Shown: positions 1-64,000 of the stretch, piece after piece
Position numbering within the stretch: position 1 is the stretch's first letter
Layout of the letters: each line of letters opens with the position of its first letter
Assembly (NCBI GenBank): GCA_965261115.1
Contig: OZ253447.1
Span: 3,402,011-3,466,010 of the forward strand
From: Candidatus Poribacteria bacterium
GTDB taxonomy: Bacteria; Poribacteria; WGA-4E; WGA-3G
Direction of reading: 5' to 3'
Length of the DNA stretch: 64,000 nucleotides
The notes under the pieces: generated by a model
Told to the model about the DNA's origin: nothing
What the model saw: the letters and a program-made list of their open reading frames with translations, nothing else
Databases searched by the model: none
Program-made: the position numbers and the translations under genes

Positions 1-388
1 TGCTGGATTTATGATGGATCGGTTCGGTCGGCGATTTGCGACAGTCCCTGGGATTTGCATTTTTGCGACTGGCATGGTTTTGATGCCGTTTACAGGCTCA
101 TTTACGTGGTTGTTGCTTGCAGCGATCCTAATGCGACTCGGCAACGGTATCGCTTCAGGGACAATGATGACACTCGGTGCCGACTTAGCACCGCGAGAAG
201 GGACGGGTGAGTTCTTAGGTCTGTGGCGGCTCACAGGAGATTTTGGGGGTTCGGCGGGACCGGTTGTCGTCGGGAATCTGGCAGATTTGTTTGGGTTAAG
301 TTATTCCGGTTTCGCGTTGGGCGGTATCGGTTATCTCGCAGTGGGGATTTTCTTGTGGTTGGTCCCCGAAACGTTGCAAAGAGAATGA
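1..388 (+). CDS. MFS transporter, C-terminal fragment (gene starts upstream of window)
   Basis: ORF open to the window edge. Hydrophobic TM segments and a DRFGRR motif like MFS motif A. Stops at 386-388. Confidence 0.6.
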   Translation, partial: AGFMMDRFGRRFATVPGICIFATGMVLMPFTGSFTWLLLAAILMRLGNGIASGTMMTLGADLAPREGTGEFLGLWRLTGDFGGSAGPVVVGNLADLFGLSYSGFALGGIGYLAVGIFLWLVPETLQRE

Positions 389-612
389 CGATCTCTATCT
401 TCGATCTATAGGCAAGAGGATGCCCACACGAAGGATAGTGAACACCTTGTAGGTTTCACCTTCGGGTTAGATACCTTCCGGATAAGTTAAGTGTTCGGTT
501 TCCCTATAGACCTCTGTAGGAGAGACAGCAACATCCTCCATCAAGTTATGATAACCCAAGTTGCTACTAAGGGATTTTGAGCGTTTCAACACAGTTTTTT
601 AGACACTTTCCC

Positions 613-690
613 AACCCCCAGAGGGGTGATATATCTATAGAAACAGTGTATTTAAGCGACCGCACCCCAGAGGGGTGCTATGTCTATAAA
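613..690. repeat. two hairpin-repeat units (CACCCC-AGA-GGGGTG + TATRTCTATA tail), cluster 1 of a window-wide family
   Basis: Perfect palindrome CACCCCAGAGGGGTG at 663-677 followed by CTATGTCTATA. Imperfect copy at 614-640 followed by ATATATCTATA. The same architecture recurs at 58930-59000 and 63421-63590. Confidence 0.6.
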
Positions 691-833
691 TAGGTGGCAA
701 CTTGCGTTATTATAGTAGATCCCGTAATTATTTATACACTTGACATCGGTTCGGTTAGGAAACCGAACTACCGAGGGTTGAAAGTGTGTATTTATTTTTG
801 GGATTTACTATAAAGGTAGGTGACGTTTGAAAC

Positions 834-1670
834 TTACTCATCATTGTTTTCAGGTGGTATGATATCGTCAATATTCACATTCTTGAATGGAATACCGTCG
901 GCTTTTGCCTTTTGGTACCTTTTAAGGAGACGCTTTCCTATCTCATCTTCGGGATCAAGATGGACAACTGCTTCAAGATAGTTGAGGAATTCATCGTCTG
1001 TTATAGGTTGGCCGAGAAGCCATTTTAGATCATAATCGACTTTAGTATGAACTTGTGGGATATCGCCGTGTTCTTGGATGAGTCGTTCACGTTCAAGTTT
1101 TGCCCACAACTGGGGATTTTCCGTTTGGAGTTGATCATTTTTCGATTGGGGGGAGAGTTCTGGCGTGTTTTTTTGGCGGTTTCGAGCGGTTTCGAGGGTG
1201 CGCCGCGTGACATCGCTGGGCCAAAGGTGGAGTTGTGCCTCAAGAAAAGCAATGTATTCATCCAGCGGGACCCGAGTTATTCCCATCGGAACTTTCAGAT
1301 GCCATTCCGCGACGGTGTGAACCTGCGGGATATCGCCAAACTGTTTGACGAGTTGGGCGCGTAAGTATTCGGCGCGTAAAATAGGATCTTCTGTGGTATA
1401 CCAGTCAGGTGGAATTTTTCTTTTTCCGGTGCTGAGTTCGTCTCGAAAATTTTTGGCACGCAGCCGGACAACTTCCATCTCTTGGGTACTTAGATTCGTT
1501 TCATAGGTGGCGAGCGTAGGATCCCAAATTGGTTGGCTTTCCATCTCTACTGTGATTAAATCCAAAGGTGTTACTGTTTCAGGGGCATCCTCCGTGCTTC
1601 CGCAGCCGGTCAAGAGTAAAAAACTGAGAAGGCATTTAAAACAAAAAAGGGAAATCAAAGTCTCTTTCAT
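834..1670 (-). CDS. lipoprotein of unknown function with internal tandem duplication
   Basis: Signal peptide with lipobox LLTGC. Two repeated modules (GDIPQVHT..W..EYIAFLEAQLHLWP and GDIPQVHT..W..EFLNYLEAVVHLDP). Confidence 0.6.
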   Translation of the reverse strand: MKETLISLFCFKCLLSFLLLTGCGSTEDAPETVTPLDLITVEMESQPIWDPTLATYETNLSTQEMEVVRLRAKNFRDELSTGKRKIPPDWYTTEDPILRAEYLRAQLVKQFGDIPQVHTVAEWHLKVPMGITRVPLDEYIAFLEAQLHLWPSDVTRRTLETARNRQKNTPELSPQSKNDQLQTENPQLWAKLERERLIQEHGDIPQVHTKVDYDLKWLLGQPITDDEFLNYLEAVVHLDPEDEIGKRLLKRYQKAKADGIPFKNVNIDDIIPPENNDE

Positions 1671-1783
1671 TTTAAATTCACCTCCATCTGTTGTAGTTGG
1701 TTCTGCTGCCTTGGAACGCGGTTTGACACCATGTGGATCGTTACCGCTATGGCTGTGATGAATATCTTATATTCTTTTGTAGA

Positions 1784-1869
1784 TGCCGGGAAAGGGGCTC
1801 GAACCCTTACGCGCATAATGCACACTAGACCCTGAACCTAGCCTGTCTACCAAATTCCAGCATCCCGGC
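1784..1869 (-). tRNA. tRNA-Leu (anticodon CAG), 86 nt with long variable arm, CCA not encoded
   Basis: Reverse complement folds as a cloverleaf. Acceptor stem GCCGGGA/TCCCGGC. D-loop with GG. Anticodon stem CTAGG/TCTAG with loop TTCAGGG. 16-nt variable arm. T-arm AAGGG-TTCGAGC-CCCTT. Discriminator A. Confidence 0.85.
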
Positions 1870-2072
1870 GAGCAATTATAGTATACCCTAATTTCCGTCC
1901 CTTGTCAAATTATATTTGGTTCCTCAAACTTCAAATACGCTTAGTTCGGAAATCGGATTAAACTTGTAATGCACTTGGCAAGTCTAATGTAATTAATACA
2001 TCAATCACACTTCTGCTAATGGGGCGGTTTGTGGTCGTGACACTTTGTACAGCAAAAAAGGAGTACGAACCT

Positions 2073-2726
2073 ATGAGCGTAAAAATATTGCTATGCGCGA
2101 TACTCGTGCTAAGTCTGGCTGTTAATTACAGTCAAGCCGAGATTGATCCGGACAAGATTGTCGGTGTCTGGTTATTGGACGAAGGCAAGGGGGATACCGC
2201 TGAAGACGCATCCGAAAACGGGCGTAAAGGCACAATTACCAACAGCAAATGGGTGGACGGGAAAGTCGATGGTGCCCTTGAAATCAAGAAGGGTGGAACC
2301 GTTACCATTCCGCTTGGGAAAGGTATAATTGAAGATAAAGTCACCTTCACACTCTGGATAAACTTTACCGACATCGGGGGGCAACAGAACTACTTCTCGA
2401 TATGGGATCAGAGCAACAACCGCTATGTCCCTTACAAGGAGGGGGCAAATGTCCTCCGTAGTTGGACGAACACTTGGAATGTTACCAGTGGTGTGACTGT
2501 TAAGGCGGGGACATGGTATCATGTCGCCAATGTCTACGATGGAGAAACCTGCAAAATCTACGTTGATGGCGAAGAGAAAGTCTCACAAAAGGTGCCGAAG
2601 TTCCAACTTCAAGATCAGGATCAGACGGCGTGGCTCGCTACGGATAAAGGAACCGGTTTCCAATCTGCCACTATTATGGACGAGGTCGGTCTTTTCAACG
2701 ATGGACTCACCGAAGACGAAGTTTAG
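2073..2726 (+). CDS. secreted LamG-like (concanavalin A-like lectin/glucanase) domain protein
   Basis: AAGGAG RBS 8 nt upstream of the ATG at 2073. Signal peptide MSVKILLCAILVLSLAVNYSQA. LamG_3-like motifs (W.H.A.VYDG..IYVDGE). Confidence 0.75.
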   Translation: MSVKILLCAILVLSLAVNYSQAEIDPDKIVGVWLLDEGKGDTAEDASENGRKGTITNSKWVDGKVDGALEIKKGGTVTIPLGKGIIEDKVTFTLWINFTDIGGQQNYFSIWDQSNNRYVPYKEGANVLRSWTNTWNVTSGVTVKAGTWYHVANVYDGETCKIYVDGEEKVSQKVPKFQLQDQDQTAWLATDKGTGFQSATIMDEVGLFNDGLTEDEV

Positions 2727-2878
2727 GGTATTATGAACGACGGTATCCTTTTCACCGCTTTCGCTGTGGATCCGTCGGATAAACTGCCTGTGGTGTGGGG
2801 CAAACTGAAGGCACAATAGCGATAATTTTGCGGTCCCTTTGCTTTACTTGGGACCGCTTTCACAGAAGGAGGGTGCCG

Positions 2879-3367
2879 ATGCAATACTTTGCGTACGGGT
2901 CCAACATGAACGTCTCCCAGACGCAACAACGGTGCCCTGGAATCACTCGTATAGGGACATTTCGACTTGAAGGCTTTCGTCTTATCTTTAACTACCATGC
3001 CGATATTGTTCCCGCGGAGGCGTGTATCGTTCACGGTGGACTCTGGAATATCACAGGAGACCACGAAGTCGCTCTCGATATGTACGAAGGCTACCCTACA
3101 TACTACGGCAAATATTACGAAGACGATGTCATGTTCTATCGCATGAGAGATGCGTCTGAGGATTTACTGCCACCGTCAAAATGGTATCTACAAACCGTCA
3201 TCCAAGGATACAAGGATTTTGGGTTAACACAAGAAAACTTTGAAGAGAGCCTCGGTGTCCAGCAACTTGGGTTAACGCAAACCGACCTTGAAGCGCGGCT
3301 CGGCGTGTCAATGGATGAGCTTGAACAATTATTCTCTCGCGTGGCAACCTCTCCTGTCTATCGGTGA
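2879..3367 (+). CDS. gamma-glutamyl cyclotransferase / AIG2-like family protein
   Basis: N-terminal YFAYGSNM motif typical of GGCT/AIG2-like proteins. AGGAGGG RBS before the ATG at 2879. Confidence 0.7.
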   Translation: MQYFAYGSNMNVSQTQQRCPGITRIGTFRLEGFRLIFNYHADIVPAEACIVHGGLWNITGDHEVALDMYEGYPTYYGKYYEDDVMFYRMRDASEDLLPPSKWYLQTVIQGYKDFGLTQENFEESLGVQQLGLTQTDLEARLGVSMDELEQLFSRVATSPVYR

Positions 3368-3379
3368 ACTCCGCCGTTC

Positions 3380-5110
3380 TTAGATCACCCGTTTCACATA
3401 CACATAATATGCCCCAATAGCCAGTTCACCGGATTCGTCTGTGAACTCGGTGTGCATGCGTGTCTGACCGGCGGTAAGATCGAACGTAAATGTCACACCT
3501 TTCGCATTGGGTGGAATCGCTTGTGTAGCTATCTGCTCTCCAACTCGAATTTGCGCTGTCGTTAACGCTAACGCCTTTCCACCGTTGTAAAGATCGATGT
3601 GCTCACCGGGGATGCCATCCGTTATCGCTCTGTCTTCGGCGAGGGGCCATCGACGCAGTTCAAAACTGTACTGACCATCTTCTGGTACCTCGATCGCCCA
3701 ATAACCGTTGCACTCCATGCCGCGGCGAATCATGCCTTGATTCCACGCGTGTGCTTCCCCGTGCCAATCGTGCGTTGTGATACACGTCACGGGTTCGTTC
3801 TGCGTTCCGATGACAATTGGGCAGTCTTCATCAAATCGCCTTGAAACCAGTTCCCACCACGCTTCATAATGTTCTCGGAGTTCCGCAACGACCTCTGGAT
3901 GTGCGTCGGCAATGTCGTGCTGCTGTCCCGGATCGGCTTGAATATCATAGAGTTCTTTGCCGTTGATGAGTCGCCACTGTTGCGACATCGTCGCGCTGTC
4001 TTTCCACTTGATTGGGTTTTCGACGCGCTGTGAATCGGTAACGATCACCCGTTCTTTCCACACCTCCGTCTCATTCTTCAGCAACGGGGCAATACTGGTG
4101 CCGTGGAAAGTCGTATTTTCGGAGATTTCGAGATCGCAAACGTCTATCAGTGTTGGGAGCAGGTCAATGTTTGCGGTGAGTTCGTGAACCTCTTGCTTTT
4201 CGGTGAACCCGCCGCTGGGCCAATGCATGAACAACGGCACACGATGCCCGCCTTCGTAAGGAGATCCTTTTTTGCCCCGCATCCCTGCGTTATAACCGTC
4301 CCTAACGAACTGTTGAGCATCCAGATTACATCCCATTGCGGAACCGTTATCGGTCATGAAGATAAGGATCGTGTTTTCCTCAAGTCCCAAGACTCGGAGG
4401 TGGTGTCGCAATCGCGCCATATTGTCGTCAATATTGGTTATCATGCCATAGAAATTCGCACGTTCTCCCGGTACGTCTTTCCTTCGGTAAACGTCGCCGT
4501 AAGCATCGGGGACGCGGAACGGACCGTGCGGCGCATTCGTCGAGAGATAGCAAAAAAACGGACGGTTCTGATCGCCTTCAGCCTGACGCTCAATAAACGA
4601 CATTGCTTCCTGAAACCAGACATCGGTGCAGTAACCCTCAAAGGGTTGCTCGGAACCGTTGCGGAAATAGGTGTCGTCGAAATAGTCGTTGCCCCAATAG
4701 TCGGGGGTTTGACTGATACCGCCGCCACCGTGATAGAGTGCCTCATCAAAGCCTCTGTCGTGTGGACGGAAGGGATAATTGTCGCCGAGGTGCCACTTGC
4801 CGAACATAGCCGTCTTATAGCCGTTGCGTCGGAAGATATCTGCCATCGTGACTTCGTCACTGCGGAGAAGCGAACGTCCACCGATGGTATGCCACACGCC
4901 TGTGGAGTTGCAGTAGTGTCCCGTCATGATACCCGCCCGCGTCGGTGAACAGGTGGGCCCGACGTGTAGATTCTGTAGTTGCACACTCTCATTAGCGAGC
5001 GCGTCGAGATTCGGCGTATTGATCACGGGGTTCCCGGTGCATCCTAAATCGCCGTAGCCTTGGTCATCTGTAATGACGAAAACGAGGTTCGGTGTATTCT
5101 GCTGTGCCAC
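3380..5110 (-). CDS. sulfatase (arylsulfatase family, formylglycine-dependent)
   Basis: N-terminal LVFVITDDQGYGDLG. C-x-P-x-R formylglycine motif PTCSPTRAGIMTG. GKWHLG motif. Confidence 0.9.
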   Translation of the reverse strand: MAQQNTPNLVFVITDDQGYGDLGCTGNPVINTPNLDALANESVQLQNLHVGPTCSPTRAGIMTGHYCNSTGVWHTIGGRSLLRSDEVTMADIFRRNGYKTAMFGKWHLGDNYPFRPHDRGFDEALYHGGGGISQTPDYWGNDYFDDTYFRNGSEQPFEGYCTDVWFQEAMSFIERQAEGDQNRPFFCYLSTNAPHGPFRVPDAYGDVYRRKDVPGERANFYGMITNIDDNMARLRHHLRVLGLEENTILIFMTDNGSAMGCNLDAQQFVRDGYNAGMRGKKGSPYEGGHRVPLFMHWPSGGFTEKQEVHELTANIDLLPTLIDVCDLEISENTTFHGTSIAPLLKNETEVWKERVIVTDSQRVENPIKWKDSATMSQQWRLINGKELYDIQADPGQQHDIADAHPEVVAELREHYEAWWELVSRRFDEDCPIVIGTQNEPVTCITTHDWHGEAHAWNQGMIRRGMECNGYWAIEVPEDGQYSFELRRWPLAEDRAITDGIPGEHIDLYNGGKALALTTAQIRVGEQIATQAIPPNAKGVTFTFDLTAGQTRMHTEFTDESGELAIGAYYVYVKRVI

Positions 5111-5217
5111 GATTAGTATCTCCTATATGTGCTTAAAAGGCACGCCTACCAGTGATCTGGCGGCGTGCCTAAACGTATGCAACGTTAACAATGCTATAAG
5201 ACAAGATTGATAAAGCT

Positions 5218-6405
5218 TTAGGCTAATGCCTTTTTGATGCGATCCAATCCGCGATTGATCTCTGTCAATGAGGTAGCAAAAGAGAGTCGTAGATGGTTAT
5301 CGGCCCCGAATCCATTGCCCGGCACAACGCCGACACCTGCCGAATTGAGCAGGTAATCGGTAATATCCATCGAACCTTCAATCTTCTGTCCACCGATTGT
5401 TCTGCCGTAGTGGTCAGAGAAATCGGGGAAGATGTAGAACGCGCCTTGTGGTTTGACATAACTGACACCGTTAATCTCGTCGAAACGCTGACAGATGACG
5501 TCTCGGCGTTCTTCAAACGCTTTCCGCATCTCTTCAACAGCGTCTTGCGGTTCATTCAATGCGACCACCGCAGCTTTCTGTGCAATAGATGTCGGGTTTG
5601 AAGTGCTGTGCGATTGGATACGCGACATCGCTGAGATTGCGTCTTCGGGACCCGCGGTATACCCAATCCGCCACCCCGTCATTGAGTAGGCTTTAGAGAC
5701 ACCGTTGACAACAAAGGTAATCGCTTTTGTCTCTTCGTTGAAGGAAGCCGGACTCTGATGCGTCGCATCGTCATAAAGCAGTGCCTCATAAATTTCATCG
5801 GAGATGAGGTAGACCTGATGTTTAACGGCAAGTGCAGCGATCGCTTTAAGGGTGTCCAGATCGTAGGTGGTACCGGTCGGATTGCTCGGACTGTTAACGA
5901 GGATCGCCTTTGTCTTTGCGGTTATCGCTGCTTCGACTTGATCCGGTGCCATACAGAAGTTCTGCGTCGGTGTCGTCTCGATGACGCGCGGTACTGCGCC
6001 TGCAAGTTTAATCTGTTCTGGATAACTTACCCAATACGGCGCGGCGAAGATGACCTCGTCACCCGGATCGCAGATGGCTTGTAAGATGTTATAGATGGTA
6101 TGCTTGGCACCGCAGGAGACGATAACTTCGGAGGATTGATAACTCAATCCGTTATCCCGTTTGAACTTCTCGGTGATTGCCTCTCGGAGTTCGGGGGTAC
6201 CGGGGACAGGGGTGTATTTCGTGAACCCGGCATCGAGTGCGGCGATTGCGGCGGCTTTGATATAATCGGGTGTATCAAAATCGGGTTCACCAGCCCCGAA
6301 TTTGACGACATCTACGCCATCAGCGATCAACGCATTAATCTTCGCGGTGATCGCCAAAGTGGACGATGGCGTTACATTTTGACTCCGTTGTGATAATGAG
6401 ATCAT
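5218..6405 (-). CDS. PLP-dependent aminotransferase class I (aspartate aminotransferase-like)
   Basis: Fold-type I aminotransferase motifs including the PLP lysine region SKAYSMTGWRIGY. Confidence 0.9.
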   Translation of the reverse strand: MISLSQRSQNVTPSSTLAITAKINALIADGVDVVKFGAGEPDFDTPDYIKAAAIAALDAGFTKYTPVPGTPELREAITEKFKRDNGLSYQSSEVIVSCGAKHTIYNILQAICDPGDEVIFAAPYWVSYPEQIKLAGAVPRVIETTPTQNFCMAPDQVEAAITAKTKAILVNSPSNPTGTTYDLDTLKAIAALAVKHQVYLISDEIYEALLYDDATHQSPASFNEETKAITFVVNGVSKAYSMTGWRIGYTAGPEDAISAMSRIQSHSTSNPTSIAQKAAVVALNEPQDAVEEMRKAFEERRDVICQRFDEINGVSYVKPQGAFYIFPDFSDHYGRTIGGQKIEGSMDITDYLLNSAGVGVVPGNGFGADNHLRLSFATSLTEINRGLDRIKKALA

Positions 6406-6430
6406 TCGTTCTCCTTACTTTTAATAAGTC

Positions 6431-6691
6431 TTATTCGTTTCTTAAATAGTATCGGGCGCGAGACTTAGCGAGACGCATCAGATGTTCAAGTTGTAAACAG
6501 TGATTGAGTTCTGCCGTTTCTTTAGAAGTTAGCCCTATTGTTTTTTCTCGGTGGATGAGATCTGCAATGCGCTCCTTTGCATCCTCGGATGGACAAAAGT
6601 CTATTAAATTTTGAGGGGTCGTTCCCGCTGCAATAAAATCAACAATTTCTTGATATGCAGGTGATGTATACATTCTCTGCTTCCTCATCAA
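6431..6691 (-). CDS. small hypothetical protein, partner of the overlapping DUF433-like gene (possible TA-like pair)
   Basis: 86-aa ORF that overlaps the upstream small gene by about 50 nt on the same strand. No recognisable family. Confidence 0.4.
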   Translation of the reverse strand: MMRKQRMYTSPAYQEIVDFIAAGTTPQNLIDFCPSEDAKERIADLIHREKTIGLTSKETAELNHCLQLEHLMRLAKSRARYYLRNE

Positions 6692-6839
6692 GTTGCCTCA
6701 CACGTTCAAGATACGCCTCCACTTCCTCCGTTTTCGCCAAATAGTAGAGGATAGTTGCGTGTATCTTTTCAAGGCTTAAAGTCGGATAGCATAGCAAAAT
6801 TTCTTCGGGACTCGCGCCCTCCAGATAATCTTCCAACAC
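6639..6839 (-). CDS. DUF433-like small protein (canonical start codon missing; reading frame stays open further upstream)
   Basis: IRIKGNRIDIEIVLEDYLEGASPEEILLCYPTLSLEKIHATILYY matches the DUF433 pattern (GTRI..V..IL..G.s.eeIl..YP.Lt.e.I.aal.Y). The in-frame upstream extension has no ATG/GTG/TTG. Confidence 0.45.
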   Translation of the reverse strand: MLEDYLEGASPEEILLCYPTLSLEKIHATILYYLAKTEEVEAYLERVRQLDEEAENVYITCISRNC

Positions 6840-7004
6840 AATCTCAATATCAATGCGATTTCCTTTAATCCGGATGACATCTTCTTGAACGAAGTCAAAA
6901 TAATCTTCCAGTCCATTGCTACGCTCCGTCGAATTTTTACATCTGCTTGTAGAGAATAGAGAGCGTTCCGTACAAGCAGGGATACATATTTCTCCTACGC
7001 AGAT

Positions 7005-7969
7005 TCAACTCCCATGTGATGCCAAAAGGGTTTTGAATTCATCAAGGCTATTTACCTGCATCGCGGCACGGCGTAAATCTTTGAGGTGCTGTAATTCTTC
7101 AATGGATTCAAGCATCGGTTTTAACGTTTGCCCACCAATCTCGTCGAATTGAATCTCTAATGCCTCAAGAATACCTTCAATGGTACTTTCTCGTGCACCT
7201 TGTTCAATGCCTTGTTCAATGCCTTGTTCAATGCCTTGTTCAATGCCTTGTTCAATGCCTTGCTGTAGGATATATCGGTAAGTCGATGATTCTAACATGG
7301 GGCCCTCCAACAGATGGCGAATTTCGGCAGGATCAACGATCAAACCGCTCAAAATCCATTGCCATATTAGTAAATTATTCTGCAGATCCGGTGTAAGCGG
7401 ACGAGCAAGCGTCATCCGATTACACTGCTCAACCCACTCAACTCTGGATACACCTTCCGGGGGTTGCATCAGCGGCGTAAACGCCATCAGACTGGTCTGA
7501 TCAGTATCAAAAATAGTTTGTCCATCAAACTCACTCAGCCGGATCACCTGATACTCTATTAGCACATTGTGTCCGGGAAAATCTTGGTTATACTCGCCCG
7601 GGTCATTCCCACCGGCATCTGAACGGAGATAGATAGTAAAAGACAGAATCGGCAAGCCATATCTTTCAAAGCACCTTCCGAAATAGCCGACTTTGCGCTT
7701 TAGTATCTCTGGTGTACTCTCACGACTCACTTGGAACTCAATATCACCAAGACTTCTCTACCGTCCACCTCTGCTTTTGACAAAGTATCCATGCGCCGTA
7801 TCTCAACGGTCGGCAGTTCTGTCTCAAGTTGTTCTATGAACTTCAGTCCGGGGATATTGGTCAGTTTCCGCAATAAATCTTCGGTGAAGGTCCCGAAGAT
7901 GTCCTTACTCACAATATCGAATCGGTTGTGCGGTAAGTTTTCAAAGAATTCGTGCAAACTCTTCTGCAT
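7005..7969 (-). pseudogene. Rpn-family recombination-promoting nuclease/putative transposase (PD-(D/E)XK N-domain + DUF4351 C-domain), frameshifted near 7728-7732
   Basis: ORF 7727-7969 encodes the N-terminal Rpn region (..FDIVSKD..GREVLVIL). It continues into ORF 7005-7730 (EFQVSRES..) after a 1-nt shift. The C-terminus has DUF4351-like ..EGILEALEIQFDEIG..LQHLKDL.. Confidence 0.6.
7196..7262. repeat. perfect 12-bp tandem repeat (TTGTTCAATGCC) x5.5 encoding (GIEQ)n inside the Rpn-like gene
   Basis: Direct reading of the sequence. It translates to QQGIEQGIEQGIEQGIEQGIEQG on the minus strand. Confidence 0.9.
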
Positions 7970-8085
7970 ACAAAGATCCTACACCGACTTATTGATGAAT
8001 GTCAACATTTTTATCGCCTGACTCACGATTATGTGGTGTTGAAGGCAAGGAAACTTAACACTGTCTTGGTACTGGTTGGCTTGTG

Positions 8086-8961
8086 TCACAGCGTCTTATC
8101 AAGTTCTTTCAGCAGATTCCGTTGTTTTCGGGATAAAGACTTTGGAATCTCCACGACCAACCGTACCCGCAAATCACCCTTCCGTCCAGAAGCATCTGCA
8201 GCACCTTGCCCACGCAAGCGGAGTTGTTGCCCAGGTTGCGCGCCTGCTGGAACTTTCAGATCCACATCACCCGTTAGGGTTTGGACTCGAATGGAACCGC
8301 CTAATGCCGCCGTTGTCATAGAGATTTTGGCATCTGTCAACAAGTCGGCACCCTCGCGTGTCAATGTCGGATGCGATTGTACAGCGACTGTTACCAGTAG
8401 ATCACCAGAATTGCCGACACCGAGTGTTTCACCGTGCCCACGGATACGCAGGGTTTGCCCGTCTTGAATGCCGGACGGGATAGTAAGGGTAATACGTTTT
8501 CCTTGGACATTGACCTCTTTCTTACAGCCCAACACCGCATCCGCGAACGAGATACTGAGGTCCATCCGGATGTCGCGTCCACGGGTAGGCCCCGTCGTGC
8601 GCCGCTGCCCGAACGCATCGCCGAATGCATCGTCGAATCTACCGAACCCACCGAATCCGCCGAACCCGCGCCCAAAAATATCGTCCAAGTTTATATGCGT
8701 GAAAATATCGTCCATAGTCCGGTAGCCTTCAAACCCCATCCCGTGAACACCCGCATGCCCATGGGTATCATAAGCACGCTTTTTTTCAGGGTCAGAGAGT
8801 ACCGAATAGGCGTTTGATGCCTCTTTGAACTTCTCTTCTGCCGCTTTGTCGCCAGGATTCTTGTCTGGATGGTACTGGACTGCGAGTTTGCGATAGGCTT
8901 TCTTGATTTCTTCAGGAGTAGCACCCCGATCTACGCCGAGGATTTCATAGTAGTCTCTCAT
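8086..8961 (-). CDS. J-domain chaperone, DnaJ class II / CbpA-like (no zinc-finger CxxCxGxG)
   Basis: N-terminal J domain with HPD ([20 protein letters not shown]). G/F-rich linker. DnaJ C-terminal domains. Confidence 0.85.
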
Positions 8962-9002
8962 GGTATTTTCTGAAGTCGGTACGATGTATACTTATTTTTT
9001 AA

Positions 9003-10139
9003 TTACAGCATCGCAATGACTGACGCGATATCACGTAAAAACTGGTGCTGTTTGACAAGTGTTGTTCCGAATTGGAGTGCTGCCTTTTCTACGCTTAATT
9101 TCCGAGAAAGATCAACAATACCTTCTATATCTTTGACGTGTGCGGCACCGATGAGACGGCGTAGCATTTCCAGTCCGGCAAATCCGATAGCATCTCGGAA
9201 GATGTTTTGTAATGTCTGCGCTTTCAATTCGCTATCAACTAATTTGAATTCAACCGTATAAGTCTGCCATGTTTGCACAATCGCTGTTTTAAGTGCGGAT
9301 TGCACATGTGAAGTCCCTTGATGCGAAAAAAAGGACAAGAGATAGTTTGCCCAATATAATCCGAGGTCAAATCCTACGGGACCATAAAAGGCAAATTCGG
9401 CATCAATAACTTTGGCTGTGTTGTCTTGGACGAGAACACTGCCTGTATGTAGGTCACCGTGGGTTACGCCTTGCTGTGCCGTTAGAAAAATGTGCTTGAG
9501 ATGCGCCGCTTGCTGCAAAAAGTCGGTATCCGCTTTTAACTGCCGGACATCGGGTTCTAATCCGGAGGTACAGAAGTTTGTCTCATGCTCGGTAAACGGG
9601 AAGGTGAACACATAATCGGCGGTTATCGACTGCATAGTCGTGTTCGCAAATTGCTGGCTATAGTGTTGGGCAGTCGCTTTTGGAACGTTATCAACATAGG
9701 TTTGACTATGTACGATACCCATAAACCGCCCAACCTGTTCAGCGATAGAGGGGTCTACTTTGCCAGCAATCAGATCATCCCGTAGCACGCTTGCATCTCG
9801 GAGGTCCTCCATCGCTATGACTGACATCGCCGCATCAAAATCGTATTGTGCAGGCACGGTACCGCTTACCAATTGATTGTAAATCTCAAGGGCACGAGAT
9901 TCATAAGTCAAGCGTTCCGTGGACAGCGGATAATCGGGACCCAATATCTTAATGTACGGCGGGGCATGCTTCAAGACAAGCGAACGCTCTGGATGTGCCG
10001 CATCCAAGACACGATACACCGTATTGAGGTTCCCATCGCCAATTTCTTCTATACGGAGGGGAACCTCCGGCTCAAATATACGGATTTTTTCGTGTCGTTG
10101 ATGCAGGTAGTCCGGCAGCGTGGCAAGATTGAGTTCCAT
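9003..10139 (-). CDS. mtnK: S-methyl-5-thioribose kinase
   Basis: EIGDGNLNTVYRV motif characteristic of MtnK. APH-like kinase fold motifs (HGDLHTGSV, DAEFA). Confidence 0.8.
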   Translation of the reverse strand: MELNLATLPDYLHQRHEKIRIFEPEVPLRIEEIGDGNLNTVYRVLDAAHPERSLVLKHAPPYIKILGPDYPLSTERLTYESRALEIYNQLVSGTVPAQYDFDAAMSVIAMEDLRDASVLRDDLIAGKVDPSIAEQVGRFMGIVHSQTYVDNVPKATAQHYSQQFANTTMQSITADYVFTFPFTEHETNFCTSGLEPDVRQLKADTDFLQQAAHLKHIFLTAQQGVTHGDLHTGSVLVQDNTAKVIDAEFAFYGPVGFDLGLYWANYLLSFFSHQGTSHVQSALKTAIVQTWQTYTVEFKLVDSELKAQTLQNIFRDAIGFAGLEMLRRLIGAAHVKDIEGIVDLSRKLSVEKAALQFGTTLVKQHQFLRDIASVIAML

Positions 10140-10154
10140 ATATCGTTAGCAGCG

Positions 10155-11153
10155 TTACAGCAGGTTTTCGGCTATCTGGATAGCATTCAAGGCAGCACCT
10201 TTGCGGAGATTATCCGCGACGACCCAGAGATTCAAACCGTTTTCTATGGACGCATCATCTCGAATCCGACCTACGTAAACATCATCTTTACCAGCGACAT
10301 CGACAGCGAGCGGATACTGCTGATTGCTCGGATCGTCCACAAGCGTTACACCCGGTGCATCAGCGAGGCACTCTCTGGCTTCTGCTGCGGTGAGTTTCTT
10401 GTGGGTTTCAACGTTTATTGATTCGGAATGCGCGAAAAAGACAGGAACTCGAACGGTTGTCGCGGAAACTCCGATTGTATCGTCGTTGAGTATTTTCCGC
10501 GTCTCATTGATCATTTTGACTTCTTCTTCGTTGTCGCCACTGTCTAAGAAGGGCCAATCAAATGCGACATTGAACGCCATCTGGTGTGGGAATTTATCCA
10601 AGGTGATCGGTTTGCCTTCGAGGGCTTCGGTTGTTTGTTGGACGAGTTCCAAGACAGCCCGTCCACTCTTACCAGAGACACTCTGATAGGTGGAAACAAC
10701 GATCCGTTTGATGCCAGCTGTATCGTAAATTGGTTTAAGTGCCACCATCATTTGGATAGTGGAGCAATTCGGATTAGCGATGAGCCCATTGTGGGTACGT
10801 GCGGCATCCATATTGACTTCTGGAACAACTAAGGGTGTGTTCGCGTCCATACGGAATGCACTGGTATTGTCAATGACAAGTGCCCCTTTTTCTACAGCTG
10901 TGGGGATGAATTCGCGGCTGACGGATGCACCCGCTGATGAAAACACAACATCCACATCTTCAAAGGAGTCGTGTGTTAATTCCTCAACGACAACGGGATC
11001 ATTTTTAAACGACAGGATTTCACCAGCAGAGCGGTGCGATGCCAGAAGTTTCAAGGAAGCAACAGGAAACGATCGCTCTTCGAGAAGTTGCAACATAGTA
11101 TTTCCAACAGCACCGGTCGCGCCGACAACCGCTACACGATAACTCTCACGCAT
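10155..11153 (-). CDS. asd: aspartate-semialdehyde dehydrogenase
   Basis: VAVVGATGAVG Rossmann motif. Catalytic NCSTIQMM. Overall ASD architecture. Confidence 0.9.
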   Translation of the reverse strand: MRESYRVAVVGATGAVGNTMLQLLEERSFPVASLKLLASHRSAGEILSFKNDPVVVEELTHDSFEDVDVVFSSAGASVSREFIPTAVEKGALVIDNTSAFRMDANTPLVVPEVNMDAARTHNGLIANPNCSTIQMMVALKPIYDTAGIKRIVVSTYQSVSGKSGRAVLELVQQTTEALEGKPITLDKFPHQMAFNVAFDWPFLDSGDNEEEVKMINETRKILNDDTIGVSATTVRVPVFFAHSESINVETHKKLTAAEARECLADAPGVTLVDDPSNQQYPLAVDVAGKDDVYVGRIRDDASIENGLNLWVVADNLRKGAALNAIQIAENLL

Positions 11154-11303
11154 TTCTGATATTTTCCTCTATTCTGCTATTCAAGCAGAATTGTTTCTAA
11201 GATTTAATTTATAATTTTACCACAAACATACCCTTTAAAGCAAATATTTCGGTGGAGCCCGACATTATGTAAGGAAAAAGTCACTATTTTGCAAGAAAAA
11301 ACT

Positions 11304-11332
11304 TGACAAATTGCGTGATCTATGGTATTAAT
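11304..11332 (+). promoter_or_regulatory. sigma70-like promoter (TTGACA-17-TATTAA)
   Basis: TTGACA at 11304-11309, 17-nt spacer, TATTAA at 11327-11332. No obvious protein gene downstream for about 650 bp. Confidence 0.35.
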
Positions 11333-11844
11333 TTTAAACGCCCTTCTGTCAAATCTCCATGCTTCAGTTTGCGGGATGTAGACGACATAGGGGTTGATAG
11401 TCCAAATAACCTAAACTGTTTTCAAAACAAATCGTCGGTTGTGATTGATGTGTTGTCGGAACGCTCGTCAATTGAGACGATCACGTAAAAGCCCGCACAC
11501 CTCTTCGGGCATCCGTTGCATGTATAGGGTAGCAGGTGTAAAAACGGCACCCCTTGATAAATCACATGTTGCATAAGATCAAGCACTTCGGGACATAGCT
11601 GGCTTGGCAGCTATTGTGGAGCGACACTAAGACGGTGGACTCTCAGAGAAAACCGCATGCCTCGCAATGAGAGTATGAAGCACAAGTCCTAACCTTCAGG
11701 TTGTGGGTGCCTTGACAAAATAGACGTATTATGTCAGGGAACCTTTATTGGATATACTTCTGTTTCTGGTAGAGCAGTGTAGGTTGAACTGATGCCTATA
11801 TTTAATAATTTTAGGCTAATTTTTTAGTATGAGTCAGATTTTTC

Positions 11845-11873
11845 TTGACATATCTATATCTGTGTAGTATAAT
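11845..11873 (+). promoter_or_regulatory. consensus sigma70 promoter (TTGACA-17-TATAAT) upstream of HU gene
   Basis: TTGACA 11845-11850, 17-nt spacer, TATAAT 11868-11873. About 120 nt upstream of the HU start. Confidence 0.55.
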
Positions 11874-11995
11874 ATAATTACTATTAGTTTTTTGTTAAAT
11901 CCATTTTATGTCTGAGGTTAGGGACTGCAATTTCCAGATTGCCGAGAAAAAGCGGTATTTTCTTACTCAGACAAAAAATTAGAGGAACATTTGAC

Positions 11996-12283
11996 ATGGC
12001 AAAATTAATGAAGAACGATGTCGTCAGCAGTATCGTTGATGCAACAGACCTCAGCAAGAAAGAGGCGAACGCCGCTGTTGACGCTTTTGCTGCGACTATT
12101 TGCGAAGCTTTGAGTAACGGCGACTCCGTTGGTTTAATCGGTTTTGGAACGTTTGAAGCCAAACTCCGTCCTGCCCGTACAGGGCGCAACCCGCAGACTG
12201 GCGATCCGATTGACATTCCGGAGAAAACGGTTCCTGTTTTCAAAGCTGGCAAGAAACTTCGCGATGCCGCCGCCTCGGATTAG
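11996..12283 (+). CDS. hup: DNA-binding protein HU
   Basis: MAKLMKNDVVSS..GFGTFEAKLRPARTGRNPQTGDPIDIPEKTVPVFKAGKKL is the classic HU/IHF fold sequence. Start chosen at the internal ATG that has an AGAGGA RBS. Confidence 0.9.
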   Translation: MAKLMKNDVVSSIVDATDLSKKEANAAVDAFAATICEALSNGDSVGLIGFGTFEAKLRPARTGRNPQTGDPIDIPEKTVPVFKAGKKLRDAAASD

Positions 12284-12305
12284 CGGTTATTTCGCTCAGT
12301 TTCTC

Positions 12306-12360
12306 GGAAAAGCCGCGAGGCTATGTCTCGTTTTGAATCGGGGGTAGCTGCGGCTTTTCC
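12306..12360 (+). terminator. long inverted repeat downstream of HU (GAAAAGCCGC ... GCGGCTTTTC), terminator-like
   Basis: 10-bp perfect inverted repeat arms at 12307-12316 and 12350-12359 with an internal small hairpin. No clear U-tract. Confidence 0.3.
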
Positions 12361-12655
12361 ACATTTACACCTACTCATTAGGGTGTGCTGGTGCTGACAA
12401 TTCGGTGCGTATTGTCTATTATAATTATATCATACACGCACAGAAGGATCGTATTTTGCATGAGGCGCAATCCATGCTCTAATATGCGTGCGATCCGATA
12501 TTATCCTCGCCATCGGTTCGGTGGAGAGGTAAAACGCCTGCGGAGTCCGCGCGAGACCCTGCACGCGGGGGCAGTGGACGATGAAACAGGAACACTAAAA
12601 CAAGATATGTCCACTTTTATAGAGATGTATCAAGTTTTGAAGGAACAGACGCGTC

Positions 12656-13714
12656 ATGTTAATCCGCACGAGAGCCCCAGTCCGCATCGATTTTGCTGGT
12701 GGGTGGAGTGATGTTGCCCTCTTCACCGAAGATTCGAAGGGTCTCGTCGTTAATGGGGCTATTAACCGATACGCTTATGCAACGCTCCGCTGTGAACGCC
12801 AGATCGCACAAGATAAATCCGTTGAACTGCAACGGATTTTGGATAAAAGCATACGTATCTACTCTGCGGATTTCGACACCTTTATTGAAGCAGACGATGT
12901 ACGTCAACTCGAATATGACGGGAACATTGACTTGGTAAAGGCGGCTGTGCGGCAAATGTCGATACAGATTGGCGGGTTCGACCTGATTACGCAGTCCACC
13001 GCACCGCCAGGTAGCGGATTAGGGACTTCGGCATCAATGGGTGTAGCACTTGTCGGTGCGCTTGGCACGCTTAAGGACGCTACCTATCTTCCATACGAGT
13101 ATGCTGAACTCGCGAGTACTATTGAACGTCATGAACTCGGAATACTCGGCGGAAAACAGGACCATTACGCAAGCGCAATCGGTGGCATCCACTTTATGGA
13201 ATTTCAGGGAGAAGAGGTGAAAACTTCACCCTTGAGATTTCCACCACACATCCGCTATGAACTTGAAAAGAACCTTGTCCTCTGTTACACAGGAAAGTCC
13301 CGTCTCTCTGGCAATATACATCAAAATGTTACCGATGCCTATAAAAGTGGTCAACCGAGTGTTCGTGAAGCATTAGAATCCCTCAAAGCGACCGCCGAAG
13401 CAACAAAAACCGCGTTGATGCGTGGCCGTCTGACTGAATTCGGTGAACTCCTCACCCAAAATTGGCATAATCAGAAAAAGTTGCATCCCTCTGTTACAAA
13501 TGAGCAGATCGAATCGCTCTTTAAAATCGCAACGGCTCATGGCGCGATTGGCGGGAAAGCTTGTGGCGCAGGCGGCGGCGGATGTCTCCTGTTTTACTGC
13601 GAACCGACACGCGAACACAACGTCCGCCAAAAACTCGAAGACGCAGGGGCTCACGTTATTGATGTCAACTTCGATTTTGATGGACTTCAAATGTGGAAAA
13701 TTTCAAACGATTAA
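12656..13714 (+). CDS. GHMP-family sugar kinase (heptose-7-phosphate kinase / fucokinase-like)
   Basis: N-terminal RAPVRIDFAGGWSDV. GHMP ATP-binding PPGSGLGTSASMGVALVGAL motif. Confidence 0.8.
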   Translation: MLIRTRAPVRIDFAGGWSDVALFTEDSKGLVVNGAINRYAYATLRCERQIAQDKSVELQRILDKSIRIYSADFDTFIEADDVRQLEYDGNIDLVKAAVRQMSIQIGGFDLITQSTAPPGSGLGTSASMGVALVGALGTLKDATYLPYEYAELASTIERHELGILGGKQDHYASAIGGIHFMEFQGEEVKTSPLRFPPHIRYELEKNLVLCYTGKSRLSGNIHQNVTDAYKSGQPSVREALESLKATAEATKTALMRGRLTEFGELLTQNWHNQKKLHPSVTNEQIESLFKIATAHGAIGGKACGAGGGGCLLFYCEPTREHNVRQKLEDAGAHVIDVNFDFDGLQMWKISND

Positions 13715-13722
13715 AGTAAAAT

Positions 13723-14742
13723 ATGGAAAATAATACGCAAACCCCGGAAGTCATCACTGATATGGAAGCCGCTGAAACTCTGAAAACGGCAAGAGAAAAT
13801 ATTTTAGGAGAACTCAAAAAGCGCATCATCGGGCAAAACGAGGTAATAGAACAACTCCTCATTGCCCTTTTCTCACAGGGACACTGCTTACTGGTGGGTG
13901 TGCCTGGGTTAGCGAAAACACTACTAATTAGCACGTTTGCGCAGATCCTCGAACTCCCTTTCAACCGCATTCAATTTACACCAGACCTAATGCCATCTGA
14001 CATCATCGGTACTGACATTATTGAAGAAGGCGAGGCTGGAAAACGCGCCTTTCGATTTATCAAGGGACCGGTCTTCGCGAATATTGTTCTCGCCGATGAG
14101 ATCAATCGAACACCGCCTAAAACACAAGCCGCACTTTTACAAGCCATGCAGGAATATAAGGTCACGGCAGGCGGTAGAACTTATGCATTGGAACGTCCTT
14201 TTTTTGTCTTAGCGACACAGAATCCCATTGAGCAGGAGGGGACATATCCGCTACCTGAAGCACAACTCGACCGGTTTATGTTCCACATCACAATTGATTA
14301 TCCCGATAAAGATGCCGAAAAAGAGATCGTGATGACGACCACCGCGGCTTATGAACCGGAGATAAAAGCCGTTATCACAGGCGAAGAGGTGCTACAAATA
14401 CAACAGACAGTCCGGAAAGTTCCTATTGCAGAGGCGATTGTAGACTATGCCGTGGAATTGAACCGACAGACACGTCCTACAACCGATGCGCTTGATTTTA
14501 TCCAAGATTGGGTACAATGGGGCGCCGGCCCCAGAGCATCACAGTATCTTGTGCTCGGCGCAAAGGCACGTGCGATTCTCCACGGACGCTATCATGTCTC
14601 ATACGAAGATATCAAGGCGGTCGCTATACCGGTACTACGGCACCGGATTTTGACCAATTTCAATGCGGAAGCCGACGGTATCACCAGTTTGGATATTATC
14701 AGTAGATTGTTGGAAAGGGTTGAACCGCCTGCGGTGCAATAA
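13723..14742 (+). CDS. MoxR-family AAA+ ATPase
   Basis: IIGQNEVIEQLLIALFSQGHCLLVGVPGLAKT Walker A region. MoxR-type C-terminal region. The gene follows the GHMP kinase by 9 nt. Confidence 0.9.
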   Translation: MENNTQTPEVITDMEAAETLKTARENILGELKKRIIGQNEVIEQLLIALFSQGHCLLVGVPGLAKTLLISTFAQILELPFNRIQFTPDLMPSDIIGTDIIEEGEAGKRAFRFIKGPVFANIVLADEINRTPPKTQAALLQAMQEYKVTAGGRTYALERPFFVLATQNPIEQEGTYPLPEAQLDRFMFHITIDYPDKDAEKEIVMTTTAAYEPEIKAVITGEEVLQIQQTVRKVPIAEAIVDYAVELNRQTRPTTDALDFIQDWVQWGAGPRASQYLVLGAKARAILHGRYHVSYEDIKAVAIPVLRHRILTNFNAEADGITSLDIISRLLERVEPPAVQ

Positions 14743-14759
14743 ACACAGTCATCCAACCG

Positions 14760-14784
14760 CAGGCGAGGTTTGAAACCTCGCCTG
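14760..14784 (+). terminator. perfect 10-bp stem / 5-nt loop hairpin (CAGGCGAGGT-TTGAA-ACCTCGCCTG) after MoxR stop
   Basis: Seen directly in the sequence. No U-tract follows, so its function as an intrinsic terminator is uncertain. Confidence 0.35.
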
Positions 14785-14803
14785 GTGAACCCTCAGCCAC
14801 TCA

Positions 14804-15046
14804 ATGGACAAGGGGTGTATAAAAACAATGCGTGCAATTGACACCTTTAAAGTGGATAAGGAAGAGTTCTCTGTACTCTCCTCTTTTGAAGAAGCCGATG
14901 CAGCTGACAAAGCATATTGGCATTCTAAAACGCCGCAAGAACGCATGGCAGCCCTCGAATTGATGCGGCAGATTAATTATGGCTACGATCCAACTACCGA
15001 ACGACTTCAAAGAGTTCTTGAAGTTGCTGAATTCACACCGAGTTGA
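14804..15046 (+). CDS. small hypothetical protein
   Basis: 80-aa ORF between MoxR and ugd on the same strand. No family recognised. Confidence 0.35.
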   Translation: MDKGCIKTMRAIDTFKVDKEEFSVLSSFEEADAADKAYWHSKTPQERMAALELMRQINYGYDPTTERLQRVLEVAEFTPS

Positions 15047-15143
15047 GTATCTTCTCATTTGAAACTTAAATCCTGAAAGTGAACCACGGAAGGAGTATGG
15101 CTCGTTTTCCCTTGTTTTAAGACTTGGTGTTCGCGGGCCATTT

Positions 15144-16523
15144 TTGATGAAAATCGCAATTATAGGGACAGGATACGTCGGTTTAACCACAGCGGTGGTA
15201 CTCTCTTATCTCAACCACGATGTCGCCGCAGTGGATAAAGATGAGAGCAAATTAGACCTTTTGCACGAAGGGAAAAGCCCGATCCATGAACCCGGCATCC
15301 AGAACCTCCTTGATGAAGTTTGGCACACGATCCGTTTCACACCCAGCGTGGCTGAAGTCGTCCCAGAAGCAGAATTAATTCTGATTGCTGTCGGAACTCC
15401 ACCGAAGCAGAACGGTGAAGCAGATACGCGACATGTTGAACAAGCCGCGAGGGAAGTTGCACAGGTCTGCCTGCCCGATAGACATTACACGCTCGTTGTC
15501 AAATCCACGGTTCCAATAGGCACGAACCAGCGTGTTGTTGAAGTTGTGGAAGATGTCTTTTCGGCGCGTGGAATTCGCGGGAACATCTCCGTTGCTTCAA
15601 ATCCTGAGTTCTTGCAGGAGGGATTGGCACTACAAGGTGCATTCTACCCCGATCGGATTGTCGTCGGTGCAAACAGTGATGAAGCGATTGATACATTACG
15701 CCGTCTCTATCAACCGATCCTCGAACAGACATTTGACCCGCCAAGCGAGTTTCCACGTCCGTCCGCTTACCATCTACCCCCAATGATGACAACGGATCCG
15801 AACAGTGCTGAGATGATTAAATACGCAGCAAACACCTTTCTCGCGCTTAAGATCAGTTTTATTAATGAAATTGCTGGACTTTGTGAGGAAGTTGATGCAG
15901 ACGTGACAGAAGTCGCACGCGGGATTGGGCTTGACGCGCGTATCGGACCCCAATTTCTCCGTGCGGGCCTCGGCTGGGGTGGCAGCTGCTATCCTAAAGA
16001 CACTGCGGCACTGTTAGGCGTCGCAGCGCAATCAGGATACAAGATGCCGATCACGGAAGCCGCACGGACCGTTAACTTCCGTCAACGCGAACGTATCGTT
16101 GAAAAGTTACGAGATACATTGGGGAGGCTCAAAGGCAAAAGCATCGGTATCCTGGGGCTTGCCTTCAAGCCAAACACAGATGATGTTCGCGAAGCACCAG
16201 CACTCGACATTATCCGAGAATTGCTTGCCGAGGGTGCCGTTGTCCGCGCACACGATCCGATTGCGATTGCAAACGCACGTCGTGCTTTAAATGAAACGCA
16301 CGAAATTGACAACAGACTGCACTTTATCGAAGATGTATACGAACTTTCGTACGACACAGACGCATTGGTGCTTGTCACCGAATGGGAACCCTATCACAAA
16401 CTCGAACTCCGTAGACTCGCCAAACAGATGAAAACCCCTATTCTTATTGACGGTCGTAACGTCTATTCGCCAGAAGAAGCGAGAATCGCCGGTTTTCATT
16501 ACATCGGGGTCGGCAGAGTGTAA
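15144..16523 (+). CDS. UDP-glucose/GDP-mannose dehydrogenase family (likely UDP-glucose 6-dehydrogenase)
   Basis: MKIAIIGTGYVGL NAD-binding motif. Catalytic GGSCYPKD motif. Confidence 0.9.
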   Translation: MMKIAIIGTGYVGLTTAVVLSYLNHDVAAVDKDESKLDLLHEGKSPIHEPGIQNLLDEVWHTIRFTPSVAEVVPEAELILIAVGTPPKQNGEADTRHVEQAAREVAQVCLPDRHYTLVVKSTVPIGTNQRVVEVVEDVFSARGIRGNISVASNPEFLQEGLALQGAFYPDRIVVGANSDEAIDTLRRLYQPILEQTFDPPSEFPRPSAYHLPPMMTTDPNSAEMIKYAANTFLALKISFINEIAGLCEEVDADVTEVARGIGLDARIGPQFLRAGLGWGGSCYPKDTAALLGVAAQSGYKMPITEAARTVNFRQRERIVEKLRDTLGRLKGKSIGILGLAFKPNTDDVREAPALDIIRELLAEGAVVRAHDPIAIANARRALNETHEIDNRLHFIEDVYELSYDTDALVLVTEWEPYHKLELRRLAKQMKTPILIDGRNVYSPEEARIAGFHYIGVGRV

Positions 16524-16535
16524 CCCGTTAACAAT

Positions 16536-17105
16536 ATGGACACTTTTAAACAACCCAAACCCTTTGATGTAAAATGGCAACGATATTTGACACAAAAGCC
16601 GTTTCCACCGTACCGCCATATACCGGGTGTTACGCCGCATCCGATTCGTGACCCGCTCGGACACAGTTACGGGATGGAAGAGACACACGATGCCGAACCG
16701 CTGCCCCCGGAACTCTGGCGACAAAACGAGGATTATCTCTACGGTGTGGATCTCTACAATTTCGCTTATTGGTGGGAGGCACATGAGGCGTGGGAAGGGT
16801 TGTGGCATCAAGCAGAAGATACGTACCGCCTCTTTCTCCAAGGATTAATTCAGGTGTCAGCATCCCTTATCAAGTATCACATGCGAATGCTACGTCCACT
16901 GCGTACGCTTTCCACCGCCGGACGCGATAAATTACGGCAGGTTGTGGCTGAATGCGAGGATACAGATGGGAATTACATGGGGCTGAATCTACCAGCCTTT
17001 TTGAGTGCTGCTGATACATTTTTTGCCCCTTTTTTTGCCGACGTGGTTCCAGAGAGCACCTATTGTGAAGTATCAGTTAAACCACTAATACTGCTGGAAA
17101 ATTGA
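16536..17105 (+). CDS. DUF309 domain protein
   Basis: YNFAYWWEAHEAWEGLW matches the DUF309 signature (..EAHE.wE.lW). Confidence 0.7.
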   Translation: MDTFKQPKPFDVKWQRYLTQKPFPPYRHIPGVTPHPIRDPLGHSYGMEETHDAEPLPPELWRQNEDYLYGVDLYNFAYWWEAHEAWEGLWHQAEDTYRLFLQGLIQVSASLIKYHMRMLRPLRTLSTAGRDKLRQVVAECEDTDGNYMGLNLPAFLSAADTFFAPFFADVVPESTYCEVSVKPLILLEN

Positions 17106-17141
17106 CGTAGATTATCGCCTATCTATTTTGAGGAAAGCAAC

Positions 17142-17432
17142 ATGCCAGCATTCCTGCCTTTTCTCATCTTTAGTTGTGTATGTGTTTTCATTATAGTGCT
17201 GTTGTTTGTCCTGTTTAAGATAGGCGCGTATTTTGGCAGAAGCGATGTTGATGAATTTCGAGCTGTTCGGTGTCCGCAATGTCAAACCCGACGGAAACCC
17301 GAAAAAACAGGCAAAATTAGAAATCTCGTCGAACTCGAATTACGTTGTCCGCGTTGCGGGTACATCTCATGGGATATACCGCCGAAAACAAACCTATCTA
17401 CACGTCCCACTGACCGCAATAACATGCCATAA
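17142..17432 (+). CDS. small membrane protein with C-terminal zinc-ribbon (CPQC..CPRC)
   Basis: N-terminal hydrophobic helix and two CxxC pairs. No family assigned. Confidence 0.45.
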   Translation: MPAFLPFLIFSCVCVFIIVLLFVLFKIGAYFGRSDVDEFRAVRCPQCQTRRKPEKTGKIRNLVELELRCPRCGYISWDIPPKTNLSTRPTDRNNMP

Positions 17433-17439
17433 GAATTCA

Positions 17440-18564
17440 TCAAAAATCAGCAAAAGCCCCGTCGTCCGAATGCCAGAACATCCCACGCAACCGAAAGGTC
17501 TCATCTCGCACGGATTCGATAGCAGCGTCGTCCATATCCACACCGAGTCCGGGAGCCGTCGGCAGTTCGATAAACCCGTCTTTGAATACCAGCGGCGTTG
17601 AAAATAGTCCTTCGCCTCGTCGGTGTCCACCCTCGCAGATTAGCAAGTTCGGCACAGTTGCCATGACATGTACCGATGCTGCGACCCCGATGGGACCCGC
17701 AGCGTTGTGCGGTGCGATTGCCATATTGTGGATTTCCGCCATCGCCGAAATCTTTTTCAGTTCCAATATCCCGCCGCAGTGTCGGATGTCCGGTTGTAAA
17801 ATCGCGCACATCTCACGCTCAATTATCTCTCGGAACCCCCATCGTGTCAAATGCCGTTCACCCGTCGCGATCGGCACCGTCGTTGATTGAGATAAAGTCA
17901 GCAGGGGTTCGTTGTTTTCCGGATGGCACGGCTCTTCGGCAAACAGGAGTCGGAACGGTTCTAATGCTTTCACGAGGATTACCGCCATCGTCGGACTTAA
18001 TCGCCGGTGCAAATCAACCGCAATATCTATCTCGTCCCCAACTGCTTCGCGTACTGCTGCGACGCGTGCCACCATTGCCTCAATTACCTTCGGTGTGTCC
18101 ACAAATCGCACAGGTTGCGGTGAGGCTCCCATTTTCACTGCACGGAATCCCGCTGCGACCGCTTTTTTAGCACTCCCCGCACACTCGTCAGGCGTTGTGC
18201 CGCCTATCCCTGTATAGACGCGAATCCGGTTTCGCACCGAACCGCCCAGCAACTTCCAGACGGGTAGACCGACAACTTTACCGAATACATCCCACATTGC
18301 CATCTCAATGCCGCTTAGGGCACCCACCAACACAGGCATACTCCGGCTATAACTTGACCTGTACATCGCCTGCCAGTGGTCTTCAATCTGTAGCGGGTCT
18401 TTGCCGACCAAATATTCCGCCATGTCATCCACGGCTTGGGCAACGACACGCCAATGCTCGTAGTTCATCGGTTCGCCGTAGCCGATAATCCCTTCGTCGG
18501 TGAACATTTTTAGGACCATTGCGCGTCCTTGGATGGGTATCGTCTCGAATCCAGTAATTTTCAT
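17440..18564 (-). CDS. enolase-superfamily mandelate racemase/muconate lactonizing enzyme (sugar-acid dehydratase-like)
   Basis: MKITGFETIP..GYGE..KDP..IE..W N-terminal capping domain and a barrel domain. Start at the internal ATG 18564, which has an AGGA RBS and avoids overlap with the upstream gene. Confidence 0.85.
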   Translation of the reverse strand: MKITGFETIPIQGRAMVLKMFTDEGIIGYGEPMNYEHWRVVAQAVDDMAEYLVGKDPLQIEDHWQAMYRSSYSRSMPVLVGALSGIEMAMWDVFGKVVGLPVWKLLGGSVRNRIRVYTGIGGTTPDECAGSAKKAVAAGFRAVKMGASPQPVRFVDTPKVIEAMVARVAAVREAVGDEIDIAVDLHRRLSPTMAVILVKALEPFRLLFAEEPCHPENNEPLLTLSQSTTVPIATGERHLTRWGFREIIEREMCAILQPDIRHCGGILELKKISAMAEIHNMAIAPHNAAGPIGVAASVHVMATVPNLLICEGGHRRGEGLFSTPLVFKDGFIELPTAPGLGVDMDDAAIESVRDETFRLRGMFWHSDDGAFADF

Positions 18565-18577
18565 AGTGTTTTGTGTC

Positions 18578-19705
18578 CTAAATCGGTCGCCACCGGATGA
18601 TACAGAAATGTGAGTTCCCTGTAGCGTTCTCCCATTTGCTGACATCACCATAGCAGGAACCGATGAAAGTCAATATCTCTTCACCGTCTAAACTGACGTG
18701 TCGCGGGAAACCTGCGACGTGTCCGTGACAGAGATAGTAGATTTCATCTGACCAAGTTTTGCCGTTATCGTCGCTTACCATCGCACGACCGCTGCCGAGT
18801 TCGCGTGGATAACGGTGGTCGTACGCTACGACAGCACGGTTATTAGAAAGCCCAACAGCAGCACCGTGGCATTGTCCGTGTACACTCGTCAATTGACGCA
18901 GATCCGTCCATGTAGCACCGTTGTCTACTGAGTCAGCAAGAAAAACAGTTTTGTTCGTGTGGGGTTGGTCTGGCGGTCCAGGTTGGTAACGAATGACACC
19001 GAGCAGCTGCCTTGGGAAAAGTTCTGCGATGTTGACCTCATTGCCGTAGTCCGACAGCAAAAAGCGGGTTGAGAAGGTGTAGCCGTCATCGTCAGAAACG
19101 AAGACGTAAGTCGGATTCGTGCCTTCCTCAAACGGATCATCACGTCTTTTGATCGGGAGGAGAAGCGTTCCATCGCTGAGACGGGTTAGGCTTGAACCCG
19201 CAACAGTTTTCTGAAACGGTGCGACATCTATCTCGCTCGTCTGTTCCCATGTTTCACCTTCATCATCGGACATCCAGACAGTGGGCGGTTGTTCTTCACC
19301 CTGTTGACTTACGTTAATCAGGTGCCCGTGACGATTGGCTTGCAGCAACCATCCGTTGAAACCGAACGCAGAAGGATCTCTATTGAGGTGTTCCCAAGTT
19401 TTACCACCATCCGTGGATTTAGAGATGATAGTGTGCTGGACTGCATAGATAGTGTTATCGGGAGCCAACACAAGATTTAATCCCTGATAATGCGCTTGTG
19501 GGTCCAAAGGCATGCGGGTTTTCTCTACTGCTATCTTGTTCAGAACACCATCGCGGGCATGGAGAATATAATCATCCGCTTGCATATCGCTCAATTGGTT
19601 TGGGGTGACGACAGCACCGCCCATGTTTTCGGTTGACAGCATTAGTGGTTCCTCCTGGGCTATCCCAATTGCGGAAGTAATAGAAAATGGCACAGATTTA
19701 CTCAT
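18578..19705 (-). CDS. BNR/Asp-box repeat glycoside hydrolase (sialidase-like)
   Basis: Five Asp-box motifs (STDGGKTW, SDDEGETW, SDDDGYTF, SVDNGATW, SDDNGKTW). The ATG at 19705 overlaps the upstream TGA (ATGA coupling). Confidence 0.8.
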   Translation of the reverse strand: MSKSVPFSITSAIGIAQEEPLMLSTENMGGAVVTPNQLSDMQADDYILHARDGVLNKIAVEKTRMPLDPQAHYQGLNLVLAPDNTIYAVQHTIISKSTDGGKTWEHLNRDPSAFGFNGWLLQANRHGHLINVSQQGEEQPPTVWMSDDEGETWEQTSEIDVAPFQKTVAGSSLTRLSDGTLLLPIKRRDDPFEEGTNPTYVFVSDDDGYTFSTRFLLSDYGNEVNIAELFPRQLLGVIRYQPGPPDQPHTNKTVFLADSVDNGATWTDLRQLTSVHGQCHGAAVGLSNNRAVVAYDHRYPRELGSGRAMVSDDNGKTWSDEIYYLCHGHVAGFPRHVSLDGEEILTFIGSCYGDVSKWENATGNSHFCIIRWRPI

Positions 19706-21312
19706 TGATTTGCCGTCTCGGGATCTTCCGTTGAAATGTAATAATAACCCTGCATGATGCACATTTCATCCTCAGATGTTAATCCGAATCGAAGCGGTAC
19801 ATCCGTATCGTAGTTGCTGTGAGTGCACTGAAAACGGAGGCCATCGTTGTGATCCAGTATTAAGGGCGGATCGAATAGATTTGGAAACGAGGTGTCGTAA
19901 GAAATGCTCCGATGCAGCAATTCCCCTGTGAATAGCCGATTGATTTCAAAGAGTTCTCCGTGCCGATGCATGTGAGAACTCACGGAGATCAGATGCAAAC
20001 GCGCATTAGGTGGAAATCCGTGTTGAGCGAGTTCATTTTTAACGTGCCAGTCTGCTCCTGTCACACGAGTTGTTCCAGGTGGAACGTTAATATTATAATT
20101 ATGGACAAGGAAAACCTTCGCTTCATACTTTACCTCTTCGGGCGGAATCGTATAGATATTCACATAGACCTCACCGTGCATCGTTTCAGTGCCAAGTAAA
20201 TTGATGTAATGTGAGTTGAGGTCGTAGACAGCATTCCCCGGAAGCCGAAGCGCTACACCTTTTGGAAATCGGAAACTTGTGTCAGTCGTTTGCGACCCCG
20301 CGATGAGAAAACGCTCAACACCGATTATTCCGAACGTTCCGATATGCGCGAGGTCGAATAGCCTGAAGGTATCGTTTGGGTCAACACCGATCCCTGGTGT
20401 CGCTCCAATCTCTAATAAACCTCTTTCAATAGCGGCATCCGTCAGATAAAATATAGCGAAGTGGTGGCTCCCGACGGGATAGTATATTTCTACACCGTTC
20501 ACGAAAATATCTTCCTGAATGGGTTGCCCGTTTTCGTCAACGATTTGTGTTGCATAGTAAACCTCGCGCTCTGTTCCGGGTTCAATCTTGAAAGATGGTA
20601 AATGGAGTTGATAGCCTTGCCCCGGTGGTGGCCGTACTGGCGGTTCAAATACCTCAAGTGGATCGCGTAGGACGGAAAGATCGCCAATCCCGTCCAGTAT
20701 CCCTTCTTGTGGGGCACCTGCGGTAATCCAAGTCCGAATTGCATCTATCTTGCCAGAATGAAGTGTTCCAGCGTTGAAAGGCATTCGCGCCCCTTGTTCA
20801 GGTGTAGGATCCATCAGTTTTTTCAAAAGAAAGCTATTCTCTGGGTTGCCCGGATCTATCAACTTCATACCCGCCGCAACGGCTGCAGGGTTCTGTGGAA
20901 CGCGACCGACCAAATCTTGATACGAAAGTTCATAAGTGAGGTTCAAATTACCGGCATTTGCAGGGGCAGCATGGCAAGCACTATTCGCACAACTCTTATC
21001 GAAGATGTAGTCCTGAATTTCGTGATATGTTGAATTGTCATTTACCTCTGTTTTACCGAAACTGTTACTTACCCGAACCAGATCCAGCACGTTGACTATT
21101 CCGTCCCGATTGACATCGGGACTCTGTAAAGCGTTTCGATCTCCGGGTTGCCCGAGGGCAGCAGCGACGAGTACTAACTCTTGGATATTCACGGTCCCGT
21201 CTTTGTTGACATCCTCTAACAGGGTAGAAGTATCGTCGTGCGCGAACGCAAAGAAGGATACTCCACTCAGAAATAAAAAGAGCAGCATGGAATGAATCGT
21301 TTGTTTCAACAT
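19702..21312 (-). CDS. secreted copper type II ascorbate-dependent monooxygenase-like protein (PHM/DBH-like N and C domains) with two N-terminal dockerin-type repeats and a C..CH cytochrome-like motif
   Basis: Signal peptide. DVNKDGTVNIQELVLVA and DVNRDGIVNVLDLVRV dockerin repeats. HHF and SHMHRHGE histidine motifs. C-terminal SEDEMCIMQGYYY typical of Cu2_monoox_C. An alternative start lies at 21351. Confidence 0.7.
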   Translation of the reverse strand: MLKQTIHSMLLFLFLSGVSFFAFAHDDTSTLLEDVNKDGTVNIQELVLVAAALGQPGDRNALQSPDVNRDGIVNVLDLVRVSNSFGKTEVNDNSTYHEIQDYIFDKSCANSACHAAPANAGNLNLTYELSYQDLVGRVPQNPAAVAAGMKLIDPGNPENSFLLKKLMDPTPEQGARMPFNAGTLHSGKIDAIRTWITAGAPQEGILDGIGDLSVLRDPLEVFEPPVRPPPGQGYQLHLPSFKIEPGTEREVYYATQIVDENGQPIQEDIFVNGVEIYYPVGSHHFAIFYLTDAAIERGLLEIGATPGIGVDPNDTFRLFDLAHIGTFGIIGVERFLIAGSQTTDTSFRFPKGVALRLPGNAVYDLNSHYINLLGTETMHGEVYVNIYTIPPEEVKYEAKVFLVHNYNINVPPGTTRVTGADWHVKNELAQHGFPPNARLHLISVSSHMHRHGELFEINRLFTGELLHRSISYDTSFPNLFDPPLILDHNDGLRFQCTHSNYDTDVPLRFGLTSEDEMCIMQGYYYISTEDPETANQ

Positions 21313-21468
21313 GATTAACAACCCCCAATTCTTTAGCGTATAAACAGACAAGTCAGAAACTTTCTCTTGTCTGATATGATGAATTATGGCAAAATGTTTG
21401 ATGCCTCTTATTCGATTAGTTTACACGATGGAACCGTACAAAGCAAGCGATTTTAAAGAAAAACAGAT

Positions 21469-22146
21469 ATGAATATATTTGATGCGACTCAAAAACATTA
21501 CAACGCGGCGGGTGTTCACCCGACAACCGATCCTGATGACCCGAGATCACAATTTGCTGTTGACAGATACAAAGACCATTTACCGAAACTCATAAAACCC
21601 GGCATGCGTGCATTAGACTTAGGCTGCAATGCAGGACGGTTCACTTTTGCTATGGAAGACATGGGTGCCATAGCAACAGGTATTGACTTCGCAGAAATTC
21701 CACTCCGCCACGCCAAAAAGGTCGCAGAAAAAAGAAAGAGTCAATGCCAGTTTAATATCGGGGATATGGCTGCGCTACCTTACAAAGCGAATTCTTTCGA
21801 CCTCGCGTTCCTCCCTCAAAATAATGGCTACTTATCATATCAAATGCTGGAGAATTTAACCGTTCAACTTAAAGATATCCTATCGGACAACGGTATTTTC
21901 GTGGTAATTATGCATGATGAATTGGTCAAGAGAACGGGAGAGGAAACCCTTCCAGAGCGATACGATGTCCAGAGCGGTTTGATAGGAGGAAGGCGTACAA
22001 TTCCAGACAAAGGAACGTACGCGTCGCCATGGTACTTTTGGACAGTCGCTTTTGCCAAGTACATTGTTGAGAAGCATCTCCCTTTAGAACAGGTCGAGCA
22101 GATAGAAGAAAATAGATTTATGTTGGTATTCTGTAATAAAAAGTGA
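21469..22146 (+). CDS. class I SAM-dependent methyltransferase
   Basis: Motif I ALDLGCNAGRFT. Motif post-I acidic residue. Confidence 0.8.
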   Translation: MNIFDATQKHYNAAGVHPTTDPDDPRSQFAVDRYKDHLPKLIKPGMRALDLGCNAGRFTFAMEDMGAIATGIDFAEIPLRHAKKVAEKRKSQCQFNIGDMAALPYKANSFDLAFLPQNNGYLSYQMLENLTVQLKDILSDNGIFVVIMHDELVKRTGEETLPERYDVQSGLIGGRRTIPDKGTYASPWYFWTVAFAKYIVEKHLPLEQVEQIEENRFMLVFCNKK

Positions 22147-22161
22147 AGAGGAGTTCAGTAA

Positions 22162-22914
22162 ATGGCAGAAAAAAACGCAATAGAACATCTCGAAACATTC
22201 GGATATTGCTTAATTGAAGATGCGATTCCTGCAGCGCAAGCAGATGCGATGGCGGAGAAGTATTTTCAACTTCATCAAGACCCAACGAATCAACAGGCTT
22301 TTCAGGATCCGAATGCCGAACTGTATCAAACCCTTTTCGGTGTGGTCAACCTTGATGAGATGTGTTGGGAATGTATCGCACATCCACAAGTATTAGGGGT
22401 TGTCCGTCATTTTCTCGGCGACAGCGCACGGTTGGGTGAGGCGTGTACGAAATGGGTCAAGCCGCGTGCACCGCAGGGCGGTATCCATTCCGATTCGACG
22501 CATGATCTACCCGCGCGTTTGCCCGAAACACCGTGGATGATTAATTCCATCTGGATGATAACGGATTTTACGGTTGAGAACGGGGCAACGATTGTTGTAC
22601 CGTTTAGCCATCGCGCACGGCGTAGACCTTCGCAGTCCGATATTGCAGAGAGTCATCCAGTATCGGTCTGTGGAAAACGTGGTTCTGTGCTATTATGGCA
22701 TGGTGGTACATGGCACGGGCAAGGCGCGAACACAACGGACGATCAACATCGTATGGCGTTGAATATCGCTTACTATCCGGCTTGGTGGAACCTGATGCGT
22801 GAGGGTGGACACCAACCCGTTTTTCCCGAAACCTTCGCAAAAATGCCGGAAGACCTACAAGCACTCGTTCGACATAAGGTCGCAAAACGGCGTGCAGATA
22901 TCTATGAGTTTTGA
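22162..22914 (+). CDS. phytanoyl-CoA dioxygenase (PhyH) family Fe(II)/2OG oxygenase
   Basis: HxD..H facial triad context (GGIHSDSTHD, WHGQGANT). PhyH-like length. Confidence 0.8.
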   Translation: MAEKNAIEHLETFGYCLIEDAIPAAQADAMAEKYFQLHQDPTNQQAFQDPNAELYQTLFGVVNLDEMCWECIAHPQVLGVVRHFLGDSARLGEACTKWVKPRAPQGGIHSDSTHDLPARLPETPWMINSIWMITDFTVENGATIVVPFSHRARRRPSQSDIAESHPVSVCGKRGSVLLWHGGTWHGQGANTTDDQHRMALNIAYYPAWWNLMREGGHQPVFPETFAKMPEDLQALVRHKVAKRRADIYEF

Positions 22915-22935
22915 TCTGACTAAGTGTTTACGTTA

Positions 22936-23397
22936 TTATTGCGATACAGTCTTGAGAACCGCCTTGGTAGCGTCTGAGATGTTAAGCGTTGTGAATGCTG
23001 CATCGGACAACGCAACCCAATAGTATGCTTGATGTTCACTGGGACTGAGTTTGATCTCACCCGCCTTGACCTCAACAAAAAAATTGAAATGTCTCGTTTT
23101 TTTGCCCGAACTGGATATCCAATCAAAGGATCCGAGATATTCGAGGACTAATGTTACGAGAAGTCCCGTCTCTTCTTGGACTTCTCGAGCGAGTGCTGTA
23201 AGTAGACCTTCCCCCACCTCCACGGTGCCACTCGGAATTCCAACAAACCCACCCATAGAGTCAGATGGAACTCGCTCCAGAAGCAAGAACTTGTTATTTT
23301 TACAGATGACAGCACCCACAACCAGTTTTTGGATGCCATCTTTTTGAGAATCGGTGTGCAATTGCTGAATGATAGTAGGCGCGATGTTTGACTGCAT
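22936..23397 (-). CDS. NUDIX hydrolase
   Basis: Nudix box GIPSGTVEVGEGLLTALAREVQEETGL. Confidence 0.85.
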   Translation of the reverse strand: MQSNIAPTIIQQLHTDSQKDGIQKLVVGAVICKNNKFLLLERVPSDSMGGFVGIPSGTVEVGEGLLTALAREVQEETGLLVTLVLEYLGSFDWISSSGKKTRHFNFFVEVKAGEIKLSPSEHQAYYWVALSDAAFTTLNISDATKAVLKTVSQ

Positions 23398-23405
23398 AGT
23401 GTGGT

Positions 23406-24659
23406 TTATTTCACGCGTTGCCCTGCTTGAAAGACTGCGGTTACTCGGCTAACGGCATCTACATCCTTGGTTGGATCGCTCTCAAAAGCGACGAGATCCG
23501 CGATTTTGCCCGGTGCAATGGTCCCAATGTCATCTGCCATTCCGATCGCCTCCGCGGAAATACGGGTCGCTGAGATGAGTGCCTCTGCAGGTGTAAATCC
23601 GACTTGGACAAGCAGTTGCAAATCGTAGTCGAGATGCCCAAACGCGAGATTGCCAACGCCTGAATCGGTGCCGGGGACAATCCGATCCCGAAGATCGTAG
23701 TCGAGCATACGGCGCATCACATCTAAGCGGGTTTCTGCGCGTGCCTCAAGTTGTTGCAATTCGGTTGTTTCATCAGCAGAAATCACCCCGCTATCACGTT
23801 TCGCACGGAGTTCAACGATGCGTGGATAGCCTGTCCACGCTTGGAGGGTCGGACTAATCCAGATGCCAGATTCCGCCATCATCTCGGCAATTTTAGGGTC
23901 AAACCGGAGTTCGCCATCTGGGTCGAGAAACTCTGCATGTTCCATCAAGTCGATGCCAGCTTCAACAGCGCGTACCATTGATTCTTTCGCTCGGCAGTGC
24001 GCTACCGTGAGCCGATGAAAGTGGTGTGCCTCGTGGACAGCGGCGTGCAATTCAGCGACGGAATAACTGGCGCGTCCTGGAATCGTTCCAGCAGTACCAC
24101 CCCCTGATGCCATAATCTTGATGTAGTCTGCACCTTCGTGAACCAACCGACGGACCGAGCGTCGCATCTCAGCCTCACCGTCTGCTGTTTCGTTACACAT
24201 GTGGAAATGTCCACCCGTGCAAGTGATGGGGCGTCCACTCACTAAAGCGCGGGGACCGGGAATGTAACCGCGTTCAAGTCCTTCCTTGAGCGTAAATCCT
24301 ACCTTATTTCTCGCGCCATGTTCACGGATCGTCGTAATCCCTGCGGCGAGATGGCGTTGCAGATTCATCGCACCGGTTAGCACCATCATCTCATCGGTTT
24401 CAGAGAACATCTGGACGTAGTTCCGTCCATCACCTGCAAGACTCAGATGCGTGTGTCCGTCAATGAGCCCTGGTGCGAGGCACGCATCGTCGAGATCGAT
24501 AAACTGCGCGTCAGGCGGTACCTGTTTCGCAATCTCTTTTTGATGCCCGACAGCATCAATCCGTCCGTTGGTTACGAGAATCGCCTGATCGGTTTTAGCG
24601 GACGTGCTTATCCCGTCAACAAGCAGTGCTGCGCAGATGTGAACGGTTTTACTTGTCAT
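23406..24659 (-). CDS. amidohydrolase-family metal-dependent hydrolase
   Basis: HTHLS metal-binding motif and an amidohydrolase barrel. Start moved to the ATG at 24659, which has an AAAGGAG RBS. The 15-codon upstream extension is a translated repeat element. Confidence 0.8.
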   Translation of the reverse strand: MTSKTVHICAALLVDGISTSAKTDQAILVTNGRIDAVGHQKEIAKQVPPDAQFIDLDDACLAPGLIDGHTHLSLAGDGRNYVQMFSETDEMMVLTGAMNLQRHLAAGITTIREHGARNKVGFTLKEGLERGYIPGPRALVSGRPITCTGGHFHMCNETADGEAEMRRSVRRLVHEGADYIKIMASGGGTAGTIPGRASYSVAELHAAVHEAHHFHRLTVAHCRAKESMVRAVEAGIDLMEHAEFLDPDGELRFDPKIAEMMAESGIWISPTLQAWTGYPRIVELRAKRDSGVISADETTELQQLEARAETRLDVMRRMLDYDLRDRIVPGTDSGVGNLAFGHLDYDLQLLVQVGFTPAEALISATRISAEAIGMADDIGTIAPGKIADLVAFESDPTKDVDAVSRVTAVFQAGQRVK

Positions 24660-24678
24660 GAATTCAACTCCTTTAATG

Positions 24679-24770
24679 GCTATCGGCTGTCGGCTATCAG
24701 CCATCAGTGGAAAAGACGTTCGGTTAACCGAGAACCTCTTTGCTGACCGCTGATAACTGACGGCTGATTT
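24679..24770. repeat. inverted tandem-heptad element (CTATCGG/CTGTCGG/CTATCAG/CCATCAG ... CTGACCG/CTGATAA/CTGACGG/CTGATTT)
   Basis: Heptad arrays in inverted orientation flank a roughly 30-bp core. The core is related to that of the copy at 30602-30709. Confidence 0.5.
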
Positions 24771-25612
24771 CAGACTTTCACAACAAATTCACACCCTTGA
24801 CGAAACCATTCTCGAAGGATGGTGTCTTCGTTGTAAGTCCGTTTCGCTTGCGAACCTGATGCCTTTGAGAGGTCTATTGTTGCCGAAACGATGTCGTCCC
24901 CGAAAAATCCAGCCTCTGTGATAACGTTGCCATCCGGATGCACAATCTTCGAGTTTCCGTGTGATGATCCGGGTGACCGAAAATCATCTGGGTTTGCTGG
25001 CGTATTCGCCATTGCAAGGTAAATCCCGTTCTCCGTCGCGCGTGAGATCGGCATCGCACGATACGCCGACAACTTATATTCCGATAACAAACCTGCCTCA
25101 CACGAGCAGAAAATGCAGAGTTGCGCGCCCATCGCTGCGGGTAACTTGACCAATTCTGGATAGCGCACATCGTGGCAGATGATAAAACAACAGTCAATAC
25201 CTGCCAGTTTCACGATAGGTAGTTTACCACGATTGTTGATACACCATTTCTCCCCCGCGAGAAAGGTCTTGCCGTACCGGTATTTAAGGCTCCCTTGTTG
25301 ATCGAAGATCGCTAAATCGTTGTGCCAGTTTTCGCCATCGTGGTGTGCAGAACCGACGACAACAGCCATGGAGTGCCGGCGCGCAGCCTCGGCAATCTTC
25401 GCTTCGCCTTCTTTAAAAACTTGTGGCGAGATGCGTTCCCAATAATCTGTCCGACAACAATAGCCGAACAGACACCCTTCCGGGAATACTGCAATCTGGA
25501 TCCCCATCTCCGCACACGCTTCAATCTGTTGCAGGACTTTCGCGGTACTTGCGGAAACATCTTCGCTTGTGAGCAATTGACACGCTGCTATTTTAATCTG
25601 GTTTTCAGCCAT
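24770..25612 (-). CDS. carbon-nitrogen hydrolase (nitrilase superfamily)
   Basis: IKIAACQL, VFPEG (Glu), CHDVRYPE (Cys) motifs. Confidence 0.85.
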   Translation of the reverse strand: MAENQIKIAACQLLTSEDVSASTAKVLQQIEACAEMGIQIAVFPEGCLFGYCCRTDYWERISPQVFKEGEAKIAEAARRHSMAVVVGSAHHDGENWHNDLAIFDQQGSLKYRYGKTFLAGEKWCINNRGKLPIVKLAGIDCCFIICHDVRYPELVKLPAAMGAQLCIFCSCEAGLLSEYKLSAYRAMPISRATENGIYLAMANTPANPDDFRSPGSSHGNSKIVHPDGNVITEAGFFGDDIVSATIDLSKASGSQAKRTYNEDTILREWFRQGCEFVVKV

Positions 25613-25702
25613 CTGAATGTCCCCCTTTGCGTTTTTGGCATTGTATCACATCCGCCTATTTGATTCAAGCGTTGAAGGTATTTGGTAACATGCAGAAACC
25701 TG

Positions 25703-25731
25703 TTGACATGCGCCGCGCAATTTGATATAAG
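25703..25731 (+). promoter_or_regulatory. sigma70-like promoter (TTGACA-17-TATAAG) upstream of enolase gene
   Basis: TTGACA 25703-25708, 17-nt spacer, TATAAG 25726-25731. The gene starts at 25774. Confidence 0.4.
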
Positions 25732-25773
25732 AGTTAGGTATTCACTACAAAGTCAGCACAGGAGAAATGGATT

Positions 25774-26937
25774 ATGAAAATTACCGACATCAAACCGTAT
25801 CCCGTTTGGGTGGGACACAGAAATCAACACATTGTTAAAGTAGAGACCGATGAAGGCATTTATGGTTGGGGTGAATCCGGGCTTTCGAGCCGAGAATTAG
25901 CAGTGGTGGGTGCAGTTAAGCACTATCGAGAATTCTTGATTGGGCGCGATCCGATGCAGATCAGCGGGTTGTGGCAGGAGATGTACCGGAGTCAGTATTT
26001 TGAGGGCGGTCGTGCGTTAACAGGCGCGATCTCAGCGATTGACATTGCCCTCCACGATATTGTAGGAAAGGCGTTGAACGTACCGGTTTACCAGTTACTC
26101 GGTGGAAAGTTACGTGATGCTGTTCCGTGCTTCGCAACAACGGGTGCAGGGACAGTTGAGCAATTAATCGAAAACGCCCAATTATTGCTGGATAACGGCT
26201 GGAACGTCATCCGCACAAACGTGTTGTATCGTGCCAAACCGGGTGATGCGGAAAACATCTTTGAGCCACGTGAGTCTATCAGTCTTGCAGCGGAGTGGTT
26301 GACGGCACTTCGGGAAGCCATCGGATCCGAACCTGTGCTTGGCATTGATTACCATCACCGACTCAGCGTCGCGGAAGCCGCATCGTTCTGCCAGCGTATG
26401 CCCTCCGGCACACTCGACTTTTTGGAAGAGCCGATCCGAGATGAGACCCCAGAGGCGTATGAATCACTACGGACGATGGTGGATGTGCCGTTTGCTATTG
26501 GCGAGGAGTTCTCCAGCAAATGGCAGTTTCTACCCTATCTGGAGCGTGGGATCACGAACTTCGCCCGGCTTGACGTATGCAATGTCGGTGGATTGACGGA
26601 ATCGATGAAGGTTGCTGGCTTGGCAGAGGCGCACTATATTGACCTAATGCCACACAATCCGTTAGGTCCCATCTGCACGGCTGCGACGGTTCATCTGGCA
26701 GCGGCGGTTACGAACTTCGCATGGTTAGAAATCCGCGTTTCCCCAACAGAAAAATCTGGACATTATGATGACGATCTGTTTCCTGTGCAACATAGACTTG
26801 AAGGTGCATCTATACCAGTACCGGACGGTCCCGGCTTGGGGGTCGAAGTTAATGAAGAACTGGTCACGTCCCAGACATTCAAATTCGCGGAACCGCCACA
26901 TTTGCGTCGACGCGACGGTTCACATACGAATTGGTAG
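25774..26937 (+). CDS. enolase-superfamily mandelate racemase/muconate lactonizing enzyme (galactonate dehydratase-like)
   Basis: MKITDIKPYPV..GIYGWGE..GRDP..IS..W N-domain and a metal-binding barrel. Confidence 0.85.
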   Translation: MKITDIKPYPVWVGHRNQHIVKVETDEGIYGWGESGLSSRELAVVGAVKHYREFLIGRDPMQISGLWQEMYRSQYFEGGRALTGAISAIDIALHDIVGKALNVPVYQLLGGKLRDAVPCFATTGAGTVEQLIENAQLLLDNGWNVIRTNVLYRAKPGDAENIFEPRESISLAAEWLTALREAIGSEPVLGIDYHHRLSVAEAASFCQRMPSGTLDFLEEPIRDETPEAYESLRTMVDVPFAIGEEFSSKWQFLPYLERGITNFARLDVCNVGGLTESMKVAGLAEAHYIDLMPHNPLGPICTAATVHLAAAVTNFAWLEIRVSPTEKSGHYDDDLFPVQHRLEGASIPVPDGPGLGVEVNEELVTSQTFKFAEPPHLRRRDGSHTNW

Positions 26938-27141
26938 TATGCCGTCCGAGAAGCTGCGTGAAGTGCTGCAAGTTAATGATGCGTTATCAAAACTCCGAGA
27001 CTAAAACTCCCGTGCTTTAGCAGGGAGATACAGTCTCGCCCTCGTTAATTAGACCACGGGTCTACATTGAAAATAAATTTGATCTTCTAACCTTTTTGTG
27101 GTATAATACCTGTATAATCTAACATAAAAAAGGTTTTTAGA

Positions 27142-27555
27142 ATGAGATTAGAAACACCAGATTTAGTATATCAAACAACCAGATATTCTACATACGCCTG
27201 TGAGTATCATATCATTTGGTGTACGAAATATAGACGATCTGCTCTGTCTGATGAAATTCAAGCACGTTTCAAAGAACTTGTATTAGAATCAGAAGAGAAA
27301 TACGGATTCATTGTTCGTGCTATAGAGACAATGGCTGACCACGTGCATTTGTTGATGAGTATTCCACCAACCGAAAATGTAAGTATCATGGTTGGCAAAA
27401 TAAAAAGCATGACAGCCAAAGTATTGCGTGAAGAGTTTCCTCACCTAAAGTCAAGGTTGCCTAACCTGTGGACGCGTTCCTATTTTGTAGCCTCTACCGG
27501 GGGCGTGACATTAGAAGCTTTAAAGCAATATGTAGCATCTCAAAAAGGTGTCTAA
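27142..27555 (+). CDS. tnpA: IS200-type HuH Y1 transposase TnpA
   Basis: 137 aa. HVHLL HuH motif and a C-terminal Y (YFVASTGG). Classic IS200 length. Confidence 0.9.
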   Translation: MRLETPDLVYQTTRYSTYACEYHIIWCTKYRRSALSDEIQARFKELVLESEEKYGFIVRAIETMADHVHLLMSIPPTENVSIMVGKIKSMTAKVLREEFPHLKSRLPNLWTRSYFVASTGGVTLEALKQYVASQKGV

Positions 27556-28320
27556 TGCCAAGTTTCTACCGAACAAAAACACTGAAAATAGAAGAACAAC
27601 CGATATTCTCTGAAGTGAACGCTGCGTCTGCTAACATTAACGGGACAAGAAGTCGTAGGCGTTGATATAGGCGAAATACACCCGATTGTCTCTCACGACG
27701 GGCAAGACACACATATCTACAATGGACGGTATATTAGATCACTATACCGCTATAGAAATAAAGTGCTTGCCGAGTTTAGTCAGACGATCCGTCGGTGTAA
27801 ACGCCATTCAAAACGCTGGTGGAGATTGACGCGTCGGAAGTGGAAACGCATACGAAAGATTGATAACCAAATCAAAGACGCACTCCATAAACAGACGACA
27901 AAGTTTGTGAAATACTGCGAAGTGAAAGGTATTGGTACGATAATACTCGGCGACCTCACAGGTATCCGAAACACTATCAACTATGGCAAACGTGCGAATC
28001 AGAAACTCCACCAGTGGGCTTTCAGTAAGATAGGGGAGTTGATAACCTACAAAGCAAAATGTTTAGGTATCAAAGTCAAAACGATTGACGAATCCTATAC
28101 TTCGCAAACTTGTCCAAAATGCGGTAACCGAAAGAAACCAACACATAGAAACTATACCTGCACATGCGGATTTGAATATCACCGCGACGGTGTAGGTGCG
28201 CTGAATATCAGACGAAAGTATCTGGGCCACTTCGGTGTCCCCGTAGTGGCGGAAATGGGATTTTCCCGCATGACACCGCCCTTGGGCTTTCGCTTGGAAG
28301 TCCCTGTTGCCTCGTCTTAA
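27555..28320 (+). pseudogene. tnpB: TnpB (IS605 OrfB) remnant: internally deleted and frameshifted
   Basis: A TnpB-like N-terminus (YRTKTLKIEEQ) runs straight into the RuvC-I region (GVDIGEIHPIV) in another frame. The C-terminal zinc finger CPKCG..CTCG and RuvC-III (HRDGVGALNI) are retained. Total coding is about 250 aa, against about 400 aa expected. Confidence 0.65.
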
Positions 28321-28416
28321 ACACGAGGAATGTTTCTAAAAGGAACAAAAGAACCACCCTTGTTTTAGCTGGGTGAGTATGTCAGTGAACTGATGTAAGA
28401 AGAGGTATATCAAAAG

Positions 28417-29346
28417 ATGAAAACGCAAACGATTAGGTATGGAGAAAACGGTGGGGTCGAAATCATTGATATTGATGTATCCGATCCGCAGGCGGGTGAA
28501 GTGCAGGTTCGGCATGCCGCGTGTGGGGTCTGTGCATGGGATTTAGCGACCTTTCAGGAGGGTGGTTATGCCCCTCCAGGTCATGAAGGTGTCGGTTATG
28601 TCACAAAAGTTGGGAGCGGTGTCCGAGATATTGCAGAAGGAATGCGCGTTGCGAGTGTAGAATTAGGGTTCGATGGTATTAAGAATTGCTCGACCGACGA
28701 CGTATATGTACTTCCAGAATCGGACATTGCAGACGAATACTGGCTTGTTGAACCGGTCTCATGTGTCGTAACGGGTCTTGACAACGCACCCTTACGACCT
28801 GCCGACAACGTCGCAGTTATCGGATGCGGTTTTATGGGGCTTATGTTCGTCCAAGCACTGAGTCGATTCTACACGAATGACCTTATCGCTATTGATCTCG
28901 TTGCGGAACGTCTGAAACTGGCAAAATCGCAGGGTGCTCAACGCACGTATAATCCCAAAGAAATTGATGCCTCCGAGTTGGTATCGGAGCTAAGGGCACG
29001 TTCAATTGACGTGGTGTTTGACTGCTCTGGTAAGGCTGCAGGCTTAAATCTCGCGACGAAGATTGTTCGTCAAGGTGGACATATTAATCTTTTCGGTTGT
29101 ATTCGCGAGGAAGTGACGTTCAACGGTGCCGAATGGCACGGCGGCGCGTTTAACTTAGTAAGTTCATCGCCGGGTGCAAAGCTTCGGGATCCGTTTCCGC
29201 CAGCGATCCGATTCCTCGAACGCGGCCACATTGACCTCAGACCGCTTATAACACACATCGTTCCGCTTGAGGACTATCCTGCACTTCTTAAAGAAGCGAC
29301 AAGTGGCAGCGGAAGCTACATCAAAGGGGTCGTGACAGCAGTGTAG
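28417..29346 (+). CDS. zinc-dependent alcohol dehydrogenase (MDR family; sorbitol/threonine dehydrogenase-like)
   Basis: GHEGVGYV zinc-ligand motif. Rossmann VIGCGFMG. Confidence 0.85.
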   Translation: MKTQTIRYGENGGVEIIDIDVSDPQAGEVQVRHAACGVCAWDLATFQEGGYAPPGHEGVGYVTKVGSGVRDIAEGMRVASVELGFDGIKNCSTDDVYVLPESDIADEYWLVEPVSCVVTGLDNAPLRPADNVAVIGCGFMGLMFVQALSRFYTNDLIAIDLVAERLKLAKSQGAQRTYNPKEIDASELVSELRARSIDVVFDCSGKAAGLNLATKIVRQGGHINLFGCIREEVTFNGAEWHGGAFNLVSSSPGAKLRDPFPPAIRFLERGHIDLRPLITHIVPLEDYPALLKEATSGSGSYIKGVVTAV

Positions 29347-29444
29347 AGGTATGGATACTGAGCGATAATTGATAAGGCATCACGCGGGCTTACCCATACA
29401 CAAAGGTCTCCGCCGTCACTTGTGCTTTTGTTGTAGTTACACGC

Positions 29445-30572
29445 CTATCCAAATAGATATTTCTCCACAATATCTTCCCGGACCGTGACACCCAGTCCTG
29501 GAACGTCGCGGACAGCAACATAACCGTCCTCTTGTATCCATGGGTCGCTGACCAATTCATGCTGCATTGGGGATTCGTGGGGCTTAAAATCCGTGCAATC
29601 GGCATGCGTCGAGCTTGCCAACATGTGCAGACTCGCAGCAGTGTTTAAGGCACTGCTCCATGAATGCGCACTGAACTGAAGACCCTCCGCCTCAACCAGT
29701 TTGATGACATGTCGGCTGCCGGTGAGTCCGTGGCAACGTCCCGGATCAATCTGTACGATATCAACGCCGCCGGACTGGATGAGCCGTTTGTAACTTTCGA
29801 CGTTCCACTCATCTTCACCTGTACCGATGGGAGTCATGATCGCTGATCGCAATTGGGCATAAGCTTCAAAGTTTTCAGGCGGAAGCGGTTGCTCAATCCA
29901 TTTGAGCCGATAGGGTTCAAAATCTCGGATGCGTCGAATGGCTGTTGGGACATCCCAAATACGATGATGCCCAGGCGTGTCAACGACCAACTCAAGTTCG
30001 TCTCCGATGACATCACGCAAGCGACGAATCAACGCAACATCACGCTGGCGATCAAGACCAAATACCGCCTCTGGTCGCATCCCCCAACCCCCTTTCACAA
30101 CGCGGTAGTTCTGCTCTCGCAACCACCGAAATTCGTTGAGTGTCCAGTCGAAGTCTTCCATATCGAAGATGATGGATGCCATCGCTACGATTTTATCGTG
30201 TATTTGACCGCCAAGGAGTTGGCAAACAGGTAAACCGAGTGCATGTCCCTTTAAGTCCCATAACGCCATATCCACAGCACTGACAGCGAATGCTGCGATG
30301 CCTTCAGGACCATACCACCAGATACGGTCAAGCATTTTTTGCCAGTGCCGTTCCACATCTAAACCATTTTCACCGATAAGCAGCGGTGCAAATCCCTGCT
30401 CAATAATGATCTTTGTCGCGAGTGTGGCTTCTCGAAATTGTGAGATACATTCCCCCCAACCCACAAGACCATCATCAGTCTCCACGCGAGCGAGCGTGAT
30501 GTAGCGTTCGATACCTTTGTAGTGTGGCTCCGGATAGGCGAGCGGAAACGCCTGAATTTTTTGTATCTTCAT
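29445..30572 (-). CDS. enolase-superfamily mandelate racemase/muconate lactonizing enzyme
   Basis: MKIQKIQAF..GWGE N-domain. Start moved to the ATG at 30572, which has an AAGGAG RBS. The upstream 13 codons overlap the repeat element. Confidence 0.85.
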   Translation of the reverse strand: MKIQKIQAFPLAYPEPHYKGIERYITLARVETDDGLVGWGECISQFREATLATKIIIEQGFAPLLIGENGLDVERHWQKMLDRIWWYGPEGIAAFAVSAVDMALWDLKGHALGLPVCQLLGGQIHDKIVAMASIIFDMEDFDWTLNEFRWLREQNYRVVKGGWGMRPEAVFGLDRQRDVALIRRLRDVIGDELELVVDTPGHHRIWDVPTAIRRIRDFEPYRLKWIEQPLPPENFEAYAQLRSAIMTPIGTGEDEWNVESYKRLIQSGGVDIVQIDPGRCHGLTGSRHVIKLVEAEGLQFSAHSWSSALNTAASLHMLASSTHADCTDFKPHESPMQHELVSDPWIQEDGYVAVRDVPGLGVTVREDIVEKYLFG

Positions 30573-30601
30573 ATTGCTTTTATCTCCTTTCAGAGTATTA
30601 G

Positions 30602-30709
30602 CCATCAGCAATCAGCAATCGGCAATCAGTAGGCGTTGTCAACACCGAAACCCTTTTCGAGAAAGAAAAACCGTCGTCTACGGAGACTGACTGCTGACTG
30701 CTGACCGCC
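30602..30709. repeat. inverted tandem-heptad element (ATCAGCA x3-4 ... GACTGAC/TGCTGAC x3), second copy of family
   Basis: Left arm 30602-30630, right arm 30685-30709. The core CGTTGTCAACACCGAAACCC resembles the core of the 24679-24770 copy. Confidence 0.5.
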
Positions 30710-30723
30710 ATTTACCTATTATA

Positions 30724-32676
30724 CTACGGCCAAATCCCATAAGTCGGTATATTAAACAGCATGCCCAATATTGTCCACAGACTCCCGACGGTAAATTGTC
30801 CTAATATCAACCCAAGAAAAAACGGCATCGCCTTTCGATGGGCGTTTCTCCCGCCGTATTTCAGCAGAATCAGTTTCAGTCCCCACGCCACAAACAGCGT
30901 AAACCAAATATAATTGACCGCCCAACTCCCACACACGGCGGCGTAGGCTGCCGGATGAAAAGGGAACCAGAAAAACTTCATCCGCATCAACATAAGGAAC
31001 AGCGAGAAGAGTAGGCCGATGCCGGTAAATCCTAACGCCCAATAGTCTGGATCCAGCGGATGTGCTAACCAGTTCTGCAGCTGCCGCCACGGTTCAGCAC
31101 CGTATATCAATGGGACGTGGGACATCTGGTGTATGGCACCGAGTCGATAGGGTATAGATATCAGTGCCCAAAATTGTGAGAGGATGCCGACGAACAGTGC
31201 CGCAAGGATCGCAAATAACATGAAACGACTTCGGATGCCTGACGTTGAGGCAAGTTTGAAGCCTTCGAGTTGATGCGGCATCGGATGCGAATCGAAGGTA
31301 CGCGTAAAAAACCAGAAAAAAGAGAACATCGAAAGATTATTCGGTCCCAATGAACGAGTGCCGACAGCGGCGACCATGACCCGTTCGGGGCCGGTATAGT
31401 GCAAGTCGTGCATCGGCGATCCGAGTTCGGCGCGCATCCGGGAAACCGCTGTTGAAAAAGCAAAATAGAGTCCGAAGAAGACCAGAATCGCCCAAAGCGA
31501 CATACCCGCTTTCAAACAAAAAAAGATTAGAAACGCAACGCCAGCAATCAATGCGAGAATAAGAGTCCGATGCGATACCGGTTCATCCCGCGCGGACGTA
31601 GCACTAACTTTCGTTCCCGATAAATTATGCAGGTATTTTCTGCCCCTCCAAACCGCAATCAGAAAAATACCCATATATGCCCCAAATCCCTGATAGTTGA
31701 TATAAGGATAGCCTGTTCCTTCTAAGCCTGCAACACTTCCCATGAGTTGTTGCATCTTCCACAGCCAAAAGAAAAACCAGCTCGAAAACAACAGATCCAA
31801 CGGAATTAGAAATCCGATGCCTAAAACAAAAGGGTAAATCCCCAATCTCAGCCACCCCATTGCAGAGAAGGGTTTCTCTGTGAATCTGAAGCGGTATTCT
31901 TTCTCGAATACGGAGGGTATTGCGGGAAAGATGTGGTGCAAGCCGTTAATGGTATCGAAAGCCACCATCAGTCCGAAAGCGATCCACATCAGTCGATTCG
32001 TGAAGAAACCTTCGGTCGTCATTCGTGCCGGAAGTTGGATAATCGGATACGCCAGTTTCTCATCTTCCGTCCACGGTTTCCGCACAATAAGCGTGATGCA
32101 AACCATAACGAAAAGCATTGCAAAAAGGAAGCCAAACCAACTCATCACAGGCGTTAACCAACCCGACAGATGCTGCTTTGTGTAGAGTGTAGAATCTCCC
32201 TCGTAGTACCCCGAAAGAACGTCCTTGTCTGCCACCGCAAGCCATCTCGGAATATACCGCCAAAACAGATCTTTCCAATCGTTCTCTGGTGTCGCGAACC
32301 AGAAAGCGTGTCCCAACGTGGAAACCAGAATCTCCATCATGCTGTGTCCTGCGGTCGCTGAGGCGACAGATAACATGACATAGATGACCAAGAGTTCACC
32401 TTGAGATAGTGCCAACCGTGGCAGGAATCGCTTCAATATTCGGTTGAATCCTATCAACACAAGGACGTTGAAAACAACCGTGAAAATAAGCGAGACGATG
32501 GTGGGCTGCGCGGAATATTGGACGAGTTCAATATAGGTAATCCAATAACAATTGATAGGGATTAGAAGAAGTCCAATTGCTATAGACCACCAGCGGATTG
32601 ACGGACGCGGTTTCGATGGGTATAGGGTCGGTTTTGTGTGCGGCATTTCGGATCTGTTTTGGAAATTCTGACCCAC
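30724..32676 (-). CDS. large polytopic integral membrane protein of unknown function
   Basis: 650 aa with more than 12 predicted hydrophobic helices. No enzymatic motif recognised. Confidence 0.6.
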   Translation of the reverse strand: MGQNFQNRSEMPHTKPTLYPSKPRPSIRWWSIAIGLLLIPINCYWITYIELVQYSAQPTIVSLIFTVVFNVLVLIGFNRILKRFLPRLALSQGELLVIYVMLSVASATAGHSMMEILVSTLGHAFWFATPENDWKDLFWRYIPRWLAVADKDVLSGYYEGDSTLYTKQHLSGWLTPVMSWFGFLFAMLFVMVCITLIVRKPWTEDEKLAYPIIQLPARMTTEGFFTNRLMWIAFGLMVAFDTINGLHHIFPAIPSVFEKEYRFRFTEKPFSAMGWLRLGIYPFVLGIGFLIPLDLLFSSWFFFWLWKMQQLMGSVAGLEGTGYPYINYQGFGAYMGIFLIAVWRGRKYLHNLSGTKVSATSARDEPVSHRTLILALIAGVAFLIFFCLKAGMSLWAILVFFGLYFAFSTAVSRMRAELGSPMHDLHYTGPERVMVAAVGTRSLGPNNLSMFSFFWFFTRTFDSHPMPHQLEGFKLASTSGIRSRFMLFAILAALFVGILSQFWALISIPYRLGAIHQMSHVPLIYGAEPWRQLQNWLAHPLDPDYWALGFTGIGLLFSLFLMLMRMKFFWFPFHPAAYAAVCGSWAVNYIWFTLFVAWGLKLILLKYGGRNAHRKAMPFFLGLILGQFTVGSLWTILGMLFNIPTYGIWP

Positions 32677-32749
32677 AAATTAGAAAAATTATGACGCCTC
32701 TTAGATGGACGCGCATTCGGCAAACACGCCATCCGTCGTCCCTAACGCC

Positions 32750-33160
32750 TTATAAATTCTTGTTATATTTGATAAAAATCGCTTTAACCTGTAATACGCT
32801 TTTGGTGTCCGTGTTGACGATCTCTACGTCCCCTATGTCATTGACTATGGTTTGTTCTCCGGTCTTTACCCGATCAAATCCTTCAAATATGATTCCATCA
32901 GCACCGCTCTCGCGTGCCTTCTCTATTAACGTTTCTTGTAACGCCTCTGTGTCACCTCCGTCTGCAGCAGCGTGTCCCATCACCAGATAGCCTTCGGTTA
33001 CATCATCTTCTGAAAAGTAAACATCTACATGAGAAGTAGGCGTATAGGAATCTCCAAGATAATCGACATCAATATCATCACCACCGCAAGCGGTAAGAAA
33101 TAAGTTTAATACCACCATAAGCAAAACGATGATTTTTCCATTCACGCTTGCATTCAACAT
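32750..33160 (-). CDS. lipoprotein of unknown function
   Basis: Start at the ATG at 33160, which has a GGAG RBS. Signal peptide with lipobox LTAC-G. The longer annotated ORF overlaps the neighbouring gene. Confidence 0.55.
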   Translation of the reverse strand: MLNASVNGKIIVLLMVVLNLFLTACGGDDIDVDYLGDSYTPTSHVDVYFSEDDVTEGYLVMGHAAADGGDTEALQETLIEKARESGADGIIFEGFDRVKTGEQTIVNDIGDVEIVNTDTKSVLQVKAIFIKYNKNL

Positions 33161-33188
33161 GAGGAACTCCTTATATTTGATTTTCGGT

Positions 33189-34013
33189 TTAAGACTTATC
33201 TGACAATGGACCCCCATCTCCGTATGAAAAAACCAATGGTAGGTGCGCATCATCTGCCAACACGTCACCGGCTTTCAACTTCGCGTACACTTCATCAGGC
33301 AACGCGCTTTTTTTACCATTGAATGTAGCATCCTCCGGCATAAAGAGCATCGCAAACGCACGACGGGGGTATGTCGTCATATTCGGTCCCGCCGCATGCG
33401 CGACCATCCCACTGATGAATACGCCGTCTCCGGCTCTCATCTCAGCTGGATATGGTTCAATCTCTGCCCACTCTGGATATTCGCGGAACAACTCACCGAT
33501 GCCGACTTCTCCGAGACTGCCACCAACCTCAAAACCGCTCGTCTTGTGTGTACCGGGTAGAAAATACAGACAGCCGTTCTGAATCGTTGCATCGTCAAGT
33601 GCTACCCAGAACATGATTGCCTGATGCGAATAAAATGGATCGTAGGGATTATCGACATGGAAATTCGTCGGGTTTGCCCACGGTTGCTTAAACATGGCGT
33701 GGTCGTGATACAATCGCACACCTGAAGTGCCAGCGAGATCTGCCGCCATCCTACCCAACTCTGGCGCGAGAATCAACGCTTTAACCTTCTCGCTCATCTT
33801 CCACAAATTGACGCATTGAACGAAGACGTTCCCGTAGTAACTGTCTCCTTTCTGATTGTGATACATATCATCGCGCTTCATAAACTGTGCGACAGCCGCG
33901 TCAACAGCATCCTGCCACGATGACAATTCTGATCCTTTCAGAAAATCGTCAATAACCAGAAATCCGTTTTCACGGTAAGATTCAACCTGATCGCTCGTAA
34001 GTTGTGTATTCAT
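33189..34013 (-). CDS. phytanoyl-CoA dioxygenase (PhyH) family oxygenase
   Basis: HVDNPYD HxD motif. PhyH-like N-terminal LTSDQVESYRENGFLVIDDFL. Confidence 0.8.
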   Translation of the reverse strand: MNTQLTSDQVESYRENGFLVIDDFLKGSELSSWQDAVDAAVAQFMKRDDMYHNQKGDSYYGNVFVQCVNLWKMSEKVKALILAPELGRMAADLAGTSGVRLYHDHAMFKQPWANPTNFHVDNPYDPFYSHQAIMFWVALDDATIQNGCLYFLPGTHKTSGFEVGGSLGEVGIGELFREYPEWAEIEPYPAEMRAGDGVFISGMVAHAAGPNMTTYPRRAFAMLFMPEDATFNGKKSALPDEVYAKLKAGDVLADDAHLPLVFSYGDGGPLSDKS

Positions 34014-34107
34014 AGCATGTTAGGTGATCGGAAAATCGAAGGATTCTTCAAAGTTAAGTTGGGATATAAGTAGTTTCTATAGGAACTGTCCCTGACGCGG
34101 TCCTTGG

Positions 34108-34716
34108 TCAAAGTGTCTCCATGTCATACAATCCAATAGAGGATGGTCTATTTTTAAGCCATTCAATTACTTTATCAGCGGAACACCTAAAAAATTCCCT
34201 ATGTTCATTAATCCGGTATTGTTTAAACTTTTTATGTAATATATCTTCAAGAATTTCAGGGTATTGAGACGGAATTGAGTAGGCGATCGAAAAGGGTTCT
34301 GGAACCCCCGTTGTATAAAGTTCCTCCGCCCGTTCATGAGCAGTTTTTTCTGTCTTTCCTATTTTTATTAAACCCGGCATGGATGGGTTTGTTAAGATAT
34401 ATACACAATTCCTTTGGTCGTTTTTGTTTGTTCCAAACCTTTCCCTAATCAGACGCTTGCGCTGATTCCAGACGATAGTTTTCCCGCCGTCATTGGGATT
34501 AGGTATACCTAACATCTCTGCCAGTTGCCTATCAGGAATATGGTTAAACAGGAATAGATTGTTTTCATCCTTTTTCAGATTCATGCGTCCTAGAACATGA
34601 TATGCCGCATCAGCATTTTTATCTTGTTTTACCATGAGCTTTGCTTCTTCAAGCAGTTTTCTAAACTCTGGATTCTTGAGATTAGCTTCAATTTGGCGGT
34701 TAGTGTCTCTTGCCAT
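34108..34716 (-). CDS. T5orf172 (GIY-YIG-like) domain protein
   Basis: C-terminal CVYILTNPSMPGLIKIGKTEKTAHERAEELYTTGVPEPFSIAY matches the T5orf172/MUG113 GIY-YIG-like pattern. Confidence 0.6.
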   Translation of the reverse strand: MARDTNRQIEANLKNPEFRKLLEEAKLMVKQDKNADAAYHVLGRMNLKKDENNLFLFNHIPDRQLAEMLGIPNPNDGGKTIVWNQRKRLIRERFGTNKNDQRNCVYILTNPSMPGLIKIGKTEKTAHERAEELYTTGVPEPFSIAYSIPSQYPEILEDILHKKFKQYRINEHREFFRCSADKVIEWLKNRPSSIGLYDMETL

Positions 34717-35223
34717 AATTCTCCTTACCAGGCAGAATTTAAAGATATTACTAATGGGCGCGCAACTCGTAGAAATAGCGAGTTGGAGCTCATTCCTACA
34801 AGAAAGGGGTCTGTAATTTAAACCATTTTACTCACAATTTATTTTACTCACAATTTAAAAGTTGACAAAGCACTATTTATAGTTTGTATCAAATGACCCC
34901 ATGAGTTACACTAAAAGTAACCCAAGTTGCCACTTGCAACATGTTCACCGAGTTGATTCCTGCCATCCCAATATGCGGCACGGCTACGACGTTAGTCTCC
35001 TTAATGCTTTTTGCAATGGGTCCGTTTGGGGACCCGTTGAGTTTTGCGTGAAAGTTACTGGTCATTGATCCCATCTTTGATAGCTTGGAGTTCATCAGAA
35101 AGGTGCCATGATAAATCAGAGATCAACGGTGTTTTCGCCATAGAATCCAGCGTAAAAGAGAACTCAGGATTGCAGGCGTGCAATATTGAATACGTGACGG
35201 AAATTTCTGCTAATCTGGCGGAT

Positions 35224-35922
35224 CTAGCCTAGCAGCCTGGATATGCTCACAGGGAAGTTAAATCCATATTTGTGTACAACCGATTTAACAGTTTCTGTTA
35301 TCCATTTCTCCTTCCTAGTATATGGGGATGTGACCACTTCGTTAATTAATGTCTTAAGATCAAATTTATGGTACTGACCAATTTCACAAATATCTTGAGG
35401 GGAATGATCAGATATAAATTGGTGAGTGTCAACGATGATACGTACCTCGCGTTCAGCTCTATATACCTCTCTTTTATAGAAATACCTATGGAAATTCCGC
35501 GTATACATCTTGTTTATCTCTGATATATCTTGTGGAACTTCAAATTCATATTGATCAGTGTAATTGACTCTGCCTATAAACACGTGAGGGGATTTGGGCA
35601 GACTTTTCTTCAAATTGCCCATAGTCGTTTTTATTGCTATACCACCATTATGCAGCCTATACCGCTCCCACATTAACATTGCTTTTGGCTCACTGTGATG
35701 CCAACAATTACACAGGATGTATCTGCCGAAGTTATTAACTCGCTCTACTACCGGCTCTACTTGCGGAGGTATAGATCCTTCAAATGGATCTTCAAACTTA
35801 TCAGATCTTGTGAAAAATAAAGATTCTTTTGCTAAAATATTGACGAATTTTTCAAAACTCATGAATCTCCATAAAACATCACGGTCTTCAGGCAATTCTA
35901 TACCTGGGAGTTCTTTATGCAT
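35224..35922 (-). CDS. DUF2971 family protein
   Basis: LWRFMSFEKFVNILAKESLFFTRSDKFEDPFEG matches the DUF2971 N-terminal signature. Start at the ATG at 35922, which has an AAGGA RBS. Confidence 0.65.
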   Translation of the reverse strand: MHKELPGIELPEDRDVLWRFMSFEKFVNILAKESLFFTRSDKFEDPFEGSIPPQVEPVVERVNNFGRYILCNCWHHSEPKAMLMWERYRLHNGGIAIKTTMGNLKKSLPKSPHVFIGRVNYTDQYEFEVPQDISEINKMYTRNFHRYFYKREVYRAEREVRIIVDTHQFISDHSPQDICEIGQYHKFDLKTLINEVVTSPYTRKEKWITETVKSVVHKYGFNFPVSISRLLG

Positions 35923-35981
35923 GTAATATCCTTTCGCAACGTAATAAAAACCGTTAACTGAAAATGAATCTATCCGCAAAA

Positions 35982-36200
35982 CTACTTATTGGGTAATTGT
36001 ATGAGTCGTCGCGCGTGGGCGTTTCGCGGGCGTGCCATCATTGCAGGTCGCTGGATAGTCAGACCTGTCAACTCTTGGAGTTGGTCTACAGTTAGGTTCT
36101 TGCCGTCTCGCCATCGGAGCATCTTCTGCACCCCCTGTTGATTTTCGGTATGGTATATTTTGGCTGTCAACCTGACAACTGCCGTCACTTCATGACCCAC
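35982..36200 (-). CDS. small hypothetical protein (may be spurious)
   Basis: 72-aa ORF between the DUF2971 gene and the lipoprotein gene on the same strand. Confidence 0.25.
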   Translation of the reverse strand: MGHEVTAVVRLTAKIYHTENQQGVQKMLRWRDGKNLTVDQLQELTGLTIQRPAMMARPRNAHARRLIQLPNK

Positions 36201-36245
36201 CTTGTAGTGCGATAAACGCGGGGTCTATGATTTTCATAAGGTCTC

Positions 36246-36665
36246 CTACTTGATATTGTCGTCAAAGACACCCCCGAAATCGCCCAAGTAGGCATTCACG
36301 CGAAGGGTATACGTTGACGGTGGGTCAAACTCCATTCTCGCACCACGTAGATAAATTTTTTCATTGAGTGGTGTGAGTGTATGACGATAAACTTCCTTAT
36401 CACGATTGTAAACTACAAAATCTTTACCCTCTACATCAACTATTACGTGCGTTGGGTCAAGCGTTCCCTTTTGCCACGTAAAATAGAGATAATGTGCACC
36501 ACGTGTTTGATTGGTAAGGTTTTTAGAGAGTGCAACAGTGAATACGGACAAGGTGTCAACTTCGGGCTGTTCTTTCACGGTTTGGGCTACAGATTCTTTG
36601 ACGGGTTGATTATCTTGACAACCTAAAACTATTATCACGAGCATCAAAACGAAAATCGTTCTCAT
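36246..36665 (-). CDS. lipoprotein of unknown function
   Basis: Signal peptide with lipobox VLGC. Confidence 0.55.
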   Translation of the reverse strand: MRTIFVLMLVIIVLGCQDNQPVKESVAQTVKEQPEVDTLSVFTVALSKNLTNQTRGAHYLYFTWQKGTLDPTHVIVDVEGKDFVVYNRDKEVYRHTLTPLNEKIYLRGARMEFDPPSTYTLRVNAYLGDFGGVFDDNIK

Positions 36666-36865
36666 AATATCACCTCTAAAGCAATTTTTTTTGCTAAAAT
36701 AATTTCTAAATCAGGCGGGTCTTTCCGCCTGTTCTCCCTGCCCTAAAAATCAGTAGAATACAATATGTTACCTTATTCCCTCCTTTTGGGAGCATCTATC
36801 CATTGATAACCGCGTGATGAAATATTCCTATCCGCGGATTGCCTTTGATCAGGAAAGAGCGCAAT

Positions 36866-37054
36866 TTATTGATCGGTAGCGGTATCGTGAATCCAAACGC
36901 CGAGAGTACCGGCACCGGCAAGCCGTGTGCTATCCAGCGAGTATTGAATTTCAAATAGCCAGCCTTTACCGAGCCGTGCTATCGCGCCTTCGGGGAGATG
37001 CCATTGTAGTGAATCTTCAGCGATACTATCGTTCGAGAAAAAGAGAACCGGCAA
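36866..37054 (-). pseudogene. WD40-repeat protein fragment (single blade remnant)
   Basis: ..IQYSLDSTRLAGAGTLGVWIHD resembles one WD40 blade (FSPDGTRLASGSDGTVRLWD). Only 62 codons remain. Confidence 0.3.
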
Positions 37055-37226
37055 ACAGAGAACGGTGAATGTGAAAAAAATGTAGTTTTCATTGTTATTC
37101 TCCTTTGAAATTTATATATCCCACTGAATATACTTTTTTGACAAAATAGAAATGCTGGTCCCCATTAAGGATAGACCGGGAAGCCAATAAACATCGGATC
37201 TCCAGCCATCCTATGGTCATTTGATA

Positions 37227-39740
37227 CTATTTCAAGATTAACATCTTCCGCGTTGCGGTGAAATCGCCTGCAGTGAGGGTATAAAAATAGACACCGCTCG
37301 CGACCCTTTCACCAAATGCGTTTTTACCATCCCAATACGCTGCACGACTTCGGTGCTGATACATACCCGCTGGTTGATACCCAAGTGCCAATGCTCGCAC
37401 CAATACTCCATTTACCGAATAGATGTGCAATGTGACATCGACGGGCTTCGCCAACTGATACGGTATCCATGTTTCTGGATTAAACGGGTTCGGATAATTC
37501 GCAAGTAGTGCCGTCTCTTTCGGTATCAACGTCACGAGGAGTTTTTGTAAAAACAGGATCCCGCGTAGTGATGTTGTATCCATGAGATTCAATTGCTGTG
37601 CAGCGGAAAGCCACTGTTTGACGTCTGTAGCAGCGAGCATTTCTGAGGCTTGAGGATTTAGAGAAGGTGCGGCGGCATTATTGCCTAATGCTCCAGCAAC
37701 CAAGACGAGATCCGCAATGTTGACCTGTCCATCGCCATTGACATCTGCAGTATTCTGTCCTGTCTCGCCGAGATTTGAAGCGACTAATACCAAATCCGCA
37801 ATGTTGACAGTCCCATCACCGTTAACATCTCCTTTGAGTTTAGTGGGTTCAGTTATCTCTGCGTTTTCAATCTGAGGGAGAAATGTCTCGCCTGCTCTGT
37901 TTGAAAGCAGCACATCAGATAAGGTTAGAGTGGATGCTTTCGCTGTGATAACCTCAAAGGTAAGAGTAGCGAGGGGACCATCTCCATCACTTTCTCCGGC
38001 GAGCGATGCAGCGTTGAGTTTTACGAGATTGCCCTCCACTTTCGGCTCTACAAAGAACGCATCCGCTGGTAAAAAATCACCATTCATACCTGAAACAAAT
38101 CGGAGGGCTGTATCATCAAACTGCACGGTTGCCTGATAGCCTGCGACATTTTCGCCGTTAGCAATTTTCAGGGACAATTTGAGTTGTTGACCGATATTAG
38201 GGGACTGCACACTTGCAGGCGAGAGACTCACCGTATCTGATCGGTCCCCTGTATTGTAATCAGTAATTGATTCAACAGACGGCAACGAAACTTTGTCGTT
38301 ATTTCCTAAAAGGAAGTTAGCGATTAGTTCAGCAGCAACCTTGCCTTTAGGGTTTACCTCGTTAAAGGTTTGATAGACAATACCAATCCTTCCACGATTA
38401 CCATCCCGGACAATAACCGGATCCGCTCTGGTGGCTTGTGAGGTACCTGTATCACTCGCAAGAACCTTTTCAGCAAACCAGTCCCCGGTAAGTTCATCAA
38501 GGTGAAAGGCCCTATCGGATTTAAAATTCATAAGGCTTGGAGTAACCTCTTTGCCATCTTTCGTTACTACCATTGGGGTATTATTTTCCACCCCGAAGTC
38601 CCACATTGTGATATGTGGAATATCCATAATGGCTTGTAAAGCTTGGACATCATTATGCACGTTGCCACTGGACACATAACCAAAGTAATCACCATGGTTA
38701 AGAATAGTATTTCCGTCAGTTGATTCAATCCAATTTTCTGCCACAGAACCGTCCGGTTGACTATTAGGAGACGGGTAAATAGAAGTTGGTAGGGTCCCGT
38801 AGAGGATTAAAACATCTACGTTACCATCTGAAGTTGTTTGAAGCATCCAGTCTCTAACAGAATCTTCGGTTTGAACAATTTCGGCTTGAATACCTTCTGA
38901 AGAAAGCAATTGCTTTGTGATTTGAGATTGCCGATTGGCATCATCATGGCTTATCCAACTAACAGTCCCTGTATACATCAGAACGTTTATGTTTTCATAA
39001 GGTTTTGGAGGATCTTCTTGCAGATTGATTTTTCTGAAAATTGGACGGCTATCTAACACAATTGCGTCTTCTTTTGTCATTCGCATTCTATCACCCCAAT
39101 CTTCAGTAGTATCTCCCCAAGCTTGGACAGTTCCATTTAAAGATTCACCATTATTATAGTTGTTATGTCCCGGGTCCAGTCCGAAAGCGTGGCCCAATTC
39201 GTGTGCTACTACACTAAGATAGTGATGCGGGAAATCATCTATCATATCCATAGTTACTATTGCATTACCGCCCCATCTATCACCGTGCCATGTATGCCCC
39301 CAAGCAAAACCTCGTCCCCATTGACCATGCATTTGTAAACCGCCCAAGATAATTAAATGCACATTATCACGAGAATCCCAATTGAGATCATTGTTGAATT
39401 TGTATGGGAGTTCGGATCTAACTGAATTCCAATTGTCGTTGGCATTCGTATCATAGTGATCAGTGTTGTGTTTAGCGTTAATTGTATGTATAACAAGTTT
39501 TCCATTTTCATCTGTTTCTAATGGAAATGTTTTATCAGTAAAATCGTGTCGCGTCATTTCTGACTGATAATATTTCTGAATATCTTTCATTATTTTATCA
39601 TGGTATTCATGATCTATGTCTGGAGCATCTATTGGTTTAAAATACAGAACATGAACATCGAATTTAGCAATGGATGACAGAGACGATACTGAAATTAATA
39701 TTAGGATCAAAAACGTTAGTAGAAGTCGGAAGTGTTTCAT
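37227..39740 (-). CDS. secreted zinc metalloprotease (HEXXH zincin) with two dockerin-type repeats and T9SS-type C-terminal sorting domain
   Basis: Signal peptide from the ATG at 39740. VVAHELGHAFGLDPGH zincin motif. DVNGDGTVNIADLVLVA and DVNGDGQVNIADLVLVA dockerin repeats. C-terminal NYPNPFNPET..IYSVNGVLV..GVYFYTL matches the Por/T9SS CTD. Confidence 0.75.
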   Translation of the reverse strand: MKHFRLLLTFLILILISVSSLSSIAKFDVHVLYFKPIDAPDIDHEYHDKIMKDIQKYYQSEMTRHDFTDKTFPLETDENGKLVIHTINAKHNTDHYDTNANDNWNSVRSELPYKFNNDLNWDSRDNVHLIILGGLQMHGQWGRGFAWGHTWHGDRWGGNAIVTMDMIDDFPHHYLSVVAHELGHAFGLDPGHNNYNNGESLNGTVQAWGDTTEDWGDRMRMTKEDAIVLDSRPIFRKINLQEDPPKPYENINVLMYTGTVSWISHDDANRQSQITKQLLSSEGIQAEIVQTEDSVRDWMLQTTSDGNVDVLILYGTLPTSIYPSPNSQPDGSVAENWIESTDGNTILNHGDYFGYVSSGNVHNDVQALQAIMDIPHITMWDFGVENNTPMVVTKDGKEVTPSLMNFKSDRAFHLDELTGDWFAEKVLASDTGTSQATRADPVIVRDGNRGRIGIVYQTFNEVNPKGKVAAELIANFLLGNNDKVSLPSVESITDYNTGDRSDTVSLSPASVQSPNIGQQLKLSLKIANGENVAGYQATVQFDDTALRFVSGMNGDFLPADAFFVEPKVEGNLVKLNAASLAGESDGDGPLATLTFEVITAKASTLTLSDVLLSNRAGETFLPQIENAEITEPTKLKGDVNGDGTVNIADLVLVASNLGETGQNTADVNGDGQVNIADLVLVAGALGNNAAAPSLNPQASEMLAATDVKQWLSAAQQLNLMDTTSLRGILFLQKLLVTLIPKETALLANYPNPFNPETWIPYQLAKPVDVTLHIYSVNGVLVRALALGYQPAGMYQHRSRAAYWDGKNAFGERVASGVYFYTLTAGDFTATRKMLILK

Positions 39741-39790
39741 GAGGGTTCCGTCTGTTACATACTTAGAGTCTATCATGATTGTAAAAAACC

Positions 39791-40594
39791 TTAATCATAA
39801 TTGCTTGGTCGATGATCGCCGAGGAGTCGTCTCTGCCGAGGGCTCGCTTGGGCGAGAATGGATGCATCAAACTGAAACTTATTCAGATAGGGCGGATATT
39901 TCTGTGTAATCATCCGCATGGCATAGTGGACTTGCATGAGATAGCGGACTTCATTACTCGTATTGGCAGAGCCGCGATGCCAGACTTCGCTGCGGAAAAG
40001 CACGACATCCCCGGCATTACATAAGATACTCTCTTCTCCGCGGTTATTCCACTCGGTTGCACCGTTTGGGGAACACCCAGAGAAATGGCTGCCCGGAACA
40101 AACTTCGTCGGTCCCAATTCTTCATACATATCGTTGAGATAGTAATGGGCAGTGGTGATGAAGATTGGGATTTTGACGCGCGGATCAGAACGAACGTCTG
40201 CCGGTAGAGAGATTGGCAGCCAATCGGTATGTAATCCCTGATCTGGACGGTCGGGTCCTGTCAGCCACGAATGCATACCGATGCAGTGGCAATCCTCGCC
40301 GTGCGCCGCCTCGGCAACTTCAATAACAGGCGATCTGTCAAGGTATTGGAGATACAACGGATCCCGATTAAACGAGTTGCTGATGAGCTTGTGAAGGAAT
40401 GCGTTGCCATTTTGCGGGGTTTCATCCCGGTCATGAGATTCTGGGATCGCCTCTAATCGATCCATAGTCGCTCGTAATTCAGCGATTTCATCGGCGTCAA
40501 GCACGCTGGGGAAATAGACATAACCATCCCTTTCGAGTGCTTCAACTTGACTTTCTAAGTCGTCGTATGCAACGAGTGAAAGAGCTTTCGCCAC
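39791..40594 (-). CDS. PhyH-family Fe(II)/2OG dioxygenase (tandem paralog 1)
   Basis: GLHTDWLP HxD motif. GTG start at 40594 with an AAGGAG RBS. Highly similar to the adjacent gene. Confidence 0.8.
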   Translation of the reverse strand: MAKALSLVAYDDLESQVEALERDGYVYFPSVLDADEIAELRATMDRLEAIPESHDRDETPQNGNAFLHKLISNSFNRDPLYLQYLDRSPVIEVAEAAHGEDCHCIGMHSWLTGPDRPDQGLHTDWLPISLPADVRSDPRVKIPIFITTAHYYLNDMYEELGPTKFVPGSHFSGCSPNGATEWNNRGEESILCNAGDVVLFRSEVWHRGSANTSNEVRYLMQVHYAMRMITQKYPPYLNKFQFDASILAQASPRQRRLLGDHRPSNYD

Positions 40595-40662
40595 TTTTGG
40601 TACTCCTTTCAGATAGCTGACAACCAAGCCCACAAGGACACACCTCAAATTATGTGTCACCT

Positions 40663-41466
40663 TTAATCATAATTGCTTGGCCGATGATCGCCGAGGAGCC
40701 GTCGCTGTTGAGGATTCGCTTGGGCAAGGATCGATGCGTCAAACTGAAACTTATTCAGGTAAGGCGGGTATTTCTGTGTAATCATCCGTTGTGCATAATG
40801 GACTTGCAAGAGGTAACGGGTTTCGTCAGCCGTATTGGCGGAACCCCGGTGCCAGACTTCACTGCGGAAAAGCACCACGTCCCCAGCATTGCATAAGATA
40901 CTTTCTTCCGTTCTGCCTTTCCACTCGGTTTGCCCGTTCGGAGAACACCCAGAGTAATGACTACCTGGGACAAACTTCGTCGGTCCCAGTGCTTCATACA
41001 TATCGTTGAGATAGTAGTGGGCAGTGGTGATGAAGATTGGGACTTTGACGCGTGGGGCAGAACGGATATCTGCTGGCAGCGCAATTGGTAGCCAATCGGT
41101 ATGTAACCCCTGATCCGGACGTCCCGGTCCTGTCAACCACGATTGCATCCCGATACAATGACAATCCTCGCCGTGCGTCGCTTCAGCAACTTCAATAATC
41201 GGTGATTTGTCAAGGAATTCGAGATAGAGTGGATCTCGATTAAACGAGTTGTTGATGATTTTATTGAGGAATCCGCCGCCATTTTGAGGCGTTTGGTGTC
41301 GATCCAAGCACTCTGGGATCGTTTCTAATCGATCCATAGTCGCTCGCAACTCAGCGACTTCCTCAGCATCAAGCACGTTGGGGAAATAGACATAACCATC
41401 TCTTTCCAGTGCTTCCACTTGGCTTTCTAAATCGTTGTATGCAATAAGTGAAAGGGCTTTCGCCAT
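40663..41466 (-). CDS. PhyH-family Fe(II)/2OG dioxygenase (tandem paralog 2)
   Basis: Same motifs. ATG at 41466 with an AAGGAG RBS. Near-identical length (267 aa) and sequence to paralog 1. Confidence 0.8.
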   Translation of the reverse strand: MAKALSLIAYNDLESQVEALERDGYVYFPNVLDAEEVAELRATMDRLETIPECLDRHQTPQNGGGFLNKIINNSFNRDPLYLEFLDKSPIIEVAEATHGEDCHCIGMQSWLTGPGRPDQGLHTDWLPIALPADIRSAPRVKVPIFITTAHYYLNDMYEALGPTKFVPGSHYSGCSPNGQTEWKGRTEESILCNAGDVVLFRSEVWHRGSANTADETRYLLQVHYAQRMITQKYPPYLNKFQFDASILAQANPQQRRLLGDHRPSNYD

Positions 41467-41625
41467 TTTTGGTACTCCTTTCGGACGATAGCAATAGGTC
41501 AACGCTTCTCGCTATGATATGTTAACCGCAACGAAGTTGTCAATGAAAAAATATGTCGGAGTTGGATTTCAAGCGTCCGGATTTCCTTTAAGCTCCACCA
41601 CAAAGCGATTGCCTCAATACCTCAG

Positions 41626-43792
41626 TTATACTGCCTTGAGTTTTCGCCATAGAGTTGTACGACTGATCCCCAAACGTTGTGCAGCGAGCTGTGGCTTCCC
41701 ATCAGACGCCTCCAAAACTCTTTGAACCAATTCACGTTCCAATGCGGCAAGTGGGTTGCTTTCCCTGAGTGCCTGCGTAACAATATCATCTCTCGACGAA
41801 ATAAGGTCGAGCGGTAAATGTTGCTTTTCAATGCTTCCACCCTGACATTTGACGAATGCATGCTCTATAATATTTTCCAACTCTCGCACATTGCCGGGGT
41901 AGGTATAATCCATTAAGATTTCAAGGGCATCGGGTGCGATCCGATGAATAGATTTTTGGGTCTGTTGACTGAATTTTTCAATGAAGTGTTCAATGAGGAG
42001 TGGAATGTCATCTCGTCTTTCACGGAGTGGCGGCGGCGTAATCGGGACGACGTTGAGCCTGTAGTATAAATCCTCGCGGAAACGTCCAGCATCAATTTCT
42101 GTTTTCAGGATTCGATTTGTCGCTGCAATGACGCGGACATCTACTTGCTTTGTATCAGTTGAACCAACCATTTCATATTCGCCTTCTTGCAAGACGCGAA
42201 GCAACTTTGCTTGTGTACTGAGACTTAACTCGCCGATTTCATCAAGAAAAAGGGTACCACCGTCCGCAGCTGCAAATCGTCCTTCACGCGTTGTGATGGC
42301 ATCGGTAAACGCACCTTTGACATGTCCAAAGAGTTCACTCTCCAGCAGATTATCAACTAAGCCTGCGCAATTGACGCGAATGAAGGGCTTTTTTGCCCGA
42401 TCGCTATTGTAGTGGATCGCGTGAGCAATCGGTTCTTTGCCGGTACCCGCTTTCGCCTTGAATCAGGACAGTTGTTTTCATGGGGGCGACGAGTTGAATC
42501 AACTCGAAAATCTCCTGCATTTTCCGATTTTTTCCGATGAGATTCCCAAACGAATGGCGCGCCTTGAGTTGGGCACTGAGTGCCTTTACCTCCGAAAGAT
42601 CACGGGCGAATCCCTGGATAAATTCCCGCTCGTCATGCACAATTGGGACCGCGCGAATTTCCAATGGTAAGCGGCTTTTATTTTTATGCGACAGCTCCGT
42701 TTGGAAAGTAATCGGGTTCTGTTGACCGAGGCCTTTAAGCATTTCGTCGGTGTTTTGAAATTCATCGGGAGGCATTAGGTCGCGCAGCGACAGATTGACG
42801 AGTTCTTGGTGTGTGTAACCAAGCCAGGCACAGAAATTTTCGTTTACGGTAACAAATGCTTCTGTCAGTGATGGACAAATGAAGATTGCGTCATTGGACA
42901 TCTCAAAGAGTGTGCGGTATCGTTTGTTGTTTTCGGCGAGTTTGTCTGTCCAATTCCCTTTTTCAATCAGAATTGAGAGTTGCCCAGCAATCGGTTTCAG
43001 TCGTCTAATATGTGCCTCGGAGAATGCTCGGGGTTGTTCACTGGTGAAAAAGACGACCCCAATCGGTTTACCTTGCACCTTGAGCGGAAGTGTTAGATTT
43101 GAGCGCATCCCTTCTTGAACCATGAGTCTTGTCCAGTGCGTCGGTCTTTTTGCGAGAGTTTCCTTAAAATCGTCGATAATTCGTGCTTCGCCTGAATTGA
43201 GAATAGGTTCAAGACTTGACCCTTTGATTTTTGCTGAGAACCCGTTGTCCAGCAAGATTTTTCTGTTGGATTTCGTTTTGCACTGCACTAAGTCACCGGA
43301 GAATTCGTCAATGAGTGCGATGCCTAACCGGTTATGTGGCACTATGCGCTGAAGTCCAGCGTGGATATTCTCAAAGACTTCATCGAGCGTCTTTCCAAGT
43401 TGAATCTGCTCAAGGATTCCATAGATATGATCAGCTTCAACAGTTTGGTTAAAAACAGTATCTTCGAGTCTATCACTCATTGGTGCTTCAGGAGTGACTG
43501 CGATCTGAAGGGTATCTCCATCAAGCCGGAGCGGATAGGTTCGGACATTCGGCGTCGTAATAGGGCATCCACTTTTCAGATCGTATTGCCAACCGTGCCA
43601 GGGGCAGGTAACAACTTCACCCTCCAGTGTTCCTTCGTTGAGTGGTCCTCCCAGATGTGGACAGGCATTATTGATAGCATAAAATCTTTTACCCGTGTTG
43701 AAGATTGCGATGCTTTTATTGTCTAATTTGATGACAATGCTCTGTCCCGGTTCGATTGCAGATGTTTTAACGACATTCATCCACTTCACCAT
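41626..43792 (-). pseudogene. sigma54-dependent transcriptional activator with N-terminal Rieske [2Fe-2S] domain (Rieske-GAF-PAS-AAA+-HTH), +1 frameshift inside Walker A near 42444
   Basis: Rieske CPHLGG..CPWHGW. GAF and PAS regions. The Walker A reads GESG then shifts frame to [12 protein letters not shown].. (expected GESGTGKE). The downstream frame carries GAFTDA, the ESELFGH-type motif, RVIAATN, a Fis-type HTH ([14 protein letters not shown]). Confidence 0.75.
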
Positions 43793-43872
43793 CTTTCCTC
43801 CACGCGTTAGCAGGATTTGTTACCTATAGGTCATAGATTATCACATGATGGAGCAAATGTCAAGAATTTTGT

Positions 43873-43902
43873 TTCATTTATGAACATTGTTTCATTTATG
43901 AA
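43873..43902. promoter_or_regulatory. two copies of the palindrome TTTCATTTATGAA 17 bp apart; candidate enhancer (UAS) sites
   Basis: Direct reading of the sequence. They lie about 150 bp upstream of the -24/-12 promoter. Confidence 0.4.
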
Positions 43903-43946
43903 GTAATCTTTATTTTTGTGATTCTTGGGCAATTCGTTTAGATTTT

Positions 43947-43982
43947 GTTTCAGATTTGAAATGCGGCAGTAAAATCTGAAAC
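43947..43982. promoter_or_regulatory. 11-bp inverted repeat GTTTCAGATTT-N14-AAATCTGAAAC; candidate activator binding site
   Basis: Direct reading of the sequence. It is centred about 85 bp upstream of the -24 element. Confidence 0.35.
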
Positions 43983-44039
43983 TTCACTTTAACCCATAAA
44001 ACACTGATATATTTCAATTGTATATAGGTTCTGAATGTT

Positions 44040-44055
44040 TGGCACGAAACTTGCA
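44040..44055 (+). promoter_or_regulatory. sigma54 (-24/-12) promoter TGGCACGAAACTTGCA
   Basis: Exact match to the TGGCAC-N5-TTGCA consensus, about 78 nt upstream of the cupin gene start. Confidence 0.6.
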
Positions 44056-44132
44056 ATGCAATAATGTGTAAGCAGGACTTAATTGCTAAACACTTGGCTT
44101 CTAAACACTTCTAACCTACGAAAGGGATTATA

Positions 44133-44522
44133 ATGAACACAGCATTTGACAGACCTTACAGACCTGTGGATCTGAACACATCACTCACCGAGGCATTTTC
44201 ACTTACCTCTATGGCTGAACAGTTGATGGAAGAAGCTACATCTGCCACTTCTGGTAGAGCTTCGTTGACATTAGCCCGTGGAGATGAAATGACTGTTATC
44301 CTGATTACCTTAAAAGCAGAATACACGCTTGACGAACATCCAGCGCCTGCCGCTGCGACGGTTGTTATGCTTAGTGGCAGCATTATCTTTAAAACCAGTA
44401 CTAAAAATATCACGATCGTCCAAGGTGAATCGGTGACCTTTACGGCTGACATTCTTCACTCAGTTCACGCGAACGAGGATAGTACATTTCTTGTCATTAT
44501 CGGTGGCAAGCATGCTGAGTGA
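44133..44522 (+). CDS. cupin-domain protein
   Basis: Small beta-barrel protein with a cupin-like pattern (..LSGSIIFKT..TIVQGESVTF..HSVHANED). First gene downstream of the sigma54 promoter. Confidence 0.55.
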   Translation: MNTAFDRPYRPVDLNTSLTEAFSLTSMAEQLMEEATSATSGRASLTLARGDEMTVILITLKAEYTLDEHPAPAAATVVMLSGSIIFKTSTKNITIVQGESVTFTADILHSVHANEDSTFLVIIGGKHAE

Positions 44523-44618
44523 GTATTGAAAACGGTAAGCACGAAGCACTGTCATCCAGATTCTCCTAATGTTGTTTGATAAGACTCAATTTTAGTTGAC
44601 TAATTGGAGGATTAAAAA

Positions 44619-45029
44619 ATGAACCGTTATCTTGAACACGCCAATATGACCGTGAATGACCTTGAAAAAGCGATCGATTTTCTAACAACTGCCTTTCCAG
44701 ATTTTCGAGTCAGGGGCGGTGGCGATAACGCCAATGGAACGAAATGGTGTCATCTTGGGACTGACGATTTTTATATTGCGCTCTCAGATCGGAAGCATCC
44801 CTTCACGGGTGACCGTAAGGGGAGTTACGTAAACCATCTCGGTTTTGCTGTTGATGACGCTGAAGGTATCCGAGAACGCTTGCTCGCTGCGGGATATAAA
44901 GAAGGGTATAAGGTTGGACCGCATCCCCACCGAAAACGAATCTATTTCGTTTATGCGGACGGTTTTGAATGGGAGTTCGTCGAATACTTCACGGATGACC
45001 CAGCAAAACGGAACGACTATTCACAATGA
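44619..45029 (+). CDS. VOC-family (glyoxalase/bleomycin resistance/dioxygenase) protein
   Basis: LEHANMTVNDLEKAIDFL and HLGFAVDD motifs typical of the VOC fold. Confidence 0.75.
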   Translation: MNRYLEHANMTVNDLEKAIDFLTTAFPDFRVRGGGDNANGTKWCHLGTDDFYIALSDRKHPFTGDRKGSYVNHLGFAVDDAEGIRERLLAAGYKEGYKVGPHPHRKRIYFVYADGFEWEFVEYFTDDPAKRNDYSQ

Positions 45030-45131
45030 AAATAACTTTCGTTCGGGACGCAATGCTTGTTAAAACAAAACTTGTAGGGTTAAGACATGGTGCTTGCCCT
45101 ACAAGTTTTTGGTGCCTTGCTAGATGTTTCA

Positions 45132-46949
45132 TCAATCTTCATCAATAGACCAGGTGCAGTTGATATGACTGTCCTTGTAAAATTGCTTGAGTGCTGGCTT
45201 ATCAAACCACAGTTGAATTTCTTTACCCACAATATGTCCAACGCTGCTCACCTTGAGGTAAAGACCACCCGCTGTCCACTCAGGCATGATGTTATATTGT
45301 CCGGTCTGTGCGGCGTAGAGGCTGAGCAGTGCCAACGGCTCCATCGCGTCGAGATTCGCGGTTCTATGGGTATCCTGCAGAAGTTCAGCCACACTTCTCC
45401 CTTCATGTCCCTCTTGTAGTTCCGGTTTATCCATGACCTTGCTGTGGAGGATAAAGTCATCTTCAAGCGTGAAAAGACCGCTATCGGGGTGTTGTCTACC
45501 TTGCAGCAGATTATCGCCTATCCGTTCCGCCATCGCCAGAAATTCTGCCTTCGGTTCTATTCGGTACAGATCCACCAATGCGAAGATATAAGCAGGTTCC
45601 AAGGTGGTTGTGTCAAAATTCAAGGACGGCGGCGAGTTTTTATCGGTACCGATGTCTCCGATCCCAAAGGCTTTAAACATCATGCGTAGATAGTCCCTAA
45701 ACGCACTTTTGCCACCAGAAACCCTATACCCACGGGCACAGACGGAAGTAAAGAGCGGCGTAATGTTTTGTGGTAAGAATGCGCCGCCTTCTTTCGCACC
45801 AAAGTATAACTTTGCATCTCTGAAAGGTCCCTTTATCCGAAAGCCTGTGAGATCCGTCCCATCAATAACGATGCTTTTCAATGTATTGTTTTTCGGATCG
45901 TAGGAAGCGTCTAAGAAATCGATGATGTGTTGTTCAACCGCTGCTTTGATGTGCGCCATTTCGCCGATACGTCCGTATTTTTCGGCGTTTTCTACGATGG
46001 TCAGCATCCCCATCATCTGCGTAATGGTGTGGTTCAACTGGTTGCCGACATAGACCCTCGGTTCGGTCGCTTGCGGATATTTTCTGCCGAAGACGTTCAA
46101 CCCGCGTTTGCCACTTTGCGGATGCACCAGATTGGGCCAGATCCCAGTCTCTGGAGCTCGCTGCTTTATAATCAGATTTAAAAGGCGTTCCGCCCAGATT
46201 CGCGGTGCCTCTTCCTGCTTTTGGTAGCCCAAGCTGTAACCTGCGTAAGCGAGATCCAATGCCACACTGATGAACGAGAGATCGCCACTGATTACAGGGT
46301 CTTTGTATCCATTCCAAGGTCTGTTCCAAGTATTAGCATGATCAACCTGCTTTTTGAAATCACCGTGTCGGTTGTAGTGTAAGGCATCCCAATCCTTGAT
46401 ATTCGCTTCCCAAATCCCTTTCATCAGCATCTCACCGCGATCGGGATTCACGGCTCTCAGCAATTCCCAGTACGGATATACATCCTCTATTTCGTGGACA
46501 ACGCCTTTCATGCCGTACCGATTACCAGTCACCAAATCTACATAGCCGTGTCCACCCCAATGCAGAACGCCACTCTCTGGATACCAGTAGTGGTTGAACA
46601 TATATTCGGCGGCTTCTCCCGCGGCATGGACGTATTTGCCGTCCCCAGTGAACTGACTTAAAGAGGCAAGCAACCGCATCAAGTTCTGCTGATTCTGAAA
46701 GAAACTCCAGACCGCTGGTTTCGGTTCGGTGCCTGTGCGGTGAGATGTCATAGATCTGGGTGCTTTCACATGGTCGGTATGGAGGCAATCCGCAAAGAGC
46801 GGCATCTCTTTGCCACTATATCTATCTCTCCCGTATTGGATAGCTGTCCCTGCGAAGAGACTGGCAGCTTTTAAGAAGCGGTTATTCTCTATTTCGTCCA
46901 GATGCAATCGGTTTCTGCCAATCCATCGATCCAATCGATTCATGCTCAT
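45132..46949 (-). CDS. hypothetical protein (605 aa), possibly a carbohydrate-active alpha/alpha-barrel enzyme
   Basis: Long ORF in which I recognise no family. The 4-nt overlap with the following membrane-protein gene suggests co-transcription. Confidence 0.6.
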   Translation of the reverse strand: MSMNRLDRWIGRNRLHLDEIENNRFLKAASLFAGTAIQYGRDRYSGKEMPLFADCLHTDHVKAPRSMTSHRTGTEPKPAVWSFFQNQQNLMRLLASLSQFTGDGKYVHAAGEAAEYMFNHYWYPESGVLHWGGHGYVDLVTGNRYGMKGVVHEIEDVYPYWELLRAVNPDRGEMLMKGIWEANIKDWDALHYNRHGDFKKQVDHANTWNRPWNGYKDPVISGDLSFISVALDLAYAGYSLGYQKQEEAPRIWAERLLNLIIKQRAPETGIWPNLVHPQSGKRGLNVFGRKYPQATEPRVYVGNQLNHTITQMMGMLTIVENAEKYGRIGEMAHIKAAVEQHIIDFLDASYDPKNNTLKSIVIDGTDLTGFRIKGPFRDAKLYFGAKEGGAFLPQNITPLFTSVCARGYRVSGGKSAFRDYLRMMFKAFGIGDIGTDKNSPPSLNFDTTTLEPAYIFALVDLYRIEPKAEFLAMAERIGDNLLQGRQHPDSGLFTLEDDFILHSKVMDKPELQEGHEGRSVAELLQDTHRTANLDAMEPLALLSLYAAQTGQYNIMPEWTAGGLYLKVSSVGHIVGKEIQLWFDKPALKQFYKDSHINCTWSIDED

Positions 46950-48322
46950 AGTCCCTCCATGCTATTTTTTGTTTGTTTTTTTCTCCACGCGATGACTGCA
47001 GATCCAAACACGGCGAAGCCGAAGAGCGTAAACGGCATCTGCCACAGCAGAAAACTCATGTGTGTATGGATGTACGAGTGTGCCTTGAAGATGACATGCC
47101 ACGATAGAGGTGCCAGAATTGAGAACCACGTCGTCCAGACTAAGGCGATATAATGGTGTCGTCGTTCTGCATTACCACGCCACAACAGCAGCGCAGACAT
47201 CGCGATAAAAAGGACTATCAGATAATAATAGCGGATTTTCAATAGGAGGTTAGAGACGAAGGCGTTCAGGTCAGGTAGATAGTTATTGAGATCAAAGAAA
47301 ATACCGTTCATGTAAGTGATAACTACGCCTATCGTTCCTGCTTCGAGGCTGGCAGCATATACGGGTGGAAAGTCCGCCGCCTCTCCATACGTGCGCTTAC
47401 CAAAAGACCAGATGATATGTTCAACCCCATCCATAAACCCGTCCTTGGCAGCACCAATCTGGAAACACAGCATGATAAAACTCAAAAAAATTGCTACGCC
47501 TGATCCGAGTCCGGCTGCAAGCGTCCACTTCACGCATTGGCGGCGGCTCCATTTGTCGAGAATAACATAATAGACGAACGGCACCATCATCATGACCAGC
47601 GTAGTTGTAATATACTCATAGCCGTTGATGAAACACTTGATGGAAACCGCGATGAAGATAACAATGCCAAACCGGATGAGTTGTCGGTCCAATGTTTCTC
47701 TGTAGCGTTTAAGGAAGTACATGACGACAATCATCGGCAGATAGAATGCCCACAGACTCCACCAAAGATTCTTACCAAAGACCGTCAACCATTGAGACAA
47801 CACAGCCGAAACGATAACGCATATCGCCACCCACCCACCAAATTCCTCATAGAACCAACCTACGATGCATGTCAACGCGCCTGCAGAAAGTAAAGCCGTC
47901 AATATATAGAATAACGTTAATTTGATTTGCGACGATAATGGAATGAGTCTATCCAGTACGCTAAAGACCATCCCTTGACCGCCAGGTTGTGAATTGTACG
48001 TTGAAAATTTATCGAAGGAGAGGTTGTAAAGATAAGCCGTATATTGGGGTCCCCGTTCTATTGGAGGTATCCATTCCGCATCCGTACTTTTCGCGGTTCC
48101 CCAACCATTCAGACCCCCCGCTGAGAAGATACCATCTTGGCGAGATTTGACCATTCTTCCCATGACATGCGCTTCGGTGTCTTTCTGATGTTTGGCGAAC
48201 CAATTCTGATCAGCGACGCGCCATGTGTTAGCGAAAAACCCGAAAAACAAGAGTCCGATTGATAGTGCCCATAAGGCTATCTTCCTTACGAGTTCCGATT
48301 GACTGAGATGTTTAAGTTGCAT
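46946..48322 (-). CDS. polytopic membrane protein of unknown function
   Basis: 458 aa with multiple hydrophobic helices. Confidence 0.6.
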   Translation of the reverse strand: MQLKHLSQSELVRKIALWALSIGLLFFGFFANTWRVADQNWFAKHQKDTEAHVMGRMVKSRQDGIFSAGGLNGWGTAKSTDAEWIPPIERGPQYTAYLYNLSFDKFSTYNSQPGGQGMVFSVLDRLIPLSSQIKLTLFYILTALLSAGALTCIVGWFYEEFGGWVAICVIVSAVLSQWLTVFGKNLWWSLWAFYLPMIVVMYFLKRYRETLDRQLIRFGIVIFIAVSIKCFINGYEYITTTLVMMMVPFVYYVILDKWSRRQCVKWTLAAGLGSGVAIFLSFIMLCFQIGAAKDGFMDGVEHIIWSFGKRTYGEAADFPPVYAASLEAGTIGVVITYMNGIFFDLNNYLPDLNAFVSNLLLKIRYYYLIVLFIAMSALLLWRGNAERRHHYIALVWTTWFSILAPLSWHVIFKAHSYIHTHMSFLLWQMPFTLFGFAVFGSAVIAWRKKQTKNSMEGL

Positions 48323-48498
48323 ATTGACATACGTCCCTGCTTTGGTGGGTGGAATAAGTTAAATTGGACTTACGCATAATGGAGATATTGAGAGGGAAGT
48401 ATGGAAGGAGCGGAAGGATGGTGGGATGTTCGCCCAGCCTTCCAATCTTCCAGTCTTCCAAGTCCACAAACAAATGATTGGATTTTACGTAAGTTCTA

Positions 48499-49395
48499 TT
48501 AAAGTATCCGCCCTTTCTTAGGCACTTGCGAGTTAGGATACCAGCGAGAATCGGAGGGCGGCACCGGCTCAGGGGGTTGTACGGAAGCGAATTCAGACAA
48601 CTTAGGTCGGATCTCGTCTTCCCAAATCCCTTCCACATCATCAAACGTCAAGGGTGTGTGGTTAGACACTTCCGCTTCATAAGCCGATAGCAACTCCTTT
48701 GTTTTTTCACCGAAATGCGCCACAATATCCGCCACCATCTGTTCCCCGACTTGACGACTGGAGGATTCGTTGAAAGACCCCATTGCGAAATGAGGTGCGC
48801 GTGTGTCATCCGTCGGCATCCGCGACATATCCACACAATCGGGTGCCACTGCCCAAAGCACGGACGTTTCACCGCGCCCAGCGTGCCCACCCAATCCTTT
48901 ACCGTCCTCGAAACGTTCGATATCCGCGCCGATGCTCATCGTCGAATACATCCGAACCCCGACGTGTGCCTGCATAATTTCAATCACCACCGGCACGTCT
49001 AACCGATGCGGACCCGAATGCCCCGAAAACAGAATCGCGCCGTGAAAACCGAGCGCATCCACTGCCCGAATGTGATAACACATATTCTTCAAAAACATCC
49101 AAGGCGGTATCGCTGTCAGCCAGGGTCGTTCTTGGTTCACTTGGTTGTGTCCCCATGAACCGTAGCCGCCAATTTCATGGCAGTGCCAATAAAACGGCGG
49201 TGCGACGATCCCACCGTGCGCTTGCGCCGCCTGACACGAGCATTCGTGCGCCCGAATCGCATCCATCCCAACCGCATTGTGCCAACCGTGCGGTTCACAC
49301 AACCCATAAGGCAGATACACCATCGAACACGCCTCGAACGCCGCTTCTAATTCATCGGGAAACATCCGTTCCCATCGCACCTCATTGTGTCCCAT
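48499..49395 (-). CDS. creatininase (creatinine amidohydrolase) family protein
   Basis: LPYGLCEPHGWH resembles the creatininase LPvGS.EQHGpH motif, and the size matches. Confidence 0.7.
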   Translation of the reverse strand: MGHNEVRWERMFPDELEAAFEACSMVYLPYGLCEPHGWHNAVGMDAIRAHECSCQAAQAHGGIVAPPFYWHCHEIGGYGSWGHNQVNQERPWLTAIPPWMFLKNMCYHIRAVDALGFHGAILFSGHSGPHRLDVPVVIEIMQAHVGVRMYSTMSIGADIERFEDGKGLGGHAGRGETSVLWAVAPDCVDMSRMPTDDTRAPHFAMGSFNESSSRQVGEQMVADIVAHFGEKTKELLSAYEAEVSNHTPLTFDDVEGIWEDEIRPKLSEFASVQPPEPVPPSDSRWYPNSQVPKKGRIL

Positions 49396-49413
49396 TATGA
49401 TATTCCCTTCCGA

Positions 49414-51243
49414 TTATTCGCGTTTTTCACCGGGTTTTCGTCGAAGTTTTGAGGCATAACTATCGCCTTCAGGATCGTAGGAAACGAACACTTGTCCGTC
49501 TTCTACAACCAGTCGCGGTACAGTCCGATGACGACCATCGCGTTCGGGACCTCGCATGACAGCAAACTGTGCCTCGGTCATATCTTCAACCATATCACCC
49601 CATCGGTCCTGAGGATCAAGCACACCACCGCCCCAATTTACGTTTTTCGATTGATACTTAATCAGGACCCCGCGTCTGGGGATCGGATTCTTCCACACCA
49701 AGGCACCGTGCGTGCAACCGCCGTCCATAAAGAAAAGCACATCCCCTGCCTTCATAACGGGTTGTACCACCAAGCCCATCGTGTCGTCACACGTCCGAAT
49801 CCCGCGTGGCATAGAGTACTGCGTCTTATGGGAACCGGGTACACACGCGAAGCCGCCGAGTCCGGGTTCGACATCGCGCAATTGCCATGTAATCGTGACA
49901 GTCTCAGCATAACTGCGTCCGTTCTTAAAAGCATAACCGCGTGAGGGTGTCATCGGTTCATTTCCATCGTGCAGTGAGTGTCCCGATGTGCCTTGAACGG
50001 CGCAGAATACGGTCGCGCCCCCCATGCGATAGCCGCTACCGCCCATCCAATTCATTCGCTGCACAACCTCAGGATGCGCAATCATGCGTCGAAATGGCGC
50101 GTTATAAGGATCCGGTAGGTCTAACAAGCCCGGCAGGAGCGGACGACCTGTTCCTGCTTGGCTGATTGATCCGCGCGCCAGTTCCTCGCCTACGACGATA
50201 CGATCTTGGAATTTATCCACAGCCTCATTGGCTTCTGCCAGCCACTGCTCGTCCATCAGACCGCGCACCACCAGATACCCGTTTAGGTCCCAAAAATAGA
50301 ACTCTTTCTCATCAATGCCTGAATTCGGGTCGCGCATATAAATTGATGGATGAACGATGGACGAATCTTCCTCTACCCACGTCTCTTCGCCATCTGTGTT
50401 TAGTACAGGTGGCGGACTCGAACCCTTATATCCGGGAACATACATGACCGCCTTTTGTGCAGGTGTCGCTTCGTCCGCCCATCTGGGTAAAGATTCAGTT
50501 TCCGAGTAAGGTCCAGGTGGATTGGATTGAACCGCTGCACGCGCGGCATACCAATAACTCAACAATCTTTTCGGTTCGTTTTTCCAGGGGCGAACGCCTT
50601 GGAGCGTAGGTACCGCGACCAAAAATAGATCGCCTGCCTTGAGTTCTGGCTGCACCAGTACCCCCATATCATCAACGCCGGTTGCCAAATCGTCGGGTGT
50701 TTCAACGTTGCTCTTGTGGCTCGCCTGAACAACAACGAATCCACCGTCGCCTTCGGAAACATCTTCCAATGCCCAGACCGCTTTCACACCTTGGCAACGC
50801 CTCTGACCGTTTTGTTGGCGATATGCCAAGGACGGATTCCTCGGTTCATCGCCGCCGACGAGCGGTGCCTCTACTTCACCTTCCCGCTGCCCTAACAACC
50901 GTGGTGCCTGATCGAGCCGGAAACCATGTCCCACAATCTGGTTCAAATACCAGACTAATTTGGGTTGTACCAGTAGGTCGCGGAACAATTCGCGGTGCGG
51001 ACTGTCCCCGCCTAACAGCATCTCACTATCTTCAATTGCATCTAATGCCTCATTGAGTGCTGCGACCTCTTCTTGACTGAGAACACCTGGGATGTGTAGG
51101 TAGCCTGCTACATCAAAAGCGTAATTCTCTTCGTTGGTCATAAGTTCATTATCCATTTGTTCCTCCTTTTCATCATTCATTGAAGTTCTTCGTGCTGTGA
51201 ATAGATCTAACAATTCCTTTACCGAGATGTGTTTATCCAACAA
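49414..51243 (-). CDS. protein with two PhyH-like dioxygenase domains
   Basis: Two similar motifs, GGFVVVQASHKSN and GGFACVPGSHKTQ, each in a PhyH-like context. 609 aa is about twice the PhyH length. Confidence 0.6.
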   Translation of the reverse strand: MLDKHISVKELLDLFTARRTSMNDEKEEQMDNELMTNEENYAFDVAGYLHIPGVLSQEEVAALNEALDAIEDSEMLLGGDSPHRELFRDLLVQPKLVWYLNQIVGHGFRLDQAPRLLGQREGEVEAPLVGGDEPRNPSLAYRQQNGQRRCQGVKAVWALEDVSEGDGGFVVVQASHKSNVETPDDLATGVDDMGVLVQPELKAGDLFLVAVPTLQGVRPWKNEPKRLLSYWYAARAAVQSNPPGPYSETESLPRWADEATPAQKAVMYVPGYKGSSPPPVLNTDGEETWVEEDSSIVHPSIYMRDPNSGIDEKEFYFWDLNGYLVVRGLMDEQWLAEANEAVDKFQDRIVVGEELARGSISQAGTGRPLLPGLLDLPDPYNAPFRRMIAHPEVVQRMNWMGGSGYRMGGATVFCAVQGTSGHSLHDGNEPMTPSRGYAFKNGRSYAETVTITWQLRDVEPGLGGFACVPGSHKTQYSMPRGIRTCDDTMGLVVQPVMKAGDVLFFMDGGCTHGALVWKNPIPRRGVLIKYQSKNVNWGGGVLDPQDRWGDMVEDMTEAQFAVMRGPERDGRHRTVPRLVVEDGQVFVSYDPEGDSYASKLRRKPGEKRE

Positions 51244-51371
51244 AATCGTATTTATGAGATATGCTATAGTGATTCTGACAAAAGGTCTGTTTCGTCAAGT
51301 CTACCCCAGAAGCACAGCCGCTAAGAGTATGAATAGAATACATATAATAAAACAACTAAGGAAGCCGTTTA

Positions 51372-52172
51372 TTACAATGCAAGAGTGAGAACCTGTCTGA
51401 TTTTACTATGACTCTCTTCTAACGGATAACAGTCGTCAGCGACGGTTCGGAAGTAATCTATTGACTTCCGACTGACTTTTGTTCGATCTCGTATGATCCC
51501 AACAGAGCGAAAATCAGGGAGCTTCCATGCTTTAAATTCATAGAGAGCGATTGTTGCTTGATTGACTTTTCTATCCGTGGGCAGGGCGTAGACGAAAAGC
51601 GGCGTTCTCATCCCGTTTATTCGGCAGTCTACTTTATATCTACCATCAGGGTCATGTTCTTTGTGAAACCAGTCCAATTCAATACGATCTTTTGAAACGA
51701 CGCTATACATCATCTTTTTAAACTCACTCATGAATGTTTTTCCATGGGCATTTTTCCAAGGTATAGATGTCACGCTCGTTATCTTCAGCAGTGACTGCGC
51801 AAATGCGTATAGGGCATCTCCATAATCGGTGCCCCTAATTTCAAGTATCAATTCGCCGTCTCGATCCTTAACTCCGAACGCAGAAAGGGCTCTTGATATA
51901 ATATCTTGACGGATACCTCTAAAGAGTTGCTGCTCATCTATGTCATAGGTCAGATGCATGTAGGTATGCCCTTCATCAGAAAGTATCCACCCTTCAGATT
52001 CTTTCTTTAAAATAATAGAGATGTGGTCCCCGTCGTTGAATCTGAACGGCGTATACACGTAGAAACGGTCTTTCCCATCAGGGACAAGTTCTATCTCTGT
52101 TGAAATGCTATCAATAAAATCCTTCTCTATAGTCCCAATAGACATGATTTTACCTCCTGTGATACTACCCAA
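51372..52172 (-). CDS. hypothetical protein adjacent to TnpB right end
   Basis: 266-aa ORF in which I recognise no family. Its start lies 119 bp downstream of the tnpB stop. Confidence 0.55.
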   Translation of the reverse strand: MGSITGGKIMSIGTIEKDFIDSISTEIELVPDGKDRFYVYTPFRFNDGDHISIILKKESEGWILSDEGHTYMHLTYDIDEQQLFRGIRQDIISRALSAFGVKDRDGELILEIRGTDYGDALYAFAQSLLKITSVTSIPWKNAHGKTFMSEFKKMMYSVVSKDRIELDWFHKEHDPDGRYKVDCRINGMRTPLFVYALPTDRKVNQATIALYEFKAWKLPDFRSVGIIRDRTKVSRKSIDYFRTVADDCYPLEESHSKIRQVLTLAL

Positions 52173-52174
52173 CG

Positions 52175-52400
52175 CTTAAAGGCGTGGGCTTCGGTTTCAT
52201 AGCGACTGCGGTTTTCGCTCAAGCGTCCACCGTCTTATTATCGCTCCACCAGCAGGCGATTAGTCCGAATCAGATCGGCATTATCGTGGCTTAGGTCACG
52301 GGTATCCCCGCCCGCAAGATATTTTTAGCAGCGTTTATGTCTCTGTCGTGGTGTGAACCACATTCGGGGCATGTCCACTGCCTATCAGAAAGCGTTAGGT
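52175..52400 (-). ncRNA. candidate TnpB-associated omega-RNA (right-end element RNA)
   Basis: Inference from the general IS605 architecture, in which the omega-RNA overlaps the tnpB 3' end and extends past the stop to the RE boundary. Not validated by structure. Confidence 0.3.
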
Positions 52401-53403
52401 TTTCGTTGTGGTAGCCACAATCAGAGCAAGGCTTCGTTGTCGCTGTCCACTGTCCCGCTTTCAATAATGTTTTGCCATATTTGGCACAGGTCCATTGAAG
52501 TATTGATGAGAACTCACCGAAGGCAAGGTCAGATGTTTTGCGTCCCCAAAGCTTTTTCATGCCTTCAAGGTTGAGCGTCTCTATCGCGATTCTATCGTAT
52601 CTACGGACAAGACGAAGTGCGAGTTTGAAAAACCAGTCCCGTCTTTTTTCTCTGATTTTTTTATGCAGACGGGCAAGGTGTCGTTTCGCACGATACCACG
52701 CATTTGAACCTTTTTGCTTTCGGGAGAGTGCTTTATTTGCTGAACGGATAGCATTTAGCATGCGTTTATAGAACTCTGGCGACTCTATTTTAATGCCGTC
52801 TGAAAGTGTGAGAAATGTTTTCATACCGAAATCTGCCCCTGCCTCATGACTGGTCAGTGGGAGTTTTTCGGAAGTCTCACAATCTTCACACGATAGATAT
52901 AAATAGTAATCTCCTACATTATCACGTTTGATCGTTATAGTTTTGATAGTGCCAGTCCACTTACGGTGTTTCCAAAATGTAAAGGATTTGTCTAAACAGT
53001 TGATTTTTATACGATTGCCTTCAATCTCATATCCTGCTTGTGTGAACGTCAATGAGTTATATTTGTGGCTCGGTTTGATTTTAGGCTTGCCTACTTTGCG
53101 AGGGGACAATCCTTTCTTTTTCGCTTTAAGATAATCAAAAAACTTTTCATAACCGAGGTGAATACGTTTGGCAACTTGTTGTATCACTTGACTCGGCAGT
53201 TGATTCCAATGCGGTTTTGTTGTTCGCTTCAACTTCGTTATATGACGGCAGATACGACCAAAACCGGCATACTTGCCATACATACGATAATAACGCCTCT
53301 GCAATAAAATCAAGTGAACATGCACGTCATGCAAATCGTCAAGCAGATTGCCAATCTGTATCATATTAGACTGATGATAAAACTCATATTCATAGGTTGT
53401 CAT
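52291..53403 (-). CDS. tnpB: full-length TnpB (IS605 OrfB / IS1341-type RNA-guided nuclease), no adjacent TnpA
   Basis: 370 aa. RuvC-I ADFGMKTF, RuvC-II IETLNLEGM, zinc finger CSDCG..CPECG, RuvC-III HHDRDINAAKNI. Confidence 0.9.
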   Translation of the reverse strand: MTTYEYEFYHQSNMIQIGNLLDDLHDVHVHLILLQRRYYRMYGKYAGFGRICRHITKLKRTTKPHWNQLPSQVIQQVAKRIHLGYEKFFDYLKAKKKGLSPRKVGKPKIKPSHKYNSLTFTQAGYEIEGNRIKINCLDKSFTFWKHRKWTGTIKTITIKRDNVGDYYLYLSCEDCETSEKLPLTSHEAGADFGMKTFLTLSDGIKIESPEFYKRMLNAIRSANKALSRKQKGSNAWYRAKRHLARLHKKIREKRRDWFFKLALRLVRRYDRIAIETLNLEGMKKLWGRKTSDLAFGEFSSILQWTCAKYGKTLLKAGQWTATTKPCSDCGYHNENLTLSDRQWTCPECGSHHDRDINAAKNILRAGIPVT

Positions 53404-53500
53404 GGTATATCAAGTATCAAGTCCTTAACCCCTTCACAGTGGGTAGGCAGACACGTAACCTTGCGATTACGCTGTGAATGTCTGCCAACTTGATACTATA
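53404..53500. repeat. IS605-type left-end subterminal hairpins upstream of tnpB
   Basis: Nested inverted repeats TCAAGTATCAAGT..ACTTGATACT and GGCAGACA-N25-TGTCTGCC immediately upstream of the tnpB start. Confidence 0.45.
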
Positions 53501-53922
53501 ATTAGACTACACTTCGTAGGTGAATATCAAATTTATTTTTTAACATTTACACAATTAGCGGGAAACCTATATCACAAAGCTAAAGCATTGGGCTTTACGC
53601 CCGAATGCCCGTAAAAACCACTGAAGAAAAACACATATTCTGATTAGGGTCAAACAAATTCTTAAGCACGATTTACCTAATGTCTTTCATTTTTTAAGTT
53701 CTTCCGATGTCCCAGTCCGTTTTATCCCCTGCAAAGCTGAGAGGGTAGCAGACGCACCGTGCGGTATGCTTCGCAGTGCCACCCGAACTGGTTTAAACGG
53801 TATAACACAAAAGCAAAAGATTGCCAATTTAGGTTATGCATGGTTCATATAAAAATAGTATTTACAATCAGGAATATCGTCAAATGGGAGATGGACACAA
53901 CTAACCCTTGGTGAGCTTGTGG

Positions 53923-55350
53923 CTACAAACACCATTCGTAAGGACCGGGACCTGTCCGGCAAACCATCTCGCTAATTTGCTGTCGCATCTGCGCGATGCG
54001 GTTCTGGTGTTCCGGACGATCTGAAACGTTTCGCATTTCGTCCGGGTCTGTCTTTAAGTCGTACAGTTCATCAATATCAAAACGGTTCCGAATATATTTC
54101 CAGTGTCCATCTTTTACCATCACACACGCTGCCAGTTCTTCGGGTGCATCGGCATTGTGATAGATCGCATCGAGGCTGGCGATTTCAGCGAAGATCGGTT
54201 GACGTTCCGGTTGTTGTCCGTTCAAAATTGCCTCCGCAACGGATCGCCCATCAATTGGCGTTTCCGGCACCTGATCCGCGAAACGCAACAACGTCGGCAT
54301 CAGATCCACACCCGCCAGCGGAGTTGTGACTCGAAAGCCGGACGGCAAATGGTGCTGCCATGAGAGCAGACACGGCACCCGCACCGAACCTTCATACATC
54401 AGACACTTCTCGGTAAAGCCGTGGTCGCCGAGCAACTCACCGTGATCACTCATAAAGGCGACAACCGTATTCGTTCCCTCAAGCGCATTCAGCAAACGAC
54501 CGACTTGATTGTCAATGTGCGTAATTAGGGCATAATAGTAAGTCATCATTCTCTGGAATTCAGCGTCAGTGACCGTTGAAGGGATACGAAATTTGCCTCG
54601 CGTTTGGAATTCGGGTTTCCCATCAAGTGGATCGCGCAACGAAGGGGATAGCGGCACCTCTTCTTCTCGATAGCGTGCCGGCAGGTCCGACGGCACGAGA
54701 ATACGAGGGTGCGGGTCTTTGATACTGGCAAATAGGAAGAACGGAACATCATCATCTTGTTGCTGAATGAATTCGAGTGAACGGTCGATTGTCCAAGTGG
54801 TGCGTTGCTGTCGAGGATCGGTGATTGTCCCAAATTCCAAGATATTTCCGTACTGTGTCATTCCGGGTGCCTTTGAACGATAGAGGTTTTCAACACCTTC
54901 TGTTTCAAAATAATCAAAGAGTGGGTCTGGATGGTCTCCAAGATAACGATAGGTACACCAGAAATCAGAAAACCCGTGTTGTGGACGATGGTCGTCCCCC
55001 AGATGCCACGGTCCAACGATACCACAGCGATAGCCAGCACGTTTAAGCACATCCCCGATAGTGATGCGGTCATGCGGCAGGTAGCCGCCGAATTCACCCA
55101 TCCTTTGGGTCCCATAGTTTCGCAGTTGCAAATGGGCATGTGGATAGAGTCCAGTCAACCAACTTGCCCGTGCCGGTGAGCAGACCGGTGACGCACAGTA
55201 AGCATTTTCAAAACAGACCCCGCCCGCTGCCAACCGATCCAGATGTGGCGTTTGAACGATCGAACTACCAGCGAACCCAGCGGCATCCCACCGCATCTGA
55301 TCACACATAATGAGTACGATATTGGGTCGAGAGGTCGTCGTGCTGTCCAT
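53923..55350 (-). CDS. sulfatase (formylglycine-dependent)
   Basis: C-x-P-x-R motif PVCSPARASWLTG. N-terminal IVLIMCDQMRWD. Confidence 0.9.
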   Translation of the reverse strand: MDSTTTSRPNIVLIMCDQMRWDAAGFAGSSIVQTPHLDRLAAGGVCFENAYCASPVCSPARASWLTGLYPHAHLQLRNYGTQRMGEFGGYLPHDRITIGDVLKRAGYRCGIVGPWHLGDDHRPQHGFSDFWCTYRYLGDHPDPLFDYFETEGVENLYRSKAPGMTQYGNILEFGTITDPRQQRTTWTIDRSLEFIQQQDDDVPFFLFASIKDPHPRILVPSDLPARYREEEVPLSPSLRDPLDGKPEFQTRGKFRIPSTVTDAEFQRMMTYYYALITHIDNQVGRLLNALEGTNTVVAFMSDHGELLGDHGFTEKCLMYEGSVRVPCLLSWQHHLPSGFRVTTPLAGVDLMPTLLRFADQVPETPIDGRSVAEAILNGQQPERQPIFAEIASLDAIYHNADAPEELAACVMVKDGHWKYIRNRFDIDELYDLKTDPDEMRNVSDRPEHQNRIAQMRQQISEMVCRTGPGPYEWCL

Positions 55351-55472
55351 TTTTTGTTAAATTTCCCTATAGTTGCGTATACGGGTTGTATTCTTTACCG
55401 ACAATATGGTAGCATTATACTATATTTTGACATCCAAACCAACAAAAAAGAGGTAGGGGTTTCAGCCCAAGA

Positions 55473-56843
55473 GTGATGAACATCGTCTTTCTATTTTCAG
55501 ATGAACACGCCGGGCCTGTGATGCGGAATAGCGGGCATCCAGTCGTCCAAACGCCGCATCTTGACCGCCTTTCGGAGCAGAGTTACACCTTCGATAACGC
55601 CTATTGCAATAGCCCAATCTGTACGCCTTCACGCTTGTCGCTGCTCACGGGACGCTATCCGCATCAGATTGAAGCATGGGATTTAGGGGCAATTTTGGAG
55701 CGGCAGCACCAGACCTGGGGCGATTATTTAACGGAAGCGGGTTATGAAACCGTGTTGTGTGGACGGACGCATTTCAACGGGACTGACCGCCTTCTCGGCT
55801 TTTCGGATCGTCTACTGGATGACCTACCTCGGTGGAGGCACACAACCGGTCGTCCGCCACGGCGTACGCCGGACGCGCGTCGAGGCTCCAATTCACACGT
55901 CACCGAATGCGGACCGGGGGACCACGAACACACGAGATATGACCGAAACGTTACAGACTTGGCAGTTGACTTCCTTCACGAAAAAGCAGCTGCATCAGAC
56001 GACAAACCATTTCTGCTGTATTGCGGGTTCATGCATCCACATTTCCCGCTGATCGCACCGCCCGAATTCTATTCACAGTACGACCCGGACACCCTTGTGC
56101 TGCCTGATACATGGAACGAACCGCTTGAATCTCAACACCCTATAATCCAGCACCACCGTTGGGCGTGGCGGAACGACATCCCACCGCCAGAAGCCACTGT
56201 GCGTTGTGCATTAGCCTCGTACTACGCGCTCATTTCGTCACTCGATGCTCAGATTGGGCGGATACTTGAGGCGATTGACACATCTCCGTTGGTGGAAGAT
56301 ACAGTTGTCATCTATACCAGCGATCACGGTGAGATGGCAGGACACCACGGAAATTGGCAGAAGCAGTGCTTCTATGAACCGGCAGTAAAAGTGCCGTTAA
56401 TGCTGCGACTACCGTCAGGTGAGACTTGTCGCGTGGCACAAAACGTCTCTTTGGTGGATGTCTTGCCGACTTTGTTGGAAATCGCTGATTTGGAAACGCC
56501 GTCTGATTTACCCGGCGATAGTCTGTTGGAGATCGCCCGAAACCAACCGGATGAAACAACGCGCCCTGTCTTCTCAGAGTACCATCACATGGGGATGTGC
56601 AACGCCGGTTTTATGCTCAAGCGTGGAGATTACAAATTGTGCCATTACGTCGACAACGAGCCGCAATTGTTCAATGTGAAGATTGACCCGTTGGAGGACG
56701 ACGATTTGGCACCAAAACCTGAGTATGCGGCAAGACGTAGCGAATTGGAAGTTGCCTTGCGCGCGATTGTCGATCCAGAGCTGACAGACGCGCGGGCAAA
56801 AGAGAACCAAAGAATGCGTAGAGCCAAAGGTAGAAATACCTAA
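55473..56843 (+). CDS. sulfatase (formylglycine-dependent)
   Basis: C-x-P-x-R motif PICTPSRLSLLTGRY. Divergent from the neighbouring sulfatase. Confidence 0.9.
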   Translation: MMNIVFLFSDEHAGPVMRNSGHPVVQTPHLDRLSEQSYTFDNAYCNSPICTPSRLSLLTGRYPHQIEAWDLGAILERQHQTWGDYLTEAGYETVLCGRTHFNGTDRLLGFSDRLLDDLPRWRHTTGRPPRRTPDARRGSNSHVTECGPGDHEHTRYDRNVTDLAVDFLHEKAAASDDKPFLLYCGFMHPHFPLIAPPEFYSQYDPDTLVLPDTWNEPLESQHPIIQHHRWAWRNDIPPPEATVRCALASYYALISSLDAQIGRILEAIDTSPLVEDTVVIYTSDHGEMAGHHGNWQKQCFYEPAVKVPLMLRLPSGETCRVAQNVSLVDVLPTLLEIADLETPSDLPGDSLLEIARNQPDETTRPVFSEYHHMGMCNAGFMLKRGDYKLCHYVDNEPQLFNVKIDPLEDDDLAPKPEYAARRSELEVALRAIVDPELTDARAKENQRMRRAKGRNT

Positions 56844-56846
56844 CTA

Positions 56847-57908
56847 TTAGACCTCGCCATCCCAATAACTCAGACTTGGATCTTTACGGTAAATCTTTCC
56901 GACGACATAAGGCAACACTTTGTTAGAATCTGGGTATTCACTCACATCGTGTGGTGTAGTAGTTCCGAGAATGAAGAACACAACGGGCGCATCGGTATTA
57001 TTTACGAACTTATGCGCGCCGATGGTGCCGGGCGGAAACGCGATGAAATCCCCTTCCGTTACTTCCACATCGCCGCGTGGGGTTTTAAGCGTACAACTCC
57101 CTTCCATCACGTAGCACATCTCCTCACCGAAGTTGTGAAAATGCATCGGAAAACTCATCTTACCGGCTTGAAGACGGATAATACGGTATCCCAAATTCTT
57201 TCCACCGATGAGTGGGTCAATGTCTTTGTCCTCAAAATCATAGGGGGGTGGCGCGTTTTTATACTGCCATTCAATTTCGTCAATATGGATTCGGTTGATA
57301 TAGATATCGCGCCGTGCCTGTAGACAATCAAGGAGGTGTTGACGTGCATCCTTGAAGATGGAGTGTCCATCACCGACGAGGATCGTGTTGAAGCGGAGTG
57401 CTAAAATTTTGCGGAGTTCAAGTGCCGCTTTCGGAGGGTCGCTGAGTTTAGTATCAGCCAGTAAAGTCAATGCCCCCATCGGTTCGCCTACCACCAAATC
57501 CCCAAAGAGGACGGTCTGTTTTTCTGGAAAATAGAGTGCGATTTCACCCAGACTTTTCCCGTGGCTGAGATGGATCGCATGTAAGCCCGGCACAATCGCC
57601 TCACGGTCTTGAACTGTTCGGGTCGGTGTGATGTTCAATGCGTCGGCATCGGCTTCATGCACAATTACGTCAGCACCCGTCCATTCTTGAAAAATAGCGG
57701 CTTCGCGTTCGTGATCAGCATTCGTCAGCACAATGGACTTCGCGCCGCCGAGTGCTGTCAAGTGTTCCTGATCGGCATCGGACATCGGGACTGGATCTAT
57801 CAAAATGTTTCCGTCCGGACGCACCCACAAATGTCCGTTAAAATCTATCTGTCGCTCCGGACTAAAGACACTCCAACTGTACATATCTTCAAAAATCAGA
57901 CGTTTCAT
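56847..57908 (-). CDS. MBL-fold metallo-hydrolase fused to C-terminal cupin domain
   Basis: TNADHEREA..H..D pattern in the N-terminal half. Cupin-like C-terminal half (..GEEMCYVMEGS..GDFIAFPPG..H). Confidence 0.65.
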   Translation of the reverse strand: MKRLIFEDMYSWSVFSPERQIDFNGHLWVRPDGNILIDPVPMSDADQEHLTALGGAKSIVLTNADHEREAAIFQEWTGADVIVHEADADALNITPTRTVQDREAIVPGLHAIHLSHGKSLGEIALYFPEKQTVLFGDLVVGEPMGALTLLADTKLSDPPKAALELRKILALRFNTILVGDGHSIFKDARQHLLDCLQARRDIYINRIHIDEIEWQYKNAPPPYDFEDKDIDPLIGGKNLGYRIIRLQAGKMSFPMHFHNFGEEMCYVMEGSCTLKTPRGDVEVTEGDFIAFPPGTIGAHKFVNNTDAPVVFFILGTTTPHDVSEYPDSNKVLPYVVGKIYRKDPSLSYWDGEV

Positions 57909-58438
57909 TCTTGTTTTTCCTTCGAGACAAGTCCGTAGACCTCAAGTTCGTGTATGAAGGCTCTCCCTAACTTTATTTGCGGGACGATTGTGCCACGCCT
58001 CGGATCAAACCGATTGGCTGCTTTTTTATCATCGGTGGTGCCGCTGATGTAGATGCGGATGGCATCTGTCACAACAGCATTGACGCGCATTTTAATAACC
58101 GGACTTTCATTGTTCTGAATCTGCATAATTGCACGCCAACGTCCTTCACCTTCCATTTTCTCGTATATCATGGCGTTTATAATATTTGTCCCGTTGATGG
58201 TAATCCGATGAATCGCCTTTTGTGTAGGCAGATTTAGGTGAATCCACCTGCCATCAGCGTATCCTCTTGTCTTTAAATCGCCGTCTATCATTCCGGGTGA
58301 CGTACAGGTGACACCTTCCGTGACGGCGTAGTTGTACAGTTCCTGCGGTTCAAACACCATTTGCAGCACCTTGGATTGGCATCCTGAAAGGAGTACAATT
58401 GCAAGGAACATTATAGAAATAGAAAAGTAACGTCGCAT
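57905..58438 (-). CDS. lipoprotein of unknown function
   Basis: Signal peptide with lipobox LLSGC. ATGA overlap with the upstream gene. Confidence 0.55.
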   Translation of the reverse strand: MRRYFSISIMFLAIVLLSGCQSKVLQMVFEPQELYNYAVTEGVTCTSPGMIDGDLKTRGYADGRWIHLNLPTQKAIHRITINGTNIINAMIYEKMEGEGRWRAIMQIQNNESPVIKMRVNAVVTDAIRIYISGTTDDKKAANRFDPRRGTIVPQIKLGRAFIHELEVYGLVSKEKQE

Positions 58439-58835
58439 CTTTTCTTCCTCCTCTCTGTCTCCGCTTTTCAGGATATTATATCACATTTCCGATTTTCTTC
58501 TAAAGCGGAATTCTATAGGGCTATTTAGTTTTCGGTTTTTCGTCCAATTTTGGCCCCCCAGGACCGGTAGGTGCGTGTTTCTAACCGCACCGGATCTGTA
58601 ACAGAAAACATAAAACCCGAGAATTTCTTAAAACTAAATCACCCTGTGGAATTCTACGAAAAGTGTTGCTTTAAAACCGAACGCCACATATAATGCATTA
58701 TCTGTATTCAGAAGGACTTACGCATTTTTCTATGATAACTATGTATTACGCACTGCAGGGTTTTTGCTTGGGTATTTCTTCGAGGGTTTTAAACCCCGCC
58801 TGCAAGGGGGCTGCGTAAGTCCTATTCAGACTCAA

Positions 58836-59063
58836 GTTTGGACAATTCTTATACCGTGAGCATTGAGTTTCCAAAGGAGTGCCTATTTTTCGCTAAGTTT
58901 CTCATGTTCACGGAACTCGTCCAAAAATCCCTCACTCCGTAAGAGTATAATGTCTATAAAAAACGGGCCCCGCGGCACCCCTCACTCCGTAGGAGTGCTA
59001 TGTGTTTTTCGTTGGGAGCGGGTTTCAAATTTCTCCACTGAAAATTGTCCAAAGTTTAGTATA
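58836..59063. repeat. MITE-like segment bracketed by IS4-type IR-like sequences, containing hairpin-repeat cluster 2
   Basis: AAGTTTGGACAATTC (58836-58850) and AATTGTCCAAAGTTTAG (59043-59059) resemble the termini of the adjacent IS. Interior 58930-58997 carries CACTCC-GTA-RGAGTG hairpins. Confidence 0.4.
58930..58997. repeat. hairpin-repeat cluster 2 (CACTCCGTAAGAGT.. and CACTCCGTAGGAGTG + CTATGTGT tail)
   Basis: Perfect palindrome at 58983-58997. Degenerate copy at 58932-58950 followed by ATAATGTCTATAAA. Confidence 0.55.
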
Positions 59064-59067
59064 TAAA

Positions 59068-60468
59068 CTAAAGTTTGGACGATATTGTAAAGTTTATGCT
59101 GCCTTGTCGAAAGGCAGGGGCGTATCGGGTTGAAAATCGGTGCTAATATTCTGCGAGTTTGTTTTTCGCTTGAACTTGGCAGAAAATGATGCCACCGCCA
59201 TTTGCGAGCGGAGATAAGCCACCCGTAAGCCTTGTGTAAGTTTTTCAGGACGATACCAATGAATGTTGAGATGTTCACAGACCTTCTCAACACTTATCTC
59301 TTTGCACATAACAGTGCGCGTCGTGAATACCAACTTCGTCAGACTTGCTGCAACGAAACTCAGTTGGACGAACCGGTTGATGCTTTTCCGAGATTTCAAG
59401 CGATAGGCATCGAAACCGAAGTGCTGTTTGACGTCCCGAAAAGCTGTTTCTATTTGCCACCTTTGTCGATAATACGCAACGATCTTCGGTATCTCAAGCG
59501 TCAAGTCTGTTGTAAAGACGCAGAAATACCGATACGGTTTTGAGGCTTTCGGACGGTTGCGGATGACGACGATCCGAACCTGTGCGTCACACATTTTCGT
59601 CCGCACAACTTTTGAGGCGATTGAATAACTTTTTGCGTCTATGTCTATCGTCTCATACCGCAACCTGCGAATATCAAGCCGGTCTCCGTATTTCCGGGGT
59701 CTCCCGCGTTGCCGGCGTTTCGGTTGCTTCGGTAAACGATAGAAGACGGCATTAGATTTGGCGCGACATAAAATATGATGTCCAAAACTCAGTGCCATTG
59801 TAAAGACTTTTCGCCGTGCGAAGCCACGATCAAAGATGATAAGTCCCGGGAGGATCTTTGAACAGATGCGCTTTAGAACCGCTTGACTCTTATCGCGAAT
59901 CGTCTGTGGAACAATGAGTTTCACCCATACTGGGAAAAACTGCCACTCCGTGGGTGTCGGACACAGCAAACCGAGTGCGCCAAACTCGTGTCCGAAGTGA
60001 AACTTTGATTGATTCACGCGATGCTTTTGATAACCGCAGTTGCGAAAAAAATGTAAACCCCATTGGGTTTTGCCAGTCTTCAAGGCTTTGGTTTCGTCAT
60101 AGACATAAACCCAATCCTCAAAGACATCTTGGAGGCGTTTGATGAGCCGTGCAGCAACGGCATCCGCATTCCATCGCCCCCGGGAAAGGAACTTCGGAAA
60201 TGACCAATACTTCGTTTCTGAAGCACTACATTGATAAAGATCCGTCAGCGTTCCACTGCCTCTATTGGCGATGAATCCGAAGATAAACGCTTCAAAGAGT
60301 GCGAAGTTTTGTTGATTGAATAAAAGTCGAAAATCCGATAGAATATCTCCTAAGCAGAAAAGGAGGTTCATTTTTACGTTCCTTTCAAAACAGTGGTATG
60401 TTTTTATGAAAGGATACCTACTTTTCTGCTTTTTCGCATTATAATTCTAAAAATTGTCCAAACTATAG
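59068..60468 (-). mobile_element. IS4-family insertion sequence (approximate ends)
   Basis: Terminal inverted repeats ACTAAAGTTTGGACGATATT (59073-59092) and AATTGTCCAAACTATAGT (60451-60468) flank a DDE transposase gene. Confidence 0.7.
59094..60371 (-). CDS. IS4-family DDE transposase
   Basis: 425 aa. YRQRWQIETAFRDVKQHFG C-terminal signature of IS4/IS701-group transposases. Confidence 0.85.
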   Translation of the reverse strand: MNLLFCLGDILSDFRLLFNQQNFALFEAFIFGFIANRGSGTLTDLYQCSASETKYWSFPKFLSRGRWNADAVAARLIKRLQDVFEDWVYVYDETKALKTGKTQWGLHFFRNCGYQKHRVNQSKFHFGHEFGALGLLCPTPTEWQFFPVWVKLIVPQTIRDKSQAVLKRICSKILPGLIIFDRGFARRKVFTMALSFGHHILCRAKSNAVFYRLPKQPKRRQRGRPRKYGDRLDIRRLRYETIDIDAKSYSIASKVVRTKMCDAQVRIVVIRNRPKASKPYRYFCVFTTDLTLEIPKIVAYYRQRWQIETAFRDVKQHFGFDAYRLKSRKSINRFVQLSFVAASLTKLVFTTRTVMCKEISVEKVCEHLNIHWYRPEKLTQGLRVAYLRSQMAVASFSAKFKRKTNSQNISTDFQPDTPLPFDKAA

Positions 60469-60493
60469 TATTCAGAAGGAGAAGGAGAAAAAT

Positions 60494-61531
60494 ATGTACA
60501 AAAGTGCGATTTTAGGGTGTCGGGGACGTGCGCGCGGGCACGCCCGTGCCTACGAACACGTCAAAGGCGGGAAACTGTCCGCTATCTGTGATATGAAGGA
60601 AGATCTGCTTAACGATTTCGGGGACGAATTCGGGATTGATGCCCGCTACACTGATCTTGATGAGATGCTCTCCAAAGAGAAACCGGATCTGCTACACATC
60701 GTTACCGCACCTGTGCTACGCGGCAGCAATGAACGTATCCGCTACCCGCTGATGAACCAAGCCTCTGAACACGGTGTGCCTGCAGCAATCGTCGAAAAAC
60801 CGATCGCCGTTGAAAGCGAAGACTGGCGGCAAATCTCCGAGCTTGCAGAACGCACTAAAACCAAATTCGTCGTCAACACACAACTCAATTTCCATCCGGA
60901 GAACCTCACACTCAAGCAGGATGTCGCTGAAGGCAAAATCGGTGCGATCAAATTTATTGAGGCAAGCGCGCGTAACCCACCCGTAGACCAAGCACCGCAC
61001 GTCCTACAACTCGTGTCCTCTTATATCGATAACTCGCGACCCGCAAAGGTACATGGACAAATATCAGGCGCAGGGCAGCTGGATTCTGCACAACCTTCAC
61101 CCGCAAACGCCACAGCACTTGTGACTTACGCAAACGGCGTGCAAGCCTCGGTCGCATTCGGTCCCGAAATGGCGCCACGTGTACTCCCGGATACCGGAAA
61201 CAACCGACACAAACGCGTCTGCGTGTTCGGTGAAACAGGATTCGTCCACTGGCGATTTGAAAGTTGGGAACGGAATCTACCCGGCAGCGGTTATGAAGGT
61301 GGGGACATGAGCTACGGCGGACAAGATGTCATCGCCCAAGGCGGACTCACCGATGCTGTGTTTGAATGGCTTGATGATGAAAGCAAAGTCCATCCGACGC
61401 ATCTCAAGCAATCTCTCGCCGAATTCAACCTGCTTTTGGGAATTTATTATAGCGGTCTGACAAACACCGTCGTCGAATTACCGTTTGATCCACCTGATGG
61501 CATGATGGATATGTTCAGAGAACGGCTTTAA
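60494..61531 (+). CDS. Gfo/Idh/MocA-family oxidoreductase
   Basis: N-terminal Rossmann ILGCRGRARGHARAY. EKP motif (VEKPIAV). Confidence 0.85.
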   Translation: MYKSAILGCRGRARGHARAYEHVKGGKLSAICDMKEDLLNDFGDEFGIDARYTDLDEMLSKEKPDLLHIVTAPVLRGSNERIRYPLMNQASEHGVPAAIVEKPIAVESEDWRQISELAERTKTKFVVNTQLNFHPENLTLKQDVAEGKIGAIKFIEASARNPPVDQAPHVLQLVSSYIDNSRPAKVHGQISGAGQLDSAQPSPANATALVTYANGVQASVAFGPEMAPRVLPDTGNNRHKRVCVFGETGFVHWRFESWERNLPGSGYEGGDMSYGGQDVIAQGGLTDAVFEWLDDESKVHPTHLKQSLAEFNLLLGIYYSGLTNTVVELPFDPPDGMMDMFRERL

Positions 61532-61608
61532 AGGTAGTAGGCACGCGCCGTGTGCCGTCCACTGTTTTCTTCGGATGCCTTTCACGTGTCCTAAAACGGA
61601 TAACCCTC

Positions 61609-62760
61609 ATGAACAATATCATCTACATGGACAACCATGCCACAACGCCGATTGCGCCTGAAGTGTTAGAGACGATGATGCCTTATCTAACGACGCATTT
61701 CGGGAACGCTTCCAGCACGCACCCATTTGGCATCACCGCGAAGGATGCTGTGGAAAAAGCACGCTACCAAGTCGCCGACTTGCTCGGTTGTTCAGTAGAA
61801 GAGATTATCTTCACGAGTGGCGCGACGGAATCGGACAATCTTGCCATCAGAGGGATCGCTTACGCTTGTCGCGAAAAGGGAAACCACATCATCACAAGCA
61901 CCGCAGAGCATCACGCGATCCTTGATGCATGCCACGCTTTGGAAACAGAAGGATTTGAGACCACATACCTTCCAGTGGACACGTATGGAAGGGTGAGTCC
62001 TGACGATGTAGAAGCTGCTATTACGCCGAAAACCGTTCTGATGAGTTTCATGTATGCGAATAACGAAGTGGGTACGATAAATCCGATCACCGATATTGCC
62101 ACTGTTGCTGCTAAACACGGTGTGCTTTTCCACTCGGATGCGGTGCAGGGGATCGGGCAGCTGCCTTCAAATATGGAGATGCTCGGTGTAGATCTCGCTT
62201 CTCTGACGGCGCACAAAATTTACGGTCCGAAGGGGATCGGCGCGCTTTATATCCGTCGGGATACCTCTCAACCCCATTCGCTTTTCCACGGCGGTGGGCA
62301 GGAAGCAGGGGTTCGCCCGGGGACTTTGAACGTCGCCGGGATTGTCGGCTTAGGTGCGGCGTGTGAACGCTCTAAAAATTACATGGAGTCGGCGAAAAAT
62401 CGCGTCGCAAATTTACGCGACGCGCTGCATCAGAAGTTAAACGCGTGTTTGGCGGAGCTTCATCTCAATGGACATCCTGAACAGCGACTACCGGGCAATC
62501 TGAATCTCTGTTTTGCGGGTGTGCAAAGCCACGCTCTACTGACGGGACTTAAGAGTGTCGCGGTTTCCACGGGGTCGGCATGCGATTCTGAATCGGTGAA
62601 GGCATCGCATGTCTTGGTTGCAATGGGGGTTCCGAATGAACTGGCATTGACTGCCGTCCGTTTCGGTTTAGGACGCTACAACACAGCGGAGGAGGTTGAC
62701 ATCGTCGCTGATGAAGTCGTAAAGGTCGTTAATCGGTTGCGAGCATTGGCACCTGAATAG
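61609..62760 (+). CDS. cysteine desulfurase (NifS/IscS family)
   Basis: IYMDNHATTP N-terminus. PLP lysine HKIYGPKGIGALYIR. Active-site SGSACDS. Start at the internal ATG at 61609. Confidence 0.85.
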   Translation: MNNIIYMDNHATTPIAPEVLETMMPYLTTHFGNASSTHPFGITAKDAVEKARYQVADLLGCSVEEIIFTSGATESDNLAIRGIAYACREKGNHIITSTAEHHAILDACHALETEGFETTYLPVDTYGRVSPDDVEAAITPKTVLMSFMYANNEVGTINPITDIATVAAKHGVLFHSDAVQGIGQLPSNMEMLGVDLASLTAHKIYGPKGIGALYIRRDTSQPHSLFHGGGQEAGVRPGTLNVAGIVGLGAACERSKNYMESAKNRVANLRDALHQKLNACLAELHLNGHPEQRLPGNLNLCFAGVQSHALLTGLKSVAVSTGSACDSESVKASHVLVAMGVPNELALTAVRFGLGRYNTAEEVDIVADEVVKVVNRLRALAPE

Positions 62761-62767
62761 TAATATT

Positions 62768-62998
62768 TTAAGTCCGTTGCTCCGCTTTCGGGTGATTTTG
62801 GGCTGCATGTTTGGCAATCAATTCACGCACCGCTGGCACCAATTCTATGGGCACTTCTATCAGCATGCTGGGTTCGTCCTCAAATGCCGCTTCATCTTCG
62901 ACAACAGCTTCATCCTCCGTCTGTTGCTCGTAGTGGGCAATAACGCTCTGGACACGTTCTTCATCCCAACCAGGGGGAAATTCATTCTGTTTTTTCAT
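62768..62998 (-). CDS. small acidic hypothetical protein
   Basis: 76-aa ORF. The opposite-strand ORF over the same region has implausible composition. Confidence 0.4.
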   Translation of the reverse strand: MKKQNEFPPGWDEERVQSVIAHYEQQTEDEAVVEDEAAFEDEPSMLIEVPIELVPAVRELIAKHAAQNHPKAEQRT

Positions 62999-63117
62999 CG
63001 TCTGCCTTTCCTTCGTCGTCGCCGACGGTATGCTGTCAAAGGTTTTCCGCTCAATTGCTACCTAACTATTTAATTGATAATTGAAATAAAATTATAGCAT
63101 AGATTAGATTCAATTGC

Positions 63118-63285
63118 CAAGTGTTTTTGCTTAGGGGTCAGAGCCATTCAATTCTCTGAAAAAACCATTAGATCCTGAATCAGTTTCGGATAGCGAATAT
63201 CTTAAAATCCGCGTCCTCCGCGTCCTCCGCGTCCTCCGTGATTCAGACAATTTAACAATTGAATGGTTCTGCTTAGGGGGTTCTT
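63118..63285. repeat. inverted repeat (TGCTTAGGGGTCAGAGCCATTCAATTC / GAATTGAATGGTTCTGCTTAGGGGG) enclosing a (CCGCGTCCT)x3 tandem
   Basis: Direct reading of the sequence. Intergenic position. Confidence 0.4.
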
Positions 63286-63358
63286 ATCGCTCGCGATCTT
63301 TTGAAAAAACGTTAACACCTATAAACGAAAACCAAAGTCAAAACCGAAAACTAAATCG

Positions 63359-63631
63359 GGGTGTGTAAAGTTTTTGACAGCATATTGATTTTTTCAAAGC
63401 GGACAGGTTTGCGGACATAGCACTCCGCTGGAGTGCGAGAGAAGCGAGCTATCGGTTTCTATAGATATATTGCTCCGCTGGAGCAAAGAGAGTTCTCGGA
63501 GGCCGGTTTCTCCTCACGCCAGAGGCGTGATATATCTATAGGGGTAGAAGTCAGCGATAAATGCACTCCAGCGGAGTGCTATGTCTTGGATCACTCCGAT
63601 ATGGTAACGTTGCCAGAATATTTACACACCC
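63359..63631. mobile_element. 273-bp MITE-like element with 11-bp TIRs (GGGGTGTGTAAA / TTTACACACCC) and 9-bp flanking direct repeat ACTAAATCG, carrying hairpin-repeat cluster 3
   Basis: TIRs at 63359-63370 and 63621-63631. Identical 9-mers at 63350-63358 and 63632-63640. Interior holds four covarying palindromes (63421-63435, 63471-63484 inverted, 63515-63529, 63563-63579). Confidence 0.6.
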
Positions 63632-63878
63632 ACTAAATCGTCCTGGTATAATTTGCTTTTCCCCTGAAAGTATACTATAATTTATAGTTACTATAGGTTT
63701 TTTTATTTTTTATTTGAAAAAAAATAAGATTTGACCTATTATAACTGGATAAGTGTGTCAATTGCTACGCGATGCGCAGTGCGAAGCGGATATCAAACAT
63801 TTGTCCTACAGGTTAACGGTTGACTACGGTTTATTCTCAAACTCACGTTTCTAATCACACTAAACTTGGAGAAGAGTG

Positions 63879-64000
63879 ATGAAGAAAATTAAGAATGTGC
63901 CAGCCGTGGAAAGAATCAATAACTTTCTCACCAAAGCCGGTGAGAGCTGGACGACAACCCTGCTGGCTATGCTCCTCATCTGTGGAGGGATAATTGGCTG
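63879..64000 (+). CDS. hypothetical protein, N-terminal fragment (continues past window end)
   Basis: ATG at 63879 with an upstream GGAG. The ORF is open to the window edge. A hydrophobic segment near the end suggests a membrane or secreted protein. Confidence 0.4.
   Translation, partial: MKKIKNVPAVERINNFLTKAGESWTTTLLAMLLICGGIIG

What the first reader, a model, noticed from the sequence alone, without database searches (positions are those of the whole stretch)
613..690. Family of covarying hairpin repeats with conserved TATGTCTATA tail (REP-like), three clusters in the window
Eight or more units share the architecture [6-7 bp perfect palindrome with 3-nt loop] + [T/C]TAT(G/A)TCTATA. The stems differ between copies but stay palindromic: CACCCC/GGGGTG, CACTCC/GGAGTG, CACGCC/GGCGTG, GCACTCC/GGAGTGC, GCTCC/GGAGC. 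Compensatory change of that kind means the hairpin is the selected feature, whether as an RNA/ssDNA structure or a dimeric protein site. The units sit only in intergenic DNA, at 613-690 (near tRNA-Leu), 58930-58997 (beside the IS4) and 63421-63590 (inside a MITE). An IS200-type Y1 transposase is present in the window. REP elements are mobilised by the related RAYT enzymes, so these could be a REP-like family or an undescribed small structured element.
Basis: seen in the sequence. Interest (0 to 1): 0.6.

Follow-up and report, generated by a model that had tools for sequence, protein, structure and literature searches.

The report
REP-like double-hairpin repeats of Poribacteria
The hairpin repeats are real and belong to a family found across sponge-symbiont Poribacteria genomes: pairs of short hairpins that also flank a low-copy tyrosine (Y1) transposase gene, as REP elements flank their transposases, although the copies in this window sit inside ordinary miniature transposons.

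Summary
Observation confirmed. The window holds eight hairpin+tail units (7 matches to a composite pattern against 0.04 expected). They form four A-B dimers spaced 49-50 nt, all intergenic. One pattern scan of reference genomes returned at least 120 stretches, 109 of them titled Poribacteria MAGs. In 984 kb of loci plus the window I counted 339 units; 1.2% lie in ORFs against 77% of bases. Five of seven stem pairs show compensatory change.

The same dimers flank a 155-161 aa Y1 gene in inverted orientation, often with tandem [A B]n arrays, in 8 of 8 loci of the main lineage. A second lineage has its own stem variant. The gene is seen at one place per genome and is syntenic across samples. Its motifs (DHIH, WQ, YIENQxxHH, C-terminal tail) match TnpAY1 subclass 1.2, which Quentin et al. 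2018 listed as having no REP partner. Homologues from other environments also carry hairpins with an ATGTNTATAG tail beside the gene (154 units within 600 nt, 31 farther).

The window has no such gene. Its IS605-type tnpA is unrelated to the units. Its four dimers sit inside three TIR/TSD MITE families (5-7, about 7 and 9 bp duplications), so DDE transposition probably placed them. Verdict: a REP-like system with a new Y1 partner, inferred from context only.

The parts
612..643 (+). Unit A of dimer E1: degenerate hairpin (CAACCCCC-AGA-GGGGTGA) followed by tail TATATCTATAGAAA
   Evidence: aligns with the A hairpin of the F1 MITE family
662..688 (+). Unit B of dimer E1: GCACCCC-AGA-GGGGTGC followed by TATGTCTATA
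553..708 (+). F1 MITE carrying dimer E1. TIRs are AACCCAAGTTGCTAC... and ...GGCAACTTGCGTT. The flanking 5-bp repeat is imperfect here (ATGAT 548-552, ATTAT 709-713).
   Evidence: IR (I2); at least 40 copies at 80-91% identity in other Poribacteria loci; TSD statistics; folds as a TIR stem plus two hairpins, z = -2.9
58933..58958 (+). First unit of dimer E2: degenerate hairpin CACTCC-GTA-AGAGTA followed by TAATGTCTATA
58983..59004 (+). Second unit of dimer E2: CACTCC-GTA-GGAGTG, then C and a short tail TATGTG
58830..59063 (+). F3 MITE carrying dimer E2. Its TIRs ACTCAAGTTTGGACAATT / AATTGTCCAAAGTTTAGT are the same as those of the adjacent IS4-like element.
   Evidence: copies with about 7-bp TSD in L063 and L085
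59064..60469 (-). IS4-like insertion sequence (DDE_Tnp_1 ORF 59094-60371) whose ends match the F3 TIRs. MITE plus IS together are flanked by ATTCAG (58824-58829 and 60470-60475).
63359..63631 (+). F2 composite MITE. It has 21-nt TIRs (GGGTGTGTAAAGTTTTTGACA / TGCCAGAATATTTACACACCC) and a 9-bp target duplication ACTAAATCG at 63350-63358 and 63632-63640. It holds dimers E4 and E3 head to head.
   Evidence: 9-bp TSDs also in L019, L020, L009, L099
63413..63436 (-). Unit B of dimer E4 (minus strand): GCACTCC-AGC-GGAGTGC followed by TATGTCC
   Evidence: (I2: 23 nt, 100% complementary to 63563-63585)
63456..63486 (-). Unit A2 of dimer E4 (minus strand): TTGCTCC-AGC-GGAGCAA followed by TATATCTATAGAAA
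63514..63541 (+). Unit A of dimer E3: TCACGCC-AGA-GGCGTGA followed by TATATCTATAG
63563..63589 (+). Unit B of dimer E3: GCACTCC-AGC-GGAGTGC followed by TATGTCTTGG

Best explanation
The units are members of a Poribacteria-wide family of REP-like repeats. The basic element is a direct dimer about 75-80 nt long. Hairpin A is a 6-7 bp GC-rich stem with a 3-nt loop followed by ATATGTCTATAGAAA. Hairpin B lies 49-50 nt downstream and is followed by CTATGT(CTATA).

The cognate protein is a low-copy Y1 (HUH) transposase of TnpAY1 subclass 1.2. In Poribacteria genomes its gene is bracketed by these dimers in inverted orientation ([A B]n, gene, [B' A']). By analogy with IS608/ISDra2 TnpA and E. coli TnpA-REP, I infer that the enzyme binds the hairpins on single-stranded DNA and cuts or joins in the conserved tail. 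That would generate and maintain arrays and dispersed copies.

Dimers have also been captured inside at least three conventional TIR MITE families. The four dimers in this window are of that kind (F1, F3, F2). They were most likely placed by DDE-transposase-mediated MITE insertion, as shown by their TIRs and target-site duplications.

Shown: the family, the dimer anatomy, covariation, intergenic location, Y1 flanking, the protein's motif class, and the MITE TIR/TSD. Inferred: that the Y1 enzyme acts on the hairpins, and where it cuts.
For: Family and anatomy. A scan of reference genomes found at least 120 stretches; 109 of the 120 loci are titled Poribacteria MAGs and the other 11 'uncultured bacterium' MAGs. 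I counted 339 units in 984 kb of loci plus the window. 117 successive pairs are spaced 49-50 nt. Covariation affects 5 of 7 stem pairs.

Y1 association in Poribacteria. The Y1 gene is flanked by inverted dimers and tandem arrays in L046, L010, L013 and L081. The same holds in loci fetched by protein identity rather than by the DNA pattern: L201 and L202-204. In L201 the stop codon lies inside the tail of the downstream unit. A second Y1 lineage (71% identity, P0040) is flanked by its own stem variant, CGCTCC.

Low copy and synteny. Only 4 of 120 unit-bearing loci carry the gene. P0014 is on record at one place in a 5.24 Mb chromosome. P0040 has the same neighbours in all eight places shown, and 24 contigs carry it. 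P0006 has the same neighbours in 3 samples, with different array sizes (20, 20 and 15 units).

Protein class. Alignment A2 shows the DHIH, WQ and YIENQxxHH motifs plus a conserved C-terminal tail. These match subclass 1.2 in Table 1 of PMC6006769.

Other environments. Of 80 metagenome loci with 50-69% identical homologues, 44 carry a GC hairpin followed by an ATGTNTATAG tail. 154 such units lie within 600 nt of the gene and 31 lie farther, about an 18-fold density difference.

MITE context of the window copies. F2 has a 9-bp TSD in at least 5 copies. In F1, 14 of 24 copies have a perfect 5-bp TSD and 5 more have 6-7 bp repeats, against 2.5% in mismatched controls. F3 shares its TIRs with the IS4-like element in the window.
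Against: There is no biochemical or expression evidence; the link between enzyme and repeat rests on genomic context only.

The window has no subclass 1.2 gene, and I could not fetch the rest of its genome.

The units lack the GT[AG]G tag of canonical REPs. The Y1 scores below the NCBIfam RAYT cut-off (31.8 against 80) and shows no detectable sequence match to the E. coli RAYT structure.

The window copies, and 77 of 145 dimers (79 if F2+F3 double hits are counted), sit in TIR/TSD MITEs. This shows spread that does not depend on Y1.

Only 23 of 65 metagenome homologue loci show significant inverted similarity between their flanks (29 of 65 show direct similarity), and 36 of 80 show no unit.

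The hairpin variant at the Y1 gene matches the dispersed copies in two genomes (OY764073, OZ240248) but not in OX638316.

Both public scans were capped, so no true per-genome counts exist.
Confidence: 0.7

Rival explanations
1. The hairpin dimers are only internal modules of DDE-mobilised MITEs and have no link to the Y1 enzyme. They might be kept because they help the MITE or the host, for example as RNA stabilisers or terminator-like structures. On this view the Y1 gene lies in repeat-rich intergenic DNA by coincidence.
For: All four window dimers, and 77 of 145 dimers in the sample (79 with F2+F3 double hits), lie in F1, F2 or F3 elements with TIRs and TSDs. A few units meet a lax terminator pattern.
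Against: Inverted flanking of the Y1 gene is seen in 8 of 8 loci of the main lineage, including loci not selected by the pattern. A second Y1 lineage has its own stem variant. Homologues from other environments carry the same hairpin+ATGTNTATAG units concentrated within 600 nt of the gene, with no Poribacteria MITEs present. Units show no preference for convergent or 3' intergenic regions (12, 20 and 76 regions convergent, divergent and tandem, against a background of 55, 65 and 278). They show no orientation bias relative to genes (78 same, 90 opposite). Terminator-like hits do not exceed shuffles (9 against 6.2).
Confidence: 0.15
2. The palindromes are double-stranded binding sites for a dimeric host protein (a regulator, or a nucleoid or gyrase-type protein, as reported for E. 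coli REP/BIME). Covariation would then reflect symmetric half-sites.
For: Perfect palindromes with a fixed 3-nt spacer, a fixed 49-50 nt phasing of about five helical turns, and intergenic location.
Against: A symmetric protein site would keep its sequence, yet stems vary freely at 5 of 7 positions while pairing is preserved. The strongly conserved part is the asymmetric tail. Nothing in this reading explains the inverted arrangement around the Y1 gene. It could be a secondary role, as for E. coli REPs, so it is not exclusive of the best explanation.
Confidence: 0.08
3. The units are miniature derivatives (PATE-type) of the IS605-type element present in the window and are moved by its TnpA.
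For: A Y1 tnpA (PF01797, 130 bits) with a tnpB fragment lies at 27142-28320. Each dimer has two hairpins in direct orientation, like the left and right ends of IS200/IS605 elements.
Against: The end hairpin of that IS (26996-27038, CGAGACTAAAACTCCC.../...GGGAGATACAGTCTCG) is unrelated to the units. No unit lies near it. Its TnpA is only 23% identical over 88 aa to the Y1 that is actually flanked by units.
Confidence: 0.03
4. The regularly spaced repeats are a degenerate or miniature CRISPR-like array.
For: Short palindromic repeats at regular spacing of about 50 nt, with arrays of 7-20 units in some loci.
Against: The 'spacers' are themselves repeated (a tandem unit of 101-125 nt). Two repeat types alternate. 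The repeats are dispersed at hundreds of sites and in both orientations. No cas genes are seen next to them.
Confidence: 0.01

Closest known systems
REP / RAYT (TnpA-REP) systems: REPtrons, BIMEs and REPINs of Proteobacteria (Nunvar 2010 PMC2817692; Bertels & Rainey 2011 PMC3116915; Bertels 2017 PMC5581495)
   Same: Short GC-rich extragenic palindromes in high copy. A low-copy, syntenic Y1/HUH gene bracketed by them in inverted orientation. Lineage-specific hairpin variants. Composite inverted arrangements (F2, F4) that recall REPINs and BIMEs.
   Different: There is no 5' GT[AG]G tag; the conserved tag is (C/A)TATGTCTATAG on the 3' side. The basic unit is a direct dimer of two short hairpins rather than a single REP or an inverted doublet. 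The enzyme is class 1 (IS200-like, YIENQxxHH), not class 2 (YIxxNP). No bias towards convergent or 3' intergenic regions was seen.
TnpAY1 subclass 1.2 (Quentin, Siguier, Chandler, Fichant 2018, PMC6006769)
   Same: The Poribacteria Y1 has every listed signature: DH[IV]H, WQ, Y---Q--HH, about 150 aa, a conserved C-terminal domain of about 30 aa, and low copy number.
   Different: The paper lists this subclass as 'REP: no', without typical end hairpins, and mostly in Cyanobacteria and Bacteroidetes. Here it sits in a REPtron-like arrangement in Poribacteria and in many metagenome contigs.
TIRtrons / TIRYTs with double-palindromic TIRs (Di Nocera et al. 2013, PMC3733652)
   Same: Tyrosine-transposase genes flanked by long inverted repeats that are not GTAG REPs. 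Some of these repeats contain two palindromes, and some are amplified into moderately abundant dimeric or clustered families.
   Different: I could not compare sequences, because the figures are not held. Poribacteria are not among the species named in the passages I read. The conserved ATGTNTATAG tag and the MITE hitch-hiking do not appear in those passages.
IS200/IS605 elements (IS608, ISDra2) and their miniature PATE derivatives
   Same: These are the closest solved relatives of the Y1 (ISDra2 TnpA 2xm3 at E = 4e-14, IS608 at 1e-9). They use small subterminal hairpins, and two similar hairpins lie in direct orientation on one strand.
   Different: At the gene the flanks are inverted, not direct. 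The gene is single-copy and syntenic, not multi-copy. There is no tnpB.
TIR MITEs with structured or modular interiors (Correia/NEMIS, ERIC, RUP, BOX, Nezha)
   Same: F1 (about 156 bp), F2 (about 273 bp) and F3 (about 234 bp) have TIRs, target-site duplications and many copies with different flanks. F3 shares its TIRs with an IS4-like element.
   Different: Three unrelated TIR families carry the same internal double-hairpin module, and that module also exists outside MITEs at the Y1 locus.

Membership tests
REP/RAYT (REPtron) | Short extragenic palindromes in high copy number | tested here: met
   At least 120 stretches in a capped scan. 339 units in 984 kb, with 1.2% in ORFs against 77% of bases.
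REP/RAYT (REPtron) | Conserved 5' GT[AG]G tetranucleotide at the foot of the hairpin | tested here: not met
   The conserved tag is (C/A)TATGTCTATAG 3' of the stem. On the other strand this reads CTATAGACATA(G/T) 5' of the stem. No GTAG or GTGG is present.
REP/RAYT (REPtron) | Y1 gene flanked by the repeats in inverted orientation | tested here: met
   L046, L010, L013, L081, L201 and L202-204, plus L210-217 with a variant stem.
REP/RAYT (REPtron) | Y1 gene at one or few copies per genome and vertically stable | tested here: inconclusive
   P0014 is on record at one place in a 5.24 Mb chromosome. P0040 has the same neighbours in all eight places shown (24 contigs carry it), and P0006 in 3 samples. 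The look-up is by identical protein, so divergent paralogues in the same genome would be missed. Flanking genes differ between species.
REP/RAYT (REPtron) | Enzyme belongs to the RAYT clades (NCBIfam NF047646; Y motif YIxxNP) | tested here: not met
   31.8 bits against a cut-off of 80, while IS200 NF033573 gives 74 bits against a cut-off of 55. The Y motif is YIENQxxHH. No PDB hit to E. coli TnpA-REP at E up to 10.
REPIN | The replicating unit is two REPs in inverted orientation forming one long hairpin | tested here: inconclusive
   The basic unit is a direct dimer. Inverted pairs of dimers do exist, head to head in F2 and tail to tail in F4. Which form replicates is not known.
TnpAY1 subclass 1.2 (partner protein) | DH[IV]H, WQ and Y---Q--HH motifs, about 148 aa, C-terminal domain of about 30 aa, low copy | tested here: met
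   Alignment A2 compared with Table 1 and section 18 of PMC6006769.
IS200/IS605 and PATE | tnpA lies between left- and right-end hairpins in direct orientation; multi-copy; often with tnpB | tested here: not met
   The flanks are inverted. The gene is low copy. No tnpB is adjacent.
IS200/IS605 and PATE | Insertion 3' of a fixed tetra- or pentanucleotide target without target duplication | not testable with these tools
   This needs filled and empty site pairs for dimers outside MITEs. The MITE-borne copies do have TSDs.
TIR MITE (DDE-mobilised): the vehicles F1, F2, F3 | Terminal inverted repeats plus target-site duplication, with many copies in different flanks | tested here: met
   F1: 14 of 24 copies have a perfect 5-bp TSD and 5 more have 6-7 bp, against a 2.5% control. 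F2: 9-bp TSD in the window, L019, L020, L009 and L099. F3: about 7-bp TSD in L063 and L085.
TIR MITE (DDE-mobilised): the vehicles F1, F2, F3 | A cognate autonomous IS with the same TIRs | tested here: inconclusive
   F3 matches the IS4-like element at 59064-60469. No IS-sized pair of F1 or F2 TIRs enclosing a recognised transposase was seen in the sampled loci.
CRISPR array | Identical repeats separated by unique spacers, with a leader and cas genes | tested here: not met
   The spacers are repeated, two repeat types alternate, and the repeats are dispersed in both orientations.
Rfam RNA families | Match to a curated covariance model | tested here: not met
   No hit at gathering score in the whole window. 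No hit at E up to 1 around the three clusters.

The most novel reading that the evidence does not exclude
TnpAY1 subclass 1.2 is a widespread Y1 clade with no known DNA partner or function. On this reading it is the enzyme of a distinct REPtron class. Its substrate would be a direct pair of short hairpins tagged by ATGTNTATAG, conserved across phyla while the stems co-diversify with the enzyme. In Poribacteria the substrate has been amplified genome-wide, partly by riding inside DDE-type MITEs.
Probability: 0.55. Interest if true: 0.6.

Novelty: new variant of a known kind. Interest (0 to 1): 0.5.

Why it matters
REP/RAYT systems are the best-studied case of a domesticated transposase that coexists for long periods with its own population of repeats. 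So far they rest on class 2 enzymes and GTAG-tagged REPs.

If the association seen here is functional, it gives TnpAY1 subclass 1.2 a substrate that can be tested directly. This clade had at least 5,246 protein clusters in my search. In the 2018 survey it was found in about 4% of species and listed as having no REP. The proposed substrate is a hairpin followed by ATGTNTATAG. The system would then extend to a sponge-symbiont phylum that has no cultured members.

The family also shows one structured module shared between Y1-type and DDE-type mobile elements, which bears on how intergenic repeats spread. In practice, these repeats and their variable arrays are likely to break or confuse Poribacteria MAG assemblies, and they could serve as strain markers.

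Tried and rejected
Source contig. An exact-protein look-up of window ORF 60494-61531 was not on record, so the rest of the source genome could not be read.

Rfam. There were no hits at gathering score or at E up to 1.

Link to the window's IS605. Rejected: the hairpin is different and the protein is 23% identical.

Similarity to E. coli RAYT. No PDB match was found with the single sequence or with a 21-sequence profile.

Autonomous IS for the F1 and F2 TIRs. The scan gave two IS-sized F1 pairs that I did not inspect (one spans several window ORFs) and no F2 pair.

Terminator reading. Terminator-like hits do not exceed shuffles, and units show no orientation or 3'-end bias.

CRISPR reading. Rejected because the spacers are repeated.

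Synteny of the Y1 gene across species. Only L010 and L046 share a neighbouring gene. Within a species, synteny is conserved.

Genome-specific matching of hairpin variants between the Y1 flanks and dispersed copies. This is suggestive in 2 of 3 genomes only and is not used as a main argument.

Literature. Searches found no paper on Poribacteria hairpin repeats. The 'RayT' hit I read was the author name Raytselis in a reference list. No later work on subclass 1.2 turned up.
Full report
OBSERVATION

The three clusters are as described. A composite pattern covering the inner stem, the loop and the start of the tail (CCNNNGGNGYRNTATRT) matches 7 times in the window against 0.04 expected. The tail alone, with up to 1 mismatch, gives 20 against 3.98. 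The matches at 59640 and 60098 lie inside the IS4-like ORF and have no hairpin, so they are chance hits.

There are eight units. Six have perfect stems of 6-7 bp with 3-nt loops. Two are degenerate (612-643 and 58933-58958). The repeat finder shows that the units are paired, with start-to-start spacings of 49, 50 and 49 nt. The real element is therefore a direct dimer. Hairpin A is followed by ATATATCTATAGAAA. After about 20 nt of spacer comes hairpin B, followed by CTATGT(CTATA). The window has four such dimers: 612-688 (+), 58933-59004 (+), 63514-63589 (+) and 63413-63486 (-). All are intergenic. tRNA-Leu (1784-1869) is not adjacent.

THE FAMILY ELSEWHERE

109 of the 120 loci are titled Candidatus or uncultured Poribacteria MAGs, and the other 11 are titled 'uncultured bacterium' MAGs. 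Together they come from about 49 assemblies.

In these loci plus the window (984 kb) a relaxed finder gives 339 units. 117 successive same-strand pairs are 49-50 nt apart. Only 4 units (1.2%) lie in ORFs of at least 150 aa, although such ORFs cover 77% of bases. The intergenic regions that hold units have the same mix of tandem, divergent and convergent neighbours as the background (76, 20 and 12 against 278, 65 and 55). Units show no orientation bias relative to co-directional genes (78 against 90). ORFs in these two analyses were called crudely.

COVARIATION

I anchored on the exact tail TATRTCTATAG, for which about one chance hit is expected in the sample. This gives 175 instances and 91 distinct 30-mers. 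Nine have a disrupted or missing hairpin, which leaves 82.

With the structure ..(((((((...)))))))..., 93% of cells pair. 5 of 7 pairs change on both sides. 76 cells are compensatory against 21.9 in shuffles (0 of 500 shuffles reach this). Slid registers give only 38-55% pairing. Stem variants include GCACTCC, TTGCTCC, TCACGCC, (G/T)CACCCC, CGCTCC, CATCCC and AGTCCC. Loops include AGC, AGA, GTA and GGA.

Caveat: 129 of the 175 instances came from the palindromic search pattern, which fixes five stem positions. Variation at those positions comes only from the 46 non-seed units.

THE PARTNER GENE

In L046, L010, L013 and L081 a 155-159 aa ORF lies between dimers in inverted orientation. Read along the gene the order is [A B], gene, [B' A']. 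Tandem [A B]n arrays with a period of 101-125 nt often lie on one side.

The protein matches Pfam Y1_Tnp (97 bits) and NCBIfam IS200 (74 bits, cut-off 55). It falls below the RAYT model (31.8 bits, cut-off 80). Its closest solved relatives are ISDra2 and IS608 TnpA. E. coli TnpA-REP is not detected even with a profile.

Only 4 of the 120 unit-bearing loci carry the gene. To remove the ascertainment bias of the DNA pattern, I fetched loci by exact protein identity.
- P0014 is on record at a single place in the 5.24 Mb chromosome OY764073. It has nine units upstream (+) and an inverted B' A2' pair directly downstream. The stop codon lies inside the tail of that downstream unit.
- P0006 has the same neighbours in three samples, but arrays of 20, 20 and 15 units. 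Its downstream inverted unit is interrupted by a small insertion.
- P0040 is a lineage at 71% identity. It has identical synteny in all eight places shown (24 contigs carry it). It is flanked by its own stem variant: TCGCTCC/CCGCTCC upstream and the mirror image downstream.
- P0049 sits between an amino-acid kinase/PUA gene and an aldehyde dehydrogenase gene (the domain pair expected of proB and proA) and keeps only remnants of units.

CLASSIFICATION OF THE PROTEIN

A 21-sequence alignment shows invariant DHIH (HuH), WQ, and Y-I-x-N-Q-x-x-H-H, followed by a conserved tail of about 35 aa. These are the signatures of TnpAY1 subclass 1.2 in Quentin et al. 2018: DH[IV]H, WQ, YIKNQKEHH, median 148 aa, a 30-aa C-terminal domain and 1.7 copies per genome.

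That paper records 'REP: no' for this subclass. [quoted passage not shown] I found no later paper on it in the library. Sources name these proteins generically as 'IS200/IS605 family transposase', or 'RayT' through the COG label.

BEYOND PORIBACTERIA

A metagenome scan with the protein kept 80 loci at 50-69% identity, from many different metagenome samples. Reading the flanks shows the same plan in many of them. Upstream lies a hairpin followed by xATGT(T/G)TATAG(A)AA, about 25 nt of spacer, then a second hairpin next to the start codon. The mirror image lies downstream. Stems are lineage-specific, for example GCCCC, GCTCC, CGACCCC, GAATCC, TGACCTC and AATCCC.

In numbers, 44 of 80 loci carry at least one GC hairpin followed by an ATGTNTATAG unit. 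154 units lie within 600 nt of the gene (86 kb of sequence) and 31 lie in the remaining 306 kb or so. Flank-to-flank similarity exceeds all 30 shuffles in 23 of 65 loci in the inverted sense and in 29 of 65 in the direct sense. The association is therefore frequent but not universal.

The tail is the clade-wide constant and the stem is the variable. This parallels GT[AG]G plus a variable hairpin in class 2 REP systems.

WHAT CARRIES THE WINDOW'S COPIES

BLAST of the window against the loci shows that the units are embedded in longer repeats.

F1 (window 553-708, about 156 bp). It has TIRs AACCCAAGTTGCTAC.../...GGCAACTTGGGTT and the A-B dimer inside. At least 40 copies at 80-91% identity occur in many species. 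14 of 24 copies with both ends have a perfect 5-bp direct repeat of the form A-NNN-T. Five more have 6-7 bp repeats. The control with mismatched copies gives 2.5%. The window copy is imperfect (ATGAT and ATTAT). As single-stranded DNA the element folds into a TIR stem closing the two hairpins (z = -2.9).

F2 (63359-63631). It has 21-nt TIRs and a 9-bp duplication ACTAAATCG on both sides. It holds B' A2' | A B head to head. 9-bp duplications are also seen in L019, L020, L009 and L099.

F3 (58830-59063). Its TIRs are those of the adjacent IS4-like element (59064-60469; DDE_Tnp_1). The pair is flanked by ATTCAG. Copies elsewhere have duplications of about 7 bp.

Target duplications are the mark of staggered-cut (DDE) insertion and are not made by IS200/IS605-type Y1 transposition; that rests on established knowledge of those families. 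The window's copies were therefore most likely placed as MITE cargo.

Of 145 dimers in the sample, 29 are next to the Y1 gene, 43 are in F1 context, 15 in F2, 19 in F3, and 3 have mixed labels. The remaining 36 are 'other'. Many of these 'other' dimers form a fourth arrangement, F4: two dimers tail to tail. This is what deleting the gene from [A B], gene, [B' A'] would leave, and it recalls a REPIN.

MECHANISM

Shown: the anatomy of the repeat, its abundance and structural conservation, its fixed relation to a low-copy Y1 gene, and its second life inside MITEs.

Inferred: the subclass 1.2 enzyme recognises the extruded hairpins on single-stranded DNA and cleaves or ligates in the conserved tail, like its closest solved relatives. 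The direct A-B pair may be held by a TnpA-type dimer. Arrays grow and shrink by this activity or by slippage and recombination between 101-125 nt units; array sizes differ between samples.

In two genomes the stem and loop variant at the gene equals that of the dispersed F1 copies even though the spacers differ. In OY764073 both carry CACCCC-GTA and CACTCC-GTA. In OZ240248 both carry CACCCC-GTA. In OX638316 they do not match. This is suggestive only.

RIVALS

The pure MITE-module reading cannot explain the gene-centred inverted arrangement in pattern-independent loci, nor the same arrangement in other environments. A dimeric double-strand binding site would conserve sequence rather than pairing. 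The window's IS605 has unrelated ends. CRISPR is excluded by the repeated 'spacers'. No Rfam family matches.

COMPARISON AND NOVELTY

The system works like a REPtron, but it fails two defining tests of REP/RAYT membership: the GT[AG]G tag and the RAYT clade. It resembles the 'TIRtrons with double palindromic TIRs' mentioned by Di Nocera et al. 2013. The partner is a subclass for which the only survey found no repeats.

I therefore rate it a new variant of a known kind and of moderate interest. The link between enzyme and repeat is contextual only, per-genome counts are missing because the scans were capped, and the window itself lacks the gene.

Noticed in passing
window 710-813: A second MITE-like element directly abuts F1. 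It is a 104-nt near-perfect hairpin with 32-nt arms (TTATAGTAGATCCCGTAATTATTTATACACTT / AAGTGTGTATTTATTTTTGGGATTTACTATAA). Copies occur in about four other Poribacteria loci.
   Followed up: partly
window 58713-58825: A palindromic element with a 12-nt perfect inverted repeat (AGGACTTACGCA ... TGCGTAAGTCCT), just upstream of the F3 MITE. L073 holds a 91% identical copy.
   Followed up: no
window 53400-53539: Another short palindromic repeat (ends TATCAAGT... / ...ACTTGATA) between two genes, present in five other Poribacteria loci.
   Followed up: no
window 63200-63256; L010 1620-1680; L046 1440-1500; L201 2300-2330; L202 3740-3790: Runs of a short motif of about 7-9 nt (AATCCGCG / TCCTCCGCG / AATCCTGTA) end in GATTCAGACAA (GCTGACAA in L202). 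They recur next to unit arrays and next to the F2 element. Nature unknown.
   Followed up: no
L076 7085-7200; L116 about 1040-1100; L093 about 3150-3220; L210-L212 upstream of the Y1 gene; L202 3560-3650: A small element with ends TCATGAAGATTAA... / ...TTAATCTTCATGA is found inserted between the two arms of units, at the loop position. This suggests a repeat that targets these hairpins, as some IS110/IS1111 elements target REPs.
   Followed up: partly
L087, L104, L106, L056, L060, L201 2400-2440, L013 7700-7740: A recurrent tail variant in which CTATGTCTATAGAAA is replaced by CTAT-TGCTTCGCAGTGAGAA-TAGAAA, a 16-nt insertion or replacement within the conserved tail.
   Followed up: no
window 58824-60475: The F3 MITE (58830-59063) and the IS4-like element (59064-60469) lie back to back and share TIRs. 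Together they are flanked by the direct repeat ATTCAG, as if they inserted as one unit or as if the IS landed at the MITE end.
   Followed up: partly
window 26996-28320: An IS605-type element: a left-end hairpin at 26996-27038, tnpA at 27142-27555 (Y1_Tnp, 130 bits), and a truncated tnpB at 27763-28320 (Cas12f1-like TNB and OrfB_IS605 domains). It is unrelated to the hairpin family.
   Followed up: yes
window 7186-7274 and 39791-40962: A 12-nt tandem repeat (CCTTGTTCAATG, about 6 copies) lies inside ORF 7005-7730. Two adjacent paralogous ORFs (39791-40660 and 40663-41502) share 82% identity over 300 nt.
   Followed up: no

What the first reader, a model, noticed from the sequence alone, without database searches (positions are those of the whole stretch)
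17440..21351. Operon pairing a secreted dockerin-tagged PHM/DBH-like copper monooxygenase with a BNR sialidase-like hydrolase and a sugar-acid dehydratase
Three co-directional genes are tightly packed (ATGA overlap at 19702-19705, 13-bp gap at 18565-18577). The first encodes a signal peptide, two dockerin-type repeats, a C-x4-CH motif and both halves of a copper type II ascorbate-dependent monooxygenase fold (HHF..., SHMHRHGE..., SEDEMCIMQGYYY). Placing a PHM-like copper oxygenase in a glycan-catabolic operon and tethering it by dockerin suggests an oxidative carbohydrate-active role, by analogy with LPMOs. That role has not been described for this fold.
Basis: partly seen in the sequence, partly recalled or inferred. 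Interest (0 to 1): 0.55.

Follow-up and report, generated by a model that had tools for sequence, protein, structure and literature searches.

The report
Haem-fused, dockerin-tagged bacterial PHM-like copper monooxygenase
A sponge-symbiont (Poribacteria) gene encodes a secreted enzyme that joins a cell-surface anchoring tag, a haem c electron-carrier domain and a two-copper oxygenase core like the animal hormone-processing enzymes PHM and DBH; the enzyme type is real and unstudied in bacteria, but its link to the two neighbouring sugar genes is loose, so a sugar-oxidising role is not supported.

Summary

This cytochrome-plus-core architecture defines a broad, unnamed bacterial family (Poribacteria, Planctomycetota, Chlorobi, Bacteroidota).

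The operon argument is weak. At the orthologous locus, B and C are variably present: A-B-C, A-mobile ORF-B-C, A-C, or A alone. Fifty-eight paralogue loci and six distant loci lack them, and no CBM or GH fusions were found. The BNR gene most likely starts at 19642 after AGGAGG, so the ATGA overlap is probably not the functional junction. A cohesin-bearing protein is encoded at 37227-39776.

Verdict: a new variant of a known enzyme kind, substrate unknown.

The parts
19702..21312 (-). Gene A: 536-aa secreted protein, in order signal peptide, dockerin, cytochrome c domain, PHM/DBH-like two-copper core
21241..21312 (-). Sec signal peptide, residues 1-24, predicted cleavage AFA|HDD
   Evidence: Read from the sequence; AF2 models residues 2-23 as a helix; homologues carry signal or lipoprotein leaders
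21061..21216 (-). Type I dockerin, residues 33-84, two Ca-binding repeats (DVNKDGTVNIQE, DVNRDGIVNVLD)
   Evidence: Pfam PF00404, 34.4 bits against cut-off 22.9; PDB phmmer hit to dockerin 2y3n_B, E 4.5e-5
20698..21030 (-). c-type cytochrome domain, residues about 95-205. Haem motif C108-X4-C113-H114 lies at 20971-20991. The putative axial ligand M177 (with P178) lies at 20779-20784
20128..20640 (-). PHM-like N-terminal jelly-roll carrying the CuH site: H283 and H284 (20461-20466) and H368 (20209-20211)
   Evidence: Aligned to PHM H107/H108/H172; invariant in 76/76; structural match. Pfam's N-domain model PF01082 does not detect it
19723..20127 (-). PHM-like C-terminal jelly-roll carrying the CuM site: H447-M-H449 (19966-19974) and M517 (19762-19764)
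   Evidence: Pfam PF03712, 33.8 bits against cut-off 23; aligned to PHM H242/H244/M314; His in 76/76 and Met in 75/76
18578..19642 (-). Gene B: 354-aa cytoplasmic BNR/Asp-box six-bladed propeller with a sialidase-like fold. Revised start at ATG 19642, after AGGAGG
   Evidence: Catalytic residues not verified
17440..18564 (-). Gene C: 374-aa enolase-superfamily D-galactonate dehydratase-type enzyme
   Evidence: NCBIfam NF010624, 404.4 bits against cut-off 311; Pfam MR_MLE_N and MR_MLE_C
37227..39776 (-). Candidate partner or scaffold: 849-aa protein with a metallopeptidase-like domain (HELGH), a cohesin domain, a dockerin and a FlgD_ig C-terminal domain
   Evidence: Pfam Cohesin 33.3 bits against cut-off 24.1; Dockerin_1 39.7; FlgD_ig 31.6; Reprolysin_5 23.9, below its cut-off. 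Binding to the dockerin of A is untested

Best explanation
Gene A encodes an exported multidomain oxidoreductase. After Sec export and signal-peptide cleavage it would carry four parts.
1. A type I dockerin, which can tether it to a cohesin-bearing surface protein. One such protein is encoded in the same window.
2. A class-I-like cytochrome c domain with covalently bound haem (Cys108-X4-Cys113-His114, axial Met177).
3. A PHM/DBH-type N-terminal jelly-roll carrying the electron-transfer copper CuH (His283, His284, His368).
4. A C-terminal jelly-roll carrying the O2-activating copper CuM (His447, His449, Met517).

**Proposed mechanism (inferred).** The haem c domain takes single electrons from a periplasmic or extracellular donor and passes them to CuH. 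It thereby replaces the ascorbate/cytochrome b561 supply used by the animal enzymes. CuM then binds O2 and hydroxylates a C-H bond of a substrate held in the interdomain cleft.

**Substrate.** Unknown. It is not peptidyl-glycine, because the PHM carboxylate-binding residues are absent.

**Family and neighbours.** The protein belongs to a large, unnamed bacterial family with the same cytochrome c plus core architecture. The dockerin is a lineage-specific addition. The adjacency to the BNR propeller and galactonate dehydratase genes is a recent, non-obligate arrangement in one Poribacterial sublineage, not a conserved functional module.

**Shown:** domain identities, ligand conservation, fold, family breadth, neighbourhood variability. 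**Inferred:** haem and copper loading, direction of electron flow, oxygenase chemistry, surface tethering.

For: **Copper ligands.** H283, H284, H368, H447 and H449 are invariant in 76/76 homologues at 26-95% identity. M517 is present in 75/76. They align to PHM H107/H108/H172/H242/H244/M314.

**Cytochrome c domain.**
- C-Xn-CH occurs in 75/75 homologues with n = 2, 3 or 4. This is the kind of spacing variation known for haem c attachment sites. M177-P178 is invariant.
- A profile of the domain hits mostly c-type cytochromes in the PDB: FoxE 4e-4, hydrazine synthase alpha haem domain 0.018, and about 18 cytochrome c6 entries. C..CH falls on CXXCH, and MP falls on the axial-Met segment of cytochrome c6.
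- TIGR03806 dihaem cytochrome scores 5.7e-6. PSCyt1 reaches 1.2e-9 and the CTI haem domain also hits in family members.

**Export.** The window protein has a signal peptide. Homologues carry lipoprotein-like leaders, T9SS sorting domains in 16/76, and dockerins in 20/76.

**Family breadth.** 887 representative clusters score E<=1e-10. About 65 of the top 150 align over both the cytochrome and the core. Members come from Poribacteria, Planctomycetota, Chlorobi and Bacteroidota, and all are named 'hypothetical'.

**Dockerin and cohesin.**

**Non-obligate operon.**
Against: - No biochemical data exist. Haem attachment, copper loading and oxygenase activity are all inferred.
- The window protein itself scores below Pfam's cut-off for PSCyt1 (13.2 against 22). 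AF2 confidence is low around the CX4CH loop (residues 109-112 below 50) and across the dockerin.
- I could not read model coordinates, so the haem-to-CuH distance and the geometry of the copper sites were not measured.
- Pfam's N-terminal domain model (PF01082) does not detect the CuH half.
- T9SS- or dockerin-displayed members would sit outside the periplasm, where the electron donor to a haem c domain is unclear.
- I found no paper on this family in the held library. That does not prove none exists elsewhere.
Confidence: 0.7

Rival explanations
1. A, B and C form a functional glycan-catabolic operon, and A is an LPMO-like oxidative carbohydrate-active enzyme. It would be displayed on a cohesin-dockerin scaffold and would oxidise sponge-matrix glycans, sialylated or sulfated. 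The products would then be processed by the BNR hydrolase and the sugar-acid dehydratase.
For: - The three genes are co-directional and tightly spaced, with no terminator-like site between them.
- A-B-C is kept in five loci down to 76% identity of A.
- The dockerin is real, and a cohesin is encoded in the window.
- The window is rich in sugar-acid dehydratases and holds a pectate lyase.
- Sponge symbionts including Poribacteria are reported as enriched in GH33 and glycosaminoglycan-degrading genes (PMC8163846).
Against: - B and C are variably present at the same orthologous locus: A-C in L008 and L009, A alone in L014, and a mobile-element-like ORF between A and B in L010.
- The 58 paralogue loci with a conserved SDR-GT2-A'-MetH-like context have no BNR gene or dehydratase next to A'.
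- Distant members have unrelated neighbours: MFS, YkuD, ECF sigma factors, TonB-dependent receptors.
- Homologues of B occur without A or an adjacent C.
- None of 80 scanned family members carries a CBM or GH domain.
- B and C lack signal peptides, whereas A is exported.
- Galactonate dehydratase does not act on sialic acid, so B and C do not form a coherent sialic-acid pathway (established pathway knowledge).
- The sialidase catalytic residues of B could not be verified.
Confidence: 0.15
2. A hydroxylates a small molecule or a peptide rather than a polymer, as the characterised PHM, DBH and TBM enzymes do. Candidates are host- or community-derived amines such as phenylethylamine-, tyramine- or bromotyrosine-type compounds, or a peptide or lipid C-H bond.
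For: - All characterised members of the fold act on small amines or peptide termini (established knowledge of PHM, DBH and TBM).
- The fold and ligand set are fully conserved.
- The gene is usually monocistronic, in varied contexts that sometimes include SDR, ECF sigma or TonB-receptor genes.
Against: - PHM's peptidyl-glycine carboxylate-binding residues R240/N316/Y318 are S445/I519/Q521 here, and these positions vary across the family.
- There is no DOMON domain as in DBH.
- There is no positive evidence for any particular substrate.
- Dockerin or T9SS display is more typical of enzymes that act on extracellular polymers or surfaces.
Confidence: 0.3
3. A is not a substrate-hydroxylating monooxygenase. 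It would be an extracytoplasmic redox protein that uses the haem and the two coppers for electron transfer or for reducing a small inorganic species, for example O2, H2O2, superoxide or nitrogen oxides, or for copper handling.
For: - Fusing a cytochrome c domain to a copper domain is the design of cytochrome-fused copper nitrite reductases (recalled from memory, not tested here).
- There is no conserved substrate-pathway neighbour.
- ECF sigma factor genes recur nearby in 3 of 5 distant contexts, which would fit a stress or envelope role.
Against: - The exact CuH (3 His) and CuM (2 His + Met) ligand sets of the monooxygenases are retained in 75-76 of 76 homologues.
- No member of this fold is known to have such a role.
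- The interdomain cleft architecture is kept.
Confidence: 0.1

Closest known systems
Peptidylglycine alpha-hydroxylating monooxygenase catalytic core (PHMcc; PDB 1PHM, 1SDW, 1OPM)
   Different: About 17% identity. The peptidyl-glycine-binding R240/N316/Y318 are replaced by S445/I519/Q521. The protein is bacterial and Sec-exported, with an N-terminal dockerin and a cytochrome c domain. There is no PAL domain. It probably depends on a haem-delivered electron rather than ascorbate (inferred).
Dopamine beta-hydroxylase, tyramine beta-monooxygenase and MOXD1 (PDB 4ZEL)
   Different: In DBH the N-terminal domain is a DOMON domain, and a C-terminal dimerisation domain follows the core. Here the N-terminal module is a c-type cytochrome, no DOMON is detected, and there is no dimerisation domain.
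Class I c-type cytochrome domains: FoxE (5MAB), cytochrome c6, Planctomycete PSCyt1 (PF07635), SO2930-family dihaem cytochrome (TIGR03806)
   Different: The spacing here is CX4CH, not CXXCH. The domain is fused to a copper monooxygenase core instead of standing alone or in multi-haem arrays.
Cellobiose dehydrogenase cytochrome domain with LPMO, and cytochrome c-fused copper nitrite reductases (functional analogies, from memory)
   Same: A haem domain that delivers single electrons to a copper active site of an extracytoplasmic enzyme.
   Different: LPMOs use a mononuclear histidine-brace copper on an Ig-like fold, which is unrelated to the PHM double jelly-roll. Nitrite reductases use T1 and T2 copper on cupredoxin folds. 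No homology is implied.
Cellulosomal type I dockerin-cohesin systems (for example PDB 2Y3N, 2B59)
   Same: Two EF-hand-like Ca-binding repeats of the dockerin type, above the Pfam cut-off. A cohesin-domain protein is encoded in the same window.
   Different: The dockerin is N-terminal, whereas it is usually C-terminal in cellulosomal enzymes. The organism is a Gram-negative-type sponge symbiont. The cargo is a redox enzyme, not a glycoside hydrolase. Partner specificity is untested.

Membership tests
Copper type II ascorbate-dependent monooxygenases (PHM/DBH/TBM; Pfam PF01082 and PF03712) | Catalytic core of two jelly-roll domains with an interdomain cleft | tested here: met
Copper type II ascorbate-dependent monooxygenases (PHM/DBH/TBM; Pfam PF01082 and PF03712) | CuH site: His-His plus a third His (PHM H107, H108, H172) | tested here: met
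   H283, H284 and H368. H368 aligns to PHM H172. All three are invariant in 76/76 homologues.
Copper type II ascorbate-dependent monooxygenases (PHM/DBH/TBM; Pfam PF01082 and PF03712) | CuM site: His-x-His plus Met (PHM H242, H244, M314) | tested here: met
   H447, H449 and M517 align. His in 76/76 and Met in 75/76.
Copper type II ascorbate-dependent monooxygenases (PHM/DBH/TBM; Pfam PF01082 and PF03712) | Match to both curated Pfam domain models above the gathering score | tested here: inconclusive
   PF03712 (C domain) scores 33.8 against 23, so it is met. PF01082 (N domain) is not reported even at E<=1. The N domain is recognised only by structure and ligand motifs.
Copper type II ascorbate-dependent monooxygenases (PHM/DBH/TBM; Pfam PF01082 and PF03712) | Copper binding, O2-dependent hydroxylation and ascorbate dependence | not testable with these tools
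   Needs purified protein.
PHM proper (peptidylglycine hydroxylase) | Substrate carboxylate-binding residues R240, N316 and Y318 | tested here: not met
   The aligned positions are S445, I519 and Q521. Across the family they vary: T/S/V, I/L/F and F/Y/I/V.
DBH / MOXD1 | N-terminal DOMON domain | tested here: not met
   No DOMON hit in Pfam at E<=1. The preceding domain is cytochrome c-like.
c-type cytochrome domain (class I-like; PSCyt1 / TIGR03806 type) | Cys-Xn-Cys-His haem attachment motif | tested here: met
   C108-ANSA-C113-H114. Present in 75/75 homologues, with n = 4 in 48, n = 2 in 23 and n = 3 in 4.
c-type cytochrome domain (class I-like; PSCyt1 / TIGR03806 type) | Distal axial ligand (Met) and cytochrome c fold | tested here: met
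c-type cytochrome domain (class I-like; PSCyt1 / TIGR03806 type) | Curated HMM above cut-off | tested here: not met
   PSCyt1 scores 13.2 bits against 22, and TIGR03806 scores 25.7 against 313 as a partial C-terminal domain match. Three family members reach PSCyt1 at up to 1.2e-9.
c-type cytochrome domain (class I-like; PSCyt1 / TIGR03806 type) | Covalent haem actually attached | not testable with these tools
   Needs a haem stain, pyridine haemochrome assay or MS.
Type I dockerin | Two tandem Ca-binding repeats matching PF00404 above cut-off | tested here: met
   34.4 bits against 22.9, residues 33-84. PDB dockerin 2y3n_B at 4.5e-5.
Type I dockerin | A cohesin partner in the same organism | tested here: inconclusive
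   A cohesin domain (33.3 bits against 24.1) lies in the product of 37227-39776. Cognate binding is untested.
Lytic polysaccharide monooxygenases (AA9-AA17) | Ig-like beta-sandwich with a mononuclear histidine-brace copper formed by the N-terminal His | tested here: not met
   The catalytic region has the PHM double jelly-roll fold with two separate copper sites. The predicted mature N-terminus is His25, but it directly precedes the dockerin and is not part of an LPMO-type domain.
GH33 sialidase (for gene B) | Six-bladed beta-propeller with Asp-box repeats | tested here: met
   AF2 pLDDT 93. Foldseek pseudaminidase 2w38 at 5.6e-12 and M. viridifaciens and P. gingivalis sialidases at about 1e-10, TM 0.61-0.66. 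Pfam BNR and BNR_2.
GH33 sialidase (for gene B) | Catalytic Arg triad, Tyr/Glu nucleophile pair and Asp acid/base | tested here: inconclusive
   Sequence and profile matches are driven by Asp-boxes and are out of register. The best hit is a GH74 xyloglucanase. The family does have invariant R218, R249, R277, R280, R286, E202, Y278, Y302 and Y303, but I could not map them onto the sialidase site.
D-galactonate dehydratase, enolase superfamily (for gene C) | Curated equivalog HMM above cut-off, plus MR_MLE N and C domains | tested here: met
   NF010624 scores 404.4 bits against 311. PF13378 scores 218 bits and PF02746 scores 70 bits.

The most novel reading that the evidence does not exclude
Bacteria possess a large, uncharacterised family of extracytoplasmic monooxygenases that are self-sufficient for electron supply: a c-type cytochrome is fused to a PHM/DBH-type CuH/CuM core. 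In Poribacteria these enzymes would be mounted by dockerin on cohesin scaffolds at the cell surface. That would be a new class of extracellular copper oxygenase alongside the LPMOs.
Probability: 0.2. Interest if true: 0.8.

Novelty: new variant of a known kind. Interest (0 to 1): 0.5.

Why it matters
The PHM/DBH class of two-copper monooxygenases is known almost entirely from animals, where it makes amidated peptide hormones and noradrenaline and depends on ascorbate. This locus shows three things.

- Bacteria hold a broad family with the complete ligand set: 887 clusters at E<=1e-10, from at least four phyla.
- In that family the electron donor appears to be built in, as a fused haem c domain.
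- The enzyme is exported and often surface-displayed by dockerin or a T9SS sorting domain.

This gives copper-enzyme chemists a compact, bacterially expressible model of intramolecular haem-to-CuH-to-CuM electron delivery. It also raises a concrete, testable question about which substrates bacteria oxidise with this chemistry.

For sponge-symbiont biology, it adds a redox enzyme to the cargo that Poribacterial cohesin-dockerin pairs could carry.

The more exciting LPMO-like glycan role is not supported by the comparative data. It should not be assumed.

Tried and rejected
1. **Neighbourhood conservation as evidence for a glycan role.** Tested on 92 loci and rejected as support. B and C are variably present at the orthologous locus and absent elsewhere.
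2. **ATGA translational coupling of A and B.** Rejected in favour of ATG 19642 with an AGGAGG Shine-Dalgarno sequence and the 354-aa orthologues.
3. **Membership in PHM proper or DBH.** Rejected. The substrate residues and the DOMON domain are absent.
4. **LPMO membership.** Rejected on fold.
5. **Fusions to CBM or GH modules as a hint to substrate.** None found among 80 members. The accessory domains are Por_Secre_tail, FlgD_ig, Big, PKD, cadherin-like, FG-GAP and PD40.
6. **Verifying the sialidase catalytic residues of B by sequence or profile alignment to PDB sialidases.** The alignments are Asp-box-driven and out of register, so the result is inconclusive.
7. **Literature.** Six searches for bacterial PHM/DBH homologues, cytochrome c fusions, the Pfam names, and Poribacterial dockerin or cohesin found no description of this family. 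PMC8812541 treats PHM as a eukaryotic double-jelly-roll family, which also explains the weak Foldseek hits to viral capsid proteins.
8. The afdb50 fold library was unavailable. The first genome scan, with the 76-sequence alignment, failed for lack of a conserved stretch. The successful scan returned only Poribacterial loci, because the best 80 are kept. Model coordinates could not be read, so copper-site geometry and the haem-CuH distance were not measured.

Full report
**1. What is in the sequence**

Three ORFs lie head to tail on the minus strand.

Gene A, taken from ATG 21312 to the stop at 19702, encodes 536 aa. Pfam finds a type I dockerin at residues 33-84 (34.4 bits, cut-off 22.9). It also finds the C-terminal domain of copper type II ascorbate-dependent monooxygenases at residues 407-528 (33.8 bits, cut-off 23). 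The N-terminus, MLKQTIHSMLLFLFLSGVSFFAFA|HDD, is a typical Sec signal peptide by inspection.

Gene B is a BNR/Asp-box protein.

Gene C passes the NCBIfam equivalog model for galactonate dehydratase (404 bits, cut-off 311).

The 13-nt B-C gap is as stated. The ATGA at 19702-19705 exists. However, an AGGAGG lies 8 nt upstream of a second ATG at 19642. All orthologues are called at 354 aa from that Met. In L013 the A-B spacer is only 34 nt, which leaves no room for the 21-codon extension. B therefore most likely starts at 19642, leaving a 59-nt spacer. No terminator-like site separates the genes on the minus strand, so co-transcription remains plausible.

Named homologues place the window in Candidatus Poribacteria, which are sponge symbionts.

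**2. The copper core**

phmmer against the PDB aligns residues 347-527 with rat PHM:
- SHY (H368) falls on H172.
- HMH (H447, H449) falls on H242 and H244.
- DEMC (M517) falls on M314.

Across 76 homologues at 26-95% identity, H283, H284, H368, H447 and H449 are invariant and M517 is kept in 75.

PHM's peptidyl-glycine-binding residues R240, N316 and Y318 correspond to S445, I519 and Q521, and these positions vary in the family. No DOMON domain is found. The protein therefore has the chemistry set of the PHM/DBH class, but it is neither PHM nor DBH.

**3. The C-x4-CH region is a cytochrome c domain**

Several lines of evidence agree.
- In 75 of 75 homologues that cover the region there is a Cys-Xn-Cys-His motif, with n = 4 in 48, n = 2 in 23 and n = 3 in 4. 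A Met-Pro about 60 residues downstream is invariant in 76/76.
- A profile of the domain hits mostly c-type cytochromes in the PDB: FoxE 4e-4, the haem domain of hydrazine synthase alpha 0.018, and many cytochrome c6 entries. C..CH falls on CXXCH. Met-Pro falls on the cytochrome c6 segment that, from my knowledge of cytochrome c6, provides the axial Met.
- NCBIfam gives a partial hit to the SO2930 dihaem cytochrome family (5.7e-6). Several family members hit PSCyt1 (best 1.2e-9) or the haem domain of fatty-acid cis/trans isomerase.

Caveats: the window protein itself is below the PSCyt1 cut-off, and the model is uncertain around the motif.

**4. A broad, unnamed family**

An exhaustive HMMER search with residues 95-536 finds 4390 representative clusters at E<=1e-3 and 887 at E<=1e-10. 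Many of the weaker hits match only the cytochrome-like module. About 65 of the best 150 align across both the cytochrome and the core.

Members come from Poribacteria, Planctomycetota, Chlorobi and Bacteroidota. All are annotated as hypothetical.

Leaders are signal peptides or lipoprotein-like. Sixteen of 76 carry T9SS sorting domains and 20 of 76 carry dockerins.

NCBIfam has no model for the family. The PDB holds no bacterial member. Six literature searches found no description.

**5. Is A-B-C a functional unit?**

A scan of species-representative genomes returned 80 loci, all Poribacterial. Mapping the window's proteins onto these and other fetched loci shows one fixed frame with a variable middle: PhyH, methyltransferase, A, [B], [C], DUF309, UDP-glucose dehydrogenase.

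| Arrangement | Loci |
|---|---|
| A-B-C | L001, L011, L012, L013, and the window |
| A, 340-aa mobile-element-like ORF, B-C | L010 |
| A-C | L008 and L009 (L009 keeps a 30-aa remnant of B) |
| A alone | L014 |

Between the window and L012/L013, A is 76% identical while B is 89% and C is 93-94%.

The paralogue clade (61-68% identity, two to three copies per genome) has its own conserved context in 58 of 85 loci: SDR, then GT2 with a 33-nt gap, then A', then a MetH-like gene, then DUF6785.

Distant members sit beside an MFS transporter, YkuD, ECF sigma factors, TonB-dependent receptors, or an SDR.

Homologues of B occur without A or an adjacent C.

No CBM or GH module is fused to any of the 80 members scanned.

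B lacks a signal peptide. It has a sialidase-like propeller fold, but its catalytic residues could not be verified. Galactonate dehydratase is not a sialic-acid enzyme.

The adjacency is therefore recent and dispensable. It gives little information about the substrate of A.

**6. Dockerin and cohesin**

The dockerin is genuine by Pfam and resembles cellulosomal dockerins. The same window encodes an 849-aa protein (37227-39776, minus strand) with four features:
- an HELGH metallopeptidase-like region;
- a cohesin domain (33.3 bits, cut-off 24.1);
- its own dockerin;
- a FlgD_ig C-terminal domain.

Pairing is untested.

**7. Most likely mechanism**

Shown: domain identities, ligand conservation, fold and export signals.

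Inferred:
- the haem c domain is loaded in the periplasm;
- it accepts electrons from a soluble or surface donor;
- it reduces CuH, replacing ascorbate;
- CuM activates O2 and hydroxylates an unknown substrate;
- the dockerin mounts the enzyme on a cohesin scaffold.

Confidence in this architecture-level account is about 0.7. Confidence that the substrate is a carbohydrate is about 0.15. A small-molecule or peptide substrate is about 0.3. A non-hydroxylating redox role is about 0.1.

**8. Verdict**

The molecular reading is right, and it is improved by recognising the cytochrome c domain. The operon-based functional inference is not supported.

The protein is a new variant of a known enzyme kind: a haem-fused, dockerin-tagged bacterial PHM/DBH-like monooxygenase. 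It belongs to a large uncharacterised family. It is of moderate interest and readily testable.

Noticed in passing
window 37227-39776 (-): An 849-aa exported protein combines an HELGH metallopeptidase-like region (Reprolysin_5, below cut-off), a cohesin domain, a dockerin and a FlgD_ig C-terminal domain. Because it carries both a cohesin and a dockerin, it could form chains or scaffolds. In paralogue locus L004, a protein with a weak Reprolysin_5 hit also sits directly upstream of the A paralogue.
   Followed up: partly
L010 11817-12839 (+): A 340-aa ORF is inserted between the A and B orthologues in one Poribacterial MAG. Its N-terminus (…GQHLMPTHAARARKLVKRGEA…) resembles, from memory, the PLMP domain of IscB/IsrB-type (OMEGA, IS200/605-associated) nucleases. 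That would make it a mobile element that split the supposed operon.
   Followed up: no
window 22162-22914 (+), 33189-34013 (-), 39791-40660 (-), 40663-41502 (-), 49414-51243 (-): At least five PhyH-family (phytanoyl-CoA dioxygenase-like) Fe/2OG dioxygenase genes lie in 64 kb. Two are in tandem directly upstream of the cohesin-dockerin protein. This is a marked local expansion of oxygenases with unknown substrates.
   Followed up: no
window 17440-18564 (-), 25774-26937 (+), 29445-30611 (-); 45132-46949 (-): Three paralogous enolase-superfamily (MR_MLE) dehydratases, 26-32% identical to each other, and a periplasmic pectate lyase (Pectate_lyase_2, 294 bits) lie in the window. This fits uronate or sugar-acid catabolism as a general theme of the region, independent of gene A.
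   Followed up: partly
window 21238-21240 (-), residue His25 of gene A: The predicted mature N-terminal residue after signal-peptide cleavage (AFA|HDD) is a histidine. It is kept in the Poribacterial homologues (AHND, GHSD). An N-terminal His is the hallmark of LPMO histidine braces. Here it directly precedes the dockerin, and its significance is unknown.
   Followed up: no
L003, L018, L026, L040, L065 (paralogue loci): The paralogue clade is sometimes tandemly duplicated, as two adjacent copies 65-67% identical to the window protein. Its conserved context is SDR, GT2 (33-nt gap), A', a MetH-like fusion (S-methyl_trans plus MTHFR), then DUF6785. An SDR also directly precedes the Planctomycete member (L088). 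The SDR and GT2 link was not explored.
   Followed up: partly
window 42404-43792 (-): A 462-aa protein combines an N-terminal Rieske [2Fe-2S] domain with GAF and PAS domains. This is an unusual sensor-like architecture.
   Followed up: no
window 34001-36000: A low-GC stretch (0.39 against about 0.48 for the window) contains a 251-aa ORF (35224-35979, minus strand) with no Pfam hit. It may be foreign DNA.
   Followed up: no

What the first reader, a model, noticed from the sequence alone, without database searches (positions are those of the whole stretch)
34108..36665. T5orf172 (GIY-YIG-like) + DUF2971 gene pair with small flanking genes: candidate defense islet
Same-strand genes encode a DUF2971 protein (35224-35922) and a T5orf172/MUG113-type GIY-YIG-like domain protein (34108-34716). 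A 500-bp noncoding spacer between them contains a tandem 16-bp direct repeat, TTTTACTCACAATTTA x2 at 34826-34857, and a 7-bp-stem hairpin. A small ORF and a lipoprotein gene lie upstream. Both domains recur in phage-defense islands. This pairing sits beside ordinary metabolic genes with no other mobile context, and I do not recognise it as a named system.
Basis: partly seen in the sequence, partly recalled or inferred. Interest (0 to 1): 0.55.

Follow-up and report, generated by a model that had tools for sequence, protein, structure and literature searches.

The report
Two unrelated defence-type genes, adjacent by accident
A long-resident nuclease gene of a Poribacteria genome lies next to a recently arrived 2.2-kb DNA module carrying a DarT-like ADP-ribosyltransferase gene of a known single-gene anti-phage family; the two do not form a new two-gene system.

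Summary
The sequence features are real. The T5orf172 gene (34108-34716), the DUF2971 gene (35224-35922), the 507-bp spacer, the exact 16-bp x2 tandem repeat, the 7-bp hairpin, the 72-aa ORF and the lipoprotein ORF are all present, all on the minus strand.

- The T5orf172 gene is a resident gene of a conserved Candidatus Poribacteria locus (dockerin protein, variable slot, T5orf172, PhyH). It was found at that position in seven related contigs, none with DUF2971.
- None of 80 DUF2971 loci from genomes has a T5orf172-family ORF within 10 kb.
- Window 34877-37105 (DUF2971, lipoprotein, gene fragments) is 98.3% identical to a segment of another contig with different flanks and no T5orf172.

Verdict: ordinary co-location of two independent conflict-type genes in a variable slot. 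Low-to-moderate interest.

The parts
34108..34716 (-). Resident gene for a 202-aa protein. Residues 1-100 form a lineage-restricted helical (wHTH-like) domain. Residues about 101-190 form a T5orf172 / GIY-YIG nuclease-fold domain.
34108..34438 (-). C-terminal nuclease-domain cassette, which differs between alleles of the locus.
   Evidence: Nucleotide homology to L090 and L091 covers only 34726-34439 and resumes at the PhyH start (34013) in L090. Protein identity to group-2 alleles is 62-76% in the N-domain and 21-29% in the C-domain.
34727..34876 (-). Unique 150-bp junction that supplies the present upstream region of the T5orf172 gene. It holds a promoter-like TTGTCA-16 nt-TAAAAT, the tandem repeat, a 5'-UTR hairpin and an AAGGAG ribosome-binding site.
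   Evidence: No homologue in any fetched locus. Promoter-like site 34868..34841 on the minus strand. Sequence read.
34825..34857 (.). Exact 16-bp tandem duplication (ATTTTACTCACAATTT x2.1). On the minus strand each copy carries a TAAAAT -10-like box.
   Evidence: TRF score 66, 100% match. Unique in the window and absent from 91 loci.
34763..34785 (.). 7-bp-stem hairpin (CAACTCG N9 CGAGTTG) in the presumed 5' UTR of the T5orf172 gene.
   Evidence: Read directly from the sequence.
34877..37105 (-). 2.23-kb module shared with another Poribacteria contig in a different context. It carries a truncated gene fragment, the lipoprotein gene, the 72-aa ORF region, DUF2971 and a decayed 3' remnant.
   Evidence: 98.3% identity over 2247 bp to L087 2689-4935 and to L088. 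There are 20 substitutions plus one 18-bp indel. No other part of L087 matches the window.
34929..34988 (-). Pseudogene remnant of a T9SS / FlgD_ig-type C-terminal sorting domain inside the 'spacer'.
   Evidence: blastx: 20 aa, 80% identical to residues 815-834 of the window dockerin protein and to many paralogues. blastn match to L002 7495-7558.
34877..34919 (.). Short repeated motif at the right end of the module (AACTCATGGGGTCATTTGATACAAACTATAAAT). GGTCATTTGATAC is the reverse complement of GTATCAAATGACC, which follows the dockerin stop codon.
   Evidence: Also present at L087 13-60, immediately 5' of a group II intron insertion point, and in L057.
35014..35039 (+). 10-pair G+C-rich hairpin followed by AGTTTTGCGT on the plus strand. 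It is terminator-like and lies downstream of DUF2971.
   Evidence: Only one such site was found in the region (2.3 expected), so function is not shown.
35224..35922 (-). Solo DUF2971 gene (232 aa), a predicted DarT-like ADP-ribosyltransferase.
35982..36200 (-). 72-aa ORF that ends 2 nt before an alternative TTG start of DUF2971. Coding status is unsupported.
   Evidence: No Pfam or PADLOC hit. Not called as a gene in L087/L088. No homologue beside any of 80 other DUF2971 genes.
36246..36665 (-). 139-aa predicted lipoprotein (signal peptide plus lipobox), part of the module.
   Evidence: Read from the sequence. Called as a 145-aa gene in L087, differing by an in-frame IIVLGC duplication. No family hit.
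36854..37105 (-). Truncated N-terminal fragment of a large secreted (Metallopep/WD40-type) protein family.
   Evidence: blastx: 35-47% identity to the N-termini of 370-900-aa ORFs in L036, L029, L056 and L006.
37106..37177 (.). Unique left junction, between the end of homology to relatives (37178) and the start of the module.
37227..39776 (-). Flanking resident gene: an 849-aa cohesin/dockerin protein with a T9SS-type C-terminal domain.
   Evidence: Pfam. 92% nucleotide identity to L002.
33189..34013 (-). Flanking resident PhyH dioxygenase gene. It lies about 95 bp downstream of the T5orf172 gene in six of the seven relatives (L091 is the exception).
   Evidence: Pfam E=4.5e-32. Synteny.

Best explanation
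Two independent conflict-type genes lie side by side because a variable intergenic slot received a DNA module. They are not a two-gene system.

**1. The T5orf172 gene is a long-term resident.** It sits at a syntenic Candidatus Poribacteria locus: PhyH x2, dockerin/cohesin protein, variable slot, T5orf172, PhyH, DUF6785, MR_MLE. Its product joins a lineage-restricted N-terminal helical, winged-helix-like domain (inferred DNA binding) to a GIY-YIG-fold T5orf172 domain with the conserved Tyr/Arg/Glu positions (inferred active nuclease). It is kept by purifying selection. Its nuclease domain has been exchanged as a cassette between alleles.

**2. A module replaced the gene that normally sits upstream.** In relatives, a small signal-peptide/coiled-coil/TM gene overlaps the T5orf172 start codon. 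In this genome a 2.23-kb module plus two unique junctions (2.45 kb in all, 34727-37177) replaced it. The exchange most likely happened by recombination among the repeated 3' ends and downstream motifs of T9SS-type genes (inferred).

**3. The only cargo with a predicted activity is a solo DUF2971 protein.** It most likely works on its own, as an Aristaios / PDC-S31-type abortive-infection effector. On phage infection this DarT-like ADP-ribosyltransferase would use NAD+ to modify a nucleic-acid or protein target and block phage transcription or replication. This mechanism is inferred from the fold, the family motifs and the published relative; it is not shown here.

**4. The tandem repeat belongs to the new junction.** That junction now supplies a promoter-like sequence and 5' UTR for the T5orf172 gene. 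The repeat is most simply a slippage duplication of a -10-like box.
For: **Synteny without DUF2971.** T5orf172 orthologues sit at the same locus in L001, L002 and L003, L005, L086, L090 and L091. None has DUF2971.

**Breakpoints.** Homology to L002 ends at 37178 and resumes at 34726. So 2.45 kb here replaces 317 bp there. Relatives carry a small coiled-coil/TM gene that overlaps the T5orf172 ATG.

**Slot cargo differs between genomes.** L005 carries a 1434-aa PIN-TPR-GreABC/DUF433 protein plus a DUF5615 protein. L086 has about 6.2 kb between the dockerin gene and T5orf172 and a near-identical T5orf172 (dS 0.016), so it probably carries the same insert; its slot genes were not annotated.

**The module exists elsewhere.** 98.3% identity over 2247 bp to L087/L088, with a group II intron and PSCyt1/WD40 genes as flanks.

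**Co-occurrence.** 0 of 80 DUF2971 loci have a T5orf172-family ORF, even at E<=10 with filters off.

**DUF2971.** Full-length PDC-S31 match. DarT-like fold. Invariant ExE and Tyr positions retained. Aristaios is a validated single-gene DUF2971 system with an ART fold that blocks phage transcription (PMC11381338, PMC13064643). The family is predicted to be DarT/AbiGi-like (PMC12522546). The nearest non-identical homologue (53%) sits next to an integrase, a DUF4238 gene and P2-like genes. 238 plasmids carry homologues.

**T5orf172.** dN/dS 0.21-0.43 with six intact 202-aa genes. Fold results. Invariant Y106, G120, T122, R129 and E157 across both allele groups. Domain swap shown.
Against: - No expression or phenotype data exist for either gene.
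- The Pfam DUF2971 score is only at threshold.
- Direct sequence similarity to Aristaios was not tested because its sequence is not held.
- About half of the Poribacteria DUF2971 paralogues have an adjacent ~118-aa partner that this copy lacks. A solo copy might therefore be incomplete, or might need a partner encoded elsewhere.
- The T5orf172 gene is core-like at this locus, which is atypical of defence genes. Its role could be defence, regulation or selfish; this remains open.
- The relatedness of the L087 host to the window genome is unknown, so recent horizontal transfer cannot be told apart from intragenomic duplication or rearrangement.
Confidence: 0.8

Rival explanations
1. One reading: T5orf172 and DUF2971, perhaps with the small ORF and the lipoprotein, form one new multi-gene defence system. 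For example, an ART sensor or effector could work with a GIY-YIG nuclease.
For: - Same strand, adjacent, low-GC patch.
- Both proteins hit PADLOC candidate models.
Against: - 0 of 80 and 0 of 7 co-occurrence.
- The two genes have different histories. T5orf172 shows a graded series of orthologues at 75-92% identity, whereas DUF2971 drops from 96% to 53%.
- The DUF2971 module is found intact elsewhere without T5orf172.
- A 507-bp spacer containing a pseudogene remnant and a separate promoter-like junction lies between the two genes.
- PADLOC lists both as single-gene candidates.
Confidence: 0.04
2. The resident T5orf172 nuclease marks, or actively drives, a recombination hotspot. This would be a cellular analogue of the homing-endonuclease 'islands' of phages. 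Its cleavage near its own locus would promote turnover of the upstream slot and of its own nuclease cassette, so the slot would accumulate conflict genes such as DUF2971 or PIN-TPR/DUF5615.
For: - Homology between genomes breaks 10 bp upstream of the start codon and again at the domain boundary inside the gene.
- Slot content differs in nearly every genome examined.
- Phage T5orf172 homing endonucleases sit at the boundaries of genetic exchange, and some share DNA-binding regions while carrying unrelated T5orf172 domains (PMC10448857).
Against: - Slot breakpoints are not at one fixed site. In L005 a 140-bp remnant of the small gene is kept, L001 lacks only its 5' part, and the window lost all of it.
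- The slot is flanked by multi-copy T9SS gene ends and repeated motifs, which alone can explain the rearrangements.
- Only two kinds of conflict-type cargo were seen in the eight genomes (the window included). Neither the PIN-TPR protein nor the DUF5615 protein hits PADLOC.
- Nuclease activity has not been tested.
Confidence: 0.1
3. The slot is a genomic junkyard and the DUF2971 copy is a non-functional passenger. It would be silent, or lack a required partner, and would be on its way to decay like the fragments around it.
For: - The module contains a truncated N-terminal gene fragment and a T9SS C-terminal-domain remnant.
- The usual ~118-aa neighbour of many Poribacteria DUF2971 genes is absent.
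- No clear intrinsic terminator or promoter has been assigned to DUF2971.
Against: - The ORF is intact at 232 aa, with all 38 family-invariant positions retained.
- The L087 copy differs by only 4 nt and 2 aa and is also intact.
- The lipoprotein gene is intact in both copies.
- Single-gene DUF2971 defence is documented (PMC11381338).
Confidence: 0.1

Closest known systems
Aristaios (single-gene lactococcal Abi-like antiphage system; DUF2971, ART fold) and PADLOC candidate PDC-S31
   Same: - A stand-alone DUF2971 protein of similar size (232 aa here, 316 aa for Aristaios).
- Full-length match to a PDC-S31 profile.
- ADP-ribosyltransferase fold, as reported for Aristaios (PMC11381338).
- An accessory, patchy distribution, including plasmids and a prophage-like context.
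   Different: - The host is Poribacteria and the gene is chromosomal.
- Direct sequence similarity to Aristaios was not measured.
- No phenotype is known.
- The gene sits in a module with a lipoprotein gene and gene fragments.
- Many paralogues in the same phylum have an adjacent ~118-aa partner, which is not described for Aristaios.
DarT of DarTG toxin-antitoxin / antiphage systems (ssDNA thymidine ADP-ribosyltransferase)
   Same: - The published profile analysis links DUF2971 to DarT, AbiGi and Tox-ART-HYD1 (PMC12522546).
- A conserved ExE-type motif.
   Different: - Only about 10% sequence identity, with no sequence-level PDB hit.
- No DarG-like macrodomain antitoxin gene is adjacent.
- The motif I histidine is not conserved; the window protein has W18-R19 there.
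- The substrate is unknown.
PADLOC candidate PDC-S57 and PD-Lambda-1 (T5orf172-containing defence candidates or systems)
   Same: The T5orf172 domain matches PDC-S57 PDLC05041 at E=2.5e-32 and PD-Lambda-1 at E=1.6e-7.
   Different: - The match covers only the nuclease domain: protein residues 101-188 against profile positions 4-91 of 212.
- The window protein has its extra domain at the N-terminus, and that domain is lineage-specific with no Pfam or PADLOC hit.
- The gene is syntenic and core-like rather than patchy.
Phage T5orf172 homing endonucleases and their domesticated relative CapR (ICP1/PLE)
   Same: - A DNA-binding module fused to a T5orf172 GIY-YIG domain.
- Alleles share the DNA-binding region but carry unrelated T5orf172 domains (PMC10448857).
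- The gene lies at homology breakpoints.
   Different: - The gene is chromosomal and fixed at one bacterial locus.
- The N-terminal domain is helical and wHTH-like, not a CapR/DUF723-type zinc finger.
- Purifying selection acts across species.
- No evidence of homing.

Membership tests
Pfam T5orf172 (PF10544) / GIY-YIG superfamily | Sequence match to the family profile above the curated cut-off | tested here: met
   64.9 bits against a cut-off of 20, residues 104-188.
Pfam T5orf172 (PF10544) / GIY-YIG superfamily | GIY-YIG alpha/beta fold | tested here: met
   [not shown]
Pfam T5orf172 (PF10544) / GIY-YIG superfamily | Conserved catalytic-type residues (Tyr of the first motif, Arg, Glu) | tested here: met
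   Y106, G120, T122, R129 and E157 are invariant, and H161, E174 and F176 are at least 90% conserved, across 34 sequences of both allele groups. Their assignment to catalytic roles is inferred.
Pfam T5orf172 (PF10544) / GIY-YIG superfamily | Nuclease activity | not testable with these tools
   Needs biochemistry.
PADLOC PDC-S57 (single-gene defence candidate) | Full-length match to a PDC-S57 profile | tested here: not met
   Only profile positions 4-91 of 212 are matched, by residues 101-188. The N-terminal 100 aa have no counterpart.
PADLOC PDC-S57 (single-gene defence candidate) | Patchy, defence-island-type distribution | tested here: not met
   The gene is syntenic at one locus in all 7 related contigs examined.
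Pfam DUF2971 (PF11185) | Sequence match at or above the gathering cut-off | tested here: met
   22.0 bits against a cut-off of 22, so borderline. Supported by homologues with precomputed PF11185 and by source names 'DUF2971 domain-containing protein'.
PADLOC PDC-S31 (single-gene DUF2971 defence candidate) | Full-length match to a PDC-S31 profile | tested here: met
   PDLC04993 E=1.7e-22, profile 7-233 of 245. Three further PDC-S31 models also hit.
PADLOC PDC-S31 (single-gene DUF2971 defence candidate) | Stand-alone gene with no conserved partner | tested here: inconclusive
   The window copy has no conserved neighbour. However, 41 of about 80 related loci carry an adjacent ~118-aa ORF.
Aristaios | DUF2971 domain with an ADP-ribosyltransferase fold | tested here: met
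   The description of Aristaios comes from PMC11381338.
Aristaios | Direct sequence homology to the Aristaios protein | not tested
Aristaios | Abortive-infection-like phage resistance from a single gene | not testable with these tools
   Needs a phage challenge.
DarT / DarTG | DarT-type ART fold | tested here: met
   [not shown]
DarT / DarTG | Adjacent DarG macrodomain antitoxin | tested here: not met
   No macrodomain or any family hit in the neighbouring ORFs.
DarT / DarTG | Sequence-level membership in the DarT family | tested here: not met
   [not shown]
Hypothetical T5orf172 + DUF2971 two-gene system | Recurrent co-location of the two families | tested here: not met
   0 of 80 and 0 of 7.

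The most novel reading that the evidence does not exclude
The lineage-fixed wHTH-T5orf172 gene of Poribacteria may be a chromosomal counterpart of phage homing-endonuclease 'island' boundaries. In this reading it is a domesticated nuclease whose own catalytic domain is exchanged as a cassette, and whose activity keeps the adjacent slot recombinogenic. The slot then captures conflict genes such as the solo DUF2971 ART here and the PIN-TPR/DUF5615 pair in L005. This would be a nuclease-anchored defence-gene capture site in a sponge-symbiont phylum.
Probability: 0.08. Interest if true: 0.6.

Novelty: new member of a known kind. Interest (0 to 1): 0.27.

Why it matters
It removes a false lead: this is not a new two-gene defence system.

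Three modest positives remain.
1. The window holds a Poribacteria member of the DUF2971 / PDC-S31 / Aristaios-type ART family. The family is expanded in this phylum, with up to four copies per genome. Poribacteria are an uncultured phylum, so the finding adds to what is known of their conflict-type genes.
2. There is a lead to a possible cognate ~118-aa partner of many DUF2971 paralogues. This could help explain how these DarT-like enzymes are controlled.
3. The syntenic wHTH-T5orf172 gene has an allelic nuclease-domain swap. This is a clean cellular example of the modularity described for phage T5orf172 endonucleases.

Tried and rejected
- **Exact-sequence look-ups** of both window proteins found no record, so homologues were used instead.
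- **Rfam** at E<=1 over 33000-38000 gave no hit.
- **Spacer RNA fold** gave only z = -2.3. There is no support for a structured ncRNA.
- **The metagenome-contig scan** with the T5orf172 alignment returned only one locus.
- **The DUF2971 profile against PDB sequences** gave no meaningful hit.
- **72-aa ORF as antitoxin or partner** was rejected. It has no family hit, was not called in L087/L088, and is absent beside 80 other DUF2971 genes. It does not match the ~118-aa partner profile even with filters off.
- **Lipoprotein as partner** was rejected: no homologue near other DUF2971 genes.
- **Small coiled-coil/TM gene upstream of T5orf172 in relatives as an obligatory partner** was rejected. It is intact only in L003 and L091. 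It is frameshifted or truncated in L001, L002 and L005, not called in L090, and deleted in the window.
- **Clean site-specific insertion with an AAATAGT core** was considered because both module ends carry that sequence and halves of a 13-bp palindrome. It was not adopted. The palindrome half next to the dockerin stop is also present in genomes without the module, and unique junction DNA separates the module from both homology breakpoints.
- **PADLOC on the alternative slot cargo** (PIN-TPR, DUF5615) and on group-2 alleles gave no significant hits.
- **The tandem repeat as a recurrent operator** has no support: no other copy was found anywhere.
Full report
**1. Observation**

All genes of the finding are on the minus strand.
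- ORF 34108-34716 (202 aa) matches Pfam T5orf172 (E=1e-17) and MUG113 on residues 104-188.
- ORF 35224-35922 (232 aa) has an ATG start that fits the family consensus. It matches Pfam DUF2971 exactly at the gathering score (22.0 bits). It also matches a PADLOC PDC-S31 model over its full length (E=1.7e-22).
- The 507-bp spacer holds an exact 16-bp tandem duplication at 34825-34857. The 16-mer occurs nowhere else in the window or in 91 fetched loci.
- The spacer also holds a 7-bp-stem hairpin at 34763-34785 and a 10-pair hairpin at 35014-35039.
- The 72-aa ORF (35982-36200) and a 139-aa ORF with a lipobox (36246-36665) have no family hits.
- GC content drops to 0.37-0.41 over about 34000-36000.

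**2. Organism and the T5orf172 locus**

Homologues that carry a source name come from Candidatus Poribacteria. The T5orf172 protein has a graded series of orthologues at 75-92% identity.

In every contig I could inspect, the orthologue sits at the same place: after a cohesin/dockerin T9SS-type gene or a PhyH gene. In six of the seven contigs a PhyH gene follows about 95 bp downstream, with DUF6785 further on and MR_MLE beyond that where the fetched contig reaches. In L091 a 135-aa hypothetical gene follows instead. The contigs are L001, L002 and L003, L005, L086, and L090 and L091. None of the seven carries DUF2971.

Six orthologues are intact at 202 aa, with pairwise dN/dS of 0.21-0.43. The gene is therefore a maintained resident, not a recent arrival.

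**3. What lies upstream is variable**

Nucleotide homology between the window and L002 runs from 39786 to 37178 and resumes at 34726, which is 10 bp before the T5orf172 ATG. So 2.45 kb in the window replaces 317 bp in L002.

In relatives, the DNA upstream of T5orf172 encodes a small protein with a signal peptide, coiled coil and TM segment. Its stop overlaps the T5orf172 start. It is intact in L003 and L091, frameshifted or truncated in L001, L002 and L005, and not called in L090. In the window it is deleted except for its first few codons.

L005 carries quite different cargo in the same slot: a 1434-aa PIN-TPR-GreABC/DUF433 protein and a DUF5615 protein. L086 has about 6.2 kb at this position and a near-identical T5orf172 gene, so it probably carries the same insert. 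Breakpoints differ between genomes.

**4. The DUF2971 gene belongs to a separate module**

Its nearest relatives are 96% identical and then only 53%. This is unlike the graded T5orf172 series.

One member of its 90% cluster lies on an 86.5-kb contig (L087). There, window 37105-34877 is matched at 98.3% over 2247 bp. The differences are 20 substitutions plus one 18-bp in-frame indel in the lipoprotein signal peptide. DUF2971 itself differs by 4 nt and 2 aa.

The flanks in L087 are a group II intron reverse transcriptase and PSCyt1/WD40 genes. Nothing else in L087 matches the 64-kb window.

The module carries, in order:
- a truncated N-terminal fragment of a large secreted protein (36854-37105);
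- the lipoprotein gene;
- the 72-aa ORF region;
- DUF2971;
- a decayed tail that includes a 20-aa remnant of a T9SS C-terminal domain (34929-34988).

The module's right end carries a short motif that recurs in L087 and L057. It is half of a 13-bp palindrome; the other half follows the dockerin stop codon. Unique junction DNA (34727-34876 and 37106-37177) separates the module from the homology breakpoints. I therefore infer recombination among repeated T9SS-gene ends rather than a clean site-specific insertion.

**5. Co-occurrence test**

A scan of one genome per species returned 143 confirmed DUF2971 relatives, of which the best 80 loci were kept. They are mostly Poribacteria, with up to four paralogues per genome.

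A profile built from both T5orf172 allele groups finds no T5orf172-family ORF in the +/-10 kb flanks of any of the 80 loci, even at E<=10 with filters off. It recovers every T5orf172 locus held at that point (L001-L003, L005) and the window copy.

Together with the 0 of 7 result in the other direction and the L087 context, the pairing is incidental.

**6. What the two proteins are**

- This agrees with the published prediction that DUF2971 is a DarT/AbiGi-like ADP-ribosyltransferase with a conserved Tyr and ExE and a poorly conserved motif I His (PMC12522546).
- It also agrees with Aristaios, a single-gene DUF2971 protein with an ART fold that gives abortive-infection-like resistance and blocks phage transcription (PMC11381338, PMC13064643).
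- The 53% homologue P0114 sits beside an integrase, a DUF4238 gene, an RHH antitoxin and P2-like genes. Homologues occur on 238 plasmids.

- The N-terminal 100 aa have no Pfam or PADLOC hit. They have only 21 representative clusters among 1.84 billion proteins.
- The PADLOC PDC-S57 match is domain-only (profile 4-91 of 212). The protein is therefore not a full-length member of that candidate family.

**7. An unexpected feature of the T5orf172 gene**

Positional alleles in L090 and L091, and many other Poribacteria proteins, keep the N-terminal domain at 62-76% identity. Their T5orf172 domain, however, is only 21-29% identical. Nucleotide homology to the window stops at 34439 and resumes at the PhyH start in L090.

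The nuclease domain is thus an exchangeable cassette. The same has been described for phage T5orf172 homing endonucleases (PMC10448857).

**8. The spacer and the repeat**

On the minus strand the unique junction reads TTGTCA, 16 nt, TAAAAT (34868..34841). The tandem duplication supplies a second TAAAAT. Then come the 7-bp hairpin and an AAGGAG ribosome-binding site before the ATG.

The simplest reading is a new promoter and 5' UTR for the T5orf172 gene, created at the junction, with a slippage duplication. There is no Rfam hit, the fold z-score is only -2.3, and the sequence is not conserved anywhere. A regulatory role, for example binding by the protein's own wHTH domain, is possible but unsupported.

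**9. Verdict**

The best explanation, at about 0.8 confidence, is two independent conflict-type genes made neighbours by turnover of a variable slot:
- a solo DarT-like DUF2971 ART of the PDC-S31 / Aristaios kind;
- a resident, lineage-specific wHTH-GIY-YIG nuclease gene.

The two-gene-system reading is at about 0.04. A nuclease-anchored hotspot reading (about 0.1) is not excluded, but the non-fixed breakpoints and the abundance of repeats weaken it. This is a new member of known kinds, of low-to-moderate interest.

Noticed in passing
L007, L009, L011, L013, L015-L019, L022, L026-L028, L030, L031, L033, L035, L040-L043, L047-L050, L054, L055, L059, L062, L063, L066, L074, L077 (e.g. L041 9529-9888): In 41 of about 80 Poribacteria DUF2971 loci, a ~118-aa ORF (MKVNFEEKFKEILKEESKGF...WFRSHKFIYGMMSK...GTIESIAMKTRDAFRDF) lies directly beside the DUF2971 gene on the same strand. 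It is usually just upstream, but in L035, L059, L066 and L077 it is just downstream. It has no Pfam or PADLOC hit. It may be a cognate immunity or regulatory partner of these DarT-like proteins. The window copy lacks it.
   Followed up: partly
window 34108-34438, compared with L090 8261-8678 and L091 8272-8705: The C-terminal T5orf172 nuclease domain is an allelic cassette. Positional alleles share the N-terminal domain (62-76% identity) and the flanking genes, but their nuclease domains are only 21-29% identical.
   Followed up: yes
L005 3125-7791 (same slot as window 34727-37177; L086 has a ~6.2-kb insert at this position whose genes were not annotated): In a related genome the slot upstream of T5orf172 holds a 1434-aa TPR protein with PIN-TPR-GreABC and DUF433 hits, plus a DUF5615 protein. 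This is toxin-antitoxin-like cargo. Neither protein hits PADLOC.
   Followed up: partly
L003 7625-8017, L091 7511-8017, L002 7652-7963: A small gene for a signal-peptide / coiled-coil / TM protein (103-168 aa) has its stop overlapping the T5orf172 start codon by 17 nt. It is intact in only two of the seven relatives and is deleted in the window.
   Followed up: partly
L087 1-2604; window 34877-34919 and 37214-37226: A group II intron (RVT_N/RVT_1/GIIM/HNH ORF; 5' end GTGCG at about L087 62) is inserted inside a 13-bp-stem palindrome (GGTCATTTGATAC - AAACTATAAATA - GTATCAAATGACC). Intron-less halves of this palindrome flank the DUF2971 module in the window, and the motif recurs in L057. It may be a recurrent intron homing site or recombination motif downstream of T9SS-type genes.
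   Followed up: partly
L004 6163-7860: The closest non-identical DUF2971 homologue (53%) sits next to a tyrosine integrase, a DUF4238 gene, an RHH antitoxin and P2-like terminase and gpD genes. This is a prophage or satellite-type accessory hotspot.
   Followed up: no
window 39791-41502 and 33189-34013; L001-L003, L090, L091: Multiple paralogous PhyH dioxygenase genes (80-87% nucleotide identity to each other) are interspersed through this locus in all the relatives, together with IS605-type (Y1 transposase/TnpB) and DDE-transposase genes in several of them (L001-L003, L091). This repeat-rich neighbourhood is likely to favour rearrangement.
   Followed up: no
L087 12640-14555 and 6470-8017: Long arrays of degenerate internal repeats (about 65-78% identity, ~75-bp register) appear in the self-comparison of L087 downstream of the DUF2971 module. 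The 6470-8017 block falls within the WD40 beta-propeller gene (5450-8596). The 12640-14555 block lies among small uncharacterised ORFs and was not examined.
   Followed up: no
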